Positions 1-64,000 of a DNA stretch of 64,000 nt are shown one piece after another (the first letter of the stretch is position 1; the number at the start of each line of letters is the position of its first letter). Source of the stretch: Massalongia carnosa. Lineage: Eukaryota. Under the pieces are notes generated by a model. It saw only the letters and a program-made list of their open reading frames with translations. It did no database searches and was not told the origin of the DNA. Made by a program: the position numbers and the translations under genes. Location of the stretch: assembly GCA_965645245.1 (NCBI GenBank), contig OZ287072.1, forward strand, positions 2,728,001 through 2,792,000, written 5' to 3'.

Positions 1-2396
1 TATGCACGTGGCACGCAGCGGAGGCAATCAAGAAACGCCTGATCAGGGCGGGTTCATATCCTTTAGAAGTACGGAAAGAACTGCATGAATTGATATGGGA
101 GTGGATCAAAACTCCTACCGTTGAACAGCTGGATGAGAAGAGAAACGCGTTGATATTGAAGCTTCATGCTTCAGAAAAGGTATGAAGCCATCAAAAAACG
201 TTAATAAGGGCTAACTCACTCCTATTTCCAGGAGTATTTTACTAGCTATTATCAACGTCAGGAGTGTCAGTTTGTTTCCGCATACACCAGAAAGTTCGCT
301 AATTTAGGTGCACATAGCACACAAAGGGTGGAAGGTTTGCATCCGTTGGTAAAGAATGTTGTCATGAAATGCCTCCGACCTCACCACGTGCCTCTATCAC
401 GTGCCTTGATCTGATGACTACTCACGGACGTCGTGCCATGCCTTCGGGACCCTCATATCATTCTTCGAATTCGCCGATTACTGATCATTAATCAGCCTCG
501 CATTGATGATTTATTCCCGTCTTTCGACTATTATCATGTCTAATAGCTTCGCATTGATGTTTGACATCTCCCGTCTCCTCGCTGACCCCATCGTGCTTAT
601 TGCCGCTATAATGCCCCTCATTCATCATCGCACTGACTAGACATCATTCGCCGCCACCCTAGAAAGATGAATATGGGAGGACAAAGATATAAGAAAGAAG
701 TCGAATCATGGAAGTTCTGATTCTTTGTCGAATGTCTTGAATAGCCAACCTAGCCTAGCCTAGATTCATAGCTATAGACTCAATCAATAAGCTTGACCAT
801 CAACCCACCTTGCCTTTGCCCTTGCCCTCGACCTGATTTCGTGACAAATGTTACAAATAGGCATACACCTATTAAGGACTCGGTGCGGAAAATATGCGAA
901 ACAGTGCAAAGGGTTCAGGTTGACTACGAAATATCAACCAATCATCAACGAATCAACAACCCCCGGCTAATGGATAGAAGTGCGTTCAAAGACCTTATAG
1001 GTTTAATAACTCATCATGCTATTGACCTCATATCTAGAGAGTTGGATGCAGCTAAAATTTTAGCCGAAGATTTCAATCAACAGGTTTCTTTTGGAGTTGA
1101 AGGGACTGCATTAATCGAACCAACCGGTGAGGATTGTATGTATGATTGTGATTTGCCTCTACGATACGGCCTTCCGTGCAGATGCTGGTTGTATCGTTGC
1201 GTCATTGATGTTATCCCCATACCTATCTCCCTCATTCATCCCCGCTGGTTTTTCGATGGCCCGCCTTTTGTGGTCTCGTGGAGCATGGTTTTCGACCCCA
1301 CCATAAATTTCGCTGAGATGTTTCGGAGAGCAGCTCACAGGAAGACCACAGAAGAGCAGGATGAGGAGGCGGATGAGGGGGGGAATGCTCAACAAAGTCA
1401 AGAATCTGAGCCGGAGGAGGAAATCGAGAAGGCAGTTGACAATAATACCGGGGATAGATTTCGTCGCGGGGGTGTTGATTTGCTGCATGCGGCCGCACAT
1501 CAATCAATTGATTTTCATAAATCAATAGAAAATGTGCATAGAAGGGAGGGATACGCTCGTGAATTCGCCAAATTCACTGCTATTTTCAATAAAAAATGGC
1601 AGGATAAGGAGCTGGCGAGGCCACTTATCCCTACAACTTTCCCCGACGAAATCCGACCGAAGGACAACCTCATGTATAAAAAGAGTGGGAGTCGCTGGCG
1701 GGCTTACACTGGCCGTGAGGCAGCTGAGGCAGATGAAGCTAAGCAGCGACGTGCTAAACGTAAGGACTCGATTGAAGAAGGGAGGAGAAGAAGGCATGAG
1801 GATGAATTGCGGGCAGGCGGTGAAGACAAGGGTATGATTGATGATTCAAAACCCACGATATCAGCAAATCGATCGATGTAGCGCGGCTAATATTCGGTAT
1901 AGATTCCGGAGATGCTATCATCGTATCTGACGATGATGCCCTGCAATATATAGCAACTCAGCCTACCCCCGATCCTCCACTCTCTCTGAATGAGAATGAT
2001 GATTTTATCCCTCCATCCCCGGCATCTTCTTCCGATTCATTTGAAGATATTGATGAAGTGCTGGCGAAACATAGCCAAAAGGCTCTTTCCCAAACTGTTC
2101 CCTCTCCAAAAGCTCCTTCCCTTTATAGCCTCAGTCAAAAAAACATCCGCGCTAGCCAGCTACCATCCACATCGTCTGCAACAACAACACGAGGGTCACG
2201 GGGTGTGGTAGCCAAAAAATCGAAGGCTCAGTTGGAGTTGGAGTCTCAGCAGAGAGCCGACCAAGCGGCCAAACAAGCAAGGGCTGAGGAGAGGAAAAAC
2301 GCAGCTGCAAGAAAGGTTGCTAAGACTATGAAGCCTAGAAAGGATAATGTTTCGCAATTGAGTGATGCATTTTCAGAATTGAGATCATCGCAATGA
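1..2396 (+). pseudogene. MULE transposase, C-terminal part, interrupted by a solo LTR
   Basis: CTWH and TQRVEG motifs, SWIM-like CMYDC..GLPCRC; predicted introns 180-231 (GTATGA..GCTAAC..CAG) and 1832-1902 (GTATGA..GCTAAT..TAG), the second joining in frame to ORF 2058-2396. Confidence 0.85.
360..846 (+). mobile_element. Solo LTR (487 bp) inside MULE copy 1
   Basis: Termini TGTCATGAAAT...ATTTCGTGACA; 5-bp TSD AATGT (355-359, 847-851); the equivalent site in MULE copy 2 (~21920) is empty. Confidence 0.92.
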
Positions 2397-2602
2397 GTGG
2401 TAGGAGTAGTAGTAATAGTAGTAGTATGAATAGATGAGGATTTTTCAGAATGCGGGGCTAAGCTAAATCAGCTAGAGGAAGCTTGCGGAGAGACGGTGGA
2501 CGTGCACATATTTAGTATGGGGAGGTGGCTTGTAGCTAGTCCTAATTTGCAATGATTTTCGCTGGGGGGATGGTGGGGGGGGGACTGTCCCGAGTCTTCT
2601 CG

Positions 2603-2995
2603 GCAATACTAAGCCATCAGCAATCAGCCTTACCCTTTTGTTAGGCAGCAACTGAAGCTATTCAGATAAGCCTCGATCTCATGGGAGGCCTGGGACGCCT
2701 AGGAGACCTCAGCTGAAGGCAACAAGGCTATCTGCTAGACCTCAGCTGAAGGCAACAAGGTTATCTGCTAGACCTCAGCTGAAGGCAGCAAGGCTATCTA
2801 CTAGACCTCAGCTGAAGGCAACAAGGCAGACAGGTAACCAGACAAGTAGTTAGTAAATAGGACCCCAAGGGGTATATAGAAAGCTCGATTCCTATCTTCA
2901 GGGAATCAGCTTTTAGCTTTAGCACCTACCAATCTATTAGCAGTCACACTGAGCATTATAACCCATAAGGACTAGTGTCTACTGTCCCTCTTATA
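2603..2995 (+). mobile_element. 3' part of a solo LTR split by the MULE (33-bp repeat LTR family)
   Basis: Matches 24321-24743 plus 29842-29877; ends CTCTTATA followed by GCTTT; its 5' part lies inverted at 23590-23701. Confidence 0.85.
2705..2828 (+). repeat. 33-bp tandem repeat x4 (GACCTCAGCTGAAGGCAACAAGGCTATCTGCTA)
   Basis: Read directly; the same unit occurs x6 at 24423-24612. Confidence 0.95.
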
Positions 2996-3157
2996 GCTTT
3001 ATACATAACGCAACGAGATGATCAAATGTGTTTTTATAATCCTGAAAATTTTGACAAGTATACCTCTTGACTTTCAAATTCACGATATGATGACTTTCAT
3101 TATCATAACAATATTATCGCAAAAAGAACGAGAATTTTAAGCAATATACTCGATAGA

Positions 3158-5060
3158 TGTTACGGTTCAACCAGGATTTGTGTGACGAGGCGGCAACGGG
3201 TAGGCCTATTCAGGTGGTGATGGTGGTGGCATTGCTAGTTATGACTATACTAGATAGACAAGACGAACACAAGGAAGAAAGCATCAATTGCTGCAGAGAT
3301 TTTCCATGTATCTCCCGGAACCTATTTCCCTACCTGAATGCGGTTAGCTCCCCACTAAGGCTTACGCGATATCTAAAACATTTAGCGTGTCGGGAGGTAT
3401 CGCTTAGCAGAGCATCTCGCGCTCACACCATGACAGTAGCTCCCCCTTCAAGGCCTGCTTCCACGCAGGCTTTATAGCTTCAGGACGGTGTGAGCTATCG
3501 TGGCTTGGCTGGGTATCGTTGATGAAATTCTGCTACCCTTTCCTTGGCGTTAGTAACATACTCAGCATACTCCCAGGTGGGGTCGTTCTAGCCCGTCCAT
3601 TGCACCAGGTACTTTAGGCGGTTTCGAACTTTCTTGGAGTCAAGAATTTCTTCAACCTCGTATTCTTCTTCGCCTTCGACTTCAACAGGTGGTGCGGGAG
3701 GGGGGATGTGATCGGGATGAGGGTGTTGCGGCACGGGCGAGAGAAGGAATACGTGGAACACAGGATGAATTTTCATGCCGGGGCGCAGCTCGAGTTGATA
3801 CGCGTATTTGCTTACCACCTTAGATATCTTGAATGGACCCAGATTTTTCCAGTCGAGCTTTCGAGCAGGTCTTTGAGTACGGATGTTCTTAGTACTCAAC
3901 CATACTTCGTCTCCTGCTTGGTAACTTGGTGCTGGTACACGATGTTCATTGGCTCCAGGCTCGTACCTGGCTTGCGCGAACTTCATCTCTTCCTGTAGCA
4001 CGGACGAGATATCTTGCATCTTCTTGGCGAACTCCCCTGCGTTTAGACTGGCTGGGGATCGAGAGGGCTCAATCGATTCGAATCCCATTCTCGGATGAAA
4101 TCCCATCTCGGCCAGGAATGGGCTGCACCCAGTCGTCTCGGACACTACATTGTTTCCTGTGAATTCTGCCATGGGTAACCAACTTGCCCAATCGTCTTGA
4201 AGATAGTCCGTGTAGCTTCGAAGGTACTGTTCCATGGAGGCGTTTACTCGCTCGGTTTGACCGTCCGTTTCTGGATGGAAGGCCGTTGATAACAGGCAAT
4301 TGATACCCAGTAGTTGACAGAGCTTTTTCCAAAATTCCGATACAAAGAGCACTCCACGATCCGATACTACGGTGCTCGGCAACCCGTGTAGTTTCCAAAT
4401 ATCTCGAAGAAAGAGTTCAGCAGTTCCTGAGCATTGATCGTGGTGAGGCATGGAGAGAAGTGCCGTCGTTTCGATAGACGATCGACCACCATTAATATGG
4501 CGTCGAACCCACTACTTTCTGGAAGCCCAGTCACGAAGTCCATCGAAATATCTTGCCAGCGGCGCTCCGGGACGGGCAACGGTTTCAAGACTCCCATTAT
4601 TCCTTGACGAGAGGGCTTGCTTCTTGCACAAACTTGACAATGTTGCACGTACCTTGCTACGAACTGATAGAATCGTGGCTAGTAATAGTGACGTTGCAGA
4701 AGATCAAAGGTCTTGGCTCGACCGGGATGACCGGCTACAGGGCTATCGTGAACGGACTTGCAAAGTCTCATCTTCAGGGCGTGTAAGTCCGGAACGTATA
4801 TCTTTCCTCGATAGTGCAGTTGGCCATCCATCTCTGTGCACTCTGCCAGCGAGATTTCCTTGGAGTGTCTTGCACCTGATCGTAATAATTCCAGAATTCT
4901 CATCGGAAAGAGGTCCTTTTCCAATGATTCTTGCCATAATTCTTCCAAGGTCTTGATTTCATCCTGATCTGAGACGATTTCCAGAGGTTCACTTTGTTCT
5001 GAGGCTTCAACATTTTCTTCGAGAGGTTCATCTGCTAATCCGTTCGCTAGAAGTTGTGGA
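3158..5060 (-). mobile_element. Ty3/Gypsy chromovirus, 3' fragment (3' LTR 3158-3435, PPT, integrase, chromodomain)
   Basis: LTR TGTTAC...ATGACA with adjacent CTCCCCCTT (PPT on minus); broken ORFs with [31 protein letters not shown] and [12 protein letters not shown]. Confidence 0.9.
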
Positions 5061-5114
5061 ATTGACTATCTACTGGGAAGCTATGCACTAGAAAATATCA
5101 AAGATGCAGAAAGG

Positions 5115-6806
5115 AAACAAGCAAAAGTCAAGTTTCGGTGACAAGTTCATGAATCATGCTGCGGAATTGCCGCATGCTGAATTGAATTTTTGGGTACACA
5201 ATCTGATCCCCAATCCAATCAATATAACCTGCACTGGTGGTGTTGTAATGATTCTCATCCCGTACGTGCGTAAATCCAACATCCATTGCATGGGACTGTG
5301 ACTGCCCCGAATCATAAATCTATTCATCATGTCTCGAACTCGTCCCAAACATCCCTTGTCGTCGGTCGCGAACCCCTCGTGTTCCGACTCGTCCTCCTCG
5401 TCGCTGTCACGGTTCTCGCTCAACCACTCCCTCATCTGTGACACTGAATCCGGCATTTCTGCTCGTTCCTCCTCGTCACTGTTCTCCCATGCATGCTGCA
5501 CTACCATCATGCGTGGCAACTTGATCATCCGTGACAATATGGATGGCTATCGATCGGGTCCTAACCATCGATCCTCGTCCACTCCCAACACCGCCACCGC
5601 GTTCACCGATGGGCTGTCTTATTCGGTGCGTGTGATGCGTTGATCCAGTAACGCAACGCAAAAATCCAAACATAATTCATCAACCCGACTCAATCCGGCC
5701 TCTTCATAAATGGGGCGGTCTGTCTCTTCAACATCTGGGATTTCCACCGCTGACGACGTTGATTCGACTTCCTCATTTTCTTCCTCGGCCCTTTCAATGG
5801 CGGTGCAAAATCCTCTCCATGCTCGTTTCTGGGCTGGCGTGAATCGATATGGCGGGCTACTCTCGCTGCCTTGGGGCCGCGCACGGGTAAAAAACATCAT
5901 TACCTGCTTCCATGGTCGACTGTGATCTTGGATGGATTGGTTGTCCATGTATGGTTGCAACGGCGTGTATTCCTGACAGCTGTGGCCTTTGCGCACTGTT
6001 TCCATGCGCACAAAAACCCCCACCCGGGAAATGATGGTTTGCTGACAATGTCTGATCATGCCATCAAATGACGTCCACATTTCACTGATGCTCGGTTCCT
6101 CTGCTGAGTCGGGTGGAGCCACTAATCTCATCAACGCCGGCCGTTCGAATCCTGTCAAATACTTCAACCACCCAGTTCTCTCCAACCATGGGTTCAACTC
6201 CGTCTGCTCTCCCTCCTGGATCATCCTTCGTTCTTTTTCTTTGACTGCCATCATAGCCTGACTCATGGTCTGTCGCGCTTGACTCTGCACGTTAATTCCA
6301 ACTCTCGCATTCGTTCTGGACGCCGATCCTGCATTAACTATCTCTATAAAATGTGATCCTTGACTGTGAACGAAAAACCACTGACATGTGACGATTCGCC
6401 ATGGCTTGGGAGTCGGGTTTGGCGTGAAAAGCTTATTGGGTCTTCCCTTTCGCGCTTGCGCCGACCATCCATGCTTTTGCTTGCTATGCATTCTCCTGCC
6501 GTTTTCATTGCGACAAATGTATTGACATCTAATCGGTTCCATTTCACATAATATACCATCGGAATACACCGGCAATGTACGGACGGGACTATCGATTCGA
6601 ATGGGCATCTTTAATTCAACAGGATTTTGAATCAAATTGGGCCATGATTGCGCCGACTCCGCGATGAGTGCGGCTTCCCTGCTTTTCATGCGATGCTGCG
6701 GGCCTTGAAAATGGGACTGCACCTGAGCGGGCCAAATGACGTGTTGACATTTGCGACACACGATCATTCGTCACTCGCTCAAATTTTCAATGAGTAATGC
6801 GCTCAT
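5115..6806 (-). pseudogene. DUF3505 (OrsD)-like zinc-finger protein, resembling the N-terminus of fungal telomere-linked/RecQ-type helicase genes; frameshifted and 3'-truncated
   Basis: IVCRKCQH...HFQGPQH, second C2H2-like C..C..H..H, NPWLERTGW, SPMQWMLDLRTYG, YPKIQFSMRQFRSMIH; family assignment is from motif recall. Confidence 0.65.
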
Positions 6807-9800
6807 GATGATGATGCTGATAATTGCGAATTCGGAGATGAATTTTTCATGATATGGGTTCTCGCTTATCCGCGAAGTGCGCGCAAGCGGGATCTCATGT
6901 TCAATGAAGCCGAGTTGTTTTATTGGATTTACTACTTCATATTAATGCGACATTGTTAGTTCCTGCAGATTCGGAATCGCCGAATGAAACTGTACAATTT
7001 ATATATACAATATGTCTCGCGGTACTCATCATCTGCTGATGTTGAGAGGCGGCAAGGTTTGATGTTCCTGTACTTTCGCCGCTCAAAAGCTCCTCCAACA
7101 CCCTTTACGCCGCGATTTTCTAAAATCGGCAAATGGTCGAAACTTTTCCGTTGAAATAATTGTTGAAATTTCGAAGCTGGGCTCCCTGCTCTAAGTTTTC
7201 GGAAGAAATCTGGACGTTTCTTGTAAATTAATTGGTGTGGTCGAAATTAATTGAATGGGACCTCCCCAGATGAGAAGTACGCCGCTTAATTTAAGAGTTT
7301 TATTGAATAGGACCACCAATTCAATTAAGCATATGGGATAGGAACATCCTCTTCATGTCACGGTAGCAGAACCTAAACTCTGCAGGCAGCTTTGCACCTT
7401 CGCGTCTTAGCTCCTTAGTCTGCTTGTTGATCTTGTGCATGGCCTACCAGATATCTGCGTCAAACTGCTCGAGGTTAAGAACGTGAAGGTACTCCAGCCA
7501 GGACTTCAGCAATCGAGGGTTCTCCTGCACATTGTACGTCTCATACCATGACGCCGCTTGGTTGAAACGAATGAAGGCGTCGCGGAGATCCTTTACTGCT
7601 CTCCACCTCCGCTTATACTCCTCGTGCATAAGCATGTTCCCAACCAGTATATTCTCACCATGTGGTGCTGCTAGTCGCCACGTCTCCCAGTTGATCTTAG
7701 GCTTGAACCACCCTAACCCGGATAGCTCTATACTCTCCTTCATCCCGAGTCCTTCCTTGACGATGATCTTCCCTTCTTGGACAACCCTCCACCGGTCCTT
7801 AAACAGTAGGGACTCTCGCGCCAGCATATTTCCACCGAAGCAGAAGCGGAGTCCCCGCAGCGCAACAATCATGATGATGGTCTCAGGCAGGGAGTACGTC
7901 TTAGCTGTGTGGGCAAGAACATGCTCGAACAGGAAGCAGTATTTGGGATCTGGGCGTGGAGGAGGCATACAAAGTCGATTGTAGGTACAATGTAATATGC
8001 CAGTGGAGACGGGGTATCTGCTATGTCGCCTGCGTCGTAGAGGTCCCACTGGCACCGCTGTTCATATATCTCCTCCATCATGGTTAGGGATATCCGATGT
8101 TCTTCCCTCACTCCATAAGACTTCCAGCGACTGTCCATGAGGTTTGCATAAGCCCGCTTCTTGCTGTGGAGATAGGCAAACTCTCACACGCCCCTAGAGA
8201 ACGTGATACCTCCGCCCTCCTGTTGCAGAGAACGCACATATCCAGGGTCCAGGGCTAGGTTCTCCACCGAGTCGTTAGTAAAGACGTACACTTTCGAAGA
8301 GTCGAATAGAGTCTTGGCGAGCATATAGAACTGAGAATTTATCAGCCCATCCTTGGTCTCGTCACCCTGCGGTACAGCAAACAGCGTCTGGCTCATCGTA
8401 TCTCGCACGGTAGCCCAGAGTACGCTTCGGGTTCCCTTTAGCCTTGCTTCCATCCGGGTTGAGGACCATCCTCGTCCTGCAATACTCATCTAGGCAGCAC
8501 TTCTTCCACAGGAACACCTCGGCTTCGTGGTTCTCTGGTATCTGATCAAAGGAAGCGCGCTGTCCTATGAGGTGATCTACTTTGCAATGTCCACAAAGGT
8601 GCGATCTAGGTTGTAGAATTCCGGATCTGCTGCATCCAGCCACTGCCTCTTCCAGCCATTGTATGCTTCAACCAAACCAGTAGAGTCATTAGTTGCCAGC
8701 TTGGTGTTCTTGGAATGCGTGAACAGTGTTGCGCCTTGGAACCGATGAATCCCAGGATTCTCATCTATGGTCCTAACAATCAAGGTCCTGAGCTCATCGA
8801 GGTACCGCGGCTGGATCGTATGGGCAACTAACTGCTGGATGGCAGACTCCTTCCGTTTGAGGCTCTCTTCAGATATCGCCGTGGATGCAAGGTCGGCTAT
8901 GCGAGAAGAGGCCGGATAGTTCAGCAGTATGTTGGAAGACTTAACAGCCTTGGTGATACAGGGAAGTAGGATGCCATCCAATCAGAGCTGCTCGTCGCGC
9001 TTACTGAGATACGAGGTATGCTCATGATCGCTTTCTTTGTGCAGGGCGGGAAAGAAGATAAACATGAGAAGATCGCTCATGCCAACCACGCGCCCAAAGC
9101 AGTAGTGGGATATCTTATGCAGCGGGACATATCTTAGGGATGGATTGTCCTTGATCGTGGAACCTGGGGCCTTCAACAAAGTGTATGTCGCCCGTGAGAT
9201 TGAGGACGGGATGGGCCTTGGGGAACCACTCTATCCCGCGACGGGCAAACCCGAGACTCTGGGGGAAACAACAGGTGCTGTCGATGTCAAAACTGATCCT
9301 TGGTTGACGATTCTTCCGACTTGTAGCGTGTTTCTTGGACAGGCAAAGACTTGGAGGTAGTCCATCGTTATGGGGAGTGGCTTCGTCCAGGCGAGCACTA
9401 GCAGTGCCTTCGAATGCCGCCTTGTAGCCGACGCCCTGGATATCGGTGGCTCTCATCAGTCGGAGGCTTTTGAGGACATCGGGAAGCGGAGTGCCCCCAT
9501 TGTGTAACCCTTTAACAATGGAAAGAATATCAGGTATGGATGAGCACTCTGAGTGCACACCTCGGCGTTCGTGGTGTTCTTCATACTGGCGATCGGCTTC
9601 GATATGCTGCTCATGAGTGCAGTACCGGAATTTACGTAGCTGCTTTGCCAGCTTAGAAGATGTGCTCTCTAGTTGACCAAGGCTCGGATTTGCGATGTGG
9701 GCACTCTGCGCGCTACGCGGTGCTTGCTGTACTGCTGGTTGTAGACTTTGGCCTAGGGGGGGTTCTCTTGAAGGCACGGGTGGTGGTGCTTCGACGGATC

Positions 9801-9841
9801 CAGCAGGTTGATGAAGATCCGAGGGCGTAGGTGTAGATATA

Positions 9842-11176
9842 CAGTCCCTTGCCAAAAGTCTGCGGCCCAACCCGTGATTTTCGTGATTTCGCGTTTTCAA
9901 CTCATCAACTCCCCATCTTCCACCTCATCATTTCACCATGCTTCGTGCTTCTGTGACCCCCATAAGTTGTAATCGGCCTCGTAACACTGAATTGACGCCA
10001 TATCAACGTGGTATGATTGTTGGGGCCCAAGCGTTGGGGCACACACCGACCGAGATTGGGAAGACTCTTAATTTCACTAAATCGACCGTGCAGAGCACCA
10101 TTCAGAAGCACTCAATTCGCAACGACGGCGTGTCTAAATCACGTTCTGGACGGCCTGAAGTGCTGTCAGAAAGCGATCGACGTTATATCATCAAGCATGC
10201 ACGAATCAATCCACGAATCACTTATGCACAAATCAAACTAGAAGTGGGGCTCGGCTGCAGTCGTACGACCATTTATCGGGCACTCAAACTGTATGGTTTG
10301 ACCAACTGGGTGGCTAAAAAACGACCTTTATTGACGCCTGAGGTGGCCAAGAAACGATTGGATTGGTGCTTGCTGCGGCGTGAGTGGACTTTTGAGCAGT
10401 GGTCAAGAGTTATATAGTCAGATGAGTGCTCGGTGGAAAAGGGGTCAGGAAAACAGCGTCAGTGGGTGTTCAGATTGCCGAAAGAAAAATGGAATAAAGA
10501 GATGATACAACCTGTCCCCAAAGGCAAAGGAGTCAGTGTCATGGTCTGGGCAGCTTTTTGGGGAGATGACAGGTCAGATATTTACAAATTGGCTCGTGAT
10601 TTTGCTGCGAAGAAGATGGGGTACTCGGCGAACTCATATCTGGAATTATTGAACGATAATCTGCTTGGAATTTGGCAACCGGGCCTCATTTTCATGCAGG
10701 ATAACGCACCTATACATAAGGCTAAAAAGGTGATGGAATGGTTCAATGAGAACGGCATAGAGGTCATCGATTGGCCCCCCTATTCACCTGATTTAAATCC
10801 CATCGAGCACGTTTGGTATGTGCTCAAAAAAGCTCGTCTATCAAGTCAACCCGAACATAGATTTGGTGATCGGCAGTGATGAAACTGTTCGTGAGGTACT
10901 TTGGAAAGCGTTAGAAGCCTGGACGTTGATAGATGTGAAAATGATGAGGAGGTTAATAGAGAGCATGAATAGGGGGTAAAAGCGTGTATAGCGTCGGAAG
11001 GATGGTATACTAAATATTAAAAATCAATTTTTGGGAGAATTCTTGTTTAGTATGTATGTAATCATTATGTAAAGTTTCAAGACATTTCAGCAATCGTGAC
11101 GTGGTTGATTGTTGATTGAATAGAATGATTGAAATGTTGGTGGGGTACGGGGCCGCAGACTTTTGGCCTAGTACTG
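9842..11176 (+). mobile_element. Tc1/mariner element (1335 bp)
   Basis: TA on both sides; ~27-bp imperfect TIRs CAGTCCCTTGCCAAAAGTCTGCGGCCC / GGGCCGCAGACTTTTGGCCTAGTACTG. Confidence 0.95.
9938..11020 (+). pseudogene. Tc1 DD34E transposase
   Basis: HTH, GRP, (W)SDE, QDNAPIH, SPDLNPIE with 34 residues between D and E; stop at 10415-10417 and frameshifts near the 3' end. Confidence 0.93.
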
Positions 11177-11418
11177 TAGCAATGCTTGGAGATGGGCGTG
11201 AAGTGGGCGAAGTAGGGTTAGAATCGACACCTGTCAACGGCTTCATCCATAATAATAGCGTGTTTCTCTGCGTTGGGAACGAAGTCCCACGTCTACTACT
11301 GGTGCTACTTGACTGAGCCTTGGAAGTCCTGCTGTGATTACGTTGTGTATCTGCAGTATGCGGTGAACTACCCTGTTGTATATCTGTATTCGGTGGACTA
11401 TGAATTGGTGTGCTGTTG

Positions 11419-11519
11419 CGAGAAGACTCGGGACAGTCCCCCCCCACCGTCCCCCTAGCGAAAATCATTCCAAATTAGGACTAGCTACAAGCCACCTCCC
11501 CATACTAAATTATTAGGTG
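11419..11519 (+). mobile_element. Isolated 5' TIR of a third MULE copy
   Basis: CGAGAAGACTCGGGACAGTCCCC...CATACTAAATTATTAGGTG matches the 5'-type end at 23489-23589. Confidence 0.85.
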
Positions 11520-11622
11520 AGATGGTTCTATGTCACGTGAGGCCCCTGAGTCAAAGTAAATTAAGAATCACCCTCTGAAAATTCTTTCATCATTCACTTC
11601 TTCTCACTCGGCCTCATCCATC

Positions 11623-14600
11623 TATCAAGCTGTATGGGCTAATGTGGAATATGGGTGAAAAGGAGTGGTGTGTATTGATCTATGGGAGGTCTAGGCTAGC
11701 TAACTGAGGGATATCTCATAGGGGTTCGTGGGTCATGTGACCCATGGCGGGTCATGTGACCCCTAATCGCCTGACACACCCCCCCAGCTTTGACCAAAGC
11801 TGCCATGACCGAAAAACCTATATTAGGTGAAAATTTCCCATGTTTTACCTTGATTTCTAGTGATTTTGGCCGATTCAATTTGTGGCCGTATTTCCCTTCT
11901 TCTGATTGGCCAATTTCTTCTGATTGTTGACCAGGTCCATGGCATTGACTAGCCCTAATAGCTTGACGAAATGTTGATGCTTTTGAGGAGGTAGGATCTT
12001 GGTTAAACCATCTGCGACAATCTGATTGGTCGGCACATAGTCAACACATAATTCCCCCCTTTGCACAGATTGCCTAAGCCAGCATTGGGCGACGTCTATA
12101 TGCCTCAATTTAGTGTCAGTTTTTCCCATTTCGGAGGTTAAAATGCGAATTGTCTGTAGGTTATCGTTATAGATAACTATATCTTGATCCGGGTTAAATT
12201 GTAGCTTTTCAAATAGATGTATCCACCATATGAGCTCTTTACCCGCATGAAGCATAGACAATAACTCGGCCTCAGTGGTTGACGTGGTCACGGTCAGTTG
12301 CTTCCTAGCGACCCAGTCAATCATCACACCAAATAGCTTGAATGTATAGCCCTCGGAGCTTTTCCTATCTGGGTTATTTGCATAGGATGCATCAGCCGTT
12401 GCCTCAAAAACCTGCTTATTAGCCGGAACCGGTCCATGATTTGCTATAGTAGTGATTTCACCGCCCCCTTTGGCCGAGTACTGGATTCCCAGATATTTCG
12501 TCCCATATAGATAACGTAGGCAATGGTCTGCAGCCCTCATATGAATAGGTCCCGGGTTGGTCAGATATTCAGCTAATTTTGAAGCTGATTTTGCTATATC
12601 TGGCCGAGTCATAATAGCTGGGTAGCATATTGATCCAACTTTCTTCCTATATAGATGCATTCTGGCCGGATCCACCTCCCCCTCATATGGCGCCAGTTCT
12701 TCATTGAATATGGGCGTTAGAGGTGTTTTAGCCTCCGACTTTTCATCTATGTCATACTCCTTGGCTAATTTGTTCATATAGGAGTCCTGAATCAAGTGGA
12801 TCGTCTTTTCTTCTATGTTATGAATGACCCGTACGCCTAGAAAATAGGTTAATGGACCCATATCCCGTATTTCGATCATCTTCATGAAACGTTGCACATA
12901 TTCCTCGACTTCGGCTTCTTTTTCGGGCCGATACGCCATTACTATGTCGTCCACATAGAAGAATAGTATGATTCCCTCCGTATAGAATAGGCATGGTTCG
13001 CCTGGCACCTGTTTTAAACCTAGTTCTATGCATTTGCCTATTAGCATTCGTAGCCATAGAAGGGGTGATTTTCTTTGACCATATAGCGCTTTTTTCACTT
13101 TTAGCACCTTCTTTCTAAGCTTAAAACCATCAGGCAAAAAGCAGTAAATAGGCTCGTCATTGTGAGCGTTTAGAAAGGCGTTAATAGCGTCCAACTGCCT
13201 CGTTTTCAGCCCGAATGCAGCAACTAATGCCATTAATGCCCTAAACACCTTGAAGGCTAATGTGGCTGCATAAACATCTTGAGCATTATATTGCTGTAGG
13301 TCACCTCTAACCACTAGACGTGCTTTGAACTTTGCCAAATAGCCGTCCGAATCAGTCTTATAGGTGAAAACCCATTTGAGGGGCAATATTGGCTGTATAG
13401 CCTCATCTTGATCAACTATTTCCCATGTTTCTTTCTGGAAAAGTGCCTCCCATTCAACGTTAGCTGCTTTCATGAACTCATCTGCATAGGGATGCCTTAG
13501 CAGAGCTCGCCAATGAGATGGGGGGTCGGGCAAATCATCAGTTCGGAGCTGATTAGTCATTCTCGCCGTCCCCGCCGTAAACGCTGTATGAAATTGAGGG
13601 AATTTCGACATTTCTTCTGCTGACCAAGCTCCATTTGCACCGTATCTAGGGTTTGGTTTCCTAGTACGTTTTCCCTCTATAACGTTTGCCTCATTTATCC
13701 TATCGCTCCTTTTTCCTGATGATTGCTCTATTTCCGTCACATTGAGGGGCGTTCGGCCCGTTTGCGGGAGTTGTGGAGGGTCAATTGTTGATGCCCTCAC
13801 CTTTTTGGCCCTTCTTTTATCTATGGAGACATTAGGGCTGATATCTGGTTCAGGTGTTTCTATTGGCGTTTTTAGTTGCATGGGCGTTGATGGGGGAGTT
13901 ATTTTCTCCTGTATTTCGTCCTGACTAGGTGAGTTATCTTCTATGGTCAATTGCTCTATACGCTTATTGACTGATAAGTCTAGCTATTCTTCTTCCTTAC
14001 TATCTATCTCCTGAAATGCGGGGCGAGGTTCAACTACATGAAACTCTATAAAGCTCGCTTTTTCAGTCTCCTTTAGCAATAGCTCCTTATTCGACGTATA
14101 GGCGCTATAAAGTTCATCTTCGTTGAATATGACGTCTCTATAACCGCTGACATCTCCCTTTTCTGGATTCCATATCCTGAAGATATTGGTTGAATCATAG
14201 CCAACCAAATAGCCAACAAATGCCCTAGGTTTCAACTTATTGCTTTTGGGAGGAGCATCGGCCCCTTTTAGCAATGGATACGCCTTGCAAGCAAACACTT
14301 TTAGATGAGCCAGCTCGTATCTGACTGATTGACCCGGATTGGTCAGTTTCTGCAATTTGACCAATGGGGAGTCCCATTCCAGAGCTTTATTAGGGGTTCG
14401 ATTCATCAGATGGGCTGCAGCTAAATAGCACTCCGGATACAGGTCTTCTGGCATTTTTGCATATTCCCTGATGCATCGAGCTTTTTCAGTTAATAGGGCT
14501 CCGAAACGCTCCGAAACGCCATTTTGCTCAGGGGTATTCTTTGCTGACCATGACCATTCTATGCCTTGCTGACTGATCCATGCTTCTAGGGCTTTTCCTA

Positions 14601-16914
14601 TTGATGTTTCTTGCCCCGTGCGAATCGTGGTTACCATTGAATTAATGGAAATGCCAGCTCTATCGCATTGATTGATCAAGCTTTTGAAGATGGGCAATAG
14701 GGTCTTTTCCTTATGATCATTCAATGGATAAACCCATACATATGAGGTAAATTCGTCCCTAAAATGAGCTATACAGCTCGTTCCATCGAACCCCTTATCA
14801 TTGATTGTTAGGTCAAAATGAAGCACCTGATATGGCTTGATGGCACGCCCTGACGGAGCTTTATTGATGACTCTATGCATTTTGGAGACTGCACACGTTT
14901 CGCATTGAATGGTCCTAGGTGCGTTTTCACCCCCTACGCCTTTTGAAACTGTCACCTCATCGATCTTCTTTAGCTGGTCAATCACCTCTGGCCGGCAATG
15001 ACCGAGGCGAAGATGCCATTTCCATGGAGTTGCTTTTGACGTATCGCGTGGCTGCACTGAGTTAGCAAACCCTATATCTATGGATTCAGGGTTATATTCT
15101 ATGATTGAGAGCCCATAGTGCTCCTTTATTTCACATATTTGTTGCCCTGTCTCCTTAACTATAAGGGTATCAGTGAACATATCCCAGAAAAAGCCTCGTT
15201 TTTTCAACTTATTGGCCGAAACCAACGTCACTGATGAATCAGGAATATAAGCTGTTCCTTCGAATAATAGCTTCCTTTTCTGGCCATTCAATAGGCCATT
15301 TACCCTCATTGTGCCATGACCATGGATTTTCATCTCCCCGTCGGGGGTGTCCACCCACATGTCTGACGAAGTTGGGGTTATCTCTCCTATAAACCGTGAT
15401 TTATCATAGGTCAGAGGGTTATCGCATCCAGAGTCAAAGATGACGCTTTTATGCAAGGGGTTATTTGCCCTAGATGTAACGTTCGCAAACGAGAAGGATT
15501 GACTAGGCAATTCAATGTGATTGACCTGATTATGTTGATCATTCTCTGCTTTTTGGGAGCTCTTTTTGACTGACTCCTCAGTTATTCCATCAAGTATGTT
15601 GGTGTCGGTGACCTTCTTAATGGCCATGAAAAACCGAATGTTTGACTGAATTTTCTGACGTAAATCATTGCGTACGGTTTTATCTTCCTTCCATGCAGGG
15701 GGGCGAGCTGATTTGACGATATATGGGCATAGCCTGAACAGGTGTATTTTCCCACATACGCACTTTCTATCCTTGAATCTGGCCTCTTTTGATTGGCCAT
15801 TCCATTGACTTGATTGGCTAGGCCCCGGACCTTTATTTTCGTCTTGCATTTGCCCCTGCAGCGAGGCTGCATTAGCTTGATTTCTAGACGTTGATTGTGC
15901 CTCATTCAGGAATGATTCCACGGCTAAACGATATTCCCTGGTTGTCTCGTAAAATTCAACCGTCGTCTTAGCAGCCCTATGCTGCATTACCCAGTTTTCA
16001 CAGAAATTGGGCGCCCATTTCTTCCCTGATTGGAGAAATTCATTGATGAATATGGTCTCGGAGCCAAATAGGCCCGTTACATTGAGCTCTACAATTTGTC
16101 CCTTGATATTCTCCCAATCAGCTACCCATGCCTCTATTTTACCTTTAATGGGCGGGGTTTTTAGGGCTAGAAATTGCTCATGCAATTGCTCTATGACTTG
16201 GTCATCTGACCGCTTATATCTTGCAGCCAGAATTTTCACTATTTCCCTAACCGATGAAGCCATCTTATTGGGGGGGATGTATGCTCGTGCGGAGCTCTTT
16301 AGTGCATTGTCCACTATTCTGAGTCCTTGGGCGACCTTCTCCACCTGTTTTTCCTTCATCTTATAGGCTGATATCTCCATTTTATAGTCCTCCTTTTGCT
16401 CAGCCGATAAATCGCCGTATTTCTCAGCCGATTTCGTGGCTATTACAACTCCACCTTCTATAATGGGGTAAGCAATTCTACCTGCTGGCTGTGCTTGAAT
16501 AGGGACTTGCTTGATATTGTGAAACTTCCGGATATTCTCCCTCTTCGGGCTCCGGGTTTGAACCATTGGGGTCCACATATTGCCATACCTTCGCTTTCTT
16601 GGATATTCCTTGTAATTCCCTAATCCATAGATGATAATTCTTGGGAGTTAGGGCGATCATCATTGCTTTGTTGGTCTCCTCCATTTTGATCGTTTTGTTG
16701 GATCGTTTTGGGAAGAGGGTTTTATTCAACTAGATCAATGAGTAGGAATTGAAGCTTCTATGCTCACCGGGCTCATAACTATCAAGCTGTATGGGCTAAT
16801 GTGGAATATGGGTGAAAAGGAGTGGTGTGTATTGATCTATGGGAGGTCTAGGCTAGCTAACTGAGGGATATCTCATAGGGGTTCGTGGGTCATGTGACCC
16901 CTAATCGCCTGACA
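11623..16914 (-). mobile_element. Ty1/Copia element 1, full length
   Basis: LTRs 16780-16914 and 11623-11776 (TG..TA on minus); TSD CCATC; PBS GTTATGAGCCCGG; G-rich PPT at 11777-11787. Confidence 0.95.
11875..16684 (-). CDS. Copia gag-PR-IN-RT-RH polyprotein (4-bp frameshift near 16510, in-frame TAG at 13984-13986)
   Basis: CVCGKIH..C knuckle, FDSGC protease, WHLRLGH..CETC, PEQNGVSER, YVDD RT, ADASYA/ADGLTK RNase H. Confidence 0.92.
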
Positions 16915-17042
16915 CCATCTCACTGACTCGTCGTCGACCCCACGTTTTCTCGGTGCCCCTACCTCGCTGTCAGTGCTTGCTGCTTTTCCAATCTCACTGA
17001 CTCGTCGTCGACCTCACGTTGTCTCGGTGCCCCTACCTCCCA

Positions 17043-18055
17043 ATGACGAACACCCGTTCCCAAAGCACCTTGATGGACGACATAGTCCCCGACCCCCAGG
17101 AGATTGTCGGATTGACGCAGGCCCAATCCAATCAAATCTTCGCCCTACAAAAGAAGAAAGCCGAGGCGGAAGCGAAGGCGGCCGAGGCTGAGGCTAGAAT
17201 TGCCGAGTCCAAGGCATTGGTCGCCGAGAAGGAGGTGGAAAAAATGCAGCTAGAAATCGACTGCATGCGCCGAGAATCTGACGCCCGAATAGCGGCCGTC
17301 ATTCCTGCTGGCAAGCCGAGTCGTGTCGTCGGCGATGACGACGAGGACCTAGGTGAGATCCTCTCGAAGTAAGAAGCATAGCACCCCGTTTCGCGGGCCT
17401 ACCACAGGACGAGATCATCAAGATCTTTTCAAATAAATTCAAAGCCATCAACCTCTCCCGCCTCCGACACATGCACGGCATGCAATACGAGTCATACAAG
17501 GATCAAGACCGCATCGGCATCGAAGACGGCGCCTTGAGGTTGAGAAAGGCATCCGGGACCTACAAAGATTTCGGAAAGACAGTTCATGACGTCTGGACCG
17601 AGAGCTTCATCAACTACACCTCGATCATGGTCAGTCTTTTCGGGAAATCGAGTCAACAGCTTCACGCCACCATGTCGGCATTCCACGGAAAAATCCTCAT
17701 GCTGGCCAAGGTGTACGAGTGGCAGGAAGCAGTCCTCCCCCTCGCCATCGAAACCCACACCCACATCATCGCGTCTCAGCCATCCGACGCATCCCAATGG
17801 AAAATACCCGACGAATTCCAAGCTCGATTCTGCACCCCCCTCACAGTCCTACGCCGTCGCCGCTCACGATCCCCGCCGTCCCGACGACCGACCCCGAGAG
17901 GAGACAGGGCCGAGAGGGCCGAGAAGGCAGCGGGGGAAATCTGCGACAAGTACAACAGCGGCACCTGCACCTGGCCGTCGTGCTACCGACAGCACAAATG
18001 CAAATCGTGCGGCGCGTCTGGGCATGGCCAGAAGACATGCCCAACGAAGAAATAG
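17043..18055 (+). CDS. YR element 1 gag-like ORF (frameshift near 17362)
   Basis: Coiled-coil N-terminus, YEWQEAV, C-terminal CDKYN..C..C..HKCKSCG..H..C zinc fingers. Confidence 0.8.
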
Positions 18056-18100
18056 GGGGTTGGTGCAGGAGGCAGTAGAATAGCTTCAATAGCTGAATTC

Positions 18101-19804
18101 ATGACGTCCCATCCCTGCTTACCTGCACCAATCAGACCAAATACAATCCCTTCGTTTCAACTCGTAGACGCATCTCGTCAGCGTTTGAAAGACAGCCCAT
18201 CTCCCCTCGTACCGTCCGCATGGGCAACCCTACTTCAAGAGTATCCGGGCCCCCTCCGAGTCCATCTGCCCATGATCCTTCGTTTCGGAGTACAAATCGG
18301 ATACGAAGGCCCCACAGACATCCTTCGGATCGAACAAAATCTGACATCAGCGAATGAGGACCCGGAAACGATCGAGAATAAGCTTCAAGAGGACCTCAGG
18401 AAGGGCCGAGTCAGACGAATAGCCGCCCCGAGTCAGCCATTTGTGGCCTCCCCCCTCGGCTTGGTCCCGAAACATGACGGAGGATGGCGACGCATTCATC
18501 ATCTGTCTCATCCCAATCAAACATCAGTCAACGACAACATTCCAGAAGAGGCATCCAAATTACAATACGCCAGACTCGACGACATTATTCAATTGATTCT
18601 GTCAGAGGGCAAAGGTGCTGTCATAGTGAAAAGAGACGTCAAAGACGCCTTTCGAAACGTTCCCGTCGCACCTCATCATCAATGGCTTCTGGGTTTCGGA
18701 TGGAATGACGAATTCTACACCGAGACATGCCTTTCGTTCGGACTGTCGACGGCCCCGTTCATCTTCAATCTTTTTGCGGAAGGCTTTCATTGGATTTTGG
18801 AATCCTTTCTACAATGGAGATTAAATCACTATCTAGACGACTTCGTTGCAATTTTCCCATCCGAGACATCGTCAGAACGATTGCACCAAGAAACAAAAGC
18901 CTACAACATTCTCACCGACATTCTCGGCATCCCGAGAAACGACTCAAAAGACGCCGAGGGAACGACAGCGACAGTCTTCGGACTCGAGGTCGACACCATC
19001 AACAGTCTTATTCGTCTGCCAGCGGACAAGCTGGAAAAAGCGAGAATCATCACTACAAAGGCACTAAACGAGACGACAATCAGCCTCGGCGACATGCAGT
19101 CAATAGCGGGCTTCCTAAGCTTCTGCGCACAGGCAGTCAAATTGGGCCGAGTCTTCTTACGATTATTCTGGAATTTTATAGCCTCATTTCCCTCGGGCAG
19201 TCATCGTCGGGTCAAAAGAAGAATTCCCACATGGGTCAGACAGGATCTCATCTGGTGGAACAAACTTTTAGTGGACTTCAACGGTATTGTCTTCTTCGAG
19301 ACGTCAACACGAGACACGATCAAGGTGCATACGCATGCATGCCTCACGGGTCTCGGAGGCTATTTTCAACAAGACAACGAGCTCGTGAATCAAAAAAACG
19401 CATGTAGGGCCCGAGTCCTAGTCCTCAATCAGGAAGAATCACCGAGCATAAACGTCCGAGAAGTCGAGGCTATCCTTCTAATCCTTCAGAAATGGGCGCC
19501 GACATGGCGACATCGACAGATCCTTGTCTTTACCGACAGCAACACAGCATACACAGGATTCACGAATCTAACCCTCAAGGGACCGGCCAACGCGCCTCTA
19601 CGAGAAATACTGTCCATAGCTGCAAAGTGGGACATCGTACTACGTTGTCAATGGATCAGTGGCACTTCCAATGGACTAGCAGATGCCCTGTCACGTTTTG
19701 ATGATGAAAGATTGGCTAACTTTTGCCCTCATTGGCAGAACCCATACAATTCGATGAACCTCCCTCCACCTACCTATCCTCCACACCAGGATCAGCCCTG
19801 GTAA
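18101..19804 (+). CDS. YR element 1 reverse transcriptase/RNase H
   Basis: SPLGLVPK..WRRIHHLS, DVKDAF, LSFGL, YLDDF, FTDS, NGLADALSR. Confidence 0.93.
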   Translation: MTSHPCLPAPIRPNTIPSFQLVDASRQRLKDSPSPLVPSAWATLLQEYPGPLRVHLPMILRFGVQIGYEGPTDILRIEQNLTSANEDPETIENKLQEDLRKGRVRRIAAPSQPFVASPLGLVPKHDGGWRRIHHLSHPNQTSVNDNIPEEASKLQYARLDDIIQLILSEGKGAVIVKRDVKDAFRNVPVAPHHQWLLGFGWNDEFYTETCLSFGLSTAPFIFNLFAEGFHWILESFLQWRLNHYLDDFVAIFPSETSSERLHQETKAYNILTDILGIPRNDSKDAEGTTATVFGLEVDTINSLIRLPADKLEKARIITTKALNETTISLGDMQSIAGFLSFCAQAVKLGRVFLRLFWNFIASFPSGSHRRVKRRIPTWVRQDLIWWNKLLVDFNGIVFFETSTRDTIKVHTHACLTGLGGYFQQDNELVNQKNACRARVLVLNQEESPSINVREVEAILLILQKWAPTWRHRQILVFTDSNTAYTGFTNLTLKGPANAPLREILSIAAKWDIVLRCQWISGTSNGLADALSRFDDERLANFCPHWQNPYNSMNLPPPTYPPHQDQPW

Positions 19805-20549
19805 AACGCCTCGTCTAGCACGGACACTCGGCGGACACGAGAAAAGGGTACGGGACGGCGATCGACTCATACGAGGCATTCTGCGCGACGACGGGACGCA
19901 CGTCGTGGCCTGCAACAACCGAGTCCCTCGAGGAATGGCTAGCCGGTCGACTATACGGGGGCGGCACACCCAAGCAGGGAAAGATAAAACCAGAGACGGC
20001 AGCGAGCTACCTCGCCGGCCTCAGATCATACCATGTAGACCGAGGATACGGCCTCACCCCATTCGAGGGGCCGAGACTTCAATTGATGCTGAAAGGGGGA
20101 AAAAGGATCTTTTCTCAGACAAAAAGAAGACGCCTACCCATTTCAAAAGAATTACTGACAAAAATCACCAGTATTCCCGCTCATTCGGCCGAAGACCTCA
20201 ACATCGACGCGACATTCAAAGTTGCATGGGCAGGGTTCCTCAGACTCGGGGAAATCACCTACACTGTCGCCGATCGTAAGAAGACATCTTTTCAGAGATT
20301 GAAACCTACACGAGGTGACATCTCATTCGCCGAGAACGATCAATACGTGACATTACGTCTCAAAAGAAGCAAAACAGACACAAATCACTCAGGAGTTCAG
20401 ATAGTGCTGGCAGCGACCAATGAGAGCACTTGCCCCGTGACAGCACTACGGCGTCTTTTCAGAAATGATCCTCAGCCATCTACATCCCCGCTTTCGTCTC
20501 GGCACCGCATTCACCAGAGCCTCCGTCATAGCATCCCTGAAAAAGAGAC
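19739..20549 (+). pseudogene. YR element 1 tyrosine recombinase, truncated before the HSxR motif
   Basis: LV*HGHSADTRKGY, SYLAGLRSYHVD, AGFLRLGE, LKRSKTD, CPV; TAG at 19816-19818. Confidence 0.88.
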
Positions 20550-20767
20550 TGTCAGCCAGTTTAGTGGTCAAGCAGTAAGCGATATGTAGCTCGGATACGG
20601 TAATCTATTAACCGAATCCCAACATTCTAGTAACTGAGAGAATGGGTGCAAAATCCTTTCAATGCAAGCAATCAACCTCAATTCCAAGTGTCAATTTCAA
20701 GTGTCTATCTAAAACGTAAATCATTCTCCAATCACCAAGAGCTTAGATCAATAAATCAAGCTCAATA
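20550..20767 (+). mobile_element. Solo LTR (~218 bp) with non-matching flanks
   Basis: TGTCAGCC...AATAAATCAAGCTCAATA sits exactly between truncated YR (flank GAGAC) and truncated MULE-2 (flank AATCA). Confidence 0.6.
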
Positions 20768-23365
20768 AATCATCATTCTCATTCAGAGAGAGTGGAGGAT
20801 CGTGGGTAGGCTGAGTTGCTATATATTGCAGGGCATCGTCGTCAGATACGATGATAGCATCTCCGGAATCTATACCGAATATTAGCCGCGCTACATCGAT
20901 CGATTTGCTGATATTGTGGGTTTTTTATCATCAATCATACCCTTGTCTTCACCGCCTGCCCGCAATTCATCCTCATGCCTTCTTCTCCTCCCTTCTTCAA
21001 TCGAGTCCTTACGTTTAGCACGTCGCTGCTTAGCTTCATCTGCCTCAGCTGCCTCACGGCCAGTGTAAGCCCGCCGGCGACTCCCACTCTTTTTATACAT
21101 GAGGTTGTCCTTCGGTCGGATTTCGTCGGGGAAAGTTGTAGGGATAAGTGGCCTCGCCAGCTCCTTATCCTGCCATTTTTTATTGAAAATAGCAGTGAAT
21201 TTGGTGAATTCACGAGCGTATCCCTCCCTTCTATGCACATTTTCTATTGATTTATGAAAATCAATAGATTGATGTGCGGCCGCATGCAGCAAATCAACAC
21301 CCCCGCGACGAAATCTATCCCCAGTATTATTGTCAACTGCCTTCTCGATCTCCTCCTCCGGCTCAGATTCTTGACTTTGTTGAGCATTCACCCCCTCATC
21401 CGCCTCCTCATCCTGCTCTTCTGTGGTCTTCTGTGAGCTGCTCTCCGAAACATCTCAGCGAAATTTATGGTGAGGTCGAAAACCATGCTCCACGAGACCA
21501 CAAAAGGCGGGCCATCGAAAAACCAGCGGGGATGAATGAGGGAGATAGGTATGGGGATAACATCAATGACGCAACGATACAACCAGCATCTGCACGGAAG
21601 ACCGTATCGTGGAGGCAAATCACAATCATACATACAATCCTCACCGGTTGGTTCGATTAATGCAGTCCCTTCAACTCCAAAAGAAACCTGTTGATTAAAA
21701 TCTTCGGCTAAAAGTTTAGCTGCATCCAACTCTCTAGATATGAGGTCAATAGCATGATGAGTTATTAAACCTATAAGGTCATTGAACGCACTTCTATCTA
21801 TTAGCCGGGGGTTGTTGATTCGTTGATGATTGGTTGATATTTCGTAGTCAACCTGAACCCTTTGCACTGTTTCGCATATTTTCCGCACCGAGTCCTTAAT
21901 AGGTGTATGCCTATTTGGCACATTCTTTACCAACGGATGCAAACCATCCACCCTTTGTGTGCTATGTGCACCTAAATTAGCGAACTTTCTGGTGTATGCG
22001 GAAACAAACTGACACTCCTGACGTTGATAATAGCTAGTAAAATACTCCTGGAAATAGGAGTGAGTTAGCCCTTATTAACGTTTTTTGATGGCTTCATACC
22101 TTTTCTGAAGCATGAAGCTTCAATATCAACGCGTTTCTCTTCTCATCCAGCTGTTCAACGGTAGGAGTTTTGATCCACTCCCATATCAATTCATGCAGTT
22201 CTTTCCGTACTTCTAAAGGATATGAACCCGCCCTGATCAGGCGTTTCTTGATTGCCTCCGCTGCGTGCCACGTGCATAATTGCAACACACAATCAGGGTC
22301 GGTTTCGTGTATTGATTGGGCGACTTGCCATGCAACGGTCATTGCTGCATCCGGGTTTATTTCCTTAGCCCGTTTTTTATGCATCGCTGCAGTCAATCCA
22401 GCGGCGAAGTCTCCGAGGATGACCCTAGGACCAGGACATGTATCATGAAAAAAGAGATCTTTCATACAATCAAATAGAAACGTAAAGCACTCAGCCGATT
22501 CAGAAGTTATATAACAATAGGCCGCGGGGAAAGTCTGATTTGTGTTGGTGATGCCAACCAATACCGATAGAGGTAAGTTCAACTGATTTGTATTGAACGT
22601 AGCATCCGTTTCTATCAAAAATCCACTGACGAATCGTCTAGTCAGTCGGATCTGTTCAGCGTTACAGAAAAAGAAATGTTCAACAACACGTCTTCGGGGA
22701 GTATTGTTTTCAACGAGATATTTCTCCAAAGTCCGTACATGAAACTCTTCTTCTTCTAGAAATCCAAGTGCATAGATCAACTCTTCTTCAGGTGTATGTT
22801 TGCCCTGGGATCGAGCCAGGTTGTAATAGTCCTTCTTCGAAAGGCGCAGGCCAGTCATTCCCAAAACGCGAGATGCTTGACCGTATCTAGTTGATGCATC
22901 ACGGAGACTTTTTGCTTGATCTAGGGCAGTTGCTCGATCGAGGTCTTGGCTACGATGCTCTTTGAAACCGAAGGGGTCTGTAGCCATCTCGTGATTGTGA
23001 TCAGGATTGGTGATGATTAATCTCCACGATTCGTCTTTGTTTTGCTTCAGTCTTAGTCGATATTTGCACTCGTTGAACGAGACCTTCGTGTTTTTTCGTA
23101 CGCGGTCCTTCTCCTCTAGCTTTCTAGTGTTTCTTTCTCTTTTGTGATGACGGGTGCAATCTAGTATAACGAGATGATTCTTCTTATCATTAGTCTCTGT
23201 GACCAATGCAAAGCCTTGAGTAAAGGCATAATTCTGAAGGCGGGTTTTTCCCTCCTCCCAGGAGATAAAGATTTCACTCTCACTCAGAGGAAGACGATAA
23301 GAAGACGGTAAACTCGCTATAGCCCTTTGCAAACGTGCATCCAGGGACGTTGATGTGAGGGCCAT
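20768..23365 (-). pseudogene. MULE transposase (FAR1-like N-terminus, MULE DDE domain, SWIM)
   Basis: ATG 23365; IETDATFNTN, ILGDFAAG, QLCTWH; intron 22048-22099; QRVDG here versus QRVEG in copy 1; frameshift near 21430. Confidence 0.9.
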
Positions 23366-23589
23366 AGGAAAGAAAAAGATTAGGGAGAGAAGAAGTGCGG
23401 TCTACCTATCATAGTGATAAATTTATACAGAGTGTTGGCTGCCTATACCTATAATATTATTAATAGAGACGGTGAACGAGGTATATGCACCTAATTATTT
23501 AGTATGGGGAGGTGGCTTGTAGCTAGTCCTAATTTGGAATGATTTTCGCTGGGGGGACGGTGGGGGGGGGACTGTCCCGAGTCTCCTCG
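20768..23589 (-). mobile_element. MULE copy 2, 3'-truncated
   Basis: 5' TIR ~23497-23589; outer flank reads GCAATACTA on minus. Confidence 0.92.
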
Positions 23590-23701
23590 TAGTATTGCTA
23601 TCCGCCTTATCATGACTAAGCATCCGGATTATCAGTCACCCGGTCTTCTTGGGTGAGTCATCCCAGGAGCTAGCATAGTCCTGTATTGCCGCGCTATTAC
23701 T
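23590..23701 (-). mobile_element. 5' part of the solo LTR whose 3' part is at 2603-2995
   Basis: Reverse complement of 24218-24329; outer flank GCTTT on minus (23702-23706). Confidence 0.85.
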
Positions 23702-23872
23702 AAAGCAAGAGAGGGAACCAGAAATTTTGTCAATCTTATTTTTACTATCGCTGAGTATAAGACAAAATATCAGTCATTTTTACACTATATTGATTTTAAT
23801 GTTCTCGTGGCGATCGATATTAACTAATCAGATTTTGTAGTTCAGGCTGATCGCCCAAAAATCAGACGTGAC

Positions 23873-24024
23873 TACGCCGCACAACGGGTTGGGTTTCTTT
23901 ACTGAAAACCCAACCCGTTTGTGGCGAACCCGATTATTTTTGGTGTCTGGGTTAATTTTTGAAAGAAAAACCCGGTGGCGAAAAAGCAATTTTGTGGCGA
24001 AAACACAACCCGTTACGCGGCGTA
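23873..24024. mobile_element. hAT-family MITE (152 bp)
   Basis: TACGCCGC..AACGGGTTG / CAACCCGTT..GCGGCGTA termini; degenerate 8-bp TSD GACGTGAC/GACGTTAT. Confidence 0.75.
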
Positions 24025-24982
24025 GACGTTATCGAGGGGTAGAGTGGACCTCCACCAGATGGCCATATGACAGACGTGATAACTGTACGCGAGGGTCAGT
24101 GCGACCGAACACCATTGCCGGAAGTCACATGATCGCTCCCTGTGCCGTCAGTTACATTCCTGCTCGCCCACTTCTTCTGTTCAGTTTGTCTCTTCATCTC
24201 TTCATCTAGTCAGCTAGTGTAATAGCGCGGCAATACAGGACTGCGCTAGCTCCTGGGATGACTCACCCAAGAAGACCGGGTGACTGATAATCCGGATGCT
24301 TAGTCATGATAAGGCGGATAGCAATACTAAGCCATAAGCAATCAGCCTTACCCTTTTGTTAGGCAGCAGCTGAAGCTATTCAGATAAGCCTCGATCTTAT
24401 GGGAGGCCTGGGACGCCTAGGTGACCTCAGCTGAAGGCAACAAGGCTATCTGCTAGACCTCAGCTGAAGGCAACAAGGCTATCTGCTAGACCTCAGCTGA
24501 AGGCAACAAGGCTATCTGCTAGACCTCAGCTGAAGGCAACAAGGTTATCTGCTAGACCTCAGCTGAAGGCAGCAAGGCTATCTACTTGACCTCAGCTGAA
24601 GGCAACAAGGCAGACAGGAAATCAGACAAGTAGTTAGTAAATAGGACCCCAAGGGATATATAGAAAGCTCGATTCCCATCTTCAGGGAATCAGCTTTTAG
24701 CTTTAGCACCTACCAATCTATTAGCAGTCACACTGAGCATTATGATGATGATGTATTCATACTCCGATATGACACCGGCCGTAGGCCGGCCCATGCGGGC
24801 AAAGCTATCTAAGTTATGTTACATGGAAAACCTTTCACAGGTGTAAAAACCATGTCCCTTGATACCCGTCCGATGTGACTACGTGTCGACGTCGGGCGGG
24901 AGACGCAGTGCAAAAGACGTGTGGGAACTGTAATACCTTGTGAAAAGAGAAGAAAGAAAGAAAGGTTCAACTATTGTTGATT

Positions 24983-27900
24983 TTACAACAATGTTGATGC
25001 TAGTGAGAATTGATTCAATAAGCCTGTTTTCATTAGCCAAGCAGTTAGTATCTTCAGAGTTTTTGATGATTTGGTCAGCTGCTGATAGTCGCTCGTGCCG
25101 GCGGCGCGAAACATCTGTCCTCTATTGTCAATAAGTCTGCAGAACATGATTACATTTTCTGGAGTTTGTCTGTGCCAGCCACATGAGCAGGCCGGTGAGG
25201 TGACGGAGGGCACCCGTCGCTTGTAGAGGAAGTCAGCTAACCCGATCTTGCCAGTGCGGATTTGAGTTGTTAGAGCGCTTTCTGCCTTTTTTAGCTGCGT
25301 GTGTATTTTCAGCCGTTTTTTGCTCAGTGGGACTGATTGTGCTATGGAGGGTTCAATGACACGATTTTGATATGCGCACCACGAGTCGTTCCAGACCTTT
25401 ATTTGTCGTGCTTTGATTGTTTGCATCTGCTTGTGTCGGGCCGTTGCCGCAACGGTAGCTTCGCGGTGCCACGCCGGGTAGACTTCGAACCATGGTGGGT
25501 GTGCCTTTTGATGGTTGAACTATTTTTGAGTCGATCAGTAGGCTTTTGGCCCAGAGTTGTTTCAGCTCTCCCGGGGTGGGCTTTTGAAGTCGTTTGCGAC
25601 CTGCCTTGCCTCGAAGTGGTCAGCTATTTTGTTGCATGCGGAGATAATCTTCAATTGGCCTCCGGCTCGGAGCCGGTGCCTTGCCTGTGCTTGTAGCATG
25701 TCGAGATGCGTGTCTATGGGCGCTATGAATGTCTCTGCTTCTAGTACTGAGATGGGAGTGGCTTTAAAGGCACCGGCTATGGTGCGAAGGCAATTGTTTT
25801 GCATGACGGAGAGCTTGCTCGTTGACGTTTTTGACTTTTTGACTTCTTTGGGCATGTGCCATACGGTTGACCCATATGTCATGGCCGGACGCACCACGGC
25901 ACTGTAAAACTGCCTTGCCTTGGCGAAGGTGGCACCCCAGGTTGATGTGGAAATTTTGTCAATGCCATGGATTGTTTGACCATTTTCTCTTGCGTTTTGC
26001 GAACGTGCGGTTCCCATTTCAATGTGGTGTCGATTTGTAGGCCCAATACTCTGATGTCCGTTTTAGGTTCAATTTCGGTGCTAGCAATATTGATGGATGC
26101 AGTCATGTTGAATCTTTTGTGATTTCTGGACAAGTGTATGAGTTCGTACTTCGTCGGAGCGAATACGGACCCGTGCCGGGAAGCCCACGTCTCACATTGT
26201 CTGTGTATTGCCTCTAGAGTTTTGCAGTTTTCCTCGGTGCTTTTTCCATATGCCAAAATGTTTGCGTCGTCTACGAATCCTATGGCACTTGTGTTTTTGC
26301 CTGGTCGATCACATATTTCCAATAGATCTGCATTGTAAAATAGGTAAAGAATGGATGACAGGGGAGAGCCCTGCGGGATACCCGTTCTTACCGCAAACCG
26401 CCCAGTGACTTTTCGATTTATTGCTAAAGTGATGCTTCGATCGCTCAGAAAGCTGTTTAACCAGTCGGTGATCCATTTTGGAATTTATCTTTTCCGTAGG
26501 TTGTGCGTTAGTCGTTGATGTGATACCGTATCGAACGCGCCGGCGACGTCCATGCTTAGCAGTGTGGCTACTTTGTCTTTTCCCTGTCCCCAAATCGTGT
26601 GAACCTGTTCAGTTAGCAGTTCCAGTGCTGACTCTGTCGATCTGCCCTTCCTTGCTCCCATCTGTGTATCTGGTAGGAGCCGGTGTTTTTCCGCCAGATA
26701 GGTTATTTTCGATCCAATGATGGATTCCATAACTTTACTGAGCGTGTTGAGCAGTGCAATTGGTCGGTAGGCTTTCGGCGTGGTATAGTCTCCTTTGCCT
26801 ATTTTTTTCAGCGCTATTGTGTTTGCCATTTTGAAGGCCCGCGGGTGGTACGAGTGTGTGACGCACGCCTGAAACAGAGGTGTTAGTAGTTCGACAAGTA
26901 TTTCGCTGCATGCTTTGAGTATTCTGTTAGATATGCCGTCTTGGCCCGGTGCCTTATCGGACTTGAGCCGACTCAGGGCCGTCGATACTTCTGACTTGGT
27001 GATGATTATTGGGCAGTGCGGCGATGTAGGATAGAAGGATCCTTCTATGTCGCTTAGGTCGGCCGGTGGTGGTGCGGGAAAGAAGATACCTTTCAGCATT
27101 TCGGCTTTTTGGTCAAACGTGTCTGCTACTTGGTCATTGAATTTTAGCATCGGCATTTTGGATACTTCTCTAGATTGATGACTTTTGTCTTTGGCCCATT
27201 TCGCTAGCCGCCATAGTCCCTGAGGCGTTTCGGTGGCCTTATTGATTTCTTGACGAAAGTTTGTTCTCTTTGCCTTTTGAATGATTTTCTGTTTTTTATC
27301 ATTGGATTTCATATAGTTAGACCAGTCCGTTAGGTCTAACGTGCTGGACCATATGCGGCGTAGTTTCCGTGTGGCTTTGGTGGCAATGCTGCATTCTTCT
27401 GTCCAGAATGGCTTAGCATATTCGCTAGATTTTGCCCATGGAACTGCTTCGTTGATGACATTTTGTAGAAATTTTTGAATCGATTCCGTGTACGCATCAA
27501 TCTCGACAGTGGTACGGGGAGACTCCGGTATAGGGGCGTGTCGTTCGGCCTCCCTTAATTTTTTCAGGTTTAGAAGTTTCCATGCTCTGCGTTTGATTTT
27601 CGGTTGCGGCTCGCTTCCGAGTAGGATGCGGGTTGATATCGGCACGTGATCGGACGATTGATTCAATTCTGGTCTGGACATGCAGTGTTCGAGTCTTTCG
27701 ACTAGGTATTCTGACATGAAAACCAAATCTATCGTGCTAGACGTGTTTCTTGCTTCCCATGTTACGGTGCCTTTCGGCAGTGTCAACGAAAGATTATGAT
27801 CATCGATTATTTCTAGTAATTGATCAGCAGCAGCGTGTTGTGTGGGTCTTGAGGGACCATTCCAAAATGGATGATGCAGGTTGAAATCTCCAAGTAGTAT

Positions 27901-28326
27901 GTGATGCGCATCGGCCGTAAGCATGCTCCGAGCCGCCGGTAAGGTCGTGGGACTGTCAGTGGAGGAATAGGAAGCGGGAGAGGGGTTATACACATTATGG
28001 ACGTGAATTGTTTCCATAACGCCTTCGGTGTAGGTCTTTATTTTCAAAGTGCACATGTCGGCCGAGGTGAATTCCACCTCCCAGCTGTCAGTGTCTATTA
28101 GGTCGTTGACATAAAAGCACACTCTGGTGTCACCTCCTGGGCGGTATAGGAGGTGAAAGCCGCTTTGATGAGAACTAAGCGATGTGGGGGCGGATGGATT
28201 GCGCTCCTGTATTGCAATAATATCATAGTCCTGGGTGTTTATGTCTGCTAAGAGATGTATTATAGTACTCACTCTGTCATTTCTGACATTATACTGCAAT
28301 ATAGAGAGGGACTTTGTGTCCCTCAT
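24983..28326 (-). pseudogene. LINE ORF2 (APE endonuclease, RT, C-terminal zinc knuckle), frameshifted
   Basis: LQYNV, LGDFNLHH, SDH, YRPIALLN, DVAGAFD, FVDD, CSCG..C. Confidence 0.93.
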
Positions 28327-29810
28327 AGGATTTCCATCGTTTCGGCCGCTGTGTTCGATGTGACCTGAGTTCCTGCCGTTAATGCTACGGAATCTGCACG
28401 AGGCCTACCCAGCACTGGTTTTGCTAAGGCCTTTACCATATTTTCAGGATTCATGATGCCTATATAAGCCCAGGTAGGTACGTCGTCTCCCCGATGAGGG
28501 CCCGGGGGTGTGCCGGATGAGGGCGTAGCGTTGTGTATTTTTCTTTTCTTGCCGTTTACTATCTTCCACGTTGACGGAATTTCGTCCGTTTGTGTGACTG
28601 TGGGTTTCGACTCTCGTTGAAGTTGAAATTGAAATGAGGGCGGCTGTGATTTGATTGCATAGAGGGGGGCGCGGTTTTGCATTGCTATTTCAGTTTATCG
28701 CTTTTCAGCTAATCTGACTTTGCATGCTGTGGACCATGCTTCGTGTCCCTTCTCTCCGCATACGGCGCAACGGCGGTATTGCCCCGTTGTCTCCAGATTG
28801 CATTCTTTGCTTTGATGTCCACCGGCGCAGTGACTACAGGCGGCGGGATTGTGGCATGCTCTACCGATGTGTCCGTATTTTTGGCAGTTGAAGCATTGAG
28901 TCATGGTGCAACCACGTGTGAAGCGCTCGCAGTCCTTTATTTCGTAGCTTTCCATTAGGCCCTCGGTGATGAGCCGGTTAGCCATCTCGGCGGTGGCGAC
29001 CTCTATATGAAGCGTCGAGTACGCTTTTTTCTCTCTAATGGCCTTGATTGACCAGGCTACTTTGACGATCTTCAGGTTAGGGTGCAGGCGTGCGTTAGCG
29101 GCCTGAAGGTAGGTGATGGCTGTTGATTGATTGGCCGCTTTGATGTTTTCCACCCTGATTCCATTCGCTCTTACGGTGAAGGTGCGGGTGTGCACCGCAG
29201 CTGAGACGGCCACCATGCGGGTCCAATCGGTCTTCTCCTGCAGGGTCTTCTTTGCTTCCAATGACTCTGCGTGAATCCTGATGTCGCCGTTTAACAAACG
29301 CGACACTCCCCTTATTCCTTCAGCTCTATTTTGTAGTGTTTCTACTAACTCCTTGGTTGGCATTAGCTTCATTTTTTCCTTGTCCGCATCCTCCGTGATG
29401 TGAACGGTGATTTCCCGGGCACGTCGCGCTTCTCTTGGTGTGGGTGCTTTGTCTTTGCGGGCCTGTTGAGGCTTGACGTTTTGGTTCTTTGGGGGTGCGG
29501 GCTCATCTCGGCCTTGCCTTGTGGCAGCAGCGGCATAGCTGCGAGGAGTGGTCTCATTGCGCTCTAAGCGTGTCAATGATTGTTGGATTGCCTGTAATGT
29601 GTCACCTATGTTGTTGGGAGTTTCTGCAACTTTGTCATCGAATAGATTTTGCGCTTGCAAAATTTCCGCTGAGTTTCTCAGCAACTGCAACGCCTCCGGG
29701 TCACCAACGGTACCCACTCGATCAAGCTACTCCTTGATCTTTACGTGTAAACATTCCCTCCTTTCGCTGTGCGCTCTCGAGAGCGCGTTTGTTTGTTCGA
29801 GTGTAGTCAT
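28323..29810 (-). pseudogene. LINE ORF1 (gag-like, three zinc knuckles), two in-frame stops
   Basis: ATG 29810; QCFNCQKYGH..C, CSHCAGGH..C, CAVCGEKGH..C; stops at 29727 and 28695; final TGA overlaps the ORF2 ATG. Confidence 0.88.
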
Positions 29811-30258
29811 TTTCGCGACAAGTTTTCACACTGAGCATTATAACCCATAAGGACTAGTGTCTACTTTCCCTCTTATAGCTAGTCAGTGCGCACGTAGCAA
29901 CACGACGACGACGATGACCTGATCATTTATTTCTTTTTCATATGACAGCCCAGTGACAGTACGACTGATTCATAGACGCACACAACCCAGTTTATCTTCC
30001 TTCAACGTAAGAGAAGAAAACAATTTAATTTATAAAAGCAAAAGATGAAATGCTCAATCTGCAAGAGTTTCAAGCATAACAATAGTAAATATAATTACTC
30101 AGAATCTTTCGCGAGTGATGTTTCTGTTAATACTGTAGGTAATAGATTTAAAATTGTTTCTGTCTTTTAATCGAATCACTATAAAGATAAAATTGATAAA
30201 TCAAATCAAATCAAATAGCGACAGCAATAATGACGACAAGAGCGACAATAGAAGTGTT

Positions 30259-30428
30259 TGTAACGGTTCGACCATGCGTGGTACGGACGGCAGGACCAAT
30301 AGCGAACATAGCATGAGTCCCAGTTATAGTAGAATAGAGCTTGGTCTGCGGACTAAGTATTATGCCTTTTGGTCGGGAGGACAGGTAGCGCAATGATAGA
30401 AATCTATTCATTATCTCGCTTCGTCACA
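30259..30428 (+). mobile_element. Solo LTR (170 bp)
   Basis: TGTAACGG...CGTCACA; TSD GTGTT; inverted homolog at 46802-46971. Confidence 0.9.
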
Positions 30429-30551
30429 GTGTTCACACTGACATAAGTAACTAAATTGAATTCAATGATCGTTTTTTTGGTTTTTTAATCTCGCAACTTC
30501 TTGACTCAAAACGATAAAGATTGATATGATCTACGTGGGGGCGGGTCCTAG

Positions 30552-30989
30552 TGTCATGGAATAAAGTTTGAGTTAAAACCTAATGATTACCGAACCGTCA
30601 AGCGGCGATCGAGGTAAAAGCCATCCGAAAGCCTATTCAGATTCATCCTCGGTATGAGTCTGAATAAACCCCTTACTCCACTTCACTAATCTCCTCACCC
30701 CACTATACCCTCTTATCGCTAGAACGATCACATCCACGGGCCCACTTATCGCTCCACCTTATCGCCGCCACCATCACCAAAATCTCTCATCTAGGGTGAA
30801 GGTAAAACATGAGAAAGAAGGGGCTGGCTCAGGTATAAAAAGAGGACATATCCTGTAGATAGTTGACTCCTCGTCCGACGTCTTGTATAGCAAACCATCC
30901 CCTAGCTATAGCTTTATTAATACAGAAATCTTGATCACCCAATCCCAGTCTTAGGAACATTAGTTCAATCCCTAACCCAGTCCTTGACA
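30552..30989 (+). mobile_element. Solo LTR (438 bp)
   Basis: TGTCATGGA...TCCTTGACA; TATAAAA at ~30834; TSD CCTAG/CATAG (one mismatch). Confidence 0.8.
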
Positions 30990-31608
30990 CATAGGGACAC
31001 TTACGCCGCGGAATAGGTTAGGTTGGGTAGGGTTCGGGTTGGGTTATTGTTAGGTTGGGTTGAGTTCGGGTTGGGTTTTCATTGGGTTACCCAAATCACA
31101 TGATTAGTAATAGTAATCAATAACCTTGACTTATTAACGTGGCGATCGGCGTTAGTAGCTTATGTATTCTAAACTATACCATCTACTTACCACCAGGTAT
31201 ACTCTTCCTGGTGGTTGGTTTTCTTATCGTACTAGTTCTGGCACCTGGTCCGGAATTCTGTCGAGCGTTCGGTTTGGAATTCGCGCAGGTTTGCGCGTAC
31301 ACTTGCGCGGAGTAATCGGTGCCATATCTAAAAGAAAACAGGCAAGCAGACAGGTTATCAGTGGTCGCGCGTGGCGACTAGGTTAGGTTGGGTATAGTTA
31401 GGTTCAGTATGACTAGGTTGGGCTGGCTAGTTTAGGTAGAATATGTATGAATGCGTTGGATTTGACTGAGTGTTTAGAACGTAAAGGTAGTTATTAATGC
31501 TTTATCTCAGCATAATCTAGTCAATAAAGTTACATTCCTACAGCTACATTCCTACTGCTACATCCTATATATACATTCCTATATATACAATCCACGTCAT
31601 TCGCAACA

Positions 31609-34354
31609 ATGAGGAGCTCGCAGATGATAGATTCAGAGATATACGATCTTCAAGTTGTGGGCAAACCCACCAGATACTACGCATATGTGGCCGAGAAGAG
31701 CGAGGAGTGTATGGAATTGTGGCGAAGTACGAGATGGCATTTTGCTAATGAAGAGAAGAGTAGAAAGGCGATGAAGAAGATCGATTGGGGATCGACCAAA
31801 ATAAAGGCGGCGGAATGGAAATAGTTTCAGGAAGGCGCCACTGTGGGCGATGGTAATCCCAAATAATCTGCTCGCGATACTCCGTGGTCTTGACTCATCC
31901 CTCACTGGGCTCCGGAAATAACTGCATGACTAATGACTTAAATTCCGAGTCCTGTAAAAAGACGTCGACATTGAAAGGAATAAAGCAACTTTCCTTAGAG
32001 GTTGGATATCGTGCTGAAGTATGACTACCACAATGACTACCACATTACGTGATTTGCTAATCAATATTAGATTGAAGCGAAAAGACAAGAGGCCTTAACT
32101 CTCAACGGGCGTAGACTTAATAAGGATGATTTCACGCCTCAATTACTTCGTATGATTGTTGCTCTTGGGCTACCGTTACGAAGAGTCGCCAATGTCGAAT
32201 TGCAAAGAGCGTTCAACTGTCTGCTCGATAATGTACAGTTTCATTCACCATCGACAATCAAGAATCGCTTTATGACCCGAAGTCAAGAGATAATTCCGCT
32301 TTTGCTCGAGAGGCTACCTAGGGGTAGTTTAAAGCTCTCTCTGGCTTTGGATTGTTTGTCGTCATTTAATTGTCAAGGTTATCTGGCTATCAATGCTTAC
32401 TTCATTGACGATAAATGGAATTATCACGAAGTGCTTCTTGCCTTCGAATACGTTAAAGACTCACACACGTGAATAAAACTTGCTGAAGTATTGAACAGCG
32501 TTTTAATTAGTCATTCTATTGAAGATCGTGTTTTGGCATAAACCACGGATAGTGCATCTAATAACACAACGATGGTCGATAAGTTGCGACGAATAATACG
32601 AAGCGATCGAGCCTTGGCACTTCTACACACTGATGCTAATGAGATACAGCGAGTGCATTTTTTATCGCTTGTAATTCAACTTGCCGTGAAACAGCTACTT
32701 GGGTATATTCACAATAATCTCAAAAATTGTCTATTTCAAAACTAGCTGGGATGATAAGCAAGATAGAAGGGATTTCGAAAACCCGACACCTGGAGTTCCC
32801 CTTACGCTAGCTAAGGCAAAATTTATTTTGTGGTAGTCGTTGTGGTAGTCGTTCTCATTTTCGATTAGGTTCGAGCATTAGCTGTTTACATTAACAGTAG
32901 CAATTTACGTAAGGAGAACTTCTACGCTGTTCAACGAGCATTGAATGACGAAGAGAGACGTACTGGAAACTCGGTCAGCGGTACAGTACTTAAGCTTTTT
33001 CAAGATGTAAATACTCGATGGGTCTCCACATGTCACATGTTAATTCGAGCGCTCAAGTTGCAACAAGCGCTGAATAGATATCATGATAAATATAAAGCCG
33101 AGTATTTGAGATTGCTCGACGTGGAATGGTCACAGATAGAATATCTTATCGATTTAACAAAGCTATTCTGCGTCTTTACAAAGAGGTCAATCAAAGCAAC
33201 CGACCATTCATCAGGTGTTCGAGATCTACAATAAGCTGTTCGATCATCTGGATTACGCTGCGGAATGGGTTGGGTTCTGACCATGAAAACCCAACCCAAA
33301 CAACTATATTTAGTATACTAGTATACTATACATAGAATTAAACCCTTAAAAGTATACTAATATTAGTAACTTGGGTTACCCAACTGTGGCAAAACCCAAC
33401 CCATTCCGCGGCGTAATCTGGATCAAGCTCGCGGAAGATTATCTCGTAAGCGAGTATCGTGGAAACGTGCGCTATTGAATGGCATCGAGGCGGCTGCAAC
33501 GAAATTACGTCAATACTATTCTAAAACTCAGGGGTCATTAGGTTATCTGTATGGAAAGGCGGCATTGCTATCTCCCAATAAGAAGGACCTAATTTTCAAG
33601 GGTCCCAATTGGGATGCGCCCTATGGGGAAAGTCGATGGGAAGATCAATATTGGCAATCTCTGGAAGCGGAATTCGATATCTACGAGAATTCTCAAACCT
33701 CACAAGTACGCGGGCTTAATGTCGCGGTCATTCGAGACTTGAATAATCTGGATCTTCTTCTGAGTACGAATAATGCTACTCCGCTCGCTCTAGATGACGA
33801 GTTCAACTGCTATCGTCAGCGAGGTAGGTTAACTGATAAATTAAATCAGGTCTTTTCTCATTGTGTTCAACTTATTTGCAATACACAGCGATGCATGATC
33901 GTTCGGGTCCTATTCTACAACAGTGAAAAGATCTCGAGCCGGAATTTCCACAAATGAGTATGGTAACCAGGGACATCCTAGCTGTACCAGCCGCTGGCGT
34001 GGGAGGTGAGCGCGTTTTTAGCGTTGCTGGAGCCCTTTACGATCATCGCAAGAATTTCATCCGGATACATTCTCCGCGATGATGATGGTTCGTTTCTAGG
34101 ATCAGAAGGAGAATGCAGATGTAAGTTTACACGTAGATTTGGAAGAAGAAGAAAGCATGAGTCTTGAGGATTTAACTAATGAGATGCAAAGGCGACATGA
34201 AGACCTATCACAGGTTTTTCAGAAGGTCTACATTAGTTATGAAGAAGACGCTAACAATGACGAGGACCAGTTAACGCAGATCGGGTCATCGCAGGTCGAG
34301 CAGGTCTTAGCGCGAGATGTAAGCATCGAGTCACTTACTTTCGTGTCTTCTTGA
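31609..34354 (+). pseudogene. hAT transposase, many stops and frameshifts
   Basis: SLALD, TDSASNN, DVNTRW.ST, dimerisation-domain RDILAVPAAGVGGERVFS (~33970-34020). Confidence 0.82.
33254..33415. mobile_element. hAT MITE (162 bp) inserted in the hAT-1 transposase
   Basis: TIR TACGCTGCGGAATGGGTTGGGTT / AACCCAACCCATTCCGCGGCGTA; perfect 8-bp TSD ATCTGGAT. Confidence 0.93.
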
Positions 34355-34475
34355 GCTAATTATTCTACAGAAAAGTAAGAAACGAACTTACAATAACAGA
34401 AACTCTTTTTCCGAGCAACGCGATAGGAATAAGAGGATTGCAACGCGTACAAGAAGGGGTAGGCTTACATCAAGC

Positions 34476-34630
34476 GAGGAGGTGAAGGAGGGTATGATAG
34501 AGGAGGGTGTGGTGGATGACGTGGAGGAGGAGAAGGAGGAAGAGGATGTAGTGGATGAGGTGGAGGAGGAGGAGGAGGAGGAGGAGGAGGAGGGTGTGGT
34601 GGAGGATGAGGTAGAGGAGGGGGGTGGAGA
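34476..34630 (+). repeat. GAG-rich low-complexity tract
   Basis: (GGA)n run at ~34562-34592 within the hAT 3' region. Confidence 0.85.
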
Positions 34631-35626
34631 GGGTTTGGGTGACATGAAGGTGGAGAGTAAAGGAAGAGATGGCGAGAGACTTTCTTTACGAGTTTCGAAT
34701 AGGAAGCGATGAATGGGCGACATACTTCGATATTCGATGGAAGATAGCATATGAATTTGTGATAGTCTTTAGGGTAGTTCGACGTCAAGGAAATAAATGT
34801 TTTATCTATAATCTACATTTTACTTTGTGATAGTCATTAAAATAAATCTAAAATGATTGAAAATCCGGAAGGGATGTGTCTAGGTAGCCGGAGAGGGTGT
34901 GTCTAGGTAGCGGATGGGGTGTCCATATATCAGTACCCTTTTCTGTTCGGTAACCCAACGATAACCTAACCTAACCCAAAACCTATTGGGTTGGGTTCTC
35001 ATTTTAATTTGGGTTGGGTTCTCATTTTAATAACCTAACCTAACCTAACCTATTCCGCTCCGTAAATGTGTATGGCCCTGATGTATACGATGAAGAGTTA
35101 CTATAAAGCAGTCTTCTCCTTTTAAGTGGGCACCCTCTCGAAGGGATAATAGTTTATCCGAGCCTAGGTTGCTTAAGACACAGCTAATGGTTTTAAGTAA
35201 CGGATACAGTAAGACTGGAACTGATCTAATCTAATCTGTTGTGCTAGTAGAAGTTGAATATTCAACAGTATGTATAATGTCTTTAATAAAGACTTTGTTA
35301 CGGTCTACCTAGAGGCTAGTCATAGGGACGCCATGAACGAAAACAATAAAGATGAAGAGAAAAGAAAGACTCGAAAGGTCTGACCCGTCCCTATATACCA
35401 ACGCGTTCCCTTGCCCTCATGCAGTACGGTCGCGAAAGAGTTTTCCGCGCTATCTCGTGAATCTCGTTATCCGACCCGTAGGTGCTCGATTAGGTTTAGC
35501 TCCTAAAGGCGAAAGGTGGAATCGTGACACTACCCTCCGCTTTAGATCGCGAGTCACCTGACCGCGATAAAGTCCGCTTTACCTCCGTTCGTTTCATCAC
35601 GTAATAGATTGAGTTATAAATGCGGT

Positions 35627-38600
35627 TTAACGTGGTTTGTTAGGGTGTCGTCGATAAAAGTCCTTCACCAGTTCTTCTGCATTTTCGAAGCCGTCAGCAT
35701 CATACCACGTCAGGTCTTCGTCAATTCCTTTCCACTTGACCTTGAACTGGATCTTTGGATATCGCTTTCGTGCGTCTAATATGTCGTCCAGTTCCCATTC
35801 GTCGTTACCTTCGACTACTACCGGTGGGGGTGGTTCGTTTATCTGACCAGGAAGGGGGTCGTCTGCAGCTTTTCGGAGCAAGCTGGTGTGGAACACATCG
35901 TGTATTTACATCGAGGGTGGAAGTTCCAGCTGACATGATGATCCTACCAATTTCATGACTCGATAGGGACCTATCATCTTGTGGTCCAGTTTCTTGCAAG
36001 CCCGCTCAGTCTTGATGTTTTTGGTTGACAACCACACCATGTCTCCTACCTCGTAAGATACTTCCGTCCGGTGTCGATCAGCCGCTGTTCTTTGCCTTTC
36101 CTGGGCTCGCTCCATGCTTTGCTTGACGAAGTTCCAGACTTTCTGCATGTCGTCTGTGATGGCCCTAGCTTGGGCGTTGGCCAACCTTTCTCTGGTGGAA
36201 GAAGCGGAAAGCTCTGCTGGATCGAAACTCATCCTCGGTTCATATCCTTTTGTGGCCATGAATGGTGAAAGCCCAGTTGTGGCCGACGGTGCGCTGTTGG
36301 CAGCGAACTCGGCCATCGGGAGAAGGTCCGCCCAGTCATCCTGATTATAGTTGGTGAAACTCCGGAGGTGACGTTCCATTTCTTGGTTCGCTATTTCGCT
36401 TTGTCCGTCTGTTTCGGGATGATAAGCGGTGGACAGTTTCGCCGTGATTTCCAGAATTTTGCACCATGCCTTCCATACCGCTGACACGAACTGGGGGCCC
36501 CGATCGGATAATATGCTGTTCGGGAGTCCGTGATAACGCCAGACGTTGTCGATGAGCAGCTTCGCTGTAGCCTCGGCAATTGTTCCTTCGTCACTACATG
36601 TGCATGGAATGTAGTGTCTTTCCTTGGACATCCGGTCCACAACCATCAGAATGGCGTCGTACTGCTCCTTGCTTTTGGCGAGCCCGGTCACATAGTCGAG
36701 GGTGATGTCTGACCATGGCTTGTCAGGTATGGGCAAGGGTTTCAGTAGCCCGTTGTATTTATCCCTTGGTGCTTTTGCCCGTCTGCAAACGTGACAGCTG
36801 CGAACATAGCGGCAAACTTCTTTGCCCATATTCGGCCAGTAGTAATTTCGAGAGATCGTCTGAATGGTCCTTGCTATTCCGGGGTGCCCAACCGCTATCT
36901 GGTCATGAATTTGCCGTACGACTTCGAGAATTGTTTCCTTGTTGTCCGGGACCCATAAGCGTTTTCGCTTATATAGCAGTCCATCTTTCACCGTACAATT
37001 CTTTGTGTCTGGCAAGGTGTTGTCCGCGGGAGTATCGTCGTCTGTCAGCGCTTTTCTGATCTTCGTACAGAGTTCATCTTCGAGGTTTTCCTGTTTTACC
37101 TTTTCGTCCAAAGGCTGTGGATCGGGATCGGTGGTAGTGTCAGTGTCGTCAAGGGCAGGAGTTTCATCTGATTCCGTTGCTTCTTCGATGGGTTGCGGTT
37201 CTAGTCTTTCCGAGGGCAGCAGCGTTTGGAGCTGATGCTGTTGTCGTTCGTCTTCCTCGTTCTGAGGTTTATCGTTTGGCCTTCGGGTCAGAGCGTCTGC
37301 TTTTTCGTTTTTCTTGCCCGGGCGATAGGTGATGACGAAATTGAACTCCGAGAGGAACTCCGCCCAGCGAGCCTGTCTTCTGGTCAGCTTTTTGGTGGAC
37401 ATGAAATACTCTAGACTTCGGTGATCAGTGAAGATCTTCACTGGTAGATCAGTGCCTTCCAGTTCCGGTTTCCATTGTTCAAAGCAGCGGATGATTGCCA
37501 GCAGTTCCTTGTCGTAGATTTCGTAGTTGCATTCCGCAGGGCTCATATTCTTGGAGAAGAACGCTACCGGGTGAAGTTCTCCGTCATCCCCCATTTGGGA
37601 AAGCACGCCACCATTGACATGGTCAGAAGAGTCGGTTTCCAAGTAACACTGCTTGTCTCGGTCGAAGTGTATCAGAATTGGGGCTTCGCCTATTTGTTTC
37701 CGCAGGGTCCGAAAAGCTTTTTCACATGCTAAGGTCCATTCAAAGATTCGTTCTTTCTTCGTCAGTGCGTTCAGGGGTTTGGCGATTTTCGAGAAGCCTC
37801 TGATGAATCGTCGATAGAAGTTGCAAAAGCCAATGAACGAACGAACCTCACGTAGACAAGTTGGGATTTCCCATTGCTGGATGGCCTTGACTTTAGCTGG
37901 ATCCATGCGAATGCCATCGACGCTAATGATCAGTCCCAAGTACTTGGTTTCCGTCACATGGAATTCGCATTTGTCCACGTCTGCTTGTAGTCCCGCTTCC
38001 CGAAGTTTGATCAGAACGAATCGGACGTGCTCCCGATGATCCTTCAGGTTCTTGCTATAAATCAGGATGTCGTCCAGGTAAGCCGTGCAGAACTTGTCCA
38101 AATAGTCGAATAACACATCGTTGATGTAGTGTTGCCAGGAAGCTGGTCCGCCAGAGAGTCCGAATGGGAGTACCTTATATTTATAGGCACCAAAACGAGA
38201 GTTGAACGTCGTCAGGTCTTCAGACTCTATGGCCATTCTGAGCTTGTGAAATGCTTGCCGAATATCAATCTTCGAAAAGACCTTAGCTTCCCTCAGCTGT
38301 GCCAGAGTTTCTTCTATCAGAGGTATGGGATAGCGGTCTTTTTTTGACAGTTGATTCAGCCTTCGATAATCGACACAGAAACGCAGGCCTCCGTTCGGCT
38401 TTTTGGCCAACAGAATAGGGGAAGCACACGCTGCGTGAATGGCCTCGATGAATCCTTTTCGAAGGTTGTCCTCGAGGTATTTCTTGACGAACTCCAGTTC
38501 TTTCTGTGACATGCTCCGAAGCGGACTATGTCCGTGATCTTTGTCTCCTTCCAGAATAATCCTATGATCATACGTTCGATGAGGTGCCAGAGTGTCAGAT

Positions 38601-39490
38601 GCTGTCTTGGAAAAGACATCTAGGAATTCGTGGTACTCTGAGGGAACTACCGTCTTCGGGTCAGTGGGTGGCTGGTCTTCCTTATTCAATTGGTACTCGA
38701 TGTCTTTCAAAGATATGGCGAATAACTCGACATTCTTTTGTTTGGAGAGCAGTCGGTACGCGGCAGCCCCTATCATCGCCATTTCTATCGGCTCATCTTC
38801 GGGAGTCGGCTTATCCTCGATTCCAGAGTCTGCTGGTCTTCCTGATAGCCCTACGTCAGCTTTGTTAGCTAACAAATCTGACGAACTGAGCTGATCTGGA
38901 CTAGTCCGCTCTGATTCCTTCGTGTCCGTTCTTGCCTCTTCGGGTCGTTTCAGTATTTTCATGATCGTTCTAGCCCCTTCGGACTCCCTCATCATCTTTT
39001 CCTCCTTGGGCAGCTGAGGAGCTCCAGGATGAGAACAATGACCAGGCCAGAAAGTTATCTTGTCTGTGGCCATGTCAATAATCACTCCATGCTTTCTCAT
39101 CCATGGTTTTCCCAATATCATCTTGTGTTGCCCCAGCTGCGTGATTAGAATAGGGGCTATTGTTTCCTTATGATTTTGTACGGTCAGGGTAGGGTAAATG
39201 GCATGCGTAATGTCTTTACCTCGTTTACCGTCGAAACCTTTGACTGCTTTCGGTCTTGTCAGTTTTTGAGGGGAGATCTGAAGCTTTTCACAAACTTCAC
39301 GCGCTGTTGATTCATCAATAAAAGCATGCCCAGTGGCACCGGTGTCCAATAGACCCATCACTTTTATTTCTTCGCTATTGCCCAGTCTACATTGTATGAC
39401 CAGGGGTTCATCGGTGAAAAAATCACCAGGTAAACAGCTCGACGAAATCAACACTGGTTCACCTCCATCTGCGTCTTTGATGGAGGTCAC
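35627..39490 (-). CDS. Gypsy-2 pol (PR-RT-RH-IN-chromodomain); frameshift near 35906 before the chromodomain
   Basis: LLDTGA, YLDD, TDSS, GHPG..CHVC, SDRG, GPY, EWELDDILD..VKWKG. Confidence 0.95.
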
Positions 39491-40743
39491 TCTTTTCCCG
39501 AGTCAGCAATTTCAGCGATTTTCTGCACTTTCGCTGGCCGACTCTTCCTCTTCAGCTCACAATCTCTGGACAAATGTCCATGCTCCTTGCAAAAGAAACA
39601 ACGACCTTCCCTGGTCAATCGTTCCTTTTCTTCATCCGTCATGTAGGAAGAGGACCTGGGGGTCGAGGCCGTGATGGCGTGACGGGGAGGGACATAGGTC
39701 TCGGTGGTGGAGGTTGTGGTCGTCGTGGTCGGGGCGCTAGAACTCGAGGCAGTGGTGCTGGGCCTTTTACTTTCCGCATAACGGTCCATATTGGCCTTGC
39801 TTCGGTCCAAGTCCTTGAGGTCCTGATACAAGCGCTGACACTTATGCGCGAACTCATACAGGTCGGTCGGTGCCTCGGCGCCGGTGGCCAATTGCCGATT
39901 CATTCCCCAAGAAAGCTTGTGCTTCAACTCGCTAATTAATGTAGCCTCGTTATGGTCCAGCTCAGCTGCCAGACGCTGAAACTCAGCCCAAAAGGTGTTG
40001 AAATCCTTGCTTCCTTGCCGAAGATACCGAAAGTCGTTCATCGCAGTTTGTTTTCGATTGGGATCGCCGTATGTGCGTTCCAATTGGTCAAACATTTCCT
40101 CGGCCGTCAGAAAGGGCTTCATCGCGCCTTTTCGAAGTCGGGGTTCTAGGTGTCCCATTGCTTCTCCTCCTACCCGGTTCTCCACGTATGCCTTCTTGAG
40201 CAGTTCCGACGGCATGTGGTCATCATTGGCTGCTAGTTTACTCATCATCTTTGTCAGCCAATGGTCTATGGAGATTTCCTTTCCGTCGGTGAAGATAGGC
40301 GGGTCAGGCAGTTTCATCGACCTCTTCCTACCGCCGTCGCTGCGACGGCTGCTACGGGAAGGGGATGGGGTTCGTGGGCGAGACGGCTCTCGCGTCTGTT
40401 CTCGGCTCATTTCAGTGCTGGCCACGGGGGCCCGTCCTTGTAATTCTCTTATTTCTTCTTTCTGGTAGGACATCCTGCCCTCCAACTGGTTCATTCTGGT
40501 TTGGAATCCCTCAGCCATATCAATAGCTCGGTTACCTCGTTCAACGGAGTCGTTGTATGCTCCCTTCAGGTTTTGAAGCATGTCGGACACGGCCTGAGGG
40601 TCGTGCTCCATCCATGCCTTCAATTGTCGGAGGTTTATAATCATCAGAGGCTCCGTTACCTCTAGTTCGTCCTCTGTTTCTCTAGTCTCGGGGATTATCG
40701 AGTCCCGGTGTCCTGGGACCTCGGTCCCGGTTGATAGTGCCAT
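39487..40743 (-). CDS. Gypsy-2 gag
   Basis: KLPDPPIF, LRQG, CFFCKEHGHLSRDC; ends in GGGAAAA, a likely -1 frameshift site into pol. Confidence 0.92.
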   Translation of the reverse strand: MALSTGTEVPGHRDSIIPETRETEDELEVTEPLMIINLRQLKAWMEHDPQAVSDMLQNLKGAYNDSVERGNRAIDMAEGFQTRMNQLEGRMSYQKEEIRELQGRAPVASTEMSREQTREPSRPRTPSPSRSSRRSDGGRKRSMKLPDPPIFTDGKEISIDHWLTKMMSKLAANDDHMPSELLKKAYVENRVGGEAMGHLEPRLRKGAMKPFLTAEEMFDQLERTYGDPNRKQTAMNDFRYLRQGSKDFNTFWAEFQRLAAELDHNEATLISELKHKLSWGMNRQLATGAEAPTDLYEFAHKCQRLYQDLKDLDRSKANMDRYAESKRPSTTASSSSAPTTTTTTSTTETYVPPRHAITASTPRSSSYMTDEEKERLTREGRCFFCKEHGHLSRDCELKRKSRPAKVQKIAEIADSGKE

Positions 40744-41990
40744 GTTATAAGCTGGTATCTGGTTATCGGTGTCTTGTATCTTGGGTTCAGTGTCAGTGGT
40801 CGTCTCGTCTCTACGATGTTTAATTCTCGGTGTCGGTATCAATATCTGGTGTCTTCGTGTTTGTCAGGTGAATTCTTTTATATCCTTCACATAGGATAAC
40901 AGTTTGAAGTTTCATCTTTATTGTAATGTTACGGTCTACCTAGAGGCTAGTCATAGGGACGCCATGAACGAAAAGAATAAAGATGAAGAGAAAAGAAAGA
41001 CTCGAAAGGTCTGACCCGTCCCTATATGCCAACGCGTTCCCTTGCCCTCATGCAGTACGGTCGCGAAAGAGTTTTCCGCGCTATCTCGTGAATCTCGTTA
41101 TCCGACCCGTAGGTGCTCGATTAGGTTTAGCTCCTAAACGCGAAAGGTGGAATCGTGACAGACTTTATCATTTAAATTTATCAAGAAGTAATAATTTCAA
41201 ATTTATCTAATCTCGTTATTCAGTGAGTCACTGTTGAAAATATGACTTTGGCTATATCATCAGCTAGTTCGTGTCAATCTCGTTATATTGCTACTAAGTA
41301 TGTTTGGGCTATTGCTCACAGCCCCCGGCCTCGAGAGGGGGACTCGATAAGGGCCTTGCTGTCTACTAATGTAAGACCCTCTCGCAGGCCTTGGGCTGTG
41401 AACAGACTCCCTCTATCTAAGCGACAGAAGAACTGGAGTGGGTGGGTGGGAAAGAAAACGTTGCAAACAGTGCTATCAAAATGCTATGCTTTTTGATTGT
41501 CTTGAGATGTGAGATGATGAGGGATACCGTCTGGGACCTCCTCTTTATATATCTTCTTCCTATTCTCCTTGTCCTACTCTACCATCCCAGTATGCCCCAT
41601 CAACGCGGCCCATAGCAAGGCATACACAAATCCGAAACCTAACTGTCGTCCGAAGGATCGATGCGGTGCTAAGATCTCTATGCCGTGCTGAGACATCCTT
41701 ATGGTGCTGAGACATCTATGCCGTCCGAGAGATCCATGCGGTGCCGAAATCAAAGCGGGAGCTGTCTCGATTAACGACGCACTAGCTCTCAGCATAGCCG
41801 AACTAGCTAGTTCGTGTCAATCTCGTTATATTGCTACTAAGTATGTTTGGGCTATTGCTCACAGCCCCCGGCCTCGAGAGGGGGACTCGATAAGGGCCTT
41901 GCTGTCTACTAATGTAAGACCCTCTCGCAGGCCTTGGGCTGTGAACAGACTCCCAATCCCCAACATGGAACGACCCGCTTGCGGTGTTGT

Positions 41991-43046
41991 TCAGGACCTA
42001 GTGACTGGATTGTGAGGTTCCGTGGGTAATGTTTGAAGGCGTTTTGAGGCGTTAAGAAGGTAAGTGGGGTGGGTTTGTATGTAAAGCTTGTATGCGTCTG
42101 ACTTCCATCTTCCTAGCATCTGAATCTCGTCTTCGGTGAGTCCTGCCCGTCGCGCTGTTGTTGCCGCACCTCTTCTGAACGAGTGGCCAGAGAAATTTCC
42201 TATATAGCCCAAGTTCCTTAAGGTGGATTTCATCGCTGTTGTAATGTAGTCTCGAGTGAAGGACTGACCGTTTTTAAAGAGTGGTGCGGCCGGAGAACTT
42301 GGGAATCGCCTATATAAATTTGTAAGAGAAGCTAGTGCACAAGCAACATCGTTGGTAGCCGCAATTGTCAGTGTTATGCCTCGGCGAAAGGGATCGGTTT
42401 TGGAGACTGGTAGAGAGAGCTGTAGGTGATCTGCTTCGAACCTAATAGATTTTCTGGTGAGGTGCCATTGATCAAAGCTTGGGTCTAGTACATCTTGCGT
42501 TGTGTAAGTAAATTCTCCGGCTCGTAAGAAGCCTGCAAACGCTAAGCAGTACGCCGCATGTAAATTTGCGCCTTTCTCTTTCGTTTGATCAAGACGACTT
42601 AGCAATTTGATTAAGATCTCTCTAGTAATTGGTAACCTTTCACGTTTCTCGGCTTCACCGTTCTTTCGCTTTATGCCAGTAAGGATGCGATCTAACACCG
42701 GGTGATGAAATACGTCGAGATTACCGAGGCCCATATCTATCTGGCATGATCTTATGCCCGTCAAGTAGCTCTTAATAGTTTTTGGTTGCAGGCGTCGTTC
42801 ACCCAACGCTGCGATCCACGAAGACAGCGTCCGGATGTTGGCTGGAAATGGTGGCGCGTTGAGGTTTACCCTACAGTAAAGAACGTATCCCTTTCTTGCC
42901 GTTGTGTATAAAGATCTTGTCTTAGTGGCCAGGCCCCACCAGAGGTATCGTGCTGCGATTTCGTCTAGAGGTACCTCACTGTACCAAGATGGGGGTGGAT
43001 CGCGTCCTATATTGCTGAGGGTAGAGCCTGAAACTGAGGGATTTTG
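41991..43046 (-). CDS. Ngaro-2 tyrosine recombinase (frame opens without AUG)
   Basis: RYLWWGLA..TRSLY, AGFLRAGE, SKTD, GHSFRRGAA, LGRWKSDAY..Y; catalytic set complete. Confidence 0.93.
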   Translation of the reverse strand, partial: QNPSVSGSTLSNIGRDPPPSWYSEVPLDEIAARYLWWGLATKTRSLYTTARKGYVLYCRVNLNAPPFPANIRTLSSWIAALGERRLQPKTIKSYLTGIRSCQIDMGLGNLDVFHHPVLDRILTGIKRKNGEAEKRERLPITREILIKLLSRLDQTKEKGANLHAAYCLAFAGFLRAGEFTYTTQDVLDPSFDQWHLTRKSIRFEADHLQLSLPVSKTDPFRRGITLTIAATNDVACALASLTNLYRRFPSSPAAPLFKNGQSFTRDYITTAMKSTLRNLGYIGNFSGHSFRRGAATTARRAGLTEDEIQMLGRWKSDAYKLYIQTHPTYLLNASKRLQTLPTEPHNPVTRS

Positions 43047-44623
43047 TCAGCCAGTTTCTTCAAAAGTCCTCTAGACAAGAGATCAGCAATATAATTTTCT
43101 TTGGATGATATCCATCGCGCTTCTATCTGGATATCATGTAATGCAGCTAGCATTGTAATTGCCCGCAGGGCATGCATTGCTTGGCCTCGTATAGAGGTTT
43201 TATTCACTCCTTTCGTGACAGCGTAGCTATCACAATAGAGGATTAAATGACTACCCTTGCATATAGGTAGCCACTTTTTCATAGCTTGAAGAATTGCTGT
43301 CATTTCTTTGACGTTGATATGCTTTGCCCTAAGGCGCGTAGTAAAGCGTGTGCTAAAAGCCTGCCGGGCTGCTTGTATATTATGCAAATTTTGATCCTCG
43401 CTGAGGATAAAGCCGCCCATACCATATGAGCCGGACGCATCTGTCCATATTCTCATAGTATGTCTAGTACGGTTGAGCAGATGTATGCCATTCCATTTAG
43501 GTAGGAAATGATGCCACCATAGAAGATCAGCCCTCATGTCCTTGTTAAGATGGATTAGTTTAGAGGTTACGCTTGCCGTAGCATTGAAAAGACGGCGTAG
43601 AAAGGCTCTTCCTGGTTTTACCACTCTGGCTGCAAAGCATAAGAATCCTAGAAGAGAGTCGAGTTCCTTCCTGGGTATGGCTTTTTTATTCAAAGCTGCC
43701 GATACTAGGGTCTTTGCTTTTAGTAACTTTTCGGAAGGCAAGCGTGCTTCCATGAGCGCGGTATCGATTTCAATGCCGAGGAAATCGCAAGTCGTTCCAG
43801 TTCTGTTCTTTTCGAGCTTGATTTTCATGCCAAGATCTTTACAAATGTTGTGGAAAACTTGATCAAACTTTTCAGCATCTGGTCCGGTGCTGACTATTAT
43901 TAAAAAATCATCCAAGTAATGAATAGCGTCTTTCCAACCACAGTTGTACAATATCCAGTTGATACCCTTCGCGAACAGATCAAAAAGGAACGGCGACGTT
44001 CTCAGCCCAAAGGGTAAGTATTTATCCATCCAAAAGGAATCCTGCCACTTGAAACCTAGTAACCACCAATCGCTTTTTGCTACTGGTATGTGGCGAAAAG
44101 CGTCCGCAAAGTCTCTTTTAATAAGAATACACCCTGGCCCGCGTTGCTCAATCAACCTAATGGCTTCGTCGAAGCTGGTATATTCCAGGGAGCCCCAGTC
44201 TTCCGGTATGTGGTCGTTGACTGAGCTACTCTCCGGATACGATAGATGATGGATTCGCCGCCAACCACCGTTAGCCTTTGGTACAAGGCCTAATGGGGAA
44301 CATATAAAGCAAGAAGGAATGTTGTTGACTTTCTCCAACCGATTACTAGCTATTTGTTCTTCGAGGTCATTGGTAAGAACTTCCGGTGCCTCATTTGCAG
44401 AGGCAAGATTATCGCTAATAATGAGTTGATGTGGTCCTGTATAACCAACTTTGGCACCGTAGGTGATGATATCGATAATTGTTTGTGTGTAAGTGCGATC
44501 CGGGTGATTGGCCAAATGTTTCTCCCAGCCTTCTTTCTTCAATGGGCCCGGTGGGATCTTTGTTAGATTGTCCGTCAAGGTGTATGGAAAGGACTCCGCG
44601 ATGGATAAGAATGGGGCGGTTAG
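43007..44623 (-). CDS. Ngaro-2 RT/RNase H (in frame with gag, no N-terminal AUG)
   Basis: SPLGLVPK, DFADAF, LPFGL, YLDDF, TDAS, KE, CDS, NYIADLLSR. Confidence 0.94.
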   Translation of the reverse strand, partial: LTAPFLSIAESFPYTLTDNLTKIPPGPLKKEGWEKHLANHPDRTYTQTIIDIITYGAKVGYTGPHQLIISDNLASANEAPEVLTNDLEEQIASNRLEKVNNIPSCFICSPLGLVPKANGGWRRIHHLSYPESSSVNDHIPEDWGSLEYTSFDEAIRLIEQRGPGCILIKRDFADAFRHIPVAKSDWWLLGFKWQDSFWMDKYLPFGLRTSPFLFDLFAKGINWILYNCGWKDAIHYLDDFLIIVSTGPDAEKFDQVFHNICKDLGMKIKLEKNRTGTTCDFLGIEIDTALMEARLPSEKLLKAKTLVSAALNKKAIPRKELDSLLGFLCFAARVVKPGRAFLRRLFNATASVTSKLIHLNKDMRADLLWWHHFLPKWNGIHLLNRTRHTMRIWTDASGSYGMGGFILSEDQNLHNIQAARQAFSTRFTTRLRAKHINVKEMTAILQAMKKWLPICKGSHLILYCDSYAVTKGVNKTSIRGQAMHALRAITMLAALHDIQIEARWISSKENYIADLLSRGLLKKLADKIPQFQALPSAI

Positions 44624-45671
44624 TCATTGCCTTGATGGGAGAGGCATCGAATTTGGGTTAGAGGGTTGATTTTTTCCATTTGTACAGTCCATCGCCCGAT
44701 GTTGCTTTCCACATTTCTCACACACATGTTGGAATCTACAATATACGGGACAGTCTTTGCCATAGTTGTATTTCTTACAGATAATCTTTTCGCCTGAGGT
44801 TTTGAAAGCCGTAGAATTATCGTCCGGTTTTGCAAAGTAAGCGGACGGTTTCCGCACAAGATGCCTTTCCAAGGAATGGTCCATTTCTTTCCATCCATCC
44901 GGGTTGTCAATCCCGCGAAAGGCTCGAGATTTGTGGAAATTCAAATGAAAGATGCGAACCGAGTCCCAGGTGTAGAAGGCGTATAATGATAGAAGATGGT
45001 CCTGATAAGCCATGAAGGCTCTCATCAGGTTTATCTGGAGACCGGGGTGTGCAAAGTGTAGTAGTATCATCCAATATACCCCGAGACATCGTATCAAATG
45101 AACTATCCCTTTGATATCTTTTAAGGAGCCATCTTCTTCTCTCGTGGCGATTTCCAGACCTTCTCCGAGTTTGACGTATCTAGAGTTGGTTTGAACTCCG
45201 TCGATTTCGGTACATAGCTTCTGTATACAATGAGTTTGGTCGATGCGGTGGAAATGATGTCGGAAATAATAGGGAAGGCTGTTGAGCTGAGGCTACTGGC
45301 CCAGGGACCACGTCTCGGGCACGTGCTTGTTGGGTTTCGATATCCCGCCTAAGACTTACTCTTTCTCTTTCCTCGGCTTCCCTGCGGGACATTTCGCGTT
45401 GTGCTCTAAGTTCAATAATGTCATCAGGGGTGCGAGAACGGGTTTCCGGTATAACAGGCCCTTGTGAGGAGGAATTAAACGCTGAAGATGGAAGAGGAGA
45501 AGGTTGAGGATGGCTTTGAAGGGTTGCCGTGCTGTCTTGTGAGTCGGGTACTTCGACGTCTGGGTTGGAGTTGGCTAGATTTGCCCTAGCTCTAGTTCTA
45601 GTACGGGCTTGAGTGCTGCCTTGTGTGCGGGAGGTAGGCTTGGTGATTCTGTTGGAGATGCGGGTGGCCAT
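44624..45671 (-). CDS. Ngaro-2 gag-like ORF (frame change near 45230-45290)
   Basis: ATG 45671; YTWDSV..FH; CKKYN..C..C..HVCEKCG..H..C. Confidence 0.8.
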
Positions 45672-46801
45672 TTTTGGAGGAGAGGGATTTGAATAGAGTA
45701 AATTTAAGTGTAGTGGTTGTATAAATTTGAATTGGGTGAAAAGAAAACGTTGCAAACAGTGCTATCAAAATGCTATGCTTTTTGATTGTCTTGAGATGTG
45801 AGATGATGAGGGATACCGTCTGGGACCTCCTCTTTATATATCTTCTTCCTATTCTCCTTGTCCTACTCTACCATCCCAGTATGCCCCATCAACGCGGCCC
45901 ATAGCAAGGCATACACAAATCCGAAACCTAACTGTCGTCCGAAGGATCGATGCGGTGCTAAGATCTCTATGCCGTGCTGAGACATCCTTATGGTGCTGAG
46001 ACATCTATGCCGTCCGAGAGATCCATGCGGTGCCGAAATCAAAGCGGGAGCTGTCTCGATTAACGACGCACTAGCTCTCAGCATAGCCGAACTAGAAAAT
46101 TGGAGATTACTAACAGATCTTGATGATTAAATATTCGACTTATTGGTTACTTTAGTCTTTATTCGTCAACCTTTAGGCAGTTGCCTTTATCTATTATACG
46201 TCTTGTCGTTATATTAGTCAGTGCAACCTGCATCTCAACAAATAATCGTCACTCTGTCTTTACTTCTCGTCTCGATAAGCTTTATTATTCTCTTTACCTT
46301 GACCTTTTAACAATTCAGTCATATATTATCCACTTTATCCTATCTTTACGTCCTCTTTATCCGTCGTAGAGTAATATTGGTTGTTCAGCTGCTCTCTTTA
46401 CATGTCGCATCGTCATACAATGACTTCGTTGCAGCTTTTGTATCTTGCGTATAATATATCTATATAATGCGCAACCGTCCTTGGATTTCTTATCGAAGAT
46501 AATGTTAAGCACGTTCAGTTCTCGAAGATCAACAGTATTCTACATTATTACGTGGTAATGATTCTCATTATTCTTTGAATTGATTATTATCTATTACTTG
46601 ATGACGAGAAAACCTGCTTAGAACATAATGCCTATAGAGCCCAAATGTTAGAAGACCAACTACTACTGCGACGACATATTAAGCTCATCTGTTCTGGAAC
46701 AACAGTCACTCTTAGACGGAAGCCCTTCCTTATCCTACTAAAAAGCGCATGCGTTTAGGAAACCAATTCTCTTTAATGCTAACATAATACAATAGGGTAC
46801 G

Positions 46802-46971
46802 TGTGACGAAGCGAGACAGTGAATAGATTTCTACCATTGCGACACCTGTCCTCCCGACCAAAAGACACAATACTTAGTCCGCAGACCAAGCTCTATTCTA
46901 CTATAACTAAGACTCCTGCTATGTTCGCTGTAGGTCCTGCTGTCGAGACCACGCATGGTCGAACCATTATA
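46802..46971 (-). mobile_element. Solo LTR (170 bp), same family as 30259-30428
   Basis: Reverse-complement homology; TSD GTACG/TTACG (one mismatch). Confidence 0.85.
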
Positions 46972-47682
46972 TTACGTTATAATCCCAAACGTTAAGTTAT
47001 AATCCCAAACAAAAACTAAACACCAAATCCATCGAGTCTAAAGGATTCAAGGGTACATAAATGTCTAGATATATGGGACCTGCGATGGGGGGGCGCTCTC
47101 GGTCGCAATAAAAATAGACTCGGTTGGTTATATTAACCTGACAAATTGAGTCCACTATTTGATTTGTTCATCGGGATATTGATTACGCATGCCACAGCAT
47201 CCTTCGTGTTGACGGTAGTCAAAGATAATATGGATGATCGTATCGATAGTGGACAAGAGTTGGTTTGGAAGATAGTCAAAAGATGGTATAGACGGTTGTC
47301 TGGATGGTAGTCAAAAGATATCAAGATGTATAAGCTAGTGTGGATTATGGGTGAAAAGGAGTGGTGTTTATTGATCTATAGGAGGTCTAGGCTAGCTAAC
47401 TGATGGATATCTCATAGGGATTCGTGGGTCATGTGACCCCTAATCGCCTGACACACCCCCCCAGCTTTGACCAAAGCTGCCATGACCGAAAAACCTATAA
47501 TAGTTAAAAATTTCCATGTTTTACCTTGATTTCTAGTGATTTTGGCCGATTCAATTTGTGGCCGTATTTCCCTTCTTCTGATTGGCTAATTTCTTCTGAT
47601 TATTGACCAGGTCCATGGCATTGACTAGCTCTAATAGCTTGACGAAATGTTGATGCTTTTGAGGAGGTAGGATCTTGGTTAA

Positions 47683-48712
47683 TGTAATGGGCTACGAGAC
47701 CAGTAAGCTTATCACGAGCGACACTGATCTCGAAAGGGGAAATGCTCAGCGTGAGAGGAGGAAGATAGCTACTACGTGCTAGTCTCCGAGAATATATGTG
47801 ATCCAAAGAACTAATGGATGTGGAAGTGCTTGGACCAAGAGATCTCGTCCGAGACCCAAACGTAGGTTGTTCATAGAATAAAGACTAATTGCTAACGAAT
47901 ACTACAAGATTCGTTCTGATATTTATCCTACTCACCCCAAGCCTATAGCCTTGGGAGCCTTGGAACCTTAGGAGCCTTGCAAGCCTTGGGAGTCTTGCGA
48001 GCATTACAGCCTTGCAATCCACATCCGACTTTATCGCATTACATCCAACCATCCCTCAGGATCCATCCACGAACTCGGCGTTCGCTGGATCATCTAGTCA
48101 GCCTCGAGCAGCCTTCTAGACCTTCCCTTGCAAGGTAGAACAATTCTACCCCCGGCTAGATCCCTCACTTCATGCCTCAGGCTATGTAGCTTCATTTCGC
48201 CGTCACCACTTCCTAGTGATGGAAGGTTACCTCCGACTGAATACCTCGCTACACTGCGGACCTGCCTCTAGACACAAGGTCTAGACAACGAGGTCATGTA
48301 GGTTCATTCAGCCGACATCACTACCAACGTAGTAATAAAGGTTGAAGCTGAAGTTTACACCGGGGAGCCTAGCTCAAGCTGCGTCCAGCGAGCCGTGCCT
48401 CCTGCTATCTCTCTTGAACCATCAAGAGATCCAGTAGCTACGAGTAGGCCAGTAGATCCCATATAGAGTTTCTTGGCGTCTCCACAGGAGTCCGCCTTAC
48501 ACTACATGGCAATCTACCACCACGGCCTCGACAGGTGTTTGATCTGTAAGTAGTCAAGAACGTGATAACAATAACTCCGAAGTTTCGGGGTAAGATGGCA
48601 GTGTGTCAGCCTCAACGGCTTATGCGACTTCGTACTACGGCATGGTCCACGCTAGTAAATCCCGCAACCGCCATAGACGATCACGTATCCCTCTAGCGCC
48701 ATCCGTATTACA
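47683..48712. mobile_element. Large solo LTR (1030 bp) in Copia-2 RNase H
   Basis: TGTAAT...ATTACA; TSD GTTAA; Copia sequence resumes exactly. Confidence 0.88.
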
Positions 48713-49475
48713 GTTAAACCATCTGCGACCATCTGATGAGTCGGCACATAGTCAACACATAAGTCCCCCCTTTGCACAGATTGCCTAAGCCAGCATTGGG
48801 CGACGTCTATATGCCTCAATTTAGTGTCAGTTTTTCCCATGTCGGAGGTTAAAATGCGAATTGTCTATAGGTTATCGTTATAGATAACTATATCTTGATC
48901 CAGGTTAAATAGTAGCTTTTCAAATAAATGTATCCACCATATAAGCTCTTTACCCGCATGAAGCATAGGTAATAACTCGGCCTCAGTGGTTGACGTGGTC
49001 ACGGTCAGTTGCTTCCTAGCGGCCCAGTCAATCATCCCACTAAATAGCTTAAATGTATAGCCCTCGGAGCTTTTATTTTCTGGGTTATTTGCATAGGATG
49101 CATCAGCCGTTGCCTCAAAAACCTGCTTATTAGCCGGAACCGGTCCATGATTTGCCATAGTAGTGATTTCACCGCCCCCTTTGGCCGAGTACTGGATTCC
49201 CAGATATTTCGTCCCATATAGATAACGTAGGAAATGGTCTGCAGCCCTCATATGACTAGGTCCCGGGCTGGTCAGATATTCAGCTAATTTTGAAGCTGAT
49301 TTTGCTATATCTGGCCGAGTCATAATAGCTGGGTAGCATATTTATCCAACATTCTTCCTATATAGATGCATTCTGGCCGGATCCACCTCCCCCTCTTATG
49401 GCGCCAGTTCTTTATTGAATATGGGCATTAGAGGTGTTTTAGCCTCCGACTTTTCATCTATGTCATATTCCTTAG

Positions 49476-49852
49476 TGTCAGGACCTGCCATAGAGACTAC
49501 GGAGAAGGCTACGGAAAAGGGGCATCAGCATGGACTCGGCCGCCGAACCCGGCCCGACCCTAATGGGCTGATTCCGCTGTCGGCCACATGCCGTCTCAGG
49601 GGGACGGCTGGCGAGGGGGACCGCTGGAAACCCATGTCGGATGGCACTAACCGCCCAAAGGGGCCGGGAGCCATTTAGACTAATCAGATAGCTGGGGGCT
49701 ATCCGATAAGGGAGTCTTAGGGGCAGACACGTCTGTAGGATAAAGAGGTCGATGCCCACCTTATTCTAAGGGCATAGATCAATAATATACATTATTGAGA
49801 GACCCCATTCACGTGACCAACACGCGCTCTGAGTAGAAGCATACGTCTTACA
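49476..49852 (+). mobile_element. Solo LTR (377 bp) of the Gypsy-3 family, opposite orientation
   Basis: Reverse complement of 52217-52593; TSD CTTAG/CTTGG. Confidence 0.93.
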
Positions 49853-52798
49853 CTTGGCTAACTTGTTCATATAGGAGTCTTGAATCATGTGGATCGTCTT
49901 TTCTTCTATTTTATAAATGACCCGTACGCCTAGAAAATAGGTTAATGGACCCATATCCCGTATTTCGATCATCTTCATAAAACGTTGCACATATTTCTCG
50001 ACTTCGGCTTCTTTTTTGGGCCGATACGCCATTACTATGTCGTCCACATAGAAGTATAGTATGATTCCCTCAGTATAGAATAGGCATGGTTCGCCTGGCA
50101 CCTGTTTAACCCTAGTTCTATGTATTTGCCTATTGGCATTCGTAGCCATGGAAGGGGTGACTTTCTTTGACCATATAGCGCTTTTTTCACTTTTAGCACC
50201 TGCTTTCTAAGCTTAAAACCATCAGGCAAAAAGCAGTATATAGGCTCGTCATTGTGAGCGTTTAGAAAGGCGTTAATATCGTCCAACTGCCTCGTTTTCA
50301 GCCCGAATGCAGCAACTAATGCCATTAATGCCCTAAACACCTTGAAGGCTACTGTAGCTGCATAAACATCTTGAGCATTATCTTGCTGTAGGTCACCTCT
50401 AACCACTAGACGTACTTTGAACTTTGCGAAATAGCCGTCCGAATCAGTCTTATAGATGAAAACCCAATTGAGGGGCAATATTGGCTATATAGCCTCATCT
50501 TGATCAACTATTTCCCATGTTTCTTTGTGGAAAAGTGCCTCCCATTCAACGTTAGCTGCTTTCATGAACTCATCTGCATAGGGATGCCTTAGCAGAGCTC
50601 GCCAATGAGATAGGGGGGCGGGCAAATCATCAGTTCGGATCTGATTAGTAATTCTTGCCGTCCCCGCCATAAACGCTTTATGAAATTGAGGGAATTTCGA
50701 CATATCTTCTGCTGACCAAGCTCTATTTGCAGCGTATCTAGGGTCTGGTTTCCAAGTACGTTTTCCCTCTATAACGTTTGCCTCATTTATCCTATCGCTC
50801 CTTTTTCCTGATGATTGCTCTATTTCCGTCACATTAAGGGGGGCTCGGCCCGTTTGCGGGAGTTGTAGAGGGTCAATTGTTGATGCCCTCACATTTTTGG
50901 CCCTTCTTTTATCTATGGAGACATTAGGGCTAATGTCTAGTTCAGGTGTTTCTATCAGAGTTTCCAGTTGCAGGGGCGTTGATGAGCGAGTTATTTTCTC
51001 CTGTATTTCGTCCTGACTGGTGAGTTATCTTTTATGGTCAATTGCTCTATACGCTTATTGACTGATAAGTCTAGCTATTCTTCTTCCTCACTATCTATCT
51101 CCTGAAATGCGGGGCGTGGTTCAACTACATGAAACTCTATAAAGCTCGCTTTTTCAGTCTCCTTTAGCAATAGCTCCTTATTAGACGTATAGGCGCTATA
51201 AAGCTCATCTTCGTTGAATATGACGTCTCTATAACCGCTGACATCTCCCTTTTCTGGATTCCATATCCTGAAGATATTGGTTGAATCATAGCCAACCAAA
51301 TAGCCAACAAATACCCTAGGTTTCAACTTATTGCTTTTGGGAGGAGCATCGGCCCCTTTTAGCAATAGATACGCCTTGCAACCAAACACTTTTAGATGAG
51401 CCAGCTCGTATCTGACTGATTGACCCGGATTGGTCAGTTTCTGCAATTTGACCAATGGGGAGTCCCATTCCAGAGCTTTATTAGGGGTTCGATTCATCAG
51501 ATGGGCTGCAGCTAAATAGCACTCCGGATACAGGGCTTCTTGCATTTTTGAATATTCCCCGATGTATCGAGCTTTTTCAGTTAATAGGGCTCCGAAATAC
51601 TCCGAAACGCCATTTTGCTCAGGGGTATTCTTTGCTGACCATGACAATTTTATGCCTTGCTGACTGATCCATGCTTCTAGGGCTTTTCCTATTGATGTTT
51701 CTTGCCCCGTGCGAATAGTTGTTACAATTGAATTAATGGAAATGCCAGCCCTATCGCATTGATTGATCAAGCTTTTGAAGATGGGCAATAGGGTCTTTTC
51801 CTTATGATCATTCAATGGATAAACCTATACATATGAGGAAAATTCGTCCGTCAAATTAGCTATACAGCTCGTTCCATCGAACCCCTTATCAATGATTGTT
51901 AGGTCAAAATGAAGCACCTGATATGGCTTGATAGCACGCCCTGAGGGAGCTTTATTGATGGCTCTATGCATTTCGGAGACTGCACACGTTTCGCATTGGA
52001 TTGTCCTAGGTGCGTTTTCACCACCTACGCCTTTTGAAACTGTCACCTCATCGATCTTCTTTAGCTGGTCAATCACCTCTGGCCGGCAATGAGCGAGGCG
52101 AAGATGCCATTTCCATGGAGTTGCTTTTGACGTATCGCGTGGCTGCACTGAGTTAGCAAACCCTATATCTATGGATTCAGGGTTATATCCTATGATTGAG
52201 AGTCTATAGTGCTCCTTGTAAGACGTATGCTTCTACTCAGAGGGCGTGTTGGTCACGTGAATGGGGTGTCTCAATAATGTATGTTATTGATCTATGCCCT
52301 TAGAACAAGGTGGGCATCGACCTCTTTATGCTACAGACGTGTCTCCCCCTAAGACTCCCTTATCGGATAGCCCCCAGCTATCTGATTGGTCCAAATGGCT
52401 CCCGGCCCCTTTGGGCGGTTAGTGCCATCCGACATGGGTTTCCAGCGGTCCCCCTCGCCAGCCGTCCCCCTGAGACGGCATGTGGCCGACAGCGGAATCA
52501 GCCCATTAGGGTCGGGCCGGGTTCGGCGGCCGAGTCCATGCTGATGCCCCTTTTCCGTAGCCTTCTCCGTAGTCTCTATGGCAGGTCCTGATATTATCCT
52601 CCCCCTAGGGCTCATTTCGCAGGAGGCTTCGACTCACGTGATATCTTCTTTTCGTTGTTGGTGATATTCTTTGTTGTCGGATGCCCTCGTAATGCCAGTA
52701 ATTCGAGCATAAATAGCCACTTGGCCTGTCTATCTCCCCTCAGTAGTCCCCAATCCATGACTTACTTTTCATCAGTTCAATCCTCCAATTTCCCAATT

Positions 52799-53358
52799 AT
52801 GTCTGATGTACCACCCCCCGCCGCCAGTCGCCGTCGGCCACCCCGAGCGTACGATGTCCATTTGCCCGACTTTCCTCCCCCTGCTGCAGCGGTGCGGGTG
52901 CCTCCCAAATGGGTCGGCCCCACTTCGGAGGCTTCTCTCTGCCATCGGTGTTCCCAACACAATCCTGAACTTAATTTCAACTGCACCACCGATAACCAGC
53001 CTCGGGGAAGTGCGCTGATTGCATTCATCGAAAGGAGGTTTGTCGCCCGATCCCAGTTCCTTTTCGGCGGACGGTCCTTCGGTTGCTGTAAGAGGCAACC
53101 GCCATCAACAACCTGCCGACCCCAAATCGGGCCCGGTTCGCTGCTCTCGCTGCCAAGCATGAGCGATATGTCGCCCGTGTGGCCATTTGGGAGCGCGCCC
53201 GTGCCAAGGCCTTGAAAACCGACAGCGTGGAGGGACTAGATGCCCTTGCGCAGATCCGACGGCAGGCCTTTGAGACCGACGCCCTACTTCGGTGGGAAAA
53301 GGGGCTTCCCGTGACCGTCCCGGAGGGTGAGGAACAGGTGTCGGATCATGAGGGGTAG
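52799..53358 (+). pseudogene. Antisense extra ORF of Gypsy-3 with a Zn2Cys6-like motif
   Basis: Repairing one frameshift (~52997) and one TAA (53089) gives ~186 aa with CHRC-x10-C-x9-CADC-x6-C. Confidence 0.6.
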
Positions 53359-53458
53359 CTAGCTTTCTTTTTAGCAATAATCAAAGCTGTTTACTTAACT
53401 GTGTCTTAGGTCGATAAGATAAGATTATATTTTTCGCATGCCCGGTATGGGAAAAGAT

Positions 53459-56400
53459 CTATTTGCTTATCTTTCTTCTCTTTTCCCCGCTTTTCGACGG
53501 GTTCGATGGGTATGTCCGATGATAAATCCTAATTAGGTCTTGTGACCCTTCCATGTCTTCCAATGACAGCCATTGATTGTCCGAATCCGGATATCCTTTC
53601 CATTTGACCAGATATTGCAGTTTCCCGTATCGGATTCGACTGCTCAGTACCTCCTCCACCTCGTATTGCTCCTCGCCGTCGACCTCGATGGCCGGGGGGA
53701 GCTCAGGACCTCTTGCTGAGTCTTCATTGTATGGTTCTAGAAGGTTGACGTGAAAGACGTCGTGGACGCCTTTTAGTAGCGGCGGTAGTTTCAGACGATA
53801 CGTTTGCTTTCCTATAACCTTGGTTATCTCATAAGGACCGTAGTATTTATAGTCCAGTTTCTTTGAAGGCCTAGTAGATGAGATGTTTTTAGCATTAAGT
53901 AGTACCTTGTCCTTGACCCGATAGGTCATCGGGGTGTGCTTCTGATTGTAGTACTTAGCTTGATCTGATGATGCTTTTTGCAGCAGAGTTTCGAGACGAC
54001 GTCTCTTTTCGAGCGTTTCTATCGCCCTGTCTTTCGCTGCTGGCGTTTCCTTTTCGGTTTTCGTTATTTCCTCCTCCCACCTCGGTGCCTCTCCGAAAAG
54101 GGCCTCGAATGGGGACATTTTCAGTACGCTATGCCGACTGTTGTTGTAGGCGTATTCTGCCATCGGTAGCCAGTACACCCAGTCGTCTTGTTGATAATTG
54201 ACGTAGCAACGAAGGTACTGTTCCAACGTCTGGTTTTGACGTTCCGTTTGCCCGTCGGTCTGGGGGTGAAAGGCCGTACTGTAATTGAGCCGTACCCTCA
54301 GATGATAGCAAAAGTTGGACCAGAAATTCGAGGTGAACAGGCTTCCCCTGTCGGTCACCAGCGAGACCGGCATTCCAAAGCGGGTGAAGACTTCTTCTAC
54401 CAGGGCGTCGGCAAGGTTCTCCGCCGTCCAGTCTTTCCTGGCCGCGATGTATCGGGCGTACTTTGTATACCTGTCAACAATTACTAGTATTGCATCAAAA
54501 ATAAGGGTGCGGCGGATGCTCGGGGGCAAATCCGTAATGAAATCTAGTGTCCAATTCTGTCTTGGACCCAGAGGTACTGGCAAGGATTCTAATTCGCCGA
54601 ATGGTCTATGCCTGACTGCCTTGACTTGATGACAGCGAGTACAGGTATCAACGTAGTGCTTGACATCAGGGACCATTCGGGGCCAGTAGTATTTTCGTTG
54701 GAGAAGTTCTGTCGTTCTGAGGGTACCGAAATGCCCTGCGTTTGGATCATCATGATTCCTTTTTAGCAGTTCGTTTCTCAGCAATCCAGGCGGTATATAC
54801 CACCTGTTATTTCGACAGAGGATGTCATCTTTGAGATGCCAGAGCCCGTCTTCTTTCTCATCGGCAGGAAGGTCGTCTCCTGCGACCCCCTCCATTCCCT
54901 CGGTGGGCTGCCTCTGACCATCCCTTTCCTGATCCAGCTCTCCCTGCAACGACGATGCGGCGAGGGGCCGGCTTCGCTTCGCAAGGTGATCAGTCTCTTG
55001 AAGAATACGAAGGACGGTGCTGAGTTCCAGGGGGGGCGATGCAAAGGCAGCTTCCGACTCAGTCACGTCTAGGACGCGCTGGCTTAATGTGTCCGAGTCC
55101 CTCTCGGCCTCGACGAGTCGGAATCCCACAGGCTTGGAGTCAGCCGCGGTCTCGTCTGACTTCGGAGGGGCAGGCTTTTTGCCCTTTTTCTTCCCCCCCT
55201 TGGTCCTTCTCATTGCCGCCTGGATATCAGGATCCGACGCCCGTGCAGCATTCGGGGTGGTATCCATCCCTACGACAGCAATTGAGGATTCCGTGCGCGT
55301 CTCCGGTGGAGTATTGTTGAAGACGAAGGATTCCTTCGGCCCTTGACCGACTTCATCTGAAGAAACTAATGCGTAGGCTCTCGTTTGATATACCTCGCTT
55401 TCCCCCCCGACGACCCCCTGACCCAGCAGCGTGGCCTCGTCTTGACGATGCAAGCCTGGCCCTGCGTAGTCCGGGCGTCGCGAGGGTCCATCTGCCGGAT
55501 TATTCCGACCAGGTCTGTACTCGAGCTGTAGGTCTAGACTGGATAGTCTTTCCCACCAACGCGCTTCGCGTCTAGATAGTGTTTTGGTTGTGAAAAAGGT
55601 GCGAAGGTTTCCATGATCGGTGAGCACTTTGACGGGGAAGTTTGCCCCTTCAAGATAGTGTCTCCAATTTTTGCACGCTTCCACGATTGCTAACATTTCC
55701 TTCTCCCCGACCCCATAATTGATTTCTGCAGGGGTCATTTTCCGGGACCAGAAGGCGATCGGGTGCCATTGGCCCGTTTCTTCGACTAGTTGACTGAGGA
55801 TTCCTGATAGGGCGAAATCTGACGCATCCGTCTCGAGCTTAATACGCCTTGCAGGATCGAAATGCAGCAACATTGGGGCGCTAGTGAACGCGATTTTTAA
55901 CGCCTCAAAAGCCCCCTTTGCCTTGTCCGTCCACACGAACTTCCCCCGGAAACGGCCTTTGTCCCCACCTTTCAGCAAGGAAGTGATTGGCGCCACTATG
56001 CGCGAGAATCCTTTGATGAAGCGTCTATAGAAGTTGGCGAATCCAAGAAAGACTTGAACTTCTCGATGAGATTTCGGCTCCGGCCATTGCGTCACCGTAA
56101 AAATCCGTCCTGGGTCCATGGCGATGCCTTTTCGGGAGAGTATGTAGCCCAGGAAGTCCAGCTCGTACGCGTGGAAGATGCATTTCGATAACTTTGCGTG
56201 TAGTTTCCATTTCCGCAATTGATCCAGAACCCATCGAACGTGGCCCGAATGCTCCTCTTCCGTCTTGGAGAAGATGAGGATGTCGTCAAGATATACTACT
56301 ACGAACTGGTCGAGATTCTCTTTCAACACCTCGTGAATGAACGCTTGAAAGGAGGCGGGGGCATTGACCAGTCCGAAGGGCATGACTCTATACTCAAAAT

Positions 56401-57560
56401 GGCCATATCTACATCTGAAGGCCGTCTTCCATTCGTCCCCGGCGGCGATTCGGAGGGTGTTGTATGCGTCCCTCAAATCCAACTTGGTGTAGATAGCCGA
56501 CCCGCTGACGATGTCGAACAGCCCCTGGATCAGGGGTAGAGGGTACTTATTCTTAATCGTAGCAGCATTTAGGGCCCGATAATCGACACAGAGACGTAGA
56601 CTACCATCTTTCTTCTTTGTGAATAGGATGGGCGCGCCTAGTCGTGAGGTGCTATGGGTAATATACCCTTTTGCCAGGTTGTCGTCGATGTAGTCTTTTA
56701 GGGTTTCTAGTTCGGTGAGGGAGAGGTTATACATGGCCCGGGTCGGGGGTGGTTCGCCTTCCAGATTGATTTTATGGTCGTGGGGCCCTCGTTCTGGTAG
56801 CACTGAAGCTTTTTCATTGGAGCAGACGTCACTGTAGGATTGATACAGAGGCAGAAGTTTATTGCTAGACGTAGAGATGGCACCAACTATTGACTCCAAC
56901 TCCGGGCTCCCACCGAGCACTTCCCGAATGTCTATTAGGAATGCGTCGACGCCCTCGCATTCGCAGATGTCAAAGATCTCCTGCTCACTCACCATTGCCA
57001 CTACTGGGAGATTGATACTTCGATGAGGGGTTTCCTCATCGCCTACAGTGACCCCGGGACGTTCCCCTGGCAGGTCATCTCGTACTTCACCCTCGATGAG
57101 GTGGCTTTCATGGATTATCCTCCTTTCGCGCCAGCCGATGGATGGATTGGCATGACCCAACCAGGGCAAGCCCAGGATCATGTCCACCCCATACATGTCT
57201 GACGCGACGAATGCCTGCTCGGCCACTCGCTCAAGACCATTGTCATCAACAACCCCGACGCGCAGGGCATGATCAAAATAAGTCTGGAAGGGGGTTCCAT
57301 CGAGAGTTTTCAACCCAGATGGTGGAGGGGAGCCGGGAGGATCTCGAACACCTACCTCATTTAGCCAGGTTTGAGCGATAAGGTTCCAAGTTGCTCCGCA
57401 GTCGATCATTGCTCGGACACGATGCTGACTGTTGTCGTAATATAGGAAAACCGTTGAGAAGAGGTGGCGGCATGGGGATTTCCTCATTTGCCGGGCCAAT
57501 ACGACGGAGGCAACGTCTATTGGCCCCGACCTTTTCCCGGCCGGCGGGACGATCCCCGCG
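53459..57560 (-). CDS. Gypsy-3 pol (PR-RT-RH-IN-chromodomain), open
   Basis: MIDCGA, YLDD, TDAS, GHFG..CTRC, TDRG, GPY, EQYEVEEVL..YLVKWKGY; start is approximate (frameshift from gag). Confidence 0.95.
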
Positions 57561-58620
57561 GCGACGGCCGGGACCGACATTCGAATTGAAGGTGCCCCAT
57601 TTTCCCGCAGTTCCAGCAATCCTTATCCGACCAATTTCCTTTTGGTCTCGTAGGGGGCGGGGCTTCTTGATCTTGCTGATCTTCCTGATCATCCAGCTTT
57701 CTTTTGTTTGATTGGTGGTTCGGATTAATCACGGGTGCCTGTGGAGCGTCAGCGGGTCCATCTTCTTCAGGTTTGGGGGTTGAGGAAGATTGATTGTTTC
57801 GATTTTGATTCCGGCTTTTATTGAAAGTCTTCTTCCATCCATCGGGTTTTGGCTCAACCCTTTCCGCAATCCTCACCGCCTCGACCAGTTCCGCCCTGGT
57901 CGTCCCCTGACTACCCGCCCGGATCACAGCCGTCTTCAAGTAGTCGTGCACGCTGTGTAGGAGGTTGGAATGCTTCTGCATTTCCGTGGGGGGTTCGGGG
58001 AGTTGAGCTTCTAGGCTTTCCAGATATGTGACAAAATCGGACACGGTCTGCCCCTGGAATTGGCGCAATTTCTTCAGTTGTCCCCCCAGATCCATCAAGC
58101 GTAGATGCTTCGGTTTGAGCTTTTCCTGGAGGAAGTCAGCAAAGATTTTCCAGGTGAGCTCACCTTCCGCCGCCTTCGTCGTCGCTTCCTTCTCACGGTG
58201 CCAATCGTCGGCAGGGGCTCCGGATAGATAGTTCTCGGCGTAGAGGACCTGTGCCGAGGGCGATTCGTATGTGACTGGCTTCTGCAGAAAAGTTCTCTTG
58301 CAGTCACGTAGGAATGTGTCAAACGCCCGCTGATTGTCGCCGGCGTAGGTCGTCGGGTCTACGGAACGAAGAGACCTTTCCAGGGCCAGCGGGTCGACGG
58401 GTTTGGTTCGATCCGTGAGAGTGGGGAAGCCGGCGGCCTTTTCCTTCTTCAGGTCCTCCAGCGTTTTGGCTAGGTGCGCCTGCTTCCGTTCAGCCTCAAT
58501 GGCCTCAACTTCTCGCTGCATGTCTGCCATGGTGGCGGAAATTAGGGTCTCGTCCGGGTTAGGTGTCGGGTTCGCCCCGGAAGCGGTGGACGAAGACATA
58601 TGCGATCTAGTTAATACCAT
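57517..58620 (-). CDS. Gypsy-3 gag
   Basis: LRQ..Q.VSDF, CWNCGKMGHLQFEC; GGGAAAA near the end, a likely -1 frameshift site. Confidence 0.93.
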   Translation of the reverse strand: MVLTRSHMSSSTASGANPTPNPDETLISATMADMQREVEAIEAERKQAHLAKTLEDLKKEKAAGFPTLTDRTKPVDPLALERSLRSVDPTTYAGDNQRAFDTFLRDCKRTFLQKPVTYESPSAQVLYAENYLSGAPADDWHREKEATTKAAEGELTWKIFADFLQEKLKPKHLRLMDLGGQLKKLRQFQGQTVSDFVTYLESLEAQLPEPPTEMQKHSNLLHSVHDYLKTAVIRAGSQGTTRAELVEAVRIAERVEPKPDGWKKTFNKSRNQNRNNQSSSTPKPEEDGPADAPQAPVINPNHQSNKRKLDDQEDQQDQEAPPPTRPKGNWSDKDCWNCGKMGHLQFECRSRPSPRGSSRRPGKGRGQ

Positions 58621-59609
58621 AGGTTGAAATGTCGAGGTAATGAGGAATGACCAACGGGCTCCCTAGAAGGTTGGATAGATCAAAGTGTAAGACGTATGCT
58701 TCTACTCAGAGGGCGTGTTGGTCACGTGAATGGGGTGTCTCATTAATGTATGTTATTGATCTATGCCCTTAGAACAAGGTGGGCATCGACCTCTTTATGC
58801 TACAGACGTGTCTCCCCCTAAGACTCCCTTATCGGATAGCCCCCAGCTATCTGATTGGTCCAAATGGCTCCCGGCCCCTTTGGGCGGTTAGTGCCATCCG
58901 ACATGGGTTTCCAGCGGTCCCCCTCGCCAGCCGTCCCCCTGAGACGGCATGTGGCCGACAGCGGAATCAGCCCATTAGGGTCGGGCCGGGTTCGGCGGCC
59001 GAGTCCATGCTGATGCCCCTTTTCCGTATCCTTCTCCGTAGTCTCTATGGCAGGTCCTGAAACTCCTTTATTTCACATATTTGTTGCCCTGTCTCCTTAC
59101 CTATAAGGGTATCAGTGAACATATCCCAGAAAAAGCCTCGTTTTTTCAACTTATTGGCCGAAACCAACGTCACTGATAAATCAGGAATATAAGCTGTTCC
59201 TTCGAATAATAGCTCCCTTTTCTGGCCATTCAATAGGCCATTTACCCTCATTGAGCCATGAACATGGATTTTTATCTCCCCGTCGGGGGTGTCCACCCAC
59301 ATGTCTGACGAAGTTGGGGTTATCTCTCCTATAAACCGTGATTTATCATAGGTCAGAGGGTAATCGCATCCAGAGTCAAAGATGACGCTTTTATGCAAGG
59401 GGTTATTTGCCTTACATGTAACGTTCGCAAACGAGAAGGATTGACTTGGCAATTTAATGTGATTGCCCTGATTATGTTGATCATTCTATGCTTTTTGGGA
59501 GCTCTTTTTGACTGACTCCTCAGTTATTCCATCTAGTATATTGGTGTCGGTGACCTTCTTAATGGCCATGAGAAACCGAATGTTTGACGGAATTTTCTGA
59601 CGTATTTCA

Positions 59610-59963
59610 TGTCATGGAGTGACTGGGAACCTGCCAGTTAGTTCATTGGATCAACTTTAGCTGCTTGAACGAAGCACTAGCCGGTTAGCCGATCCGAAAG
59701 GAACTAAGCTTAATCCGGTTCAGTCAGGGCAAAGGTAAGTGTTCCGACTATCAATAGTGTCATGGCGATAGTTTCATGCTAGGGACTTGGGGAAATTGGA
59801 TCAACGGCTGGATTGGGACTAGTTCCGTTTGCCAGAGTCTTATAATCGCCCACTTTGGATTTTCTGTTTCTTTTCTCCTTGTCGAACGTCTTGTCCACCT
59901 AGCTAGACAATCAATTAACACGTTTGCACCACCTGAATTCCTACCTAACCTCGCACCGTGACA
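59610..59963. mobile_element. Solo LTR (354 bp) in Copia-2 gag
   Basis: TGTCATGG...CCGTGACA; TSD TTTCA. Confidence 0.92.
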
Positions 59964-61262
59964 TTTCATTGCGTACGGTTTTATCTTCCTTCCATGCAGG
60001 GGGGCGAGCTGATTTGACGATATATGGGCATAGCCTGAACAGGTGTATTTTCCCACATACGCACTGTCTATCCTTGAATATGGCCTCTTTTGATTGGCCA
60101 TTCTATTGACTTGATTGGCTAGGCCCCGGACCTTTATTTTCGTCTTGAATTTGCCCCTGCAGCGAGGCTGCATTAGCTTGATTTCTAGACGTTGATTGTG
60201 CCTCATTCAGTAATGATTCCACGGCCAAACGATAATCCGCGGCTAAACGATATTCCCTGGTTGTCTTGTAAAATTTAACCGTCGTCTTAGCAGCCCTATG
60301 CTGCATTACCCAGTTTTCACAGAAATTGGGCACCCATTTCTTCCCTGATTGGAGAAATTCATCGATGAATATGGTCTCGGAGCCAAATAGGCCCGTTACG
60401 TTGAGCTCAACAATTTGTCCCTTAATATTCTCCCAATAAGCTACTCATTCCTCTATTTTACCTTTATGGGCGGGATTTTTAGGTCTAGAAATTGCTCTTG
60501 CAATTGCTCTATGACTTGGTCATCTGACCGCTTATATCTTGCAGCCAGAATTTTCACTATTTCCCTAACCGATGAAGCCATCTTATTGGGGGGGATGTAT
60601 GCTCGTGCGGAGCTCTTTAGTGCATTGTCCACTATTCTGAGTCCTTGGGCGACCTTCTCCACATATTTTCCTTCATATTATAAGCTGATATCTCCATTTT
60701 ATAGTCCTCCTTTTGCTCAGCCGATAAATCGCCGTATTTCTCAGCCGATTTCATGGCTATTACAACTTTACCTTCTATAATGGGGTAAGCAATTCTACCT
60801 GCTGGCTTCGCTTGAATAGGGACTTGATATTGTGAAACTTCCGGATATTCTCCCTCTTCGGGCTCCGGGTTTGAACCATTGGGGTCCACATATTGCCATA
60901 CCTTCGCTTTCTCGGATATTCCTTGTAATTCCGTAATCCATAGATAATAATTCTTGGGAGGTAGGGCGATCATCGTTGCTTTGTTGGTCTCCTCCATTTT
61001 GATCGTTTTGTTGGATCGTTTTGGGAAGAGGGTTTTAGTCAACTAGATCAATGAGTAGGAATTTGAAGCTTCTATGCTCACCGGGCTCATAACTATCAAG
61101 CTGTATAAGCTAATGTGGAATATTGGTGAAAAGGAGTGGTGTGTATTGTTCTATGGGAGGTCTAGGCTAGCTAACTGAGGGATATCTCATAGGGGTTCGT
61201 GGATCATGTGACCCATGGCGGGTCATGTGACCCCTAATCGCCTGACAAAAGATAATCTGGGT

Positions 61263-64000
61263 CAGTGTTCGTAATGGAGTGATTCTTAATGGATATCCAC
61301 TCCATTTAATCCACTCCAATCCACTCCAAAGGTTTTTTTTTTAAATGGAGTCCATCCAATAAGGTTTTAGGCTTAATGGAGTCACTCCAATAAGGATTTA
61401 TCTAATGGAGTGGACTCCATGGAGTCCAATGGATTAGGGCCTAAAAATAGGTGGTGTTTTAGGTATAGCTCCAGGGGCCTTAAAGCTATGGTAATTCCCA
61501 CATTTTAAGTGATATTTCACTTGTTTTACTGCTTTTATTCGTGTCAACCTACAAATATCACTTGCTATGGACTGAATTTGCTTCTATTTAAACTAGAAAC
61601 CACCAAAATCCGTCCCGAACCGTACTTGCAGTGATGTCTGATATTAGTGACGATACAACTACAACCCGCCCCGACCCTGGCGAGACAGAGTCAGTATTTG
61701 AGCTTCCTGGATCATGTGATATCGACGTTCCTGAACGTATTACGCGTGGCAGAAAGCGTACGGTTGGTTAAGCAGAGCTTGGGAATGAAGCTTCAAGAGT
61801 ATTTATCCATATCCTTTATTTAATCAAGCTTATATATTAATATATGGCAGAGGTCTCCATCCCAGTCAGCCCTGAGCTTTTCTCGACGTTCCCCTGCACC
61901 CTCCACGACTTCCCAAGCTACGGAGCGTCCCCATATCATCCTGAGCGGCACTATATACTCTGAGAACGACAGGAACGCTCCTAGTAACCATTCCAGCAGC
62001 CCTTCTAGGCCGTCACCTATAACCTCTATTGAAGGCAGGGTTATTGGTGGTCGGTTTTCGTCTCCTACAAGTGGAATAGCTTCAAAGAGAGCTAGAGCGA
62101 GCCGTAGTTGGATATGGGATTGGGGCACCAAGGCAGAGAGGGAGGGCAAGGCCTATTGGGTGTGTAACAAATGTAAAGTACCAGATTTATACTTATTTGC
62201 CATGTTTGCTATGAAAATTTGTATAGAACTCAGTGTAATTCCGCCCATTTTATATGTACCGAACCATCGAGTTGTCATTTTAACATGTACTATACATTTG
62301 TCCAATATCTATTTAATTTATATTAGCGATTATTAAAGCTAATTAACTACAGGTGTTGCAGACGGTTCTAATACTGAGTATATGATCACAAACGGCACTG
62401 CTTCATGTGGAGAGCACTTACGAAAGGACCATAATCTTGTTCCACCTAAGGAAGCAGCTGCTAGGGCCTCTATCTCTGTTGTTGAACATCTTCAGCAAGG
62501 GGTAGTAGTTGCTCCTTTTAGTCCAGAAGTCTTTCGACAAAAGCTCTTACGATTTCTTTGTATTTGTCATATTCCTTTTGCAATTGTAGAGCAGCGTGCT
62601 TTTCGAGACCTGCTTTTATATTCAAGTCCGTATTTACGAGGCAATGATACACTCCCCAAGTCGGGCAATTCCATTAAAGCTGCACTATTAGAGATATTTC
62701 TAGCTTGTCAACTTGTATTGATTCAGTTATTAGTGGAAAGCAACTGCCAAGTCCATATATCCTTTGACTTATGGTCGTCTCCTAATAATTTCTCTATGCT
62801 AGGTCTTTGCTGTCACTTTATTGATCGTTCCTGGCAAGCACGTACAGTGATTCTTGGCATGAAGCGTCTTATTGGACCCCATAGTGGAGAGAATATGTCA
62901 AAATTAATAGTCAAGGCCCTTGAAGTTTATAAACTAGAGGGTAGGCTCGGCTACTGTGTTTTGGATAATGCCGGTGATAATGACACTTGCTTGAGAGCAG
63001 TCGAGGAACATCTCCTTTTGCAGGGAGTTAGGTGGGACGCTGATACTCACCGACTACGTTGTTTCGGCCATATCGTTAATCTCGTGGCAACTGCATTCTT
63101 AGAGAACAAACCTACGAAGCAAGCGCGTCAACGACTCCCAGGGGAGCCCAAGGCAGTCTGGAAACGTCCAATAGATGCTATTACGAAGCATCATGTGATT
63201 ATTGTCTTTATAATGGCCACCGCTCAAAGGATCGAGCAGTTTGAAGGGATTAATAAGACGATTCAAGACCCTCTCTTGCATCCAATTAAAAAGCAAATCA
63301 TTAGATGGTTTTCAACTCTTAATATGCTTCGACGGGCCATTCAACTCAAAGACTCTCTTGATCTATTCGTCCATCGTAACTCTGAGCAATCATTTACTGA
63401 GAAGACTCTTTTTGATTCGCAAATGACGGTTGACGATTGGAACTACGCCAAGGAAGTGATTGCTTTTATGGAACCACTCGAAGAGCTTATGATGAGTTTA
63501 CAAGGAAGAGAGATGTCTGGTATATTATATAAGCTTTAAATAACTCGATAATCACTAAGCTTTTAATACGAAATAATGGTTACGCTCACCAAGTGCTCCC
63601 TTCATATGATTTAATAAAAAAGGGGATGGAAGAGCAGCTATTTGGCTTTGAGCTTGATGAAGTCGATCAGTCAAACCCACAGGAACTAGCTAGTAAACGA
63701 CTGGAACTGAACATTATTAACGCCATGCAAAAGCTAGAGAAATACCGTCAACTACTCACTTCCCCTATTTATTTAATGGCCGTCGTCCTGATGCCCTGGT
63801 ATAAGTGGAATTATTTTGAGGATAGTATGAGTGCTAGTGACCTTGCTCAAGCTCGTACGAAGGTCCAAAAACTTTGGCAAGACTTATATGCAAATATAGA
63901 GGTTGCTGAAGATGATACACCGTCACCTGGAAGTCAAAATAATAAGGCATATTAACACTTATTAATATAAAAACACGGCTAACTATATTTGTAGCACGCT
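61263..64000 (+). mobile_element. hAT transposon 2 (runs off the window)
   Basis: CAGTGTT terminus followed by dense TGGAG/CTCCA subterminal repeats (61274-61430). Confidence 0.8.
62100..63955 (+). CDS. hAT transposase, multi-exon, 5' and 3' ends not resolved
   Basis: BED-like WIWDW..WVCNKC|intron 62174-62351|..EHLRKDH; SFDLWSS, LDNAGDN, RCFGHIVNL, RWFST. Confidence 0.88.

Follow-up and report, generated by a model that had tools for sequence, protein, structure and literature searches.

The window analyzed here, a 64,000-nucleotide stretch of contig OZ287072.1 from the Massalongia carnosa assembly GCA_965645245.1 (positions 2,728,001 to 2,792,000), contains two retrotransposons, elements 1 and 2, both of which encode, in this order, a gag-like protein, a reverse transcriptase/RNase H (RT/RH), and a tyrosine recombinase (YR) or its remnant (Table 1). 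The Gag of element 1 carries a CCCH-like motif and a CX2CX4HX4C knuckle that ends 4 residues before the stop codon; its ORF had no match in Pfam, and an exact look-up of the gag proteins of both elements in the protein collection returned none identical. Pfam recognized RVT_1 in the RT ORFs of element 1 (E 2.7e-12) and element 2 (E 2.9e-14), along with RT_RNaseH, below the cut-off in element 1 (E 5e-4) and at E 1.4e-7 in element 2. Only RT and RNase H families were found by Pfam in the second ORF of either element, with no protease, DDE integrase or DIRS1-type methyltransferase. The YR of element 2 matched Phage_integrase (E 1.7e-4, 21.8 bits, below the curated cut-off of 27.1), and this element is bounded by repeats in the order A1...B1-A2-B2, the B copies being 150 nt long and 100% identical, which is the arrangement of Ngaro-kind split direct repeats. 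The gene order, the lack of a protease and a DDE integrase, and the split direct repeats of element 2 all resemble Ngaro and DIRS elements.

Table 1. Positions of the features of elements 1 and 2 within the window.
Feature	Position	Strand	Remarks
Element 1 gag-like ORF	17471..18055	+	194 codons plus TAG
In-frame UAG, proposed readthrough site	18053..18055	+	context AAG AAA UAG GGG GUU
Linker from stop to ATG	18056..18100	+	15 open codons, GVGAGGSRIASIAEF, in frame with RT
Stem, 5' arm	18058..18075	+	MFE fold adds 18058-59 to the first-noted 18060-18075; encodes V-G-A-G-G
Loop	18076..18114	+	39 nt, with a small hairpin and ATG 18101; MFE fold
Stem, 3' arm	18115..18133	+	A18121 bulged; on codons of the conserved P-C-L-P-A-P motif
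Element 1 RT/RNase H ORF	18101..19804	+	567 codons from ATG
Element 1 tyrosine recombinase remnant	20050..20589	+	aligns to residues 5-185 of the 247 of the element 2 YR
Element 2 3' repeat block	41262..41954	-	B1 41805-41954, A2 41443-41806, B2 41262-41411
Element 2 tyrosine recombinase ORF	41991..42734	-	247 residues
Element 2 RT/RNase H	43007..44623	-	in gag frame; no ATG for 198 codons past the stop
Element 2 gag-like ORF	44624..45070	-	ends CAA UGA CUA, TGA at 44626-44624
Element 2 repeat A1	45733..46095	-	364 nt, 99.5% identical to A2

The copy of element 1 is incomplete: its recombinase ORF is a remnant, and terminal repeats were not found, a self-comparison of 16800-21000 revealing only a 49-nt tandem repeat. 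The YR remnant, which had no match in Pfam, is 34% identical to the YR of element 2, its catalytic C-terminal part is broken by stops, and a Copia LTR and a MULE copy take up the ends of the element. Named protein relatives of element 1 come from Talaromyces, Penicillium and Aspergillus. The family is multi-copy: the RT cluster at 90% identity has 59 members, the 15 listed include at least 4 of 567 residues, and one identical protein of this cluster is present on 8 contigs.

A sequence-only reading of this locus had proposed that gag ends at a TAG followed by 15 open codons in the RT frame, and direct reading of the DNA bore this out; gag, linker and RT/RH together would give a predicted readthrough product of 777 residues. 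Contigs from all four sequencing runs (four organism labels) are identical across 18018-18228, the UAG included, and therefore carry no covariation information within this interval. The junction was compared across 87 loci (L001-L085 and the two window elements). Both the RT N-terminus and an upstream gag motif were present in 59 of them, which were considered assessable. In 49 of these 59, at RT identities of 38-57%, gag and RT lie in one frame with exactly one stop between them, and in none of the 59 is gag fused to RT by a sense codon in place of the stop, so that the check for a sense codon or a shifting frame in homologs came out in favor of the original proposal. The excess of shared frames over the expected 1/3 is large (binomial p 5e-15, for loci that are not independent), and the 49 single-stop loci form 38 clusters at 85% identity. 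The exceptions are 3 loci with at least two stops and 7 in which gag and RT are out of frame; RT looks intact in 9 of these 10 misfits, which implies that the single-stop layout is dominant, not universal.

The regular expression used to find gag missed it in 9 loci having at least 500 nt of upstream sequence, which were inspected by eye; among these, gag is in another frame in L018, L019 and L049, several stops occur in L015, and L056, L065 and L067 are decayed copies with 8-20 stops in RT. In two database proteins, P0085 and P0096, gag continues uninterrupted into RT, and W stands exactly at the expected stop position. A scan of genome contigs yielded only 6 loci, all on contigs filed as bacterial MAGs, and a scan of viral contigs for relatives found none. 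A stop is retained while its identity varies even between close relatives (TAA in L002 and TAG in L003; TAA in L014 and TAG in L012, L016 and L035). A variant genetic code was rejected because all three stop codons end gag in different relatives, the ORFs being otherwise free of them, and selenocysteine insertion was set aside on the same ground, the use of all three stops at the gag end.

If the TAG of element 1 were a disabling mutation in a dead copy, the open frame downstream would be a leftover. The incomplete 3' end of the element would fit such an origin, as would fungal repeat-induced point mutation, whose typical C-to-T and G-to-A changes can turn CAG or TGG into TAG. The comparison of sequences, however, already contradicts this explanation, and we consider it extremely improbable: TAG-G with the same next bases recurs in L017 and L024, the two nearest relatives with DNA, at 46-48% RT identity to element 1; the stop is present in the contigs of 4/4 runs; the 567-residue members of the RT cluster, at least four in number, begin behind the stop; and one stop occupies the same place in 38 independent clusters.

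The region beyond the stop evolves as coding sequence. The linkers of the relatives, 8-183 codons long, are open throughout, and the pN/pS of the post-stop region falls between 0.43 and 0.70 in 13 of 14 diverged pairs (pS up to 0.78), with 3 further pairs showing no synonymous difference at all; judged by this substitution signature, the region is protein-coding. The C-terminal residues of the element 1 linker belong to a motif conserved among relatives, ..F[ILM]xx[HY]xCxPAPxRPNT, and the F preceding the element 1 Met is common to 14 of the 29 loci whose RT identity is 45% or more and is seen in many protein N-termini. No AUG occurs ahead of the conserved RT N-terminus in 23 of the 49 single-stop loci, defined as a first in-frame ATG beyond the RPNT motif or none within 300 codons (5 of the 23 by eye), and in L017, the closest structural relative, the first Met comes 192 codons downstream of the stop. 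The RT AUG of element 1 does lie within the loop of the stem described below, as initially noted, but its presence there is incidental: relatives have I, L or T at the aligned position, and many of them are AUG-less.

These observations bear on whether RT could instead be expressed independently of Gag, starting at AUG 18101 through leaky scanning, reinitiation or internal entry, or from the transcript of a promoter in the junction, in which case the shared frame would be irrelevant. Independent expression would not explain why gag and RT stay in one frame in 49/59 loci, or why long linkers devoid of ATG remain open and under purifying selection, and it is further opposed by the lack of conservation of the ATG, which 23/49 loci including L017 do without. 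In addition, the base at -3 of ATG 18101 is T, a weak start context. What speaks for it is that an in-frame ATG does exist 15 codons past the stop in element 1, that gene callers begin the 567-residue database proteins there, and that a promoter lies within the junction of the Candida element Tca2: its gag-UGA-pol arrangement, with a predicted pseudoknot, gave no readthrough in an S. cerevisiae reporter, and a minor promoter was found instead, according to the excerpted account in PMC2194720. On this evidence, independent expression of RT seems improbable for the present elements.

The sequences immediately around the stop point in the same direction as the coding signature. Among the 49 single-stop loci, the stop is followed by C in 33 and by G in 10; as a codon, CAA comes next in 13 loci, CTA in 8, CTC in 6 and CGG in 2, and AAA comes directly before the stop in 19. 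The context UAG-CAA-UUA occurs in L007 and L028, TGA-CTA at the gag stop in element 2 and 7 relatives, UGA-CGG in 2 relatives, and TAG-G in element 1 (AAA UAG GGG) as well as in L017, L024, L022, L081 and L004. The three kinds represented, stop-CAA, UGA-CUA/CGG and stop-G plus structure, match the viral readthrough types I, II and III as these are outlined in the summary part of PMC3159437. The type I (tobamovirus) and type II (UGA-CUA/CGG) contexts are used by relatives, mostly without significant structure, and not by element 1.

Such enrichment of leaky contexts directly after the stop is predicted by readthrough and not by splicing, which, together with a non-canonical bypass requiring distant sequences as proposed for Tca2, would be another way for the stop to be avoided. 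Two automated eukaryotic gene models of relatives, P0098 and P0103, indeed join part of gag to RT and omit about 100 residues of the junction, and the sequence flanking the Tca2 stop is reported in the same excerpt to be insufficient alone (PMC2194720). These models, however, probably reflect stop avoidance by the software, and no joints were found in the contigs of the sequencing runs, which are not recorded as RNA; we therefore regard splicing or bypass as very unlikely. A local intron removing the stop of element 1 was rejected separately, as there is no GT between the zinc knuckle and the TAG from which it could be excised.

Downstream of the stop, a 16-bp stem with one G-U pair and one bulge had been proposed from the letters alone, and it is present in the MFE fold of 18050-18140 as described (18060-18075 with 18115-18131, A18121 bulged). 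The fold extends it by two more pairs (18058-59 with 18132-33), producing an 18-bp interrupted stem of 12 + 6 bp with a 39-nt loop, which begins after a spacer of 2-4 nt. With a fold energy of -34.5 kcal/mol, where 200 dinucleotide shuffles averaged -22.6 (z -3.65) and only 1/200 was equally stable, the stem exceeds the base-composition expectation, and a 130-nt fold starting at the stop gave a z of -3.16. In a synonymous-recoding control, 27/200 recodings folded as well (z -1.25), and the stem is not much more than what the encoded peptide, with its Gly-rich linker and Pro-rich motif, yields alone. A search of 17800-18400 against Rfam, with E up to 1, produced no match.

To what extent the structure is retained was assessed in relatives. 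TAG-G and the outer helix are common to element 1, L017 and L024, and the outer helix is invariant in all three, whereas the inner helices differ in sequence and keep pairing in each. Element 1 and L017 agree at four 4-fold-degenerate third positions of the outer 5' arm, in a linker whose pS is 0.57. A formal count on a MAFFT alignment of the three sequences found 0 pairs changed on both sides; its shuffle control was uninformative, as three sequences leave it without power, and the changes in the inner helix are invisible to the count because MAFFT misplaces the inner 5' arm of L024. Between element 1 and L024, two compensatory pairs emerge, but only if the arms are aligned manually on the basis of the folds. 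Support for the stem from homologs is partial: its arms recur in L017 and L024, with no double change in the formal count. A covariance model (R1) built from these three sequences picked up no further strong member in 86 sources, its weak matches (E 0.003-0.009) falling on the same junction of L004, L005, L006, L008 and L009, where the pairs are not kept.

Across the family, structure goes with the base after the stop. In all seven stop-G clusters, a helix begins 1-5 nt past the stop, the sequences of the arms being unrelated, and 18-26 long-range pairs are formed from the first 30 nt, at a mean z of -2.5; the mean fold z of the 27 stop-C clusters is -0.25, and significant structure is absent from the folds of element 2 and most stop-C relatives. 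Compared with the 31 other clusters, the 7 stop-G clusters differ both in z (Mann-Whitney p 7e-4) and in long-range pairs (p 2e-5). In 6/7 stop-G clusters, the cognate downstream region takes rank 1-4 among 38 partners. The synonymous-recoding control is also weak in L024 (34/200), L022 (29/200) and L030 (22/200), while the Stouffer sum of the z values from this control over all seven stop-G clusters is about -4.7.

Whether the stem stimulates readthrough, as had been suggested at the outset, is a matter on which these data are evenly divided, and we assign stimulation and its absence the same probability: the stem is present in the fold and is found again in relatives, but the strength of the case suffers from the weak recoding control and the zero double changes. 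It is conceivable, though somewhat doubtful, that readthrough is real and the stem does not stimulate it, GGN codons of the linker simply lying opposite CCN codons of the PAP motif and the context AAA UAG G being sufficient; in a variant of this explanation, the stem would serve RNA packaging, dimerization or priming. Besides the weak control and the formal covariation count, such a reading is favored by the 3' arm being dictated by the conserved peptide anyway, by the G-rich 5' arm of element 1 pairing well also with non-cognate downstream regions (mean of -25.4 compared to -32.0 kcal/mol for the cognate one), and by element 2 and most stop-C relatives working without structure. Conversely, it is hard to reconcile with the four degenerate third positions kept between element 1 and L017 despite the divergence of the linker, with inner helices that differ in sequence and still pair in all three relatives, and with the seven stop-G lineages, their helices close to the stop, their combined recoding score and the high rank of the cognate partners in six of them.

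Collectively, the single in-frame stop in 49/59 loci, the leaky contexts and the coding linker support the Gag-RT fusion by readthrough that was originally suggested, and we infer, with considerable confidence, that readthrough of the gag stop occurs. Most ribosomes would terminate at the UAG to release the 194-residue Gag, whereas in a minority a near-cognate tRNA would insert an amino acid there and elongation would proceed through the linker into the 777-residue Gag-RT/RH fusion. Readthrough at such a rate would set a high Gag:RT ratio and tether RT to Gag. In element 1, the predicted signal combines stop-G with a 3' structure, with an A-rich codon before the UAG, a G after it, and the stem 2-4 nt downstream. 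The fusion is probably active uncleaved, since the element encodes no protease. More broadly, it is likely that element 1 is a member of a large clade of fungal Ngaro-like YR retrotransposons and that this clade produces RT/RNase H solely by extending Gag at its C-terminus, via programmed readthrough of one leaky stop. The wider proposition, namely, clade-wide dependence of RT on readthrough, repeated swapping of the signal among three viral classes (stop-CAA, UGA-CUA/CGG, and stop-G whose long-range stem is lineage-specific and rests on the conserved PCxPAP codons), and an uncleaved Gag-RT/RH as the working enzyme, may be right or wrong with equal probability.

Readthrough between gag and pol is textbook knowledge in the case of gammaretroviruses, and certain LTR retrotransposons are also accepted to use it. 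In the gammaretrovirus MuLV, the type III case, UAG-G and a 3' structure yield a Gag-Pol fusion in a minority of translations, as given in the summary in PMC3159437. As in MuLV, gag and the polymerase of element 1 are separated by a single in-frame UAG; a G and purine-rich codons come next, and an RNA structure lies close downstream. The structure, however, is a compact pseudoknot 8 nt after the stop in MuLV, in the same partial account, compared to the interrupted long-loop stem at a shorter distance in element 1; moreover, the MuLV fusion is cleaved by its own protease, which element 1 does not encode, and the fusion is a predicted one here. Similar in geometry are the 3' stem-loops of alphaviruses, furoviruses, tobraviruses and others, for which mutations proved stimulation of readthrough up to 10-fold (Firth et al. 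2011, PMC3159437, as excerpted). The likeness, within what the excerpt describes, consists in a stem of 10-12 bp or more, a long and poorly conserved loop, a start few nt after the stop, and a single-base bulge, a geometry that is shared by the predicted folds of 7/7 stop-G lineages in the present set. By contrast, those cases involve mostly UGA-C, spacers of 7-9 nt and loops of about 100 nt in the portion consulted, where element 1 has UAG-G, 2-4 nt and 39 nt; the spacers of studied stimulators, roughly 6-9 nt in the summary of PMC3159437, are longer than that of element 1.

In fungi, the closest precedents are LTR elements. Fission-yeast Tj1, Tosmo1-3 and Tcry1 have gag, stop and pol in one frame with a conserved GAA-TGA-CT(A/G), and the Tj1 stop is reported to be essential for transposition (PMC10085805, in excerpt); the TGA-CTA of element 2 and 7 relatives is comparable. 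These LTR elements, like Tca2, are of the Ty3/Gypsy or Ty1/Copia kind and encode a protease and a DDE integrase, whereas the present elements have a tyrosine recombinase and are flanked, in element 2, by split direct repeats. Tca2, whose junction failed to give readthrough in the heterologous reporter, calls for caution in reading such a layout as proof of the mechanism. Accounts of Ngaro and DIRS elements, in the extracts available, speak of ORFs that 'frequently overlap' or of a YR in a shifted frame, in agreement with the earlier statement that their ORFs are separate or overlapping, and these extracts make no mention of an in-frame stop between gag and RT or of readthrough. Within the open literature searched, no account of readthrough or of a suppressed stop in Ngaro or DIRS was found, as had been anticipated; the mechanism is known, and its use in YR retrotransposons appears undescribed in that literature. 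To our knowledge, RT expression in YR retrotransposons such as DIRS and Ngaro has hardly been studied, and we know of no retroelement class for which an uncleaved Gag-RT/RH with exchanged leaky signals has been described as the replication enzyme.

If correct, this interpretation would provide the expression logic of a widespread clade of fungal transposons and account for the many RT ORFs without a start codon. It would also correct automated annotation, in which RT now begins at an arbitrary internal ATG or introns are made up to get past the stop. The missing protease raises the question of whether RT is functional while fused to a capsid-like protein. About 38 diverged junctions on one homologous backbone would then sample all three eukaryotic classes of readthrough signal, and this series could serve as a comparative set on the leakiness of stops in fungi and the need for 3' structure.

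Direct reading of element 1, the plus-strand YR retrotransposon, bore out the arrangement claimed in the sequence-only reading, that is, a gag TAG followed by 15 open codons in the RT frame. The gag carries a CCCH-like motif and a CX2CX4HX4C knuckle, and ATG 18101 starts a 567-codon ORF with an RVT_1 match and a below-cutoff RT_RNaseH match in Pfam. We consider programmed stop-codon readthrough at the UAG the best reading of this junction and, judging from the sequence comparisons, a likely one. Gag would be the default product, and decoding of the UAG by a minority of ribosomes would yield a 777-residue Gag-RT/RH fusion, which probably stays whole because no protease was found with Pfam in either element 1 or element 2, the second YR element in the window.

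Coordinates of features in the window
Feature	Position	Strand	Remarks
Gag-like ORF, element 1	17471-18055	+	ends AAG AAA TAG
Post-stop linker, element 1	18056-18100	+	15 open codons, in frame with ATG 18101
Stem arms, element 1	18060-75 with 18115-31	+	one G-U pair, one bulged A, ATG in loop
Decayed recombinase region, element 1	20050-20766	+	stops where catalytic residues should be
MULE transposase ORF	22094-23365	-	MULE, FAR1, AFT domains
Copia pol ORF	13984-16578	-	rve, gag_pre-integrs, SH3_retrovirus domains
Element 2, complete	41262-46095	-	gag, RT/RH, recombinase, split direct repeats
Element 2 gag	45070-44624	-	
Element 2 RT/RH	down to 43007	-	in frame with gag
Element 2 recombinase ORF	42734-41991	-	

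Searching proteins with the RT downstream of the gag stop, we obtained 312 relatives (E 1e-10 or better), of which the few with names are from Talaromyces, Penicillium and Aspergillus; the host is probably fungal. The element 1 RT cluster at 90% identity has 59 members; the 567-residue length recurs in at least 4 of the 15 listed members and one identical protein is present on 8 contigs, so the family is multi-copy with the same ORF start. DNA of relatives came from 79 metagenome loci and 6 loci on contigs filed under bacterial MAGs, and a viral contig collection yielded no relative. These 85 fetched loci (L001-L085) and the two window elements made up a junction survey of 87 loci, 28 of which were not assessable (11 with no gag motif in the <500 nt available upstream, 9 without a gag-pattern match, 8 without the RT N-terminus). 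At 49 of the 59 assessable loci, the gag knuckle shares the frame of RT and a single stop separates them; two or more in-frame stops occur at 3, gag is in another frame than RT at 7, and a gag-RT fusion without a stop occurs at none, so that the in-frame stop on which the sequence-only reading depended is conserved among homologs. The single-stop loci form 38 clusters at 85% identity, with RTs 38-57% identical to that of element 1, and the shared frame exceeds the expected one third (p 5e-15, for loci that are not independent). Between close relatives the stop switches identity yet is kept, as in L002 (TAA) versus L003 (TAG) and L014 (TAA) versus L012, L016 and L035 (TAG). These relatives contradict the view that element 1 is a dead copy.

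RT looks intact in 6 of the 7 other-frame loci and in all 3 multi-stop loci. By eye, RT of L018 is open in the -1 frame with a 193-nt overlap with gag (1367-1559), and in L060 the overlap is 386 nt (526-911); because the exceptions include such intact RTs, a minority of lineages may use another arrangement. The other-frame relatives (L018, L060, L039/L043, L084) could represent frameshifting, or indels or assembly errors. L069, whose gag end is the same as that of its relative L070 with the frame change later (by eye), looks like an indel derivative of the latter.

In the protein relatives P0085 and P0096, gag runs into RT without a stop, with W exactly at the expected stop position (..KKRSWQS.. 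and ..GQKSWRLG..). Either the gene caller rendered a TGA as W, or the stop has changed to TGG. The gene models P0098 and P0103 (Talaromyces, Penicillium) combine part of gag with RT but leave out ~100 residues spanning the junction, in what looks like an intron invented by gene-prediction software to avoid the stop. L080-L085, P0057 and P0079 are eukaryote-type retrotransposons on contigs in public bacterial MAGs (labelled Kribbellaceae, Solirubrobacteraceae, Bacteroidetes, Chloroflexi and Terrimicrobiaceae), probably through fungal contamination of the bins.

Across the 49 loci, the stop is TGA in 28, TAG in 18 and TAA in 3, followed by C in 33, G in 10, T in 3 and A in 3; the next codon is CAA in 13 (UAG-CAA-UUA in L007 and L028), CTA in 8, CTC in 6 and CGG in 2. 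The codon before the stop is AAA in 19, and in yeast adenines 5' of the stop favour readthrough. By sequence, these contexts match the viral readthrough types of Firth et al., namely, I (UAG-CAA-UYA), II (UGA-CGG or UGA-CUA) and III (UAG-G with structure), as summarised in PMC3159437.

Judged by its substitution pattern, the region 3' of the gag stop is coding: linkers from the stop to the conserved RT N-terminus span 8-183 codons, all open, and post-stop pN/pS is 0.43-0.70 in 13 of 14 diverged pairs (pS up to 0.78), with an outlier of 1.2 in one pair and three more pairs without a synonymous difference. Independent initiation of RT is contradicted both by frame conservation between gag and RT and by AUGs missing in relatives. 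At 23 of the 49 loci, including L017, the first in-frame ATG lies past the RPNT motif or is lacking within 300 codons, a count read off the first-ATG table, in which 5 of these loci were assigned by eye. The conserved RT N-terminal motif (..F[ILM]xx[HY]xCxPAPxRPNT) starts 5' of element 1's ATG; its F, encoded at 18098-18100, is common to 14 of 29 loci with RT identity >=45%, and at the position of the Met relatives have I, L or T. Going by this alignment, the AUG of element 1 RT is incidental. Splicing or another bypass could instead remove the stop; against this, there is no GT between the gag knuckle and the stop of element 1.

The stem had been described as having one G-U pair, one bulge and the ATG in the loop, and so we found it, with the helix contained in the minimum-energy fold of 18050-18140 (-34.5 kcal/mol, z -3.65; equalled by 1 of 200 dinucleotide shuffles). 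This fold adds two pairs to the helix, so the spacer from the stop is 2-4 nt, shorter than the ~6-9 nt of the stimulators studied so far (PMC3159437). In L017 and L024 (48% and 46% RT identity), TAG-G is followed by an outer helix, GGUG(C/U)AGG with CCUGCACC, as in element 1, while the inner helix differs yet pairs (AGGCAG/CUGCUU in element 1, ACACA/UGUGU in L024, GAUAC/GUGUU in L017). Four 4-fold-degenerate third positions in the outer 5' arm are identical in element 1 and L017 despite a linker pS of 0.57. As for the compensatory changes sought under the sequence-only reading, two such pairs (G-C to A-U, G-C to C-G) separate element 1 from L024 when the arms are anchored by hand, but a formal count on the three-sequence alignment gave 0 double changes and 8 invariant pairs and had no power. 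Searching 86 sources with a covariance model turned up no additional strong member, and Rfam had no match at the element 1 junction.

In all seven clusters with G after the stop (element 1, L004, L005, L017, L022, L024, L030), the first 30 nt engage in 18-26 long-range pairs, with helices beginning 1-5 nt past the stop. Mean z is -2.5 in these clusters versus -0.25 in 27 stop-C clusters, and against all 31 other clusters the difference gave p 7e-4 for z and 2e-5 for long-range pairs (Mann-Whitney). Swapping downstream regions placed the cognate one at rank 1-4 of 38 in 6 of the 7. Alternatively, the stem may be a by-product or have another function: element 1 does not stand out from random synonymous recodings that keep its peptide (z -1.25, 27/200 folding as well), the corresponding counts are 34/200 in L024, 29/200 in L022 and 22/200 in L030, and the pairing is in part expected from glycine codons facing proline codons. 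Three clusters stand out in the same comparison, L017 (8/200), L005 (4/200) and L004 (0/200). We give a role of the stem as a stimulator of readthrough an even chance.

Strong structure 3' of the stop was also seen in the stop-C relatives L007, L002 and L008. In L007, UAG-CAA-UUA is accompanied by a long stem from 10 nt downstream (1504-1630; z -4.26, 0 of 200 synonymous recodings as good), and L002 has a 9-bp hairpin from 8 nt past TAA-CTG (1273-1310).

An in-frame gag-pol stop is accepted in fungal LTR elements, as in retroviruses; fission-yeast Tj1 and Tosmo, for instance, carry GAA-TGA-CT(A/G), and the Tj1 stop is reported to be essential (PMC10085805). A real caution comes from Candida Tca2: its gag-UGA-pol junction has a predicted pseudoknot, yet no readthrough was seen when it was placed in a yeast reporter, and the junction contained a promoter (PMC2194720). 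YR retrotransposons are described, in the accounts consulted, with overlapping or frameshifted ORFs, in agreement with the earlier remark that DIRS/Ngaro elements are usually described with separate or overlapping ORFs. No description of readthrough in YR retrotransposons was found in the open full-text literature, a scope outside which the founding Ngaro papers lie, and these elements go unmentioned in the part covered of a large review of recoding. The layout is clade-wide, and all three signal classes are sampled on one backbone.

Element 2 is a distant relation of element 1 (RT 38%, gag 26% identical). It is Ngaro-like and apparently young; its split direct repeats, arranged A1...B1-A2-B2, are 99.5% and 100% identical, and this is the Ngaro layout in published descriptions. 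Its gag and RT share one frame with a single stop between (CAA TGA CTA), followed by 198 codons of RT without ATG and no notable structure 3' of the stop (z +1.1). The post-stop peptide SI[AS]ESFPY is common to element 2 and the metagenome locus L075.

Element 1 is a partial copy, for which no terminal repeats were found. Its tyrosine recombinase remnant 3' of RT, without a Pfam match, can be aligned with residues 5-185 of the 247-residue element 2 enzyme and is interrupted by stops thereafter. Gag and RT are intact despite this decay, and sequencing runs with different organism labels carry near-identical copies of them; persistence of the family in a non-autonomous form is one possibility, damage confined to this copy another. 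The gag leader contains a 49-nt unit repeated at 74-nt spacing (16917-17039, 96% identical).

The window is a transposon nest. Element 1 is flanked by a Copia LTR at left and a MULE transposon copy at right; the two MULE-type copies (1-2959 and 20767-24743, the second adjoining the 3' end of element 1) lie in opposite orientation with blocks 97-100% identical. Ty1/Copia-type elements occupy 11438-16933, 47318-51318 and 58686-61247, and LTR-like repeats are present at four places.

The element 1 stretch occurs in nine sequencing runs with seven organism labels, none of them listed as RNA. Contigs of four runs, which diverge ~1% from the window and are uninformative on covariation, show 7 differences over 17800-18400 (3 synonymous, 3 replacement, one stop in one contig), none of them within 18018-18228, so all four runs carry the TAG and the stem. 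Of two contigs from run X8, one has G>T at 18356, changing RT codon GAG to TAG, and at least one copy in this run's organism has a broken RT.

Follow-up and report, generated by a model that had tools for sequence, protein, structure and literature searches.

Fungal Ngaro elements, which belong to the order DIRS, are outlined in the relevant sections of Muszewska et al. (2013; PMC3783388) as carrying gag, RT-RNase H and tyrosine recombinase (YR) genes without a methyltransferase, the YR ORF being frame-shifted and overlapping pol. In DIRS-1 of Dictyostelium, a spliced marker intron was carried into new copies, indicating that the spliced RNA of a YR element can be reverse transcribed; no natural splice for the DIRS-1 recombinase is reported in the sections of that study bearing on the point (PMC7192593). 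In DIRS and Ngaro elements the YR ORF overlaps pol in a different frame and in many cases has no start codon; its expression has so far been described rather than explained. In those parts of the literature that were searched, no description of a recombinase-making splice or of a Gag-recombinase fusion was found for Ngaro-type elements.

The window (the whole 64,000-nt stretch of Massalongia carnosa contig OZ287072.1 that was analyzed) contains at about 16915–20551 an element, E1, which on its sequence is a Ngaro-like YR retrotransposon of a fungus, present as a dead copy. Its gene order is gag, an in-frame stop, RT with RNase H, and YR in the -1 frame. No methyltransferase domain was found in E1, and another domain could not be accommodated, because RNase H ends at 19738–19804 and YR starts directly after it; the order gag, RT-RNase H, YR is the Ngaro layout. 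As far as the Ngaro elements are characterized in the sections cited above, E1 is like them in gene order, in having no methyltransferase domain and in its out-of-frame YR ORF overlapping pol. It resembles DIRS-1 in being a YR retrotransposon with overlapping ORFs but differs from it with respect to the inverted terminal repeats, internal complementary region and methyltransferase domain given for DIRS-1 in the sections consulted (PMC7192593). As to the split direct repeats by which Ngaro is defined (A1 at the 5′ side; B1, A2, and B2 at the 3′ side), E1 is cut at both ends, and the repeats seen are limited to a tandem pair of 49 nt close to its 5′ end. A second and distant YR element, E2, lies on the minus strand of the window (Table 1).

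The copies used for comparison were public Logan contigs of runs X1, X3, X5, and X6, of unspecified contig kind and none on record as RNA. Upstream of 16915 other copies carry on with shared sequence (loose ends in X1, X5, and X6), and E1 is therefore probably cut at its 5′ side. Beyond 20551 it diverges from the other copies and its 3′ part is lost; owing to this departure from the family, E1 is without the HxxR box and the catalytic Tyr. The gag frame runs into a stop at 17372 because one C is missing after 17359, a base which accounts for all of the depth in X1, X5, and X6 and for 72,673 of 169,212 in X3, and which is also present in P0258. The YR frame is blocked by TAG at 19816–19818, which reads TGG in all four runs compared (19817 A>G), and has a private 2-nt deletion (TT missing after 20491). 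An Asp of RNase H has become His (C at 19334; G in 4/4 runs). These defects in gag, RNase H, and YR, which the preliminary description had overlooked, were absent from other copies, and as E1 is mutated in all three, a splicing programme can be attributed only to the family and not to the E1 copy.

For intact members of the family, it is considered probable (at roughly 75%) that the recombinase is made by splicing out the rest of gag together with RT/RNase H, so fusing the Gag N-terminus to YR. The full-length RNA would give Gag and, by presumed readthrough of the gag stop, Gag-RT-RNase H. Part of the RNA would be spliced from 17352/17353 to 19738/19739 with the branch in GCTAAC, so that RT/RNase H is lost entirely along with the remaining gag. 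Read from the gag AUG at 17043, this mRNA would encode a protein of about 485 aa, made up of 103 Gag residues, a Glu at the junction and the complete recombinase, and the Gag N-terminal part may bring the recombinase to Gag assemblies or cDNA. Judged from the reading frames, splicing is the only predicted route giving both an AUG and the recombinase N-terminal domain. The suggestion in the preliminary description that a GagN-YR protein arises by splicing thus stands at the level of the family, with conserved motifs and natural fusions in four clades, but not for the E1 copy itself, which is dead.

Table 1. Coordinates of the features of E1, and of the motif site of E2, within the window.
Feature	Position	Strand	Remarks
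E1 5′ untranslated part, as kept	16915..17042	+	two 49-nt direct repeats, 16917-16965 and 16991-17039
Proposed exon 1, coding part	17043..17352	+	103 Gag N-terminal codons and first base of a Gly codon
Putative 5′ splice donor GTGAGA (AG/GTGAGA, 17352/17353)	17353..17358	+	phase 1; read from the sequence
Proposed intron, 2,386 nt (2,387 with the extra C)	17353..19738	+	rest of gag, gag stop, RT and RNase H
Private 1-nt deletion (missing C) splitting E1 gag	17359..17360	+	comparison with other copies; intact Gag protein P0258
TAG ending gag	18053..18055	+	shares the RT/RNase H frame in intact copies; layout also in E2, L003, L005, L007
RT and RNase H reading frame	18056..19804	+	Pfam RVT_1 47.2 bits; RT_RNaseH 20.5 bits, under its cut-off
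Donor of the 19403^19739 joint, GTAGGG	19404..19409	+	unconserved: Phe TTY in 7/7 relatives
Putative branch-site motif GCTAAC	19715..19720	+	its TAA is the stop opening the YR frame
Putative 3′ splice acceptor CAG	19736..19738	+	last conserved RT/RNase H codon; YR-frame conservation begins there
Proposed exon 2, YR frame as far as E1 matches the family	19739..20551	+	SAM-like N-terminal domain and first part of catalytic domain
First in-frame ATG of the YR frame	20086..20088	+	residue 122 of intact family protein P0002
Motif site of second, distant YR element E2	43028..43051	-	GCTGAC 43051-43046, CAG 43030-43028; layout and phase as in E1; YR frame opens 43046

The three sites on which the preliminary description had built this reading, namely the donor in gag, the branch motif and the CAG acceptor, are all present in the sequence at the positions listed in Table 1. 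The N-terminal part of Gag comprises an Ala/Glu/Lys-rich helical stretch with an acidic tail after it. G17352 is codon base 1 in the gag frame counted from ATG 17043, which places the donor in phase 1. Only two GTRAG motifs occur between 17043 and 19714, at 17353 (phase 1) and at 17369 (phase 0). All four elements carrying the region have a phase-1 G/GT at the same Gly, at the end of the Gag acidic tail (E1, GTGAGA; L003, GTGAGT; L005, GTGAGA; L007, GTACGC), the donor column having been placed by eye on this conserved Gly and the peptide following it; the Gag N-terminal region is of low complexity and automatic alignment is unreliable there. Over the 762 shared columns of the automatic gag-RT alignment, no other phase-1 GT was common to all four. 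Two further donor candidates were rejected. The GTRAG at 17369 falls in phase 0, and the Val codons aligned with it in L005 and L007 would make poor donors. GTAAGT at 45359–45354 of E2 has phase 0 when read in the ATG frame, the gag of E2 is frameshifted, and the coiled coil of P0203 extends beyond this site.

Between 19400 and 20100 the GCTAAC/CAG pair is the single CTRAY-N6-30-YAG combination, and the branch A would precede the 3′ splice site by 19 nt, without an intervening AG, a spacing seen in 4/4 elements checked. With the CAG acceptor at 19736–19738, exon 2 would start at 19739. Codons of the YR frame start at 19720, 19723, and so on, so that 19739–19740 are codon bases 2–3 and the acceptor is also phase 1. 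Since both sites are phase 1, removal of the 2,386 nt yields an in-frame Glu codon, confirming in the sequence the earlier claim that the Gag N-terminus would be fused to YR in frame. The homologous introns would measure 2,381 nt in L003, 2,369 nt in L005, and 2,411 nt in L007, and the conceptual joins are in frame in each of these and in E1 (4/4). Conservation of donor, branch, and acceptor phase, which had been proposed as a check, holds in the same four, i.e., in all relatives with both regions readable.

The arrangement GCT(A/G)A(C/T), 15 nt, CAG was kept in all 10 sequences compared for the acceptor (L006 was excluded as identical to L005). The Ala codon of the motif is GCT in 10/10, compared with three and four different Ala codons in two other conserved Ala columns, and the Gln codon at the acceptor is CAG in 10/10. 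Conservation of the motif extends to synonymous sites, and the invariant T of GCT is not explained by coding constraint, falling as it does at a synonymous position of the RT frame that the YR frame does not include. GT..AG ends, a CTRAY branch before the first AG and conservation were all found here, in agreement with the sequence features by which spliceosomal introns are predicted. The usual fungal introns are far shorter than 2.4 kb, which counts against the splicing reading.

The YR frame was found to have no AUG until 20086, past the conserved N-terminal domain, just as had been reported for it. This ATG lies downstream of a SAM-like N-terminal domain, which was recognized by a sub-threshold Pfam match (residues 34–104); the scores for Pfam Phage_int_SAM_1 were 15–17 bits, below the cut-off of 22.3. 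Relative to RT/RNase H, YR occupies the -1 frame in 11/11 elements (9/9 metagenome loci holding both, with E1 and E2). In the alignment of P0002, the intact family protein, catalytic residues were identified as the box I Arg in GFLR, the Lys in RSKTD, GHSFRKG, and a W and a Y near the end, and the protein is accordingly predicted to have the catalytic residues of a tyrosine recombinase of the Cre/phage-integrase type. The profile places box II on Cre/Tre residues 289–321 in a weak match (E 0.045–0.29), and for Pfam Phage_integrase both P0002 (17.5 bits) and the YR of E2 (20.4 bits) fall below the cut-off of 27.1.

In 5/5 elements, gag and pol are separated by a single in-frame stop (TAG in E1, L003, and L007, TGA in L005, and at 44626–44624 in E2). 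Joining of gag and pol by stop-codon readthrough is a feature of gammaretroviruses. Of the proposal that Gag-RT is made by readthrough, the in-frame stop is borne out, and readthrough itself is presumed.

Natural GagN-YR fusion proteins were identified in four clades (P0189, P0098, P0203/P0257, and P0003); these fusion ORFs are protein records, the source of which is either cDNA or RT-less genomic copies. Two of them, P0189 and P0098, are joined exactly at the E1-type acceptor. In P0189 (ENA, contig of 2,222 nt) the YR match begins at G62, corresponding to the last G of TGGCAG in L002, L004, L005, and L006, and is preceded by a helical, acidic Gag-like part. In P0098 (NCBI MCJ1269665.1, Lobaria immixta) residues 4–56 share 40% identity with the Gag N-terminal part of E1 (E 3e-5), and G77 coincides with the acceptor G. 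P0203/P0257 (513 aa; contigs of 3,850 and 28,229 nt) consist of an E2-clade Gag N-terminal part and YR from the residue matching 43001, in a full-length open fusion in which the catalytic motifs are kept, the box II His excepted. In P0003 (from an 11,084-nt Logan contig) YR follows the shared donor Gly, but the join falls 36 codons deeper in YR. The E1 family itself yielded no GagN-YR ORF: when longer proteins were sought with the Gag N-terminal part as query, two were returned, both plain Gag, and a search for longer YR fusions returned one protein, YR alone.

As regards the condition of these records, P0098 is a gene model that may rest on an ab initio intron; the copy that it models is degraded, and its YR part is interrupted by an internal gap. 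P0003 is without the first ~40 YR residues.

In one contig of X3, 19403 is followed directly by 19739; the 335 nt left out have GT..AG ends, and the acceptor is the CAG at 19736–19738. With a depth of 1,962, this joint exceeds all others among the 15 listed of the 32 in X3, and it is the only GT..AG joint among those 15. It was rejected as an RT-YR fusion: it makes no fusion protein because the joined codon is a stop, and the donor GT is missing at the matching site in 7/7 relatives. The junction 17352^19739 is not among the 15 of 32 X3 joints listed, and none of the six runs is on record as RNA.

It is unlikely, on the evidence gathered, that the recombinase has a start of its own at the YR opening, at an AUG or near-cognate NUG four codons before the CAG, reached on the genomic RNA through internal entry or reinitiation or else read from a subgenomic transcript, the splice-like motifs then being the conserved C-terminal peptide of RNase H. 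In favour of such a start, an NTG is invariably found four codons before the CAG, its presence there being due to a Cys codon of the RT frame, and prokaryote-style gene callers begin many homologues at this point. At YR codon 2 it takes the form of ATG in L003, L004, L005, and L006 (4/11, representing three distinct sequences), but no ATG occurs in the other seven (GTG in three, TTG in two, none in E2, and L008 degraded beyond reading). A self-starting recombinase also fits poorly with the T of GCT, invariant although it is beyond the YR frame and synonymous in the RT frame, and with the natural fusions, which swap exactly the residues upstream of the CAG for a Gag N-terminal part. The preliminary description had held that intact homologues with an AUG at the YR start and without the splice motifs would speak against splicing; the former was encountered at codon 2 in four of the 11, and the branch-CAG layout was kept in 10/10.

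Recoding and incidental splicing were weighed in the same way. That the recombinase is the tail of a Gag-RT-RNase H-YR polyprotein, produced by -1 frameshifting or other recoding in the RT/YR overlap (19720–19804), would agree with the -1 relation in 11/11 elements, with an overlap of 28–91 nt in 10/11, with the presence of RNase H and YR in one ORF in some relatives (P0079, P0167, P0238, and P0169), a point that also counts against splicing, and with published accounts, which in the sections consulted go no further than calling the YR ORF frameshifted or overlapping (PMC3783388). However, a canonical -1 slippery heptamer (X XXY YYZ) is present in just one of nine overlaps, that of L002, the branch-CAG motif is the sole conserved stretch of the overlap, and the RT-frame tail past the CAG is unconserved and of variable length, making such a polyprotein very improbable. 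It also appears quite improbable that the splice sites are real but incidental, with the acceptor serving aberrant or regulatory splicing and the GagN-YR ORFs in databases being dead by-products or annotation artefacts. The sole joint seen, 19403^19739, is non-productive, and both the degraded, gapped copy underlying P0098 and the ~40 initial YR residues missing from P0003 are in keeping with that explanation; against it, donor and acceptor phases agree in 4/4 elements, P0203/P0257 is a full-length open fusion of 513 aa retaining its catalytic motifs except the box II His, and there is no other conserved route to a complete recombinase.

Production of the recombinase by splicing would be a new expression strategy within a known element class. 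If true, a conserved GagN-recombinase splice would explain how the start-less YR ORFs of DIRS and Ngaro elements are expressed, would amount to a retrovirus-like subgenomic mRNA in an element class without an env gene, and would suggest a means of bringing the recombinase to Gag particles; RT-less processed copies would be predicted as fossils of the splice. There are also consequences for annotation, as gene finders and TE pipelines calling the YR ORF from its first ATG or TTG would lose ~120 residues or the Gag part. A more tentative and rather doubtful extension is that an entire clade of fungal YR retrotransposons makes its recombinase solely as a GagN fusion from a spliced subgenomic mRNA, the intron being the gagC-RT-RNase H module, and that the spliced RNA is sometimes reverse transcribed and integrated to give RT-less GagN-YR elements, e.g., P0203/P0257 on the 28-kb contig. 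Such events would offer a natural path from a retrotransposon to a Crypton-like recombinase-only element.

Spliced subgenomic mRNAs are used for retroviral env and foamy-virus pol, and for ORF IV of rice tungro bacilliform virus, where a long intron is removed and a short leader ORF is joined in frame. The proposed programme is like that of these retro- and pararetroviruses in that one transcript would serve unspliced as genome and for gag-pol, and spliced for a downstream gene without a usable start, with a very long intron over the polymerase. It is unlike theirs in that the downstream gene of the E1 family encodes an integrating enzyme, here fused to ~100 Gag residues, in that the host is a fungus and in that the element is not a virus. 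In Drosophila copia and barley BARE, splicing sets the ratio of Gag to Pol by taking out pol, resulting in more Gag. Partial splicing of retrotransposon RNA would alter the protein output in both cases, but that of copia and BARE creates no new fusion with an integrating enzyme, unlike the splice proposed for the E1 family. Cryptons, as characterized in part of the account consulted, are fungal YR-only DNA transposons in which YR has an N-terminal extension and RT is absent (PMC13465315). P0203/P0257 and P0003 are similar to Cryptons in being RT-less and in having a YR with an N-terminal extension, but differ from them in that the extension is Gag-derived and the YR match is Ngaro-like.

The recombinase (YR) of E1, the retrotransposon copy under study, was predicted in the preliminary description to be expressed by removal of an intron spanning 17353-19738, and direct reading of the sequence found the donor, branch motif and acceptor at the coordinates it had claimed (see table). 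The frame of the Gag N-terminal part begins at ATG 17043, with G17352 as the first base of a codon, and the YR frame opens at 19720, directly 3′ of the TAA inside GCTAAC, with 19739-19740 as codon bases 2 and 3. Both sites are thus phase 1, so that removal of the intron yields an in-frame Glu codon. The earliest ATG of the YR frame does lie at 20086, as had been stated. A single CTRAY-N6-30-YAG combination occurs within 19400-20100, and two GTRAG motifs within 17043-19714, at 17353 (phase 1) and 17369 (phase 0). Both GTRAG motifs sit at the proposed donor; a count of two in 2.67 kb of sense strand compares with ~5 expected from length alone, a difference which is not significant, although cryptic donors may have been selected against.

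The mechanism considered most likely, with a probability of about 0.75 on the basis of sequence comparison, is that a fraction of the genomic RNA is spliced, joining 17352 to 19739. The spliced mRNA would encode a fusion of ~485 aa in which the recombinase follows the N-terminal part of Gag (GagN-YR), and the unspliced RNA would provide Gag and a readthrough Gag-RT-RNase H product. A single in-frame stop codon was found between gag and RT in 5/5 elements, which suggests that Gag-RT is produced by stop-codon readthrough.

Features of E1, of the distant YR retrotransposon E2, of related metagenome loci (L003, L005, L007) and of database proteins (P-numbers) with a Gag-like part joined to YR
Feature	Position	Strand	Details
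E1 donor AG/GTGAGA	17351-17352/17353-17358	+	Read from sequence; conceptual intron 2,386 nt; join in frame
E1 branch motif GCTAAC	19715-19720	+	Read from sequence
E1 acceptor CAG	19736-19738	+	Read from sequence
E1 gag stop	18053-18055		TAG
L003 donor			GTGAGT; conceptual intron 2,381 nt; join in frame
L003 gag stop	853		TAG
L005 donor			GTGAGA; conceptual intron 2,369 nt; join in frame
L005 gag stop	838		TGA
L007 donor			GTACGC; conceptual intron 2,411 nt; join in frame
L007 gag stop	1374		TAG
E2	~41994-45761	-	RT 38%, YR 32% identical to E1
E2 gag stop	44626-44624
P0189			ENA, contig 2,222 nt; helical and acidic part; YR match begins at G62
P0098	residues 4-56		NCBI MCJ1269665.1, Lobaria immixta; 40% identity to E1 Gag N-terminal part, E 3e-5
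P0203/P0257	residues 32-117		513 aa; contigs 3,850 and 28,229 nt; 37% identity to E2
P0003			Logan, contig 11,084 nt; Gag-like part ends at donor Gly; YR starts 36 codons further in

Conservation of the splice signals among homologs had been put forward as a check on this reading. Scanning of metagenome contigs with a YR alignment (A1) identified 10 loci whose YR is 40-52% identical to that of P0002, an intact YR of the E1 family. Relative to RT/RNase H, the YR occupies the -1 frame in each of the nine loci holding both, as in E1 and E2 (11/11), and its frame opens at a TAA or TGA within CT[A/G]A[C/T] in 10 of these 11, the remaining locus (L008) being degraded. Ten sequences were compared codon by codon (L006 was omitted, being identical to L005), and in every one the RT frame closes with a conserved peptide encoded by GCT[A/G]A[C/T], 15 nt, CAG. 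The Ala codon within the branch motif is GCT and the Gln codon at the acceptor is CAG in 10/10; two nearby conserved Ala columns use 3 and 4 Ala codons. The T of GCT never varies, although a change there would be silent in RT and the YR frame does not cover it; coding does not explain this, whereas selection on the nucleotides themselves, for example for a branch site, does. Conservation in the YR frame starts at the acceptor CAG, where that of the RT frame ends; 3′ of it the RT frame is unconserved and terminates 28-91 nt on. The distance from branch A to acceptor is 19 nt with no intervening AG in the four elements checked. An extra AG is present 6 nt upstream of the conserved CAG in L009 and in E2 (43036-43034), and splicing there would leave the frame unchanged too, 6 being a multiple of three.

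The donor could be compared with E1 in the three loci that reach gag. In all four elements a Gly codon GGT, whose GT is in phase 1, ends the acidic stretch of the Gag N-terminal part and precedes a short conserved peptide; all conceptual joins are in frame. This column was placed by eye, as it was left unaligned by the automatic gag-RT alignment, in which none of the 762 columns common to all four holds a conserved phase-1 GT (GT is kept in four, three in phase 0 and one in phase 2).

Four fusions of a Gag-like N-terminal part to YR were found among 100 YR relatives and 150 listed in a further search. Residue G62 of P0189 corresponds to the final G of TGGCAG in L002, L004, L005 and L006, and G77 of P0098 to the same acceptor G in L005 and L006, although P0098, being a gene model, may depend on an intron that is only predicted. 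The YR of P0203/P0257 begins at the residue matching 43001 in E2. These ORFs would represent either cDNA or RT-less genomic copies derived from spliced RNA. A second phase-1 AG (19845-19847, AG at 19845-19846), 36 codons into the YR frame of E1, corresponds to the P0003 junction and may be an alternative acceptor.

Expression of YR by a -1 frameshift, which the relative position of the frames might accommodate, is not supported, as a canonical slippery heptamer was identified in just 1/9 RT/YR overlaps. Some relatives could start YR independently, as the second codon of its frame is ATG in L003, L004, L005 and L006 (three distinct sequences); elsewhere, however, this codon is GTG or TTG (five), unreadable (degraded L008) or absent (E2). 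RNase H and YR occupy a single ORF in some more distant relatives (P0079, P0167, P0238 and P0169), and the Panaeolus proteins P0190 and P0227 (1,252 and 1,222 aa) carry YR at the C-terminus. In this view, splicing would be how the groups with a frameshifted YR solve the problem.

The preliminary observation was confirmed overall, and its reading as splicing gained comparative evidence from donor, branch, acceptor, phase and fusions, but it had overlooked that the E1 copy in the window is dead. Its gag stops at 17372, with the continuing frame (17357-18055) shifted by 1 base, and its YR frame is interrupted by TAG at 19816-19818 and falls apart around 20490-20589. Four public runs (X1, X3, X5 and X6; run kind not on record) supplied contigs for alignment to 16800-20900. 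Other copies carry an extra C after 17359 (the full depth of X1, X5 and X6; 72,673/169,212 in X3) and TT after 20491 (all depth in X5 and X6; 264/578 in X1; 107,010/241,014 in X3). In all four runs they have G at 19817, giving TGG, and G at 19334, restoring the RNase H Asp. Past 20551 they carry on with the recombinase, unlike the window copy. The X1 contig over the donor (17226-17416) shows no other letters, and that over branch and acceptor (19317-19888) three, at 19334, 19791 and 19817. Unbroken family proteins also exist, namely the Gag P0258 (327 aa, 39 cluster members) and P0002 (387 aa, 54 cluster members, on megabase contigs). The 49-nt direct repeats of the 5′ untranslated part (16917-17039) differ between copies; X3 holds a form skipping 72 nt (16985 to 17058) and X6 has 17 nt extra after 17037.

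Over 16800-20900, X3 has a summed contig depth of ~250,000 in 4,027 contigs with many deletion joints (e.g., 17321 to 17413 and 20228 to 20283), showing that the family is highly amplified or enriched in this run, whose kind is not on record. Among the 15 joints listed for X3, that from 19403 to 19739 (335 nt skipped) is the best supported (depth 1,962, shorter side 29 letters, no ambiguity) and the sole one with GT..AG ends, its 3′ end being exactly the predicted acceptor. It was rejected as a productive splice, since the codon formed is a stop and the donor T/GTAGGG is not conserved (a Phe codon in seven relatives); we interpret it as a cryptic event at a real acceptor.

E1 is nested in a repeat-rich region. 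Its flanks are other repeats (16001-16900/60320-61214; 20767-21924/847-2005, inverted; 11603-11777; 47319-47454) with 93-98% identity to copies elsewhere within the window. In E2 the YR frame is intact (351 aa, no early ATG), the RT/RNase H frame stays open between 44623 and 43010, frameshifts disrupt gag, and the branch-CAG layout is as in E1, at 43051-43028 (-). RT-like stretches at 55577-56773 and 37259-38659 (-), ~22% identical to E1 RT, probably belong to other retroelement families.

In Pfam, the frame 18056-19801 matched RVT_1 (47.2 bits) and, below cut-off, RT_RNaseH. The YR matched Phage_integrase and its SAM-like N-terminal domain below their cut-offs, and Cre/Tre in the PDB weakly (E 0.045-0.29, located on box II); the box I Arg, Lys, HxxR, W and Y recombinase motifs are present in P0002 and relatives in A1. 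E1 fits the Ngaro-like elements by its gene order (gag, stop, RT-RNase H, YR) and absent methyltransferase, the copy being cut on both sides with its terminal repeats unreadable. Full-text literature searches returned no description of a splice expressing a DIRS/Ngaro recombinase or of a Gag-recombinase fusion, although an earlier remark by Goodwin and Poulter or Poulter and Butler (2015) is possible. Neither is described in the available portions of the fungal Ngaro survey (Muszewska et al., 2013; PMC3783388), the Dictyostelium DIRS-1 study (PMC7192593), PMC8547959 or PMC13465315. Expression of GagN-YR by splicing would represent a new strategy in a known class of elements.

Follow-up and report, generated by a model that had tools for sequence, protein, structure and literature searches.

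In the 64,000-nucleotide stretch of Massalongia carnosa DNA that was analysed (the window, to whose positions all coordinates refer), a young Ngaro-type retrotransposon closes its gag gene with the stop codon UGA followed by CUA. We consider it quite probable that readthrough of this stop yields a 923-residue fusion of Gag with reverse transcriptase (RT) plus RNase H, Gag itself being made by termination and a fusion of Gag with the tyrosine recombinase (YR) by splicing. In the model that we propose, unspliced RNA would start in repeat A1 and be translated from the gag AUG; most ribosomes would stop at the UGA and release a 384-residue Gag, and a small share would decode the UGA, in its CUA context, by a near-cognate tRNA and continue to the end of the 923-residue Gag-RT/RNase H. 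The readthrough signal would be no more than the short context itself, unaided by local 3' structure, and the fusion would probably stay whole and work uncut, because the element encodes no protease, an enzyme that elements of this kind lack according to PMC3783388. Excision of a 2291-nt intron, whose donor is at gag codon 152 and whose acceptor overlaps the end of RNase H, would join gag codons 1-151 in frame to YR. We infer the occurrence and rates of readthrough and of the long splice, together with the inserted amino acid, from what is observed in the DNA, i.e. the layout, its conservation, the frames and the splice phases.

The element occupies 41264..46095 on the minus strand and is of Ngaro type by its anatomy and domains, following the definition in PMC8547959. 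It has the split direct repeats of Ngaro, A1-ORFs-B1A2B2, with A1 at 45740..46095, then gag, RT/RNase H and YR, then B1 at 41807..41954, A2 at 41451..41806 and B2 at 41264..41411 (all minus strand). CTAG stands at both bounds (41264-41267 and 46092-46095) and twice at the B1-A2 joint. Insertion is at CTAG in 15 of the 15 copies examined, a strict 4-base target for this family. A TATA-like stretch near 45835, within A1, is a putative promoter. The recombinase gene (41991..43046, minus strand; codon 105 is its first ATG, and its 3' exon is predicted to begin at 43033) overlaps the end of RNase H and encodes a tyrosine recombinase, not a DDE integrase: the HSFRRG and LGRW..Y motifs are seen in the translation, and Pfam Phage_integrase is matched at E 5e-4, below the curated cut-off. 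The focal family is very young and has been spreading recently, as 48 copies with the exact gag start are present in the genome and 15 copies show few positional differences from one full focal copy. Copies L186-L199 likewise differ little from each other and carry no heavy C-to-T load, which suggests that RIP has acted little or not at all on the family. A viral contig scan returned no relative. Among its neighbours in the window are an ORF with an OrsD (PF12013) domain at 5619-6770 and two gypsy-type elements at 35906-40863 and 53459-58662, whose gag and pol lie in different, briefly overlapping frames and which are candidates for ribosomal frameshifting. Taken with the other elements, the OrsD ORF suggests that the host is a filamentous ascomycete.

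The junction of gag and RT reads AGG CAA TGA CTA ACC GCC on the minus strand, and the candidate readthrough signal, TGA plus CTA, lies at 44621..44626. The TGA (44626-44624) is in frame with RT/RNase H, as the original prediction had stated, and a 538-codon frame (43007..44623, minus strand) follows it directly. Within this frame, Pfam detects RVT_1 at RT residues 153-286 (E 3e-14) and RT_RNaseH (E 1e-7), and profile comparison aligns it to solved RTs of the caulimovirus type, of foamy virus and of Ty3; neither approach gave a methyltransferase or protease match in the 538 codons, and there is no room for a methyltransferase after RNase H, because the frame ends at 43007, inside the start of YR. 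The first in-frame AUG of RT had been placed about 185 codons in, after conserved RT motifs. The distance needs correction, to codon 199 (44029), and the placement holds, since Met199 falls within the RVT_1 match, between D171 of KRDFADAF and YLDD. The aspartate of KRDFADAF at position 171 is of the type that forms the first catalytic Asp of RT; a start at Met199 was rejected, as its product would be without this residue. The prediction also called UGA-CUA a leaky stop context of fungi and animals, in agreement with the readthrough of metabolic-enzyme genes described in PMC4207609, where CUA after UGA suffices for readthrough in Ustilago maydis and replacement of the stop by UAG or UAA lowers it.

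This junction is strictly kept within the family. Its 50 nt are identical in 30 of 30 focal loci and also in 15 of 15 longer focal loci, which partly overlap the 30, and in 26 of the 30 focal copies examined an intact gag of 384 codons runs into TGA CTA ACC. Contigs of four runs of unrecorded type, which cannot show expression or splicing, contained no joints, and the stop was unchanged in them. Local folding after the focal stop is no better than that of shuffled sequences (z +1.24 over 147 nt, z +0.06 over 90 nt), and a signal that consists of the context only fits this; none of five TGA CTA sequences, the focal one included, falls below z -0.7.

Comparison with other families of the same genome suggests that the sequence at the stop is itself under constraint. 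Forty loci were fetched from the 84 non-focal RT matches in this genome, and gag ends in TGA CTA in 36 of them, in TAG GGG in three, which belong to the second family discussed below, and has no stop in one. The view that the layout is more than chance is thus borne out. Besides the focal family, three further TGA CTA families can be distinguished, with RTs 56-63% identical to the focal RT. Among these four families, third positions of four-fold degenerate codons match at only 24-35% (11/45 to 17/48), which is near saturation, 6 of 114 conserved columns share one codon across all four, and not one of 16 conserved Leu columns has an identical codon in all four. Since synonymous sites are saturated and no Leu column shares a codon, the TGA CTA common to the four families is conserved at the nucleotide level, beyond what the protein needs. 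Protein similarity among them begins at the codon directly after the stop, and the first Met of RT lies at position 17, 38, 110 or 199.

The same layout was followed beyond this genome. Of 433 candidate stretches in a metagenome scan, 364 were confirmed, and the best 79 of the 364 loci were combined with six loci from this genome and five from genome bins labelled as bacterial (L101-L105, on short contigs of bins labelled Acidobacteria, Bacteroidetes and Kribbellaceae, and probably mis-binned eukaryotic DNA). Clustering at 80% RT identity gave 57 clusters, of which 13 were dropped as no gag zinc finger was detected. In 29 of the 44 kept, at least one copy has a single in-frame stop and is open into RT, in 14 this is not so, and one is fused. 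Most exceptions fall into one 15-row clade of a quick tree with SH-aLRT support only. For the 31 clusters outside this clade, the first member of each was counted, whatever its state. In this set, drawn from the best 79 of 364 loci plus 11, RT is in frame with gag in 29 of the 31 and open in 27, and over 2334 linker codons the three frames hold 8, 44 and 91 stops. The gag stops are TGA in 22, TAA in seven and TAG in two. A C at +4 follows 24/31 gag stops vs 16/39 recombinase stops of the same element set (Fisher p 0.003) and CTA follows 11/31 vs 0/39 (Fisher p 4e-5), both p-values being too optimistic because the clusters share ancestry and the near-identical L102 and L130 are counted twice. 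With this genome left out, 24 of 26 clusters are in frame, 20 of 26 have +4 C and 7 of 26 have CTA. CTA recurs in separate branches, after linkers of 0-127 codons. Frame and stop context are therefore non-random across the survey, the outcome that the prediction had anticipated for fungal relatives. Two counts speak against readthrough, as the exact TGA CTA is present in only 9 of the 31 clusters, and TAA, used in seven of the 31, is the poorer readthrough stop (PMC4207609). Local structure after the stop is seldom evident, with 3 of the 29 open clusters of the survey set (best 79 of 364 loci plus 11) below z -2 over 90 nt. Loci L101, L122 and L168 represent TAA CTA families with open linkers of 104-127 codons and RT frames of about 1000 codons that overlap the entire recombinase, and in another family (L117, L126, L161 and L174) gag is followed by TAG GGA, and neither an early Met nor a simple hairpin (z -0.1) is present.

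A second, distant Ngaro-type family is present in the window at 16918-20500, inserted beside a Copia-like element; the genome holds at least 24 matches to its RT. Its window copy has a gag frameshift near 17365 and is seemingly cut at the 3' end of YR; gag is open in the copies L090-L092. On the plus strand at 18053..18135, the gag stop, TAG GGG (18053-18058), is followed at once by a strong hairpin (z -3.91, 0 of 200 shuffles, computed on copy L090). In murine leukaemia virus, gag and pol are likewise in frame around a stop, there UAG-G with a downstream structure, and the second family resembles this structure-dependent type; the local 3' structure that is present in the TAG family is absent in the focal family (z +1.2). 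The claim that two recombinase-bearing families of the window share the gag-stop-RT layout under two different signals therefore stands as regards TGA CTA and TAG GGG, whereas the TAG family is not AUG-less, because an in-frame ATG lies at codon 16 after its stop. The two families are relatives and not independent trials. The splice signals described below are found here as well, with a donor at 17353 and a branch at 19716.

The recombinase would be supplied by splicing. The gag-like ORF of the focal element (44627..45671, minus strand), which ends in a Cys/His zinc-finger motif, is frameshifted in the window copy by a 107-nt deletion that leads to a premature stop at 45182-45180. At the gag column of the predicted donor, 26 of 38 aligned sequences have Gly, and 25 of these 26 write it as GGT plus purine, compared with 10% of RT Gly codons; most members of the 15-row clade are without this Gly donor. 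Upstream of the predicted 3' exon, a branch point CTGAC (43050-43046) and an acceptor CAG (43036-43034) lie at 43034..43050 on the minus strand, in phase 1 of the YR frame, and a CTRAY branch followed by CAG in this phase occurs in 36 of the 42 clusters with a usable YR match; a phase-0 site is found in one and phase-2 sites in eight of the 42, each of which also has a phase-1 site. In an intact copy, joining donor to acceptor removes 2291 nt and leaves 498 open codons that end as YR. The conserved gag donor and the in-phase acceptor thus predict a spliced Gag-recombinase mRNA. Four genomic copies lack gag segments bounded by GT-AG. In three of them (L191, L193 and L194, on different contigs) exactly the 139-nt GTAAGT...TACAG intron-like segment present at 45221..45359 (minus strand; gag nt 313-451) is gone and gag is shortened to 114 codons; they are apparently retro-copied spliced RNA, and in this reading the genome itself records splicing of the element's RNA. 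The fourth is the window copy, where the 107 nt missing at the deletion scar (45215..45221, minus strand) are readable as GTATGG...CCAAG; one reading places the start of the deletion at the conserved phase-1 donor in the gag Gly152 codon, and a 3-nt microhomology fits it equally. Retro-copies of a gag-YR or gag-RT splice were not found among the focal copies with both markers, a test with little power. The defining Ngaro paper of Goodwin and Poulter from 2004 reportedly describes spliceosomal introns in some elements of the DIRS and Ngaro types, so part of the splicing picture may already be in print.

Three other ways of accounting for the junction have to be weighed against readthrough. RT could be made apart from Gag, by reinitiation, from a near-cognate start (ATC at codon 8, or TTG and ACG at codons 16-17), or from a sub-genomic RNA that an internal promoter would supply, like the promoter that Candida Tca2 has at its junction (PMC2194720). 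Loci L114 and L115 indeed have a true ATG 12 codons past the in-frame stop, at exactly the position of the focal Leu after the stop; in 14 of the 27 open clusters a Met is found no later than the first position of the conserved RT part, and three families have ACG, ATG or ATA as codon 17. Of 120 homologous proteins, 26 carry I-x-E-x-[FL]-P-Y, and in 22 of these 26 a Met is called at the focal Leu position, which is also a point against readthrough, in calls where TTG and GTG are written as Met too (TTG in P0001). Moreover, an ATG overlaps the focal TGA. This ATG is out of frame, opens an ORF of 70 codons and is not conserved, because the base before the stop is T (TTGA) in the three other families. 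Coupling of stop and start through AUGA was rejected on the same two grounds of frame and conservation. CUA does not count among the near-cognate starts, conserved residues precede codon 17, and in 10 of the 27 open clusters the first Met lies at RT position 68 or later. Separate production of RT would also leave the kept frame, the open linker and the +4 context unexplained, and we regard it as unlikely.

Removal of the stop by splicing deserves attention since a sister clade appears to do exactly this. In the 15-row clade (with L119, L134, L144, L150, L154, L165, L172, L177, L181-L183 and L164), the TAG lies within GTTAG[CTG], which resembles a 5' splice site and spans the gag stop in 11 of 12 clusters. 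It is followed by candidate phase-1 acceptors, and the linker, seemingly unconstrained, is open in only 2 of the 12, a count that also weighs against readthrough as a general rule. The fused L164, at least 124 nt shorter than 10 other clade members measured, looks like an intron-less form. This clade probably splices its gag stop out, and the gag-stop-RT layout is not universal, because in one well-supported clade the linker is not kept open. In the focal family, the corresponding splice would use the strong phase-0 donor GTAAGT at gag nt 313, the branch TGACTAAC, which contains the stop itself, and an acceptor GAG at RT codon 10, and would fuse gag(1-104) to RT in frame. The three copies without the 139-nt segment demonstrate use of this donor with a different acceptor, the focal context TGACTAAC is a perfect branch-point match, and the phase fits. 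Splice acceptors of the GAG type are rare, however, and the cut would hit the conserved Ile8 and Glu10; because there is no AG between the stop and RT codon 10, no splice can remove the focal stop and keep I-x-E-x-F-P-Y whole. In other families, the branch-like base behind CTA is not fixed (A, G or T) and the AG either is missing or lies in a different phase, and C precedes the stop in only 4 of the 29 open clusters. In 20 of the 27 open clusters, the focal one included, no donor and YAG acceptor remove the stop. None of 47 copies with both markers shows the gag-to-RT distance expected after skipping of the stop, which is a weak test because no copy of the predicted gag-YR splice is seen either. 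Taken together, we hold such a splice to be very unlikely in the focal family. That the stop is a neutral leftover of an ancestral fused or adjacent ORF pair, with CTA kept for Leu or by chance, is scarcely credible, for although the position after the stop aligns with hydrophobic M/I/V/L in relatives, the codon identity at the junction is kept despite otherwise saturated synonymous sites, and the family is amplifying while its near-identical copies still carry the stop, which means that RT has to be produced somehow.

We incline, with reservation, to a broader picture: fungal Ngaro elements would make three proteins from one gag start, the recombinase fusion by a long splice of deep conservation, and sister lineages would have swapped the means of bypassing the stop, with short UGA/UAA-C contexts in most, UAG-G plus a hairpin in one family, and in another clade an intron that has the stop inside its 5' splice site. 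Readthrough and splicing would thus be two answers of sister clades to one problem. The very young and intact focal family offers a testable expression map, in which the leaky stop would set the ratio of Gag to RT and the splice would supply the recombinase. If this is true, RT acts as an uncut Gag fusion, and gag-pol readthrough is carried beyond LTR elements and retroviruses into the DIRS order. Gene callers would then truncate the RT and YR proteins of these elements.

Like the Ngaro elements of fungi (Muszewska et al. 2013, PMC3783388), Cafeteria (PMC8547959) and Xenopus (PMC9210276), the focal element has the order A1-ORFs-B1A2B2, with gag, RT/RNase H and YR; it shares with them the lack of methyltransferase, protease and DDE integrase and a YR that overlaps the end of RNase H in another frame. 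Ngaro was found almost only in Basidiomycota in a 2013 survey of fungi, with one element in filamentous ascomycetes (PMC3783388), the group to which the present host seems to belong. The ORFs of the Xenopus Ngaro are described as overlapping (PMC9210276), unlike the in-frame stop layout seen here. No mention of an in-frame gag stop, of readthrough or of a gag-YR splice in Ngaro was found in passages of these three papers, and no report of gag-RT readthrough in Ngaro or DIRS elements in the literature searched, which included passages of PMC7192593 and PMC12440569; nor did the literature examined give an account of how the start-less downstream ORFs of tyrosine-recombinase retrotransposons are expressed. 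The recoding signal is thus a known one, new for an element order in which no description of it was found. Host enzymes with UGA CU(A) have the same short motif and likewise need no structure, but their extensions are short and peroxisomal, whereas the focal stop precedes a 538-residue enzyme (PMC4207609). Candida Tca2 has gag, stop and pol in frame as the focal element does; in yeast, its UGA junction on its own did not bring about readthrough, which calls for caution here, and the promoter inside it is cryptic (PMC2194720). In fission-yeast Ty3/gypsy elements, a conserved TGA CT lies between gag and pol and readthrough has been proposed; Tj1, Tcry1 and Tosmo1-3 have, like the focal element, a single in-frame TGA, with CTA or CTG behind it, and the stop is cited as essential for Tj1 transposition (bioRxiv 2022.12.06.519325). 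Those elements are of the LTR type and include protease and integrase in the readthrough product (bioRxiv 2022.12.06.519325), whereas the predicted product of the focal element is an uncut Gag-RT/RNase H, with the integrating enzyme outside it.
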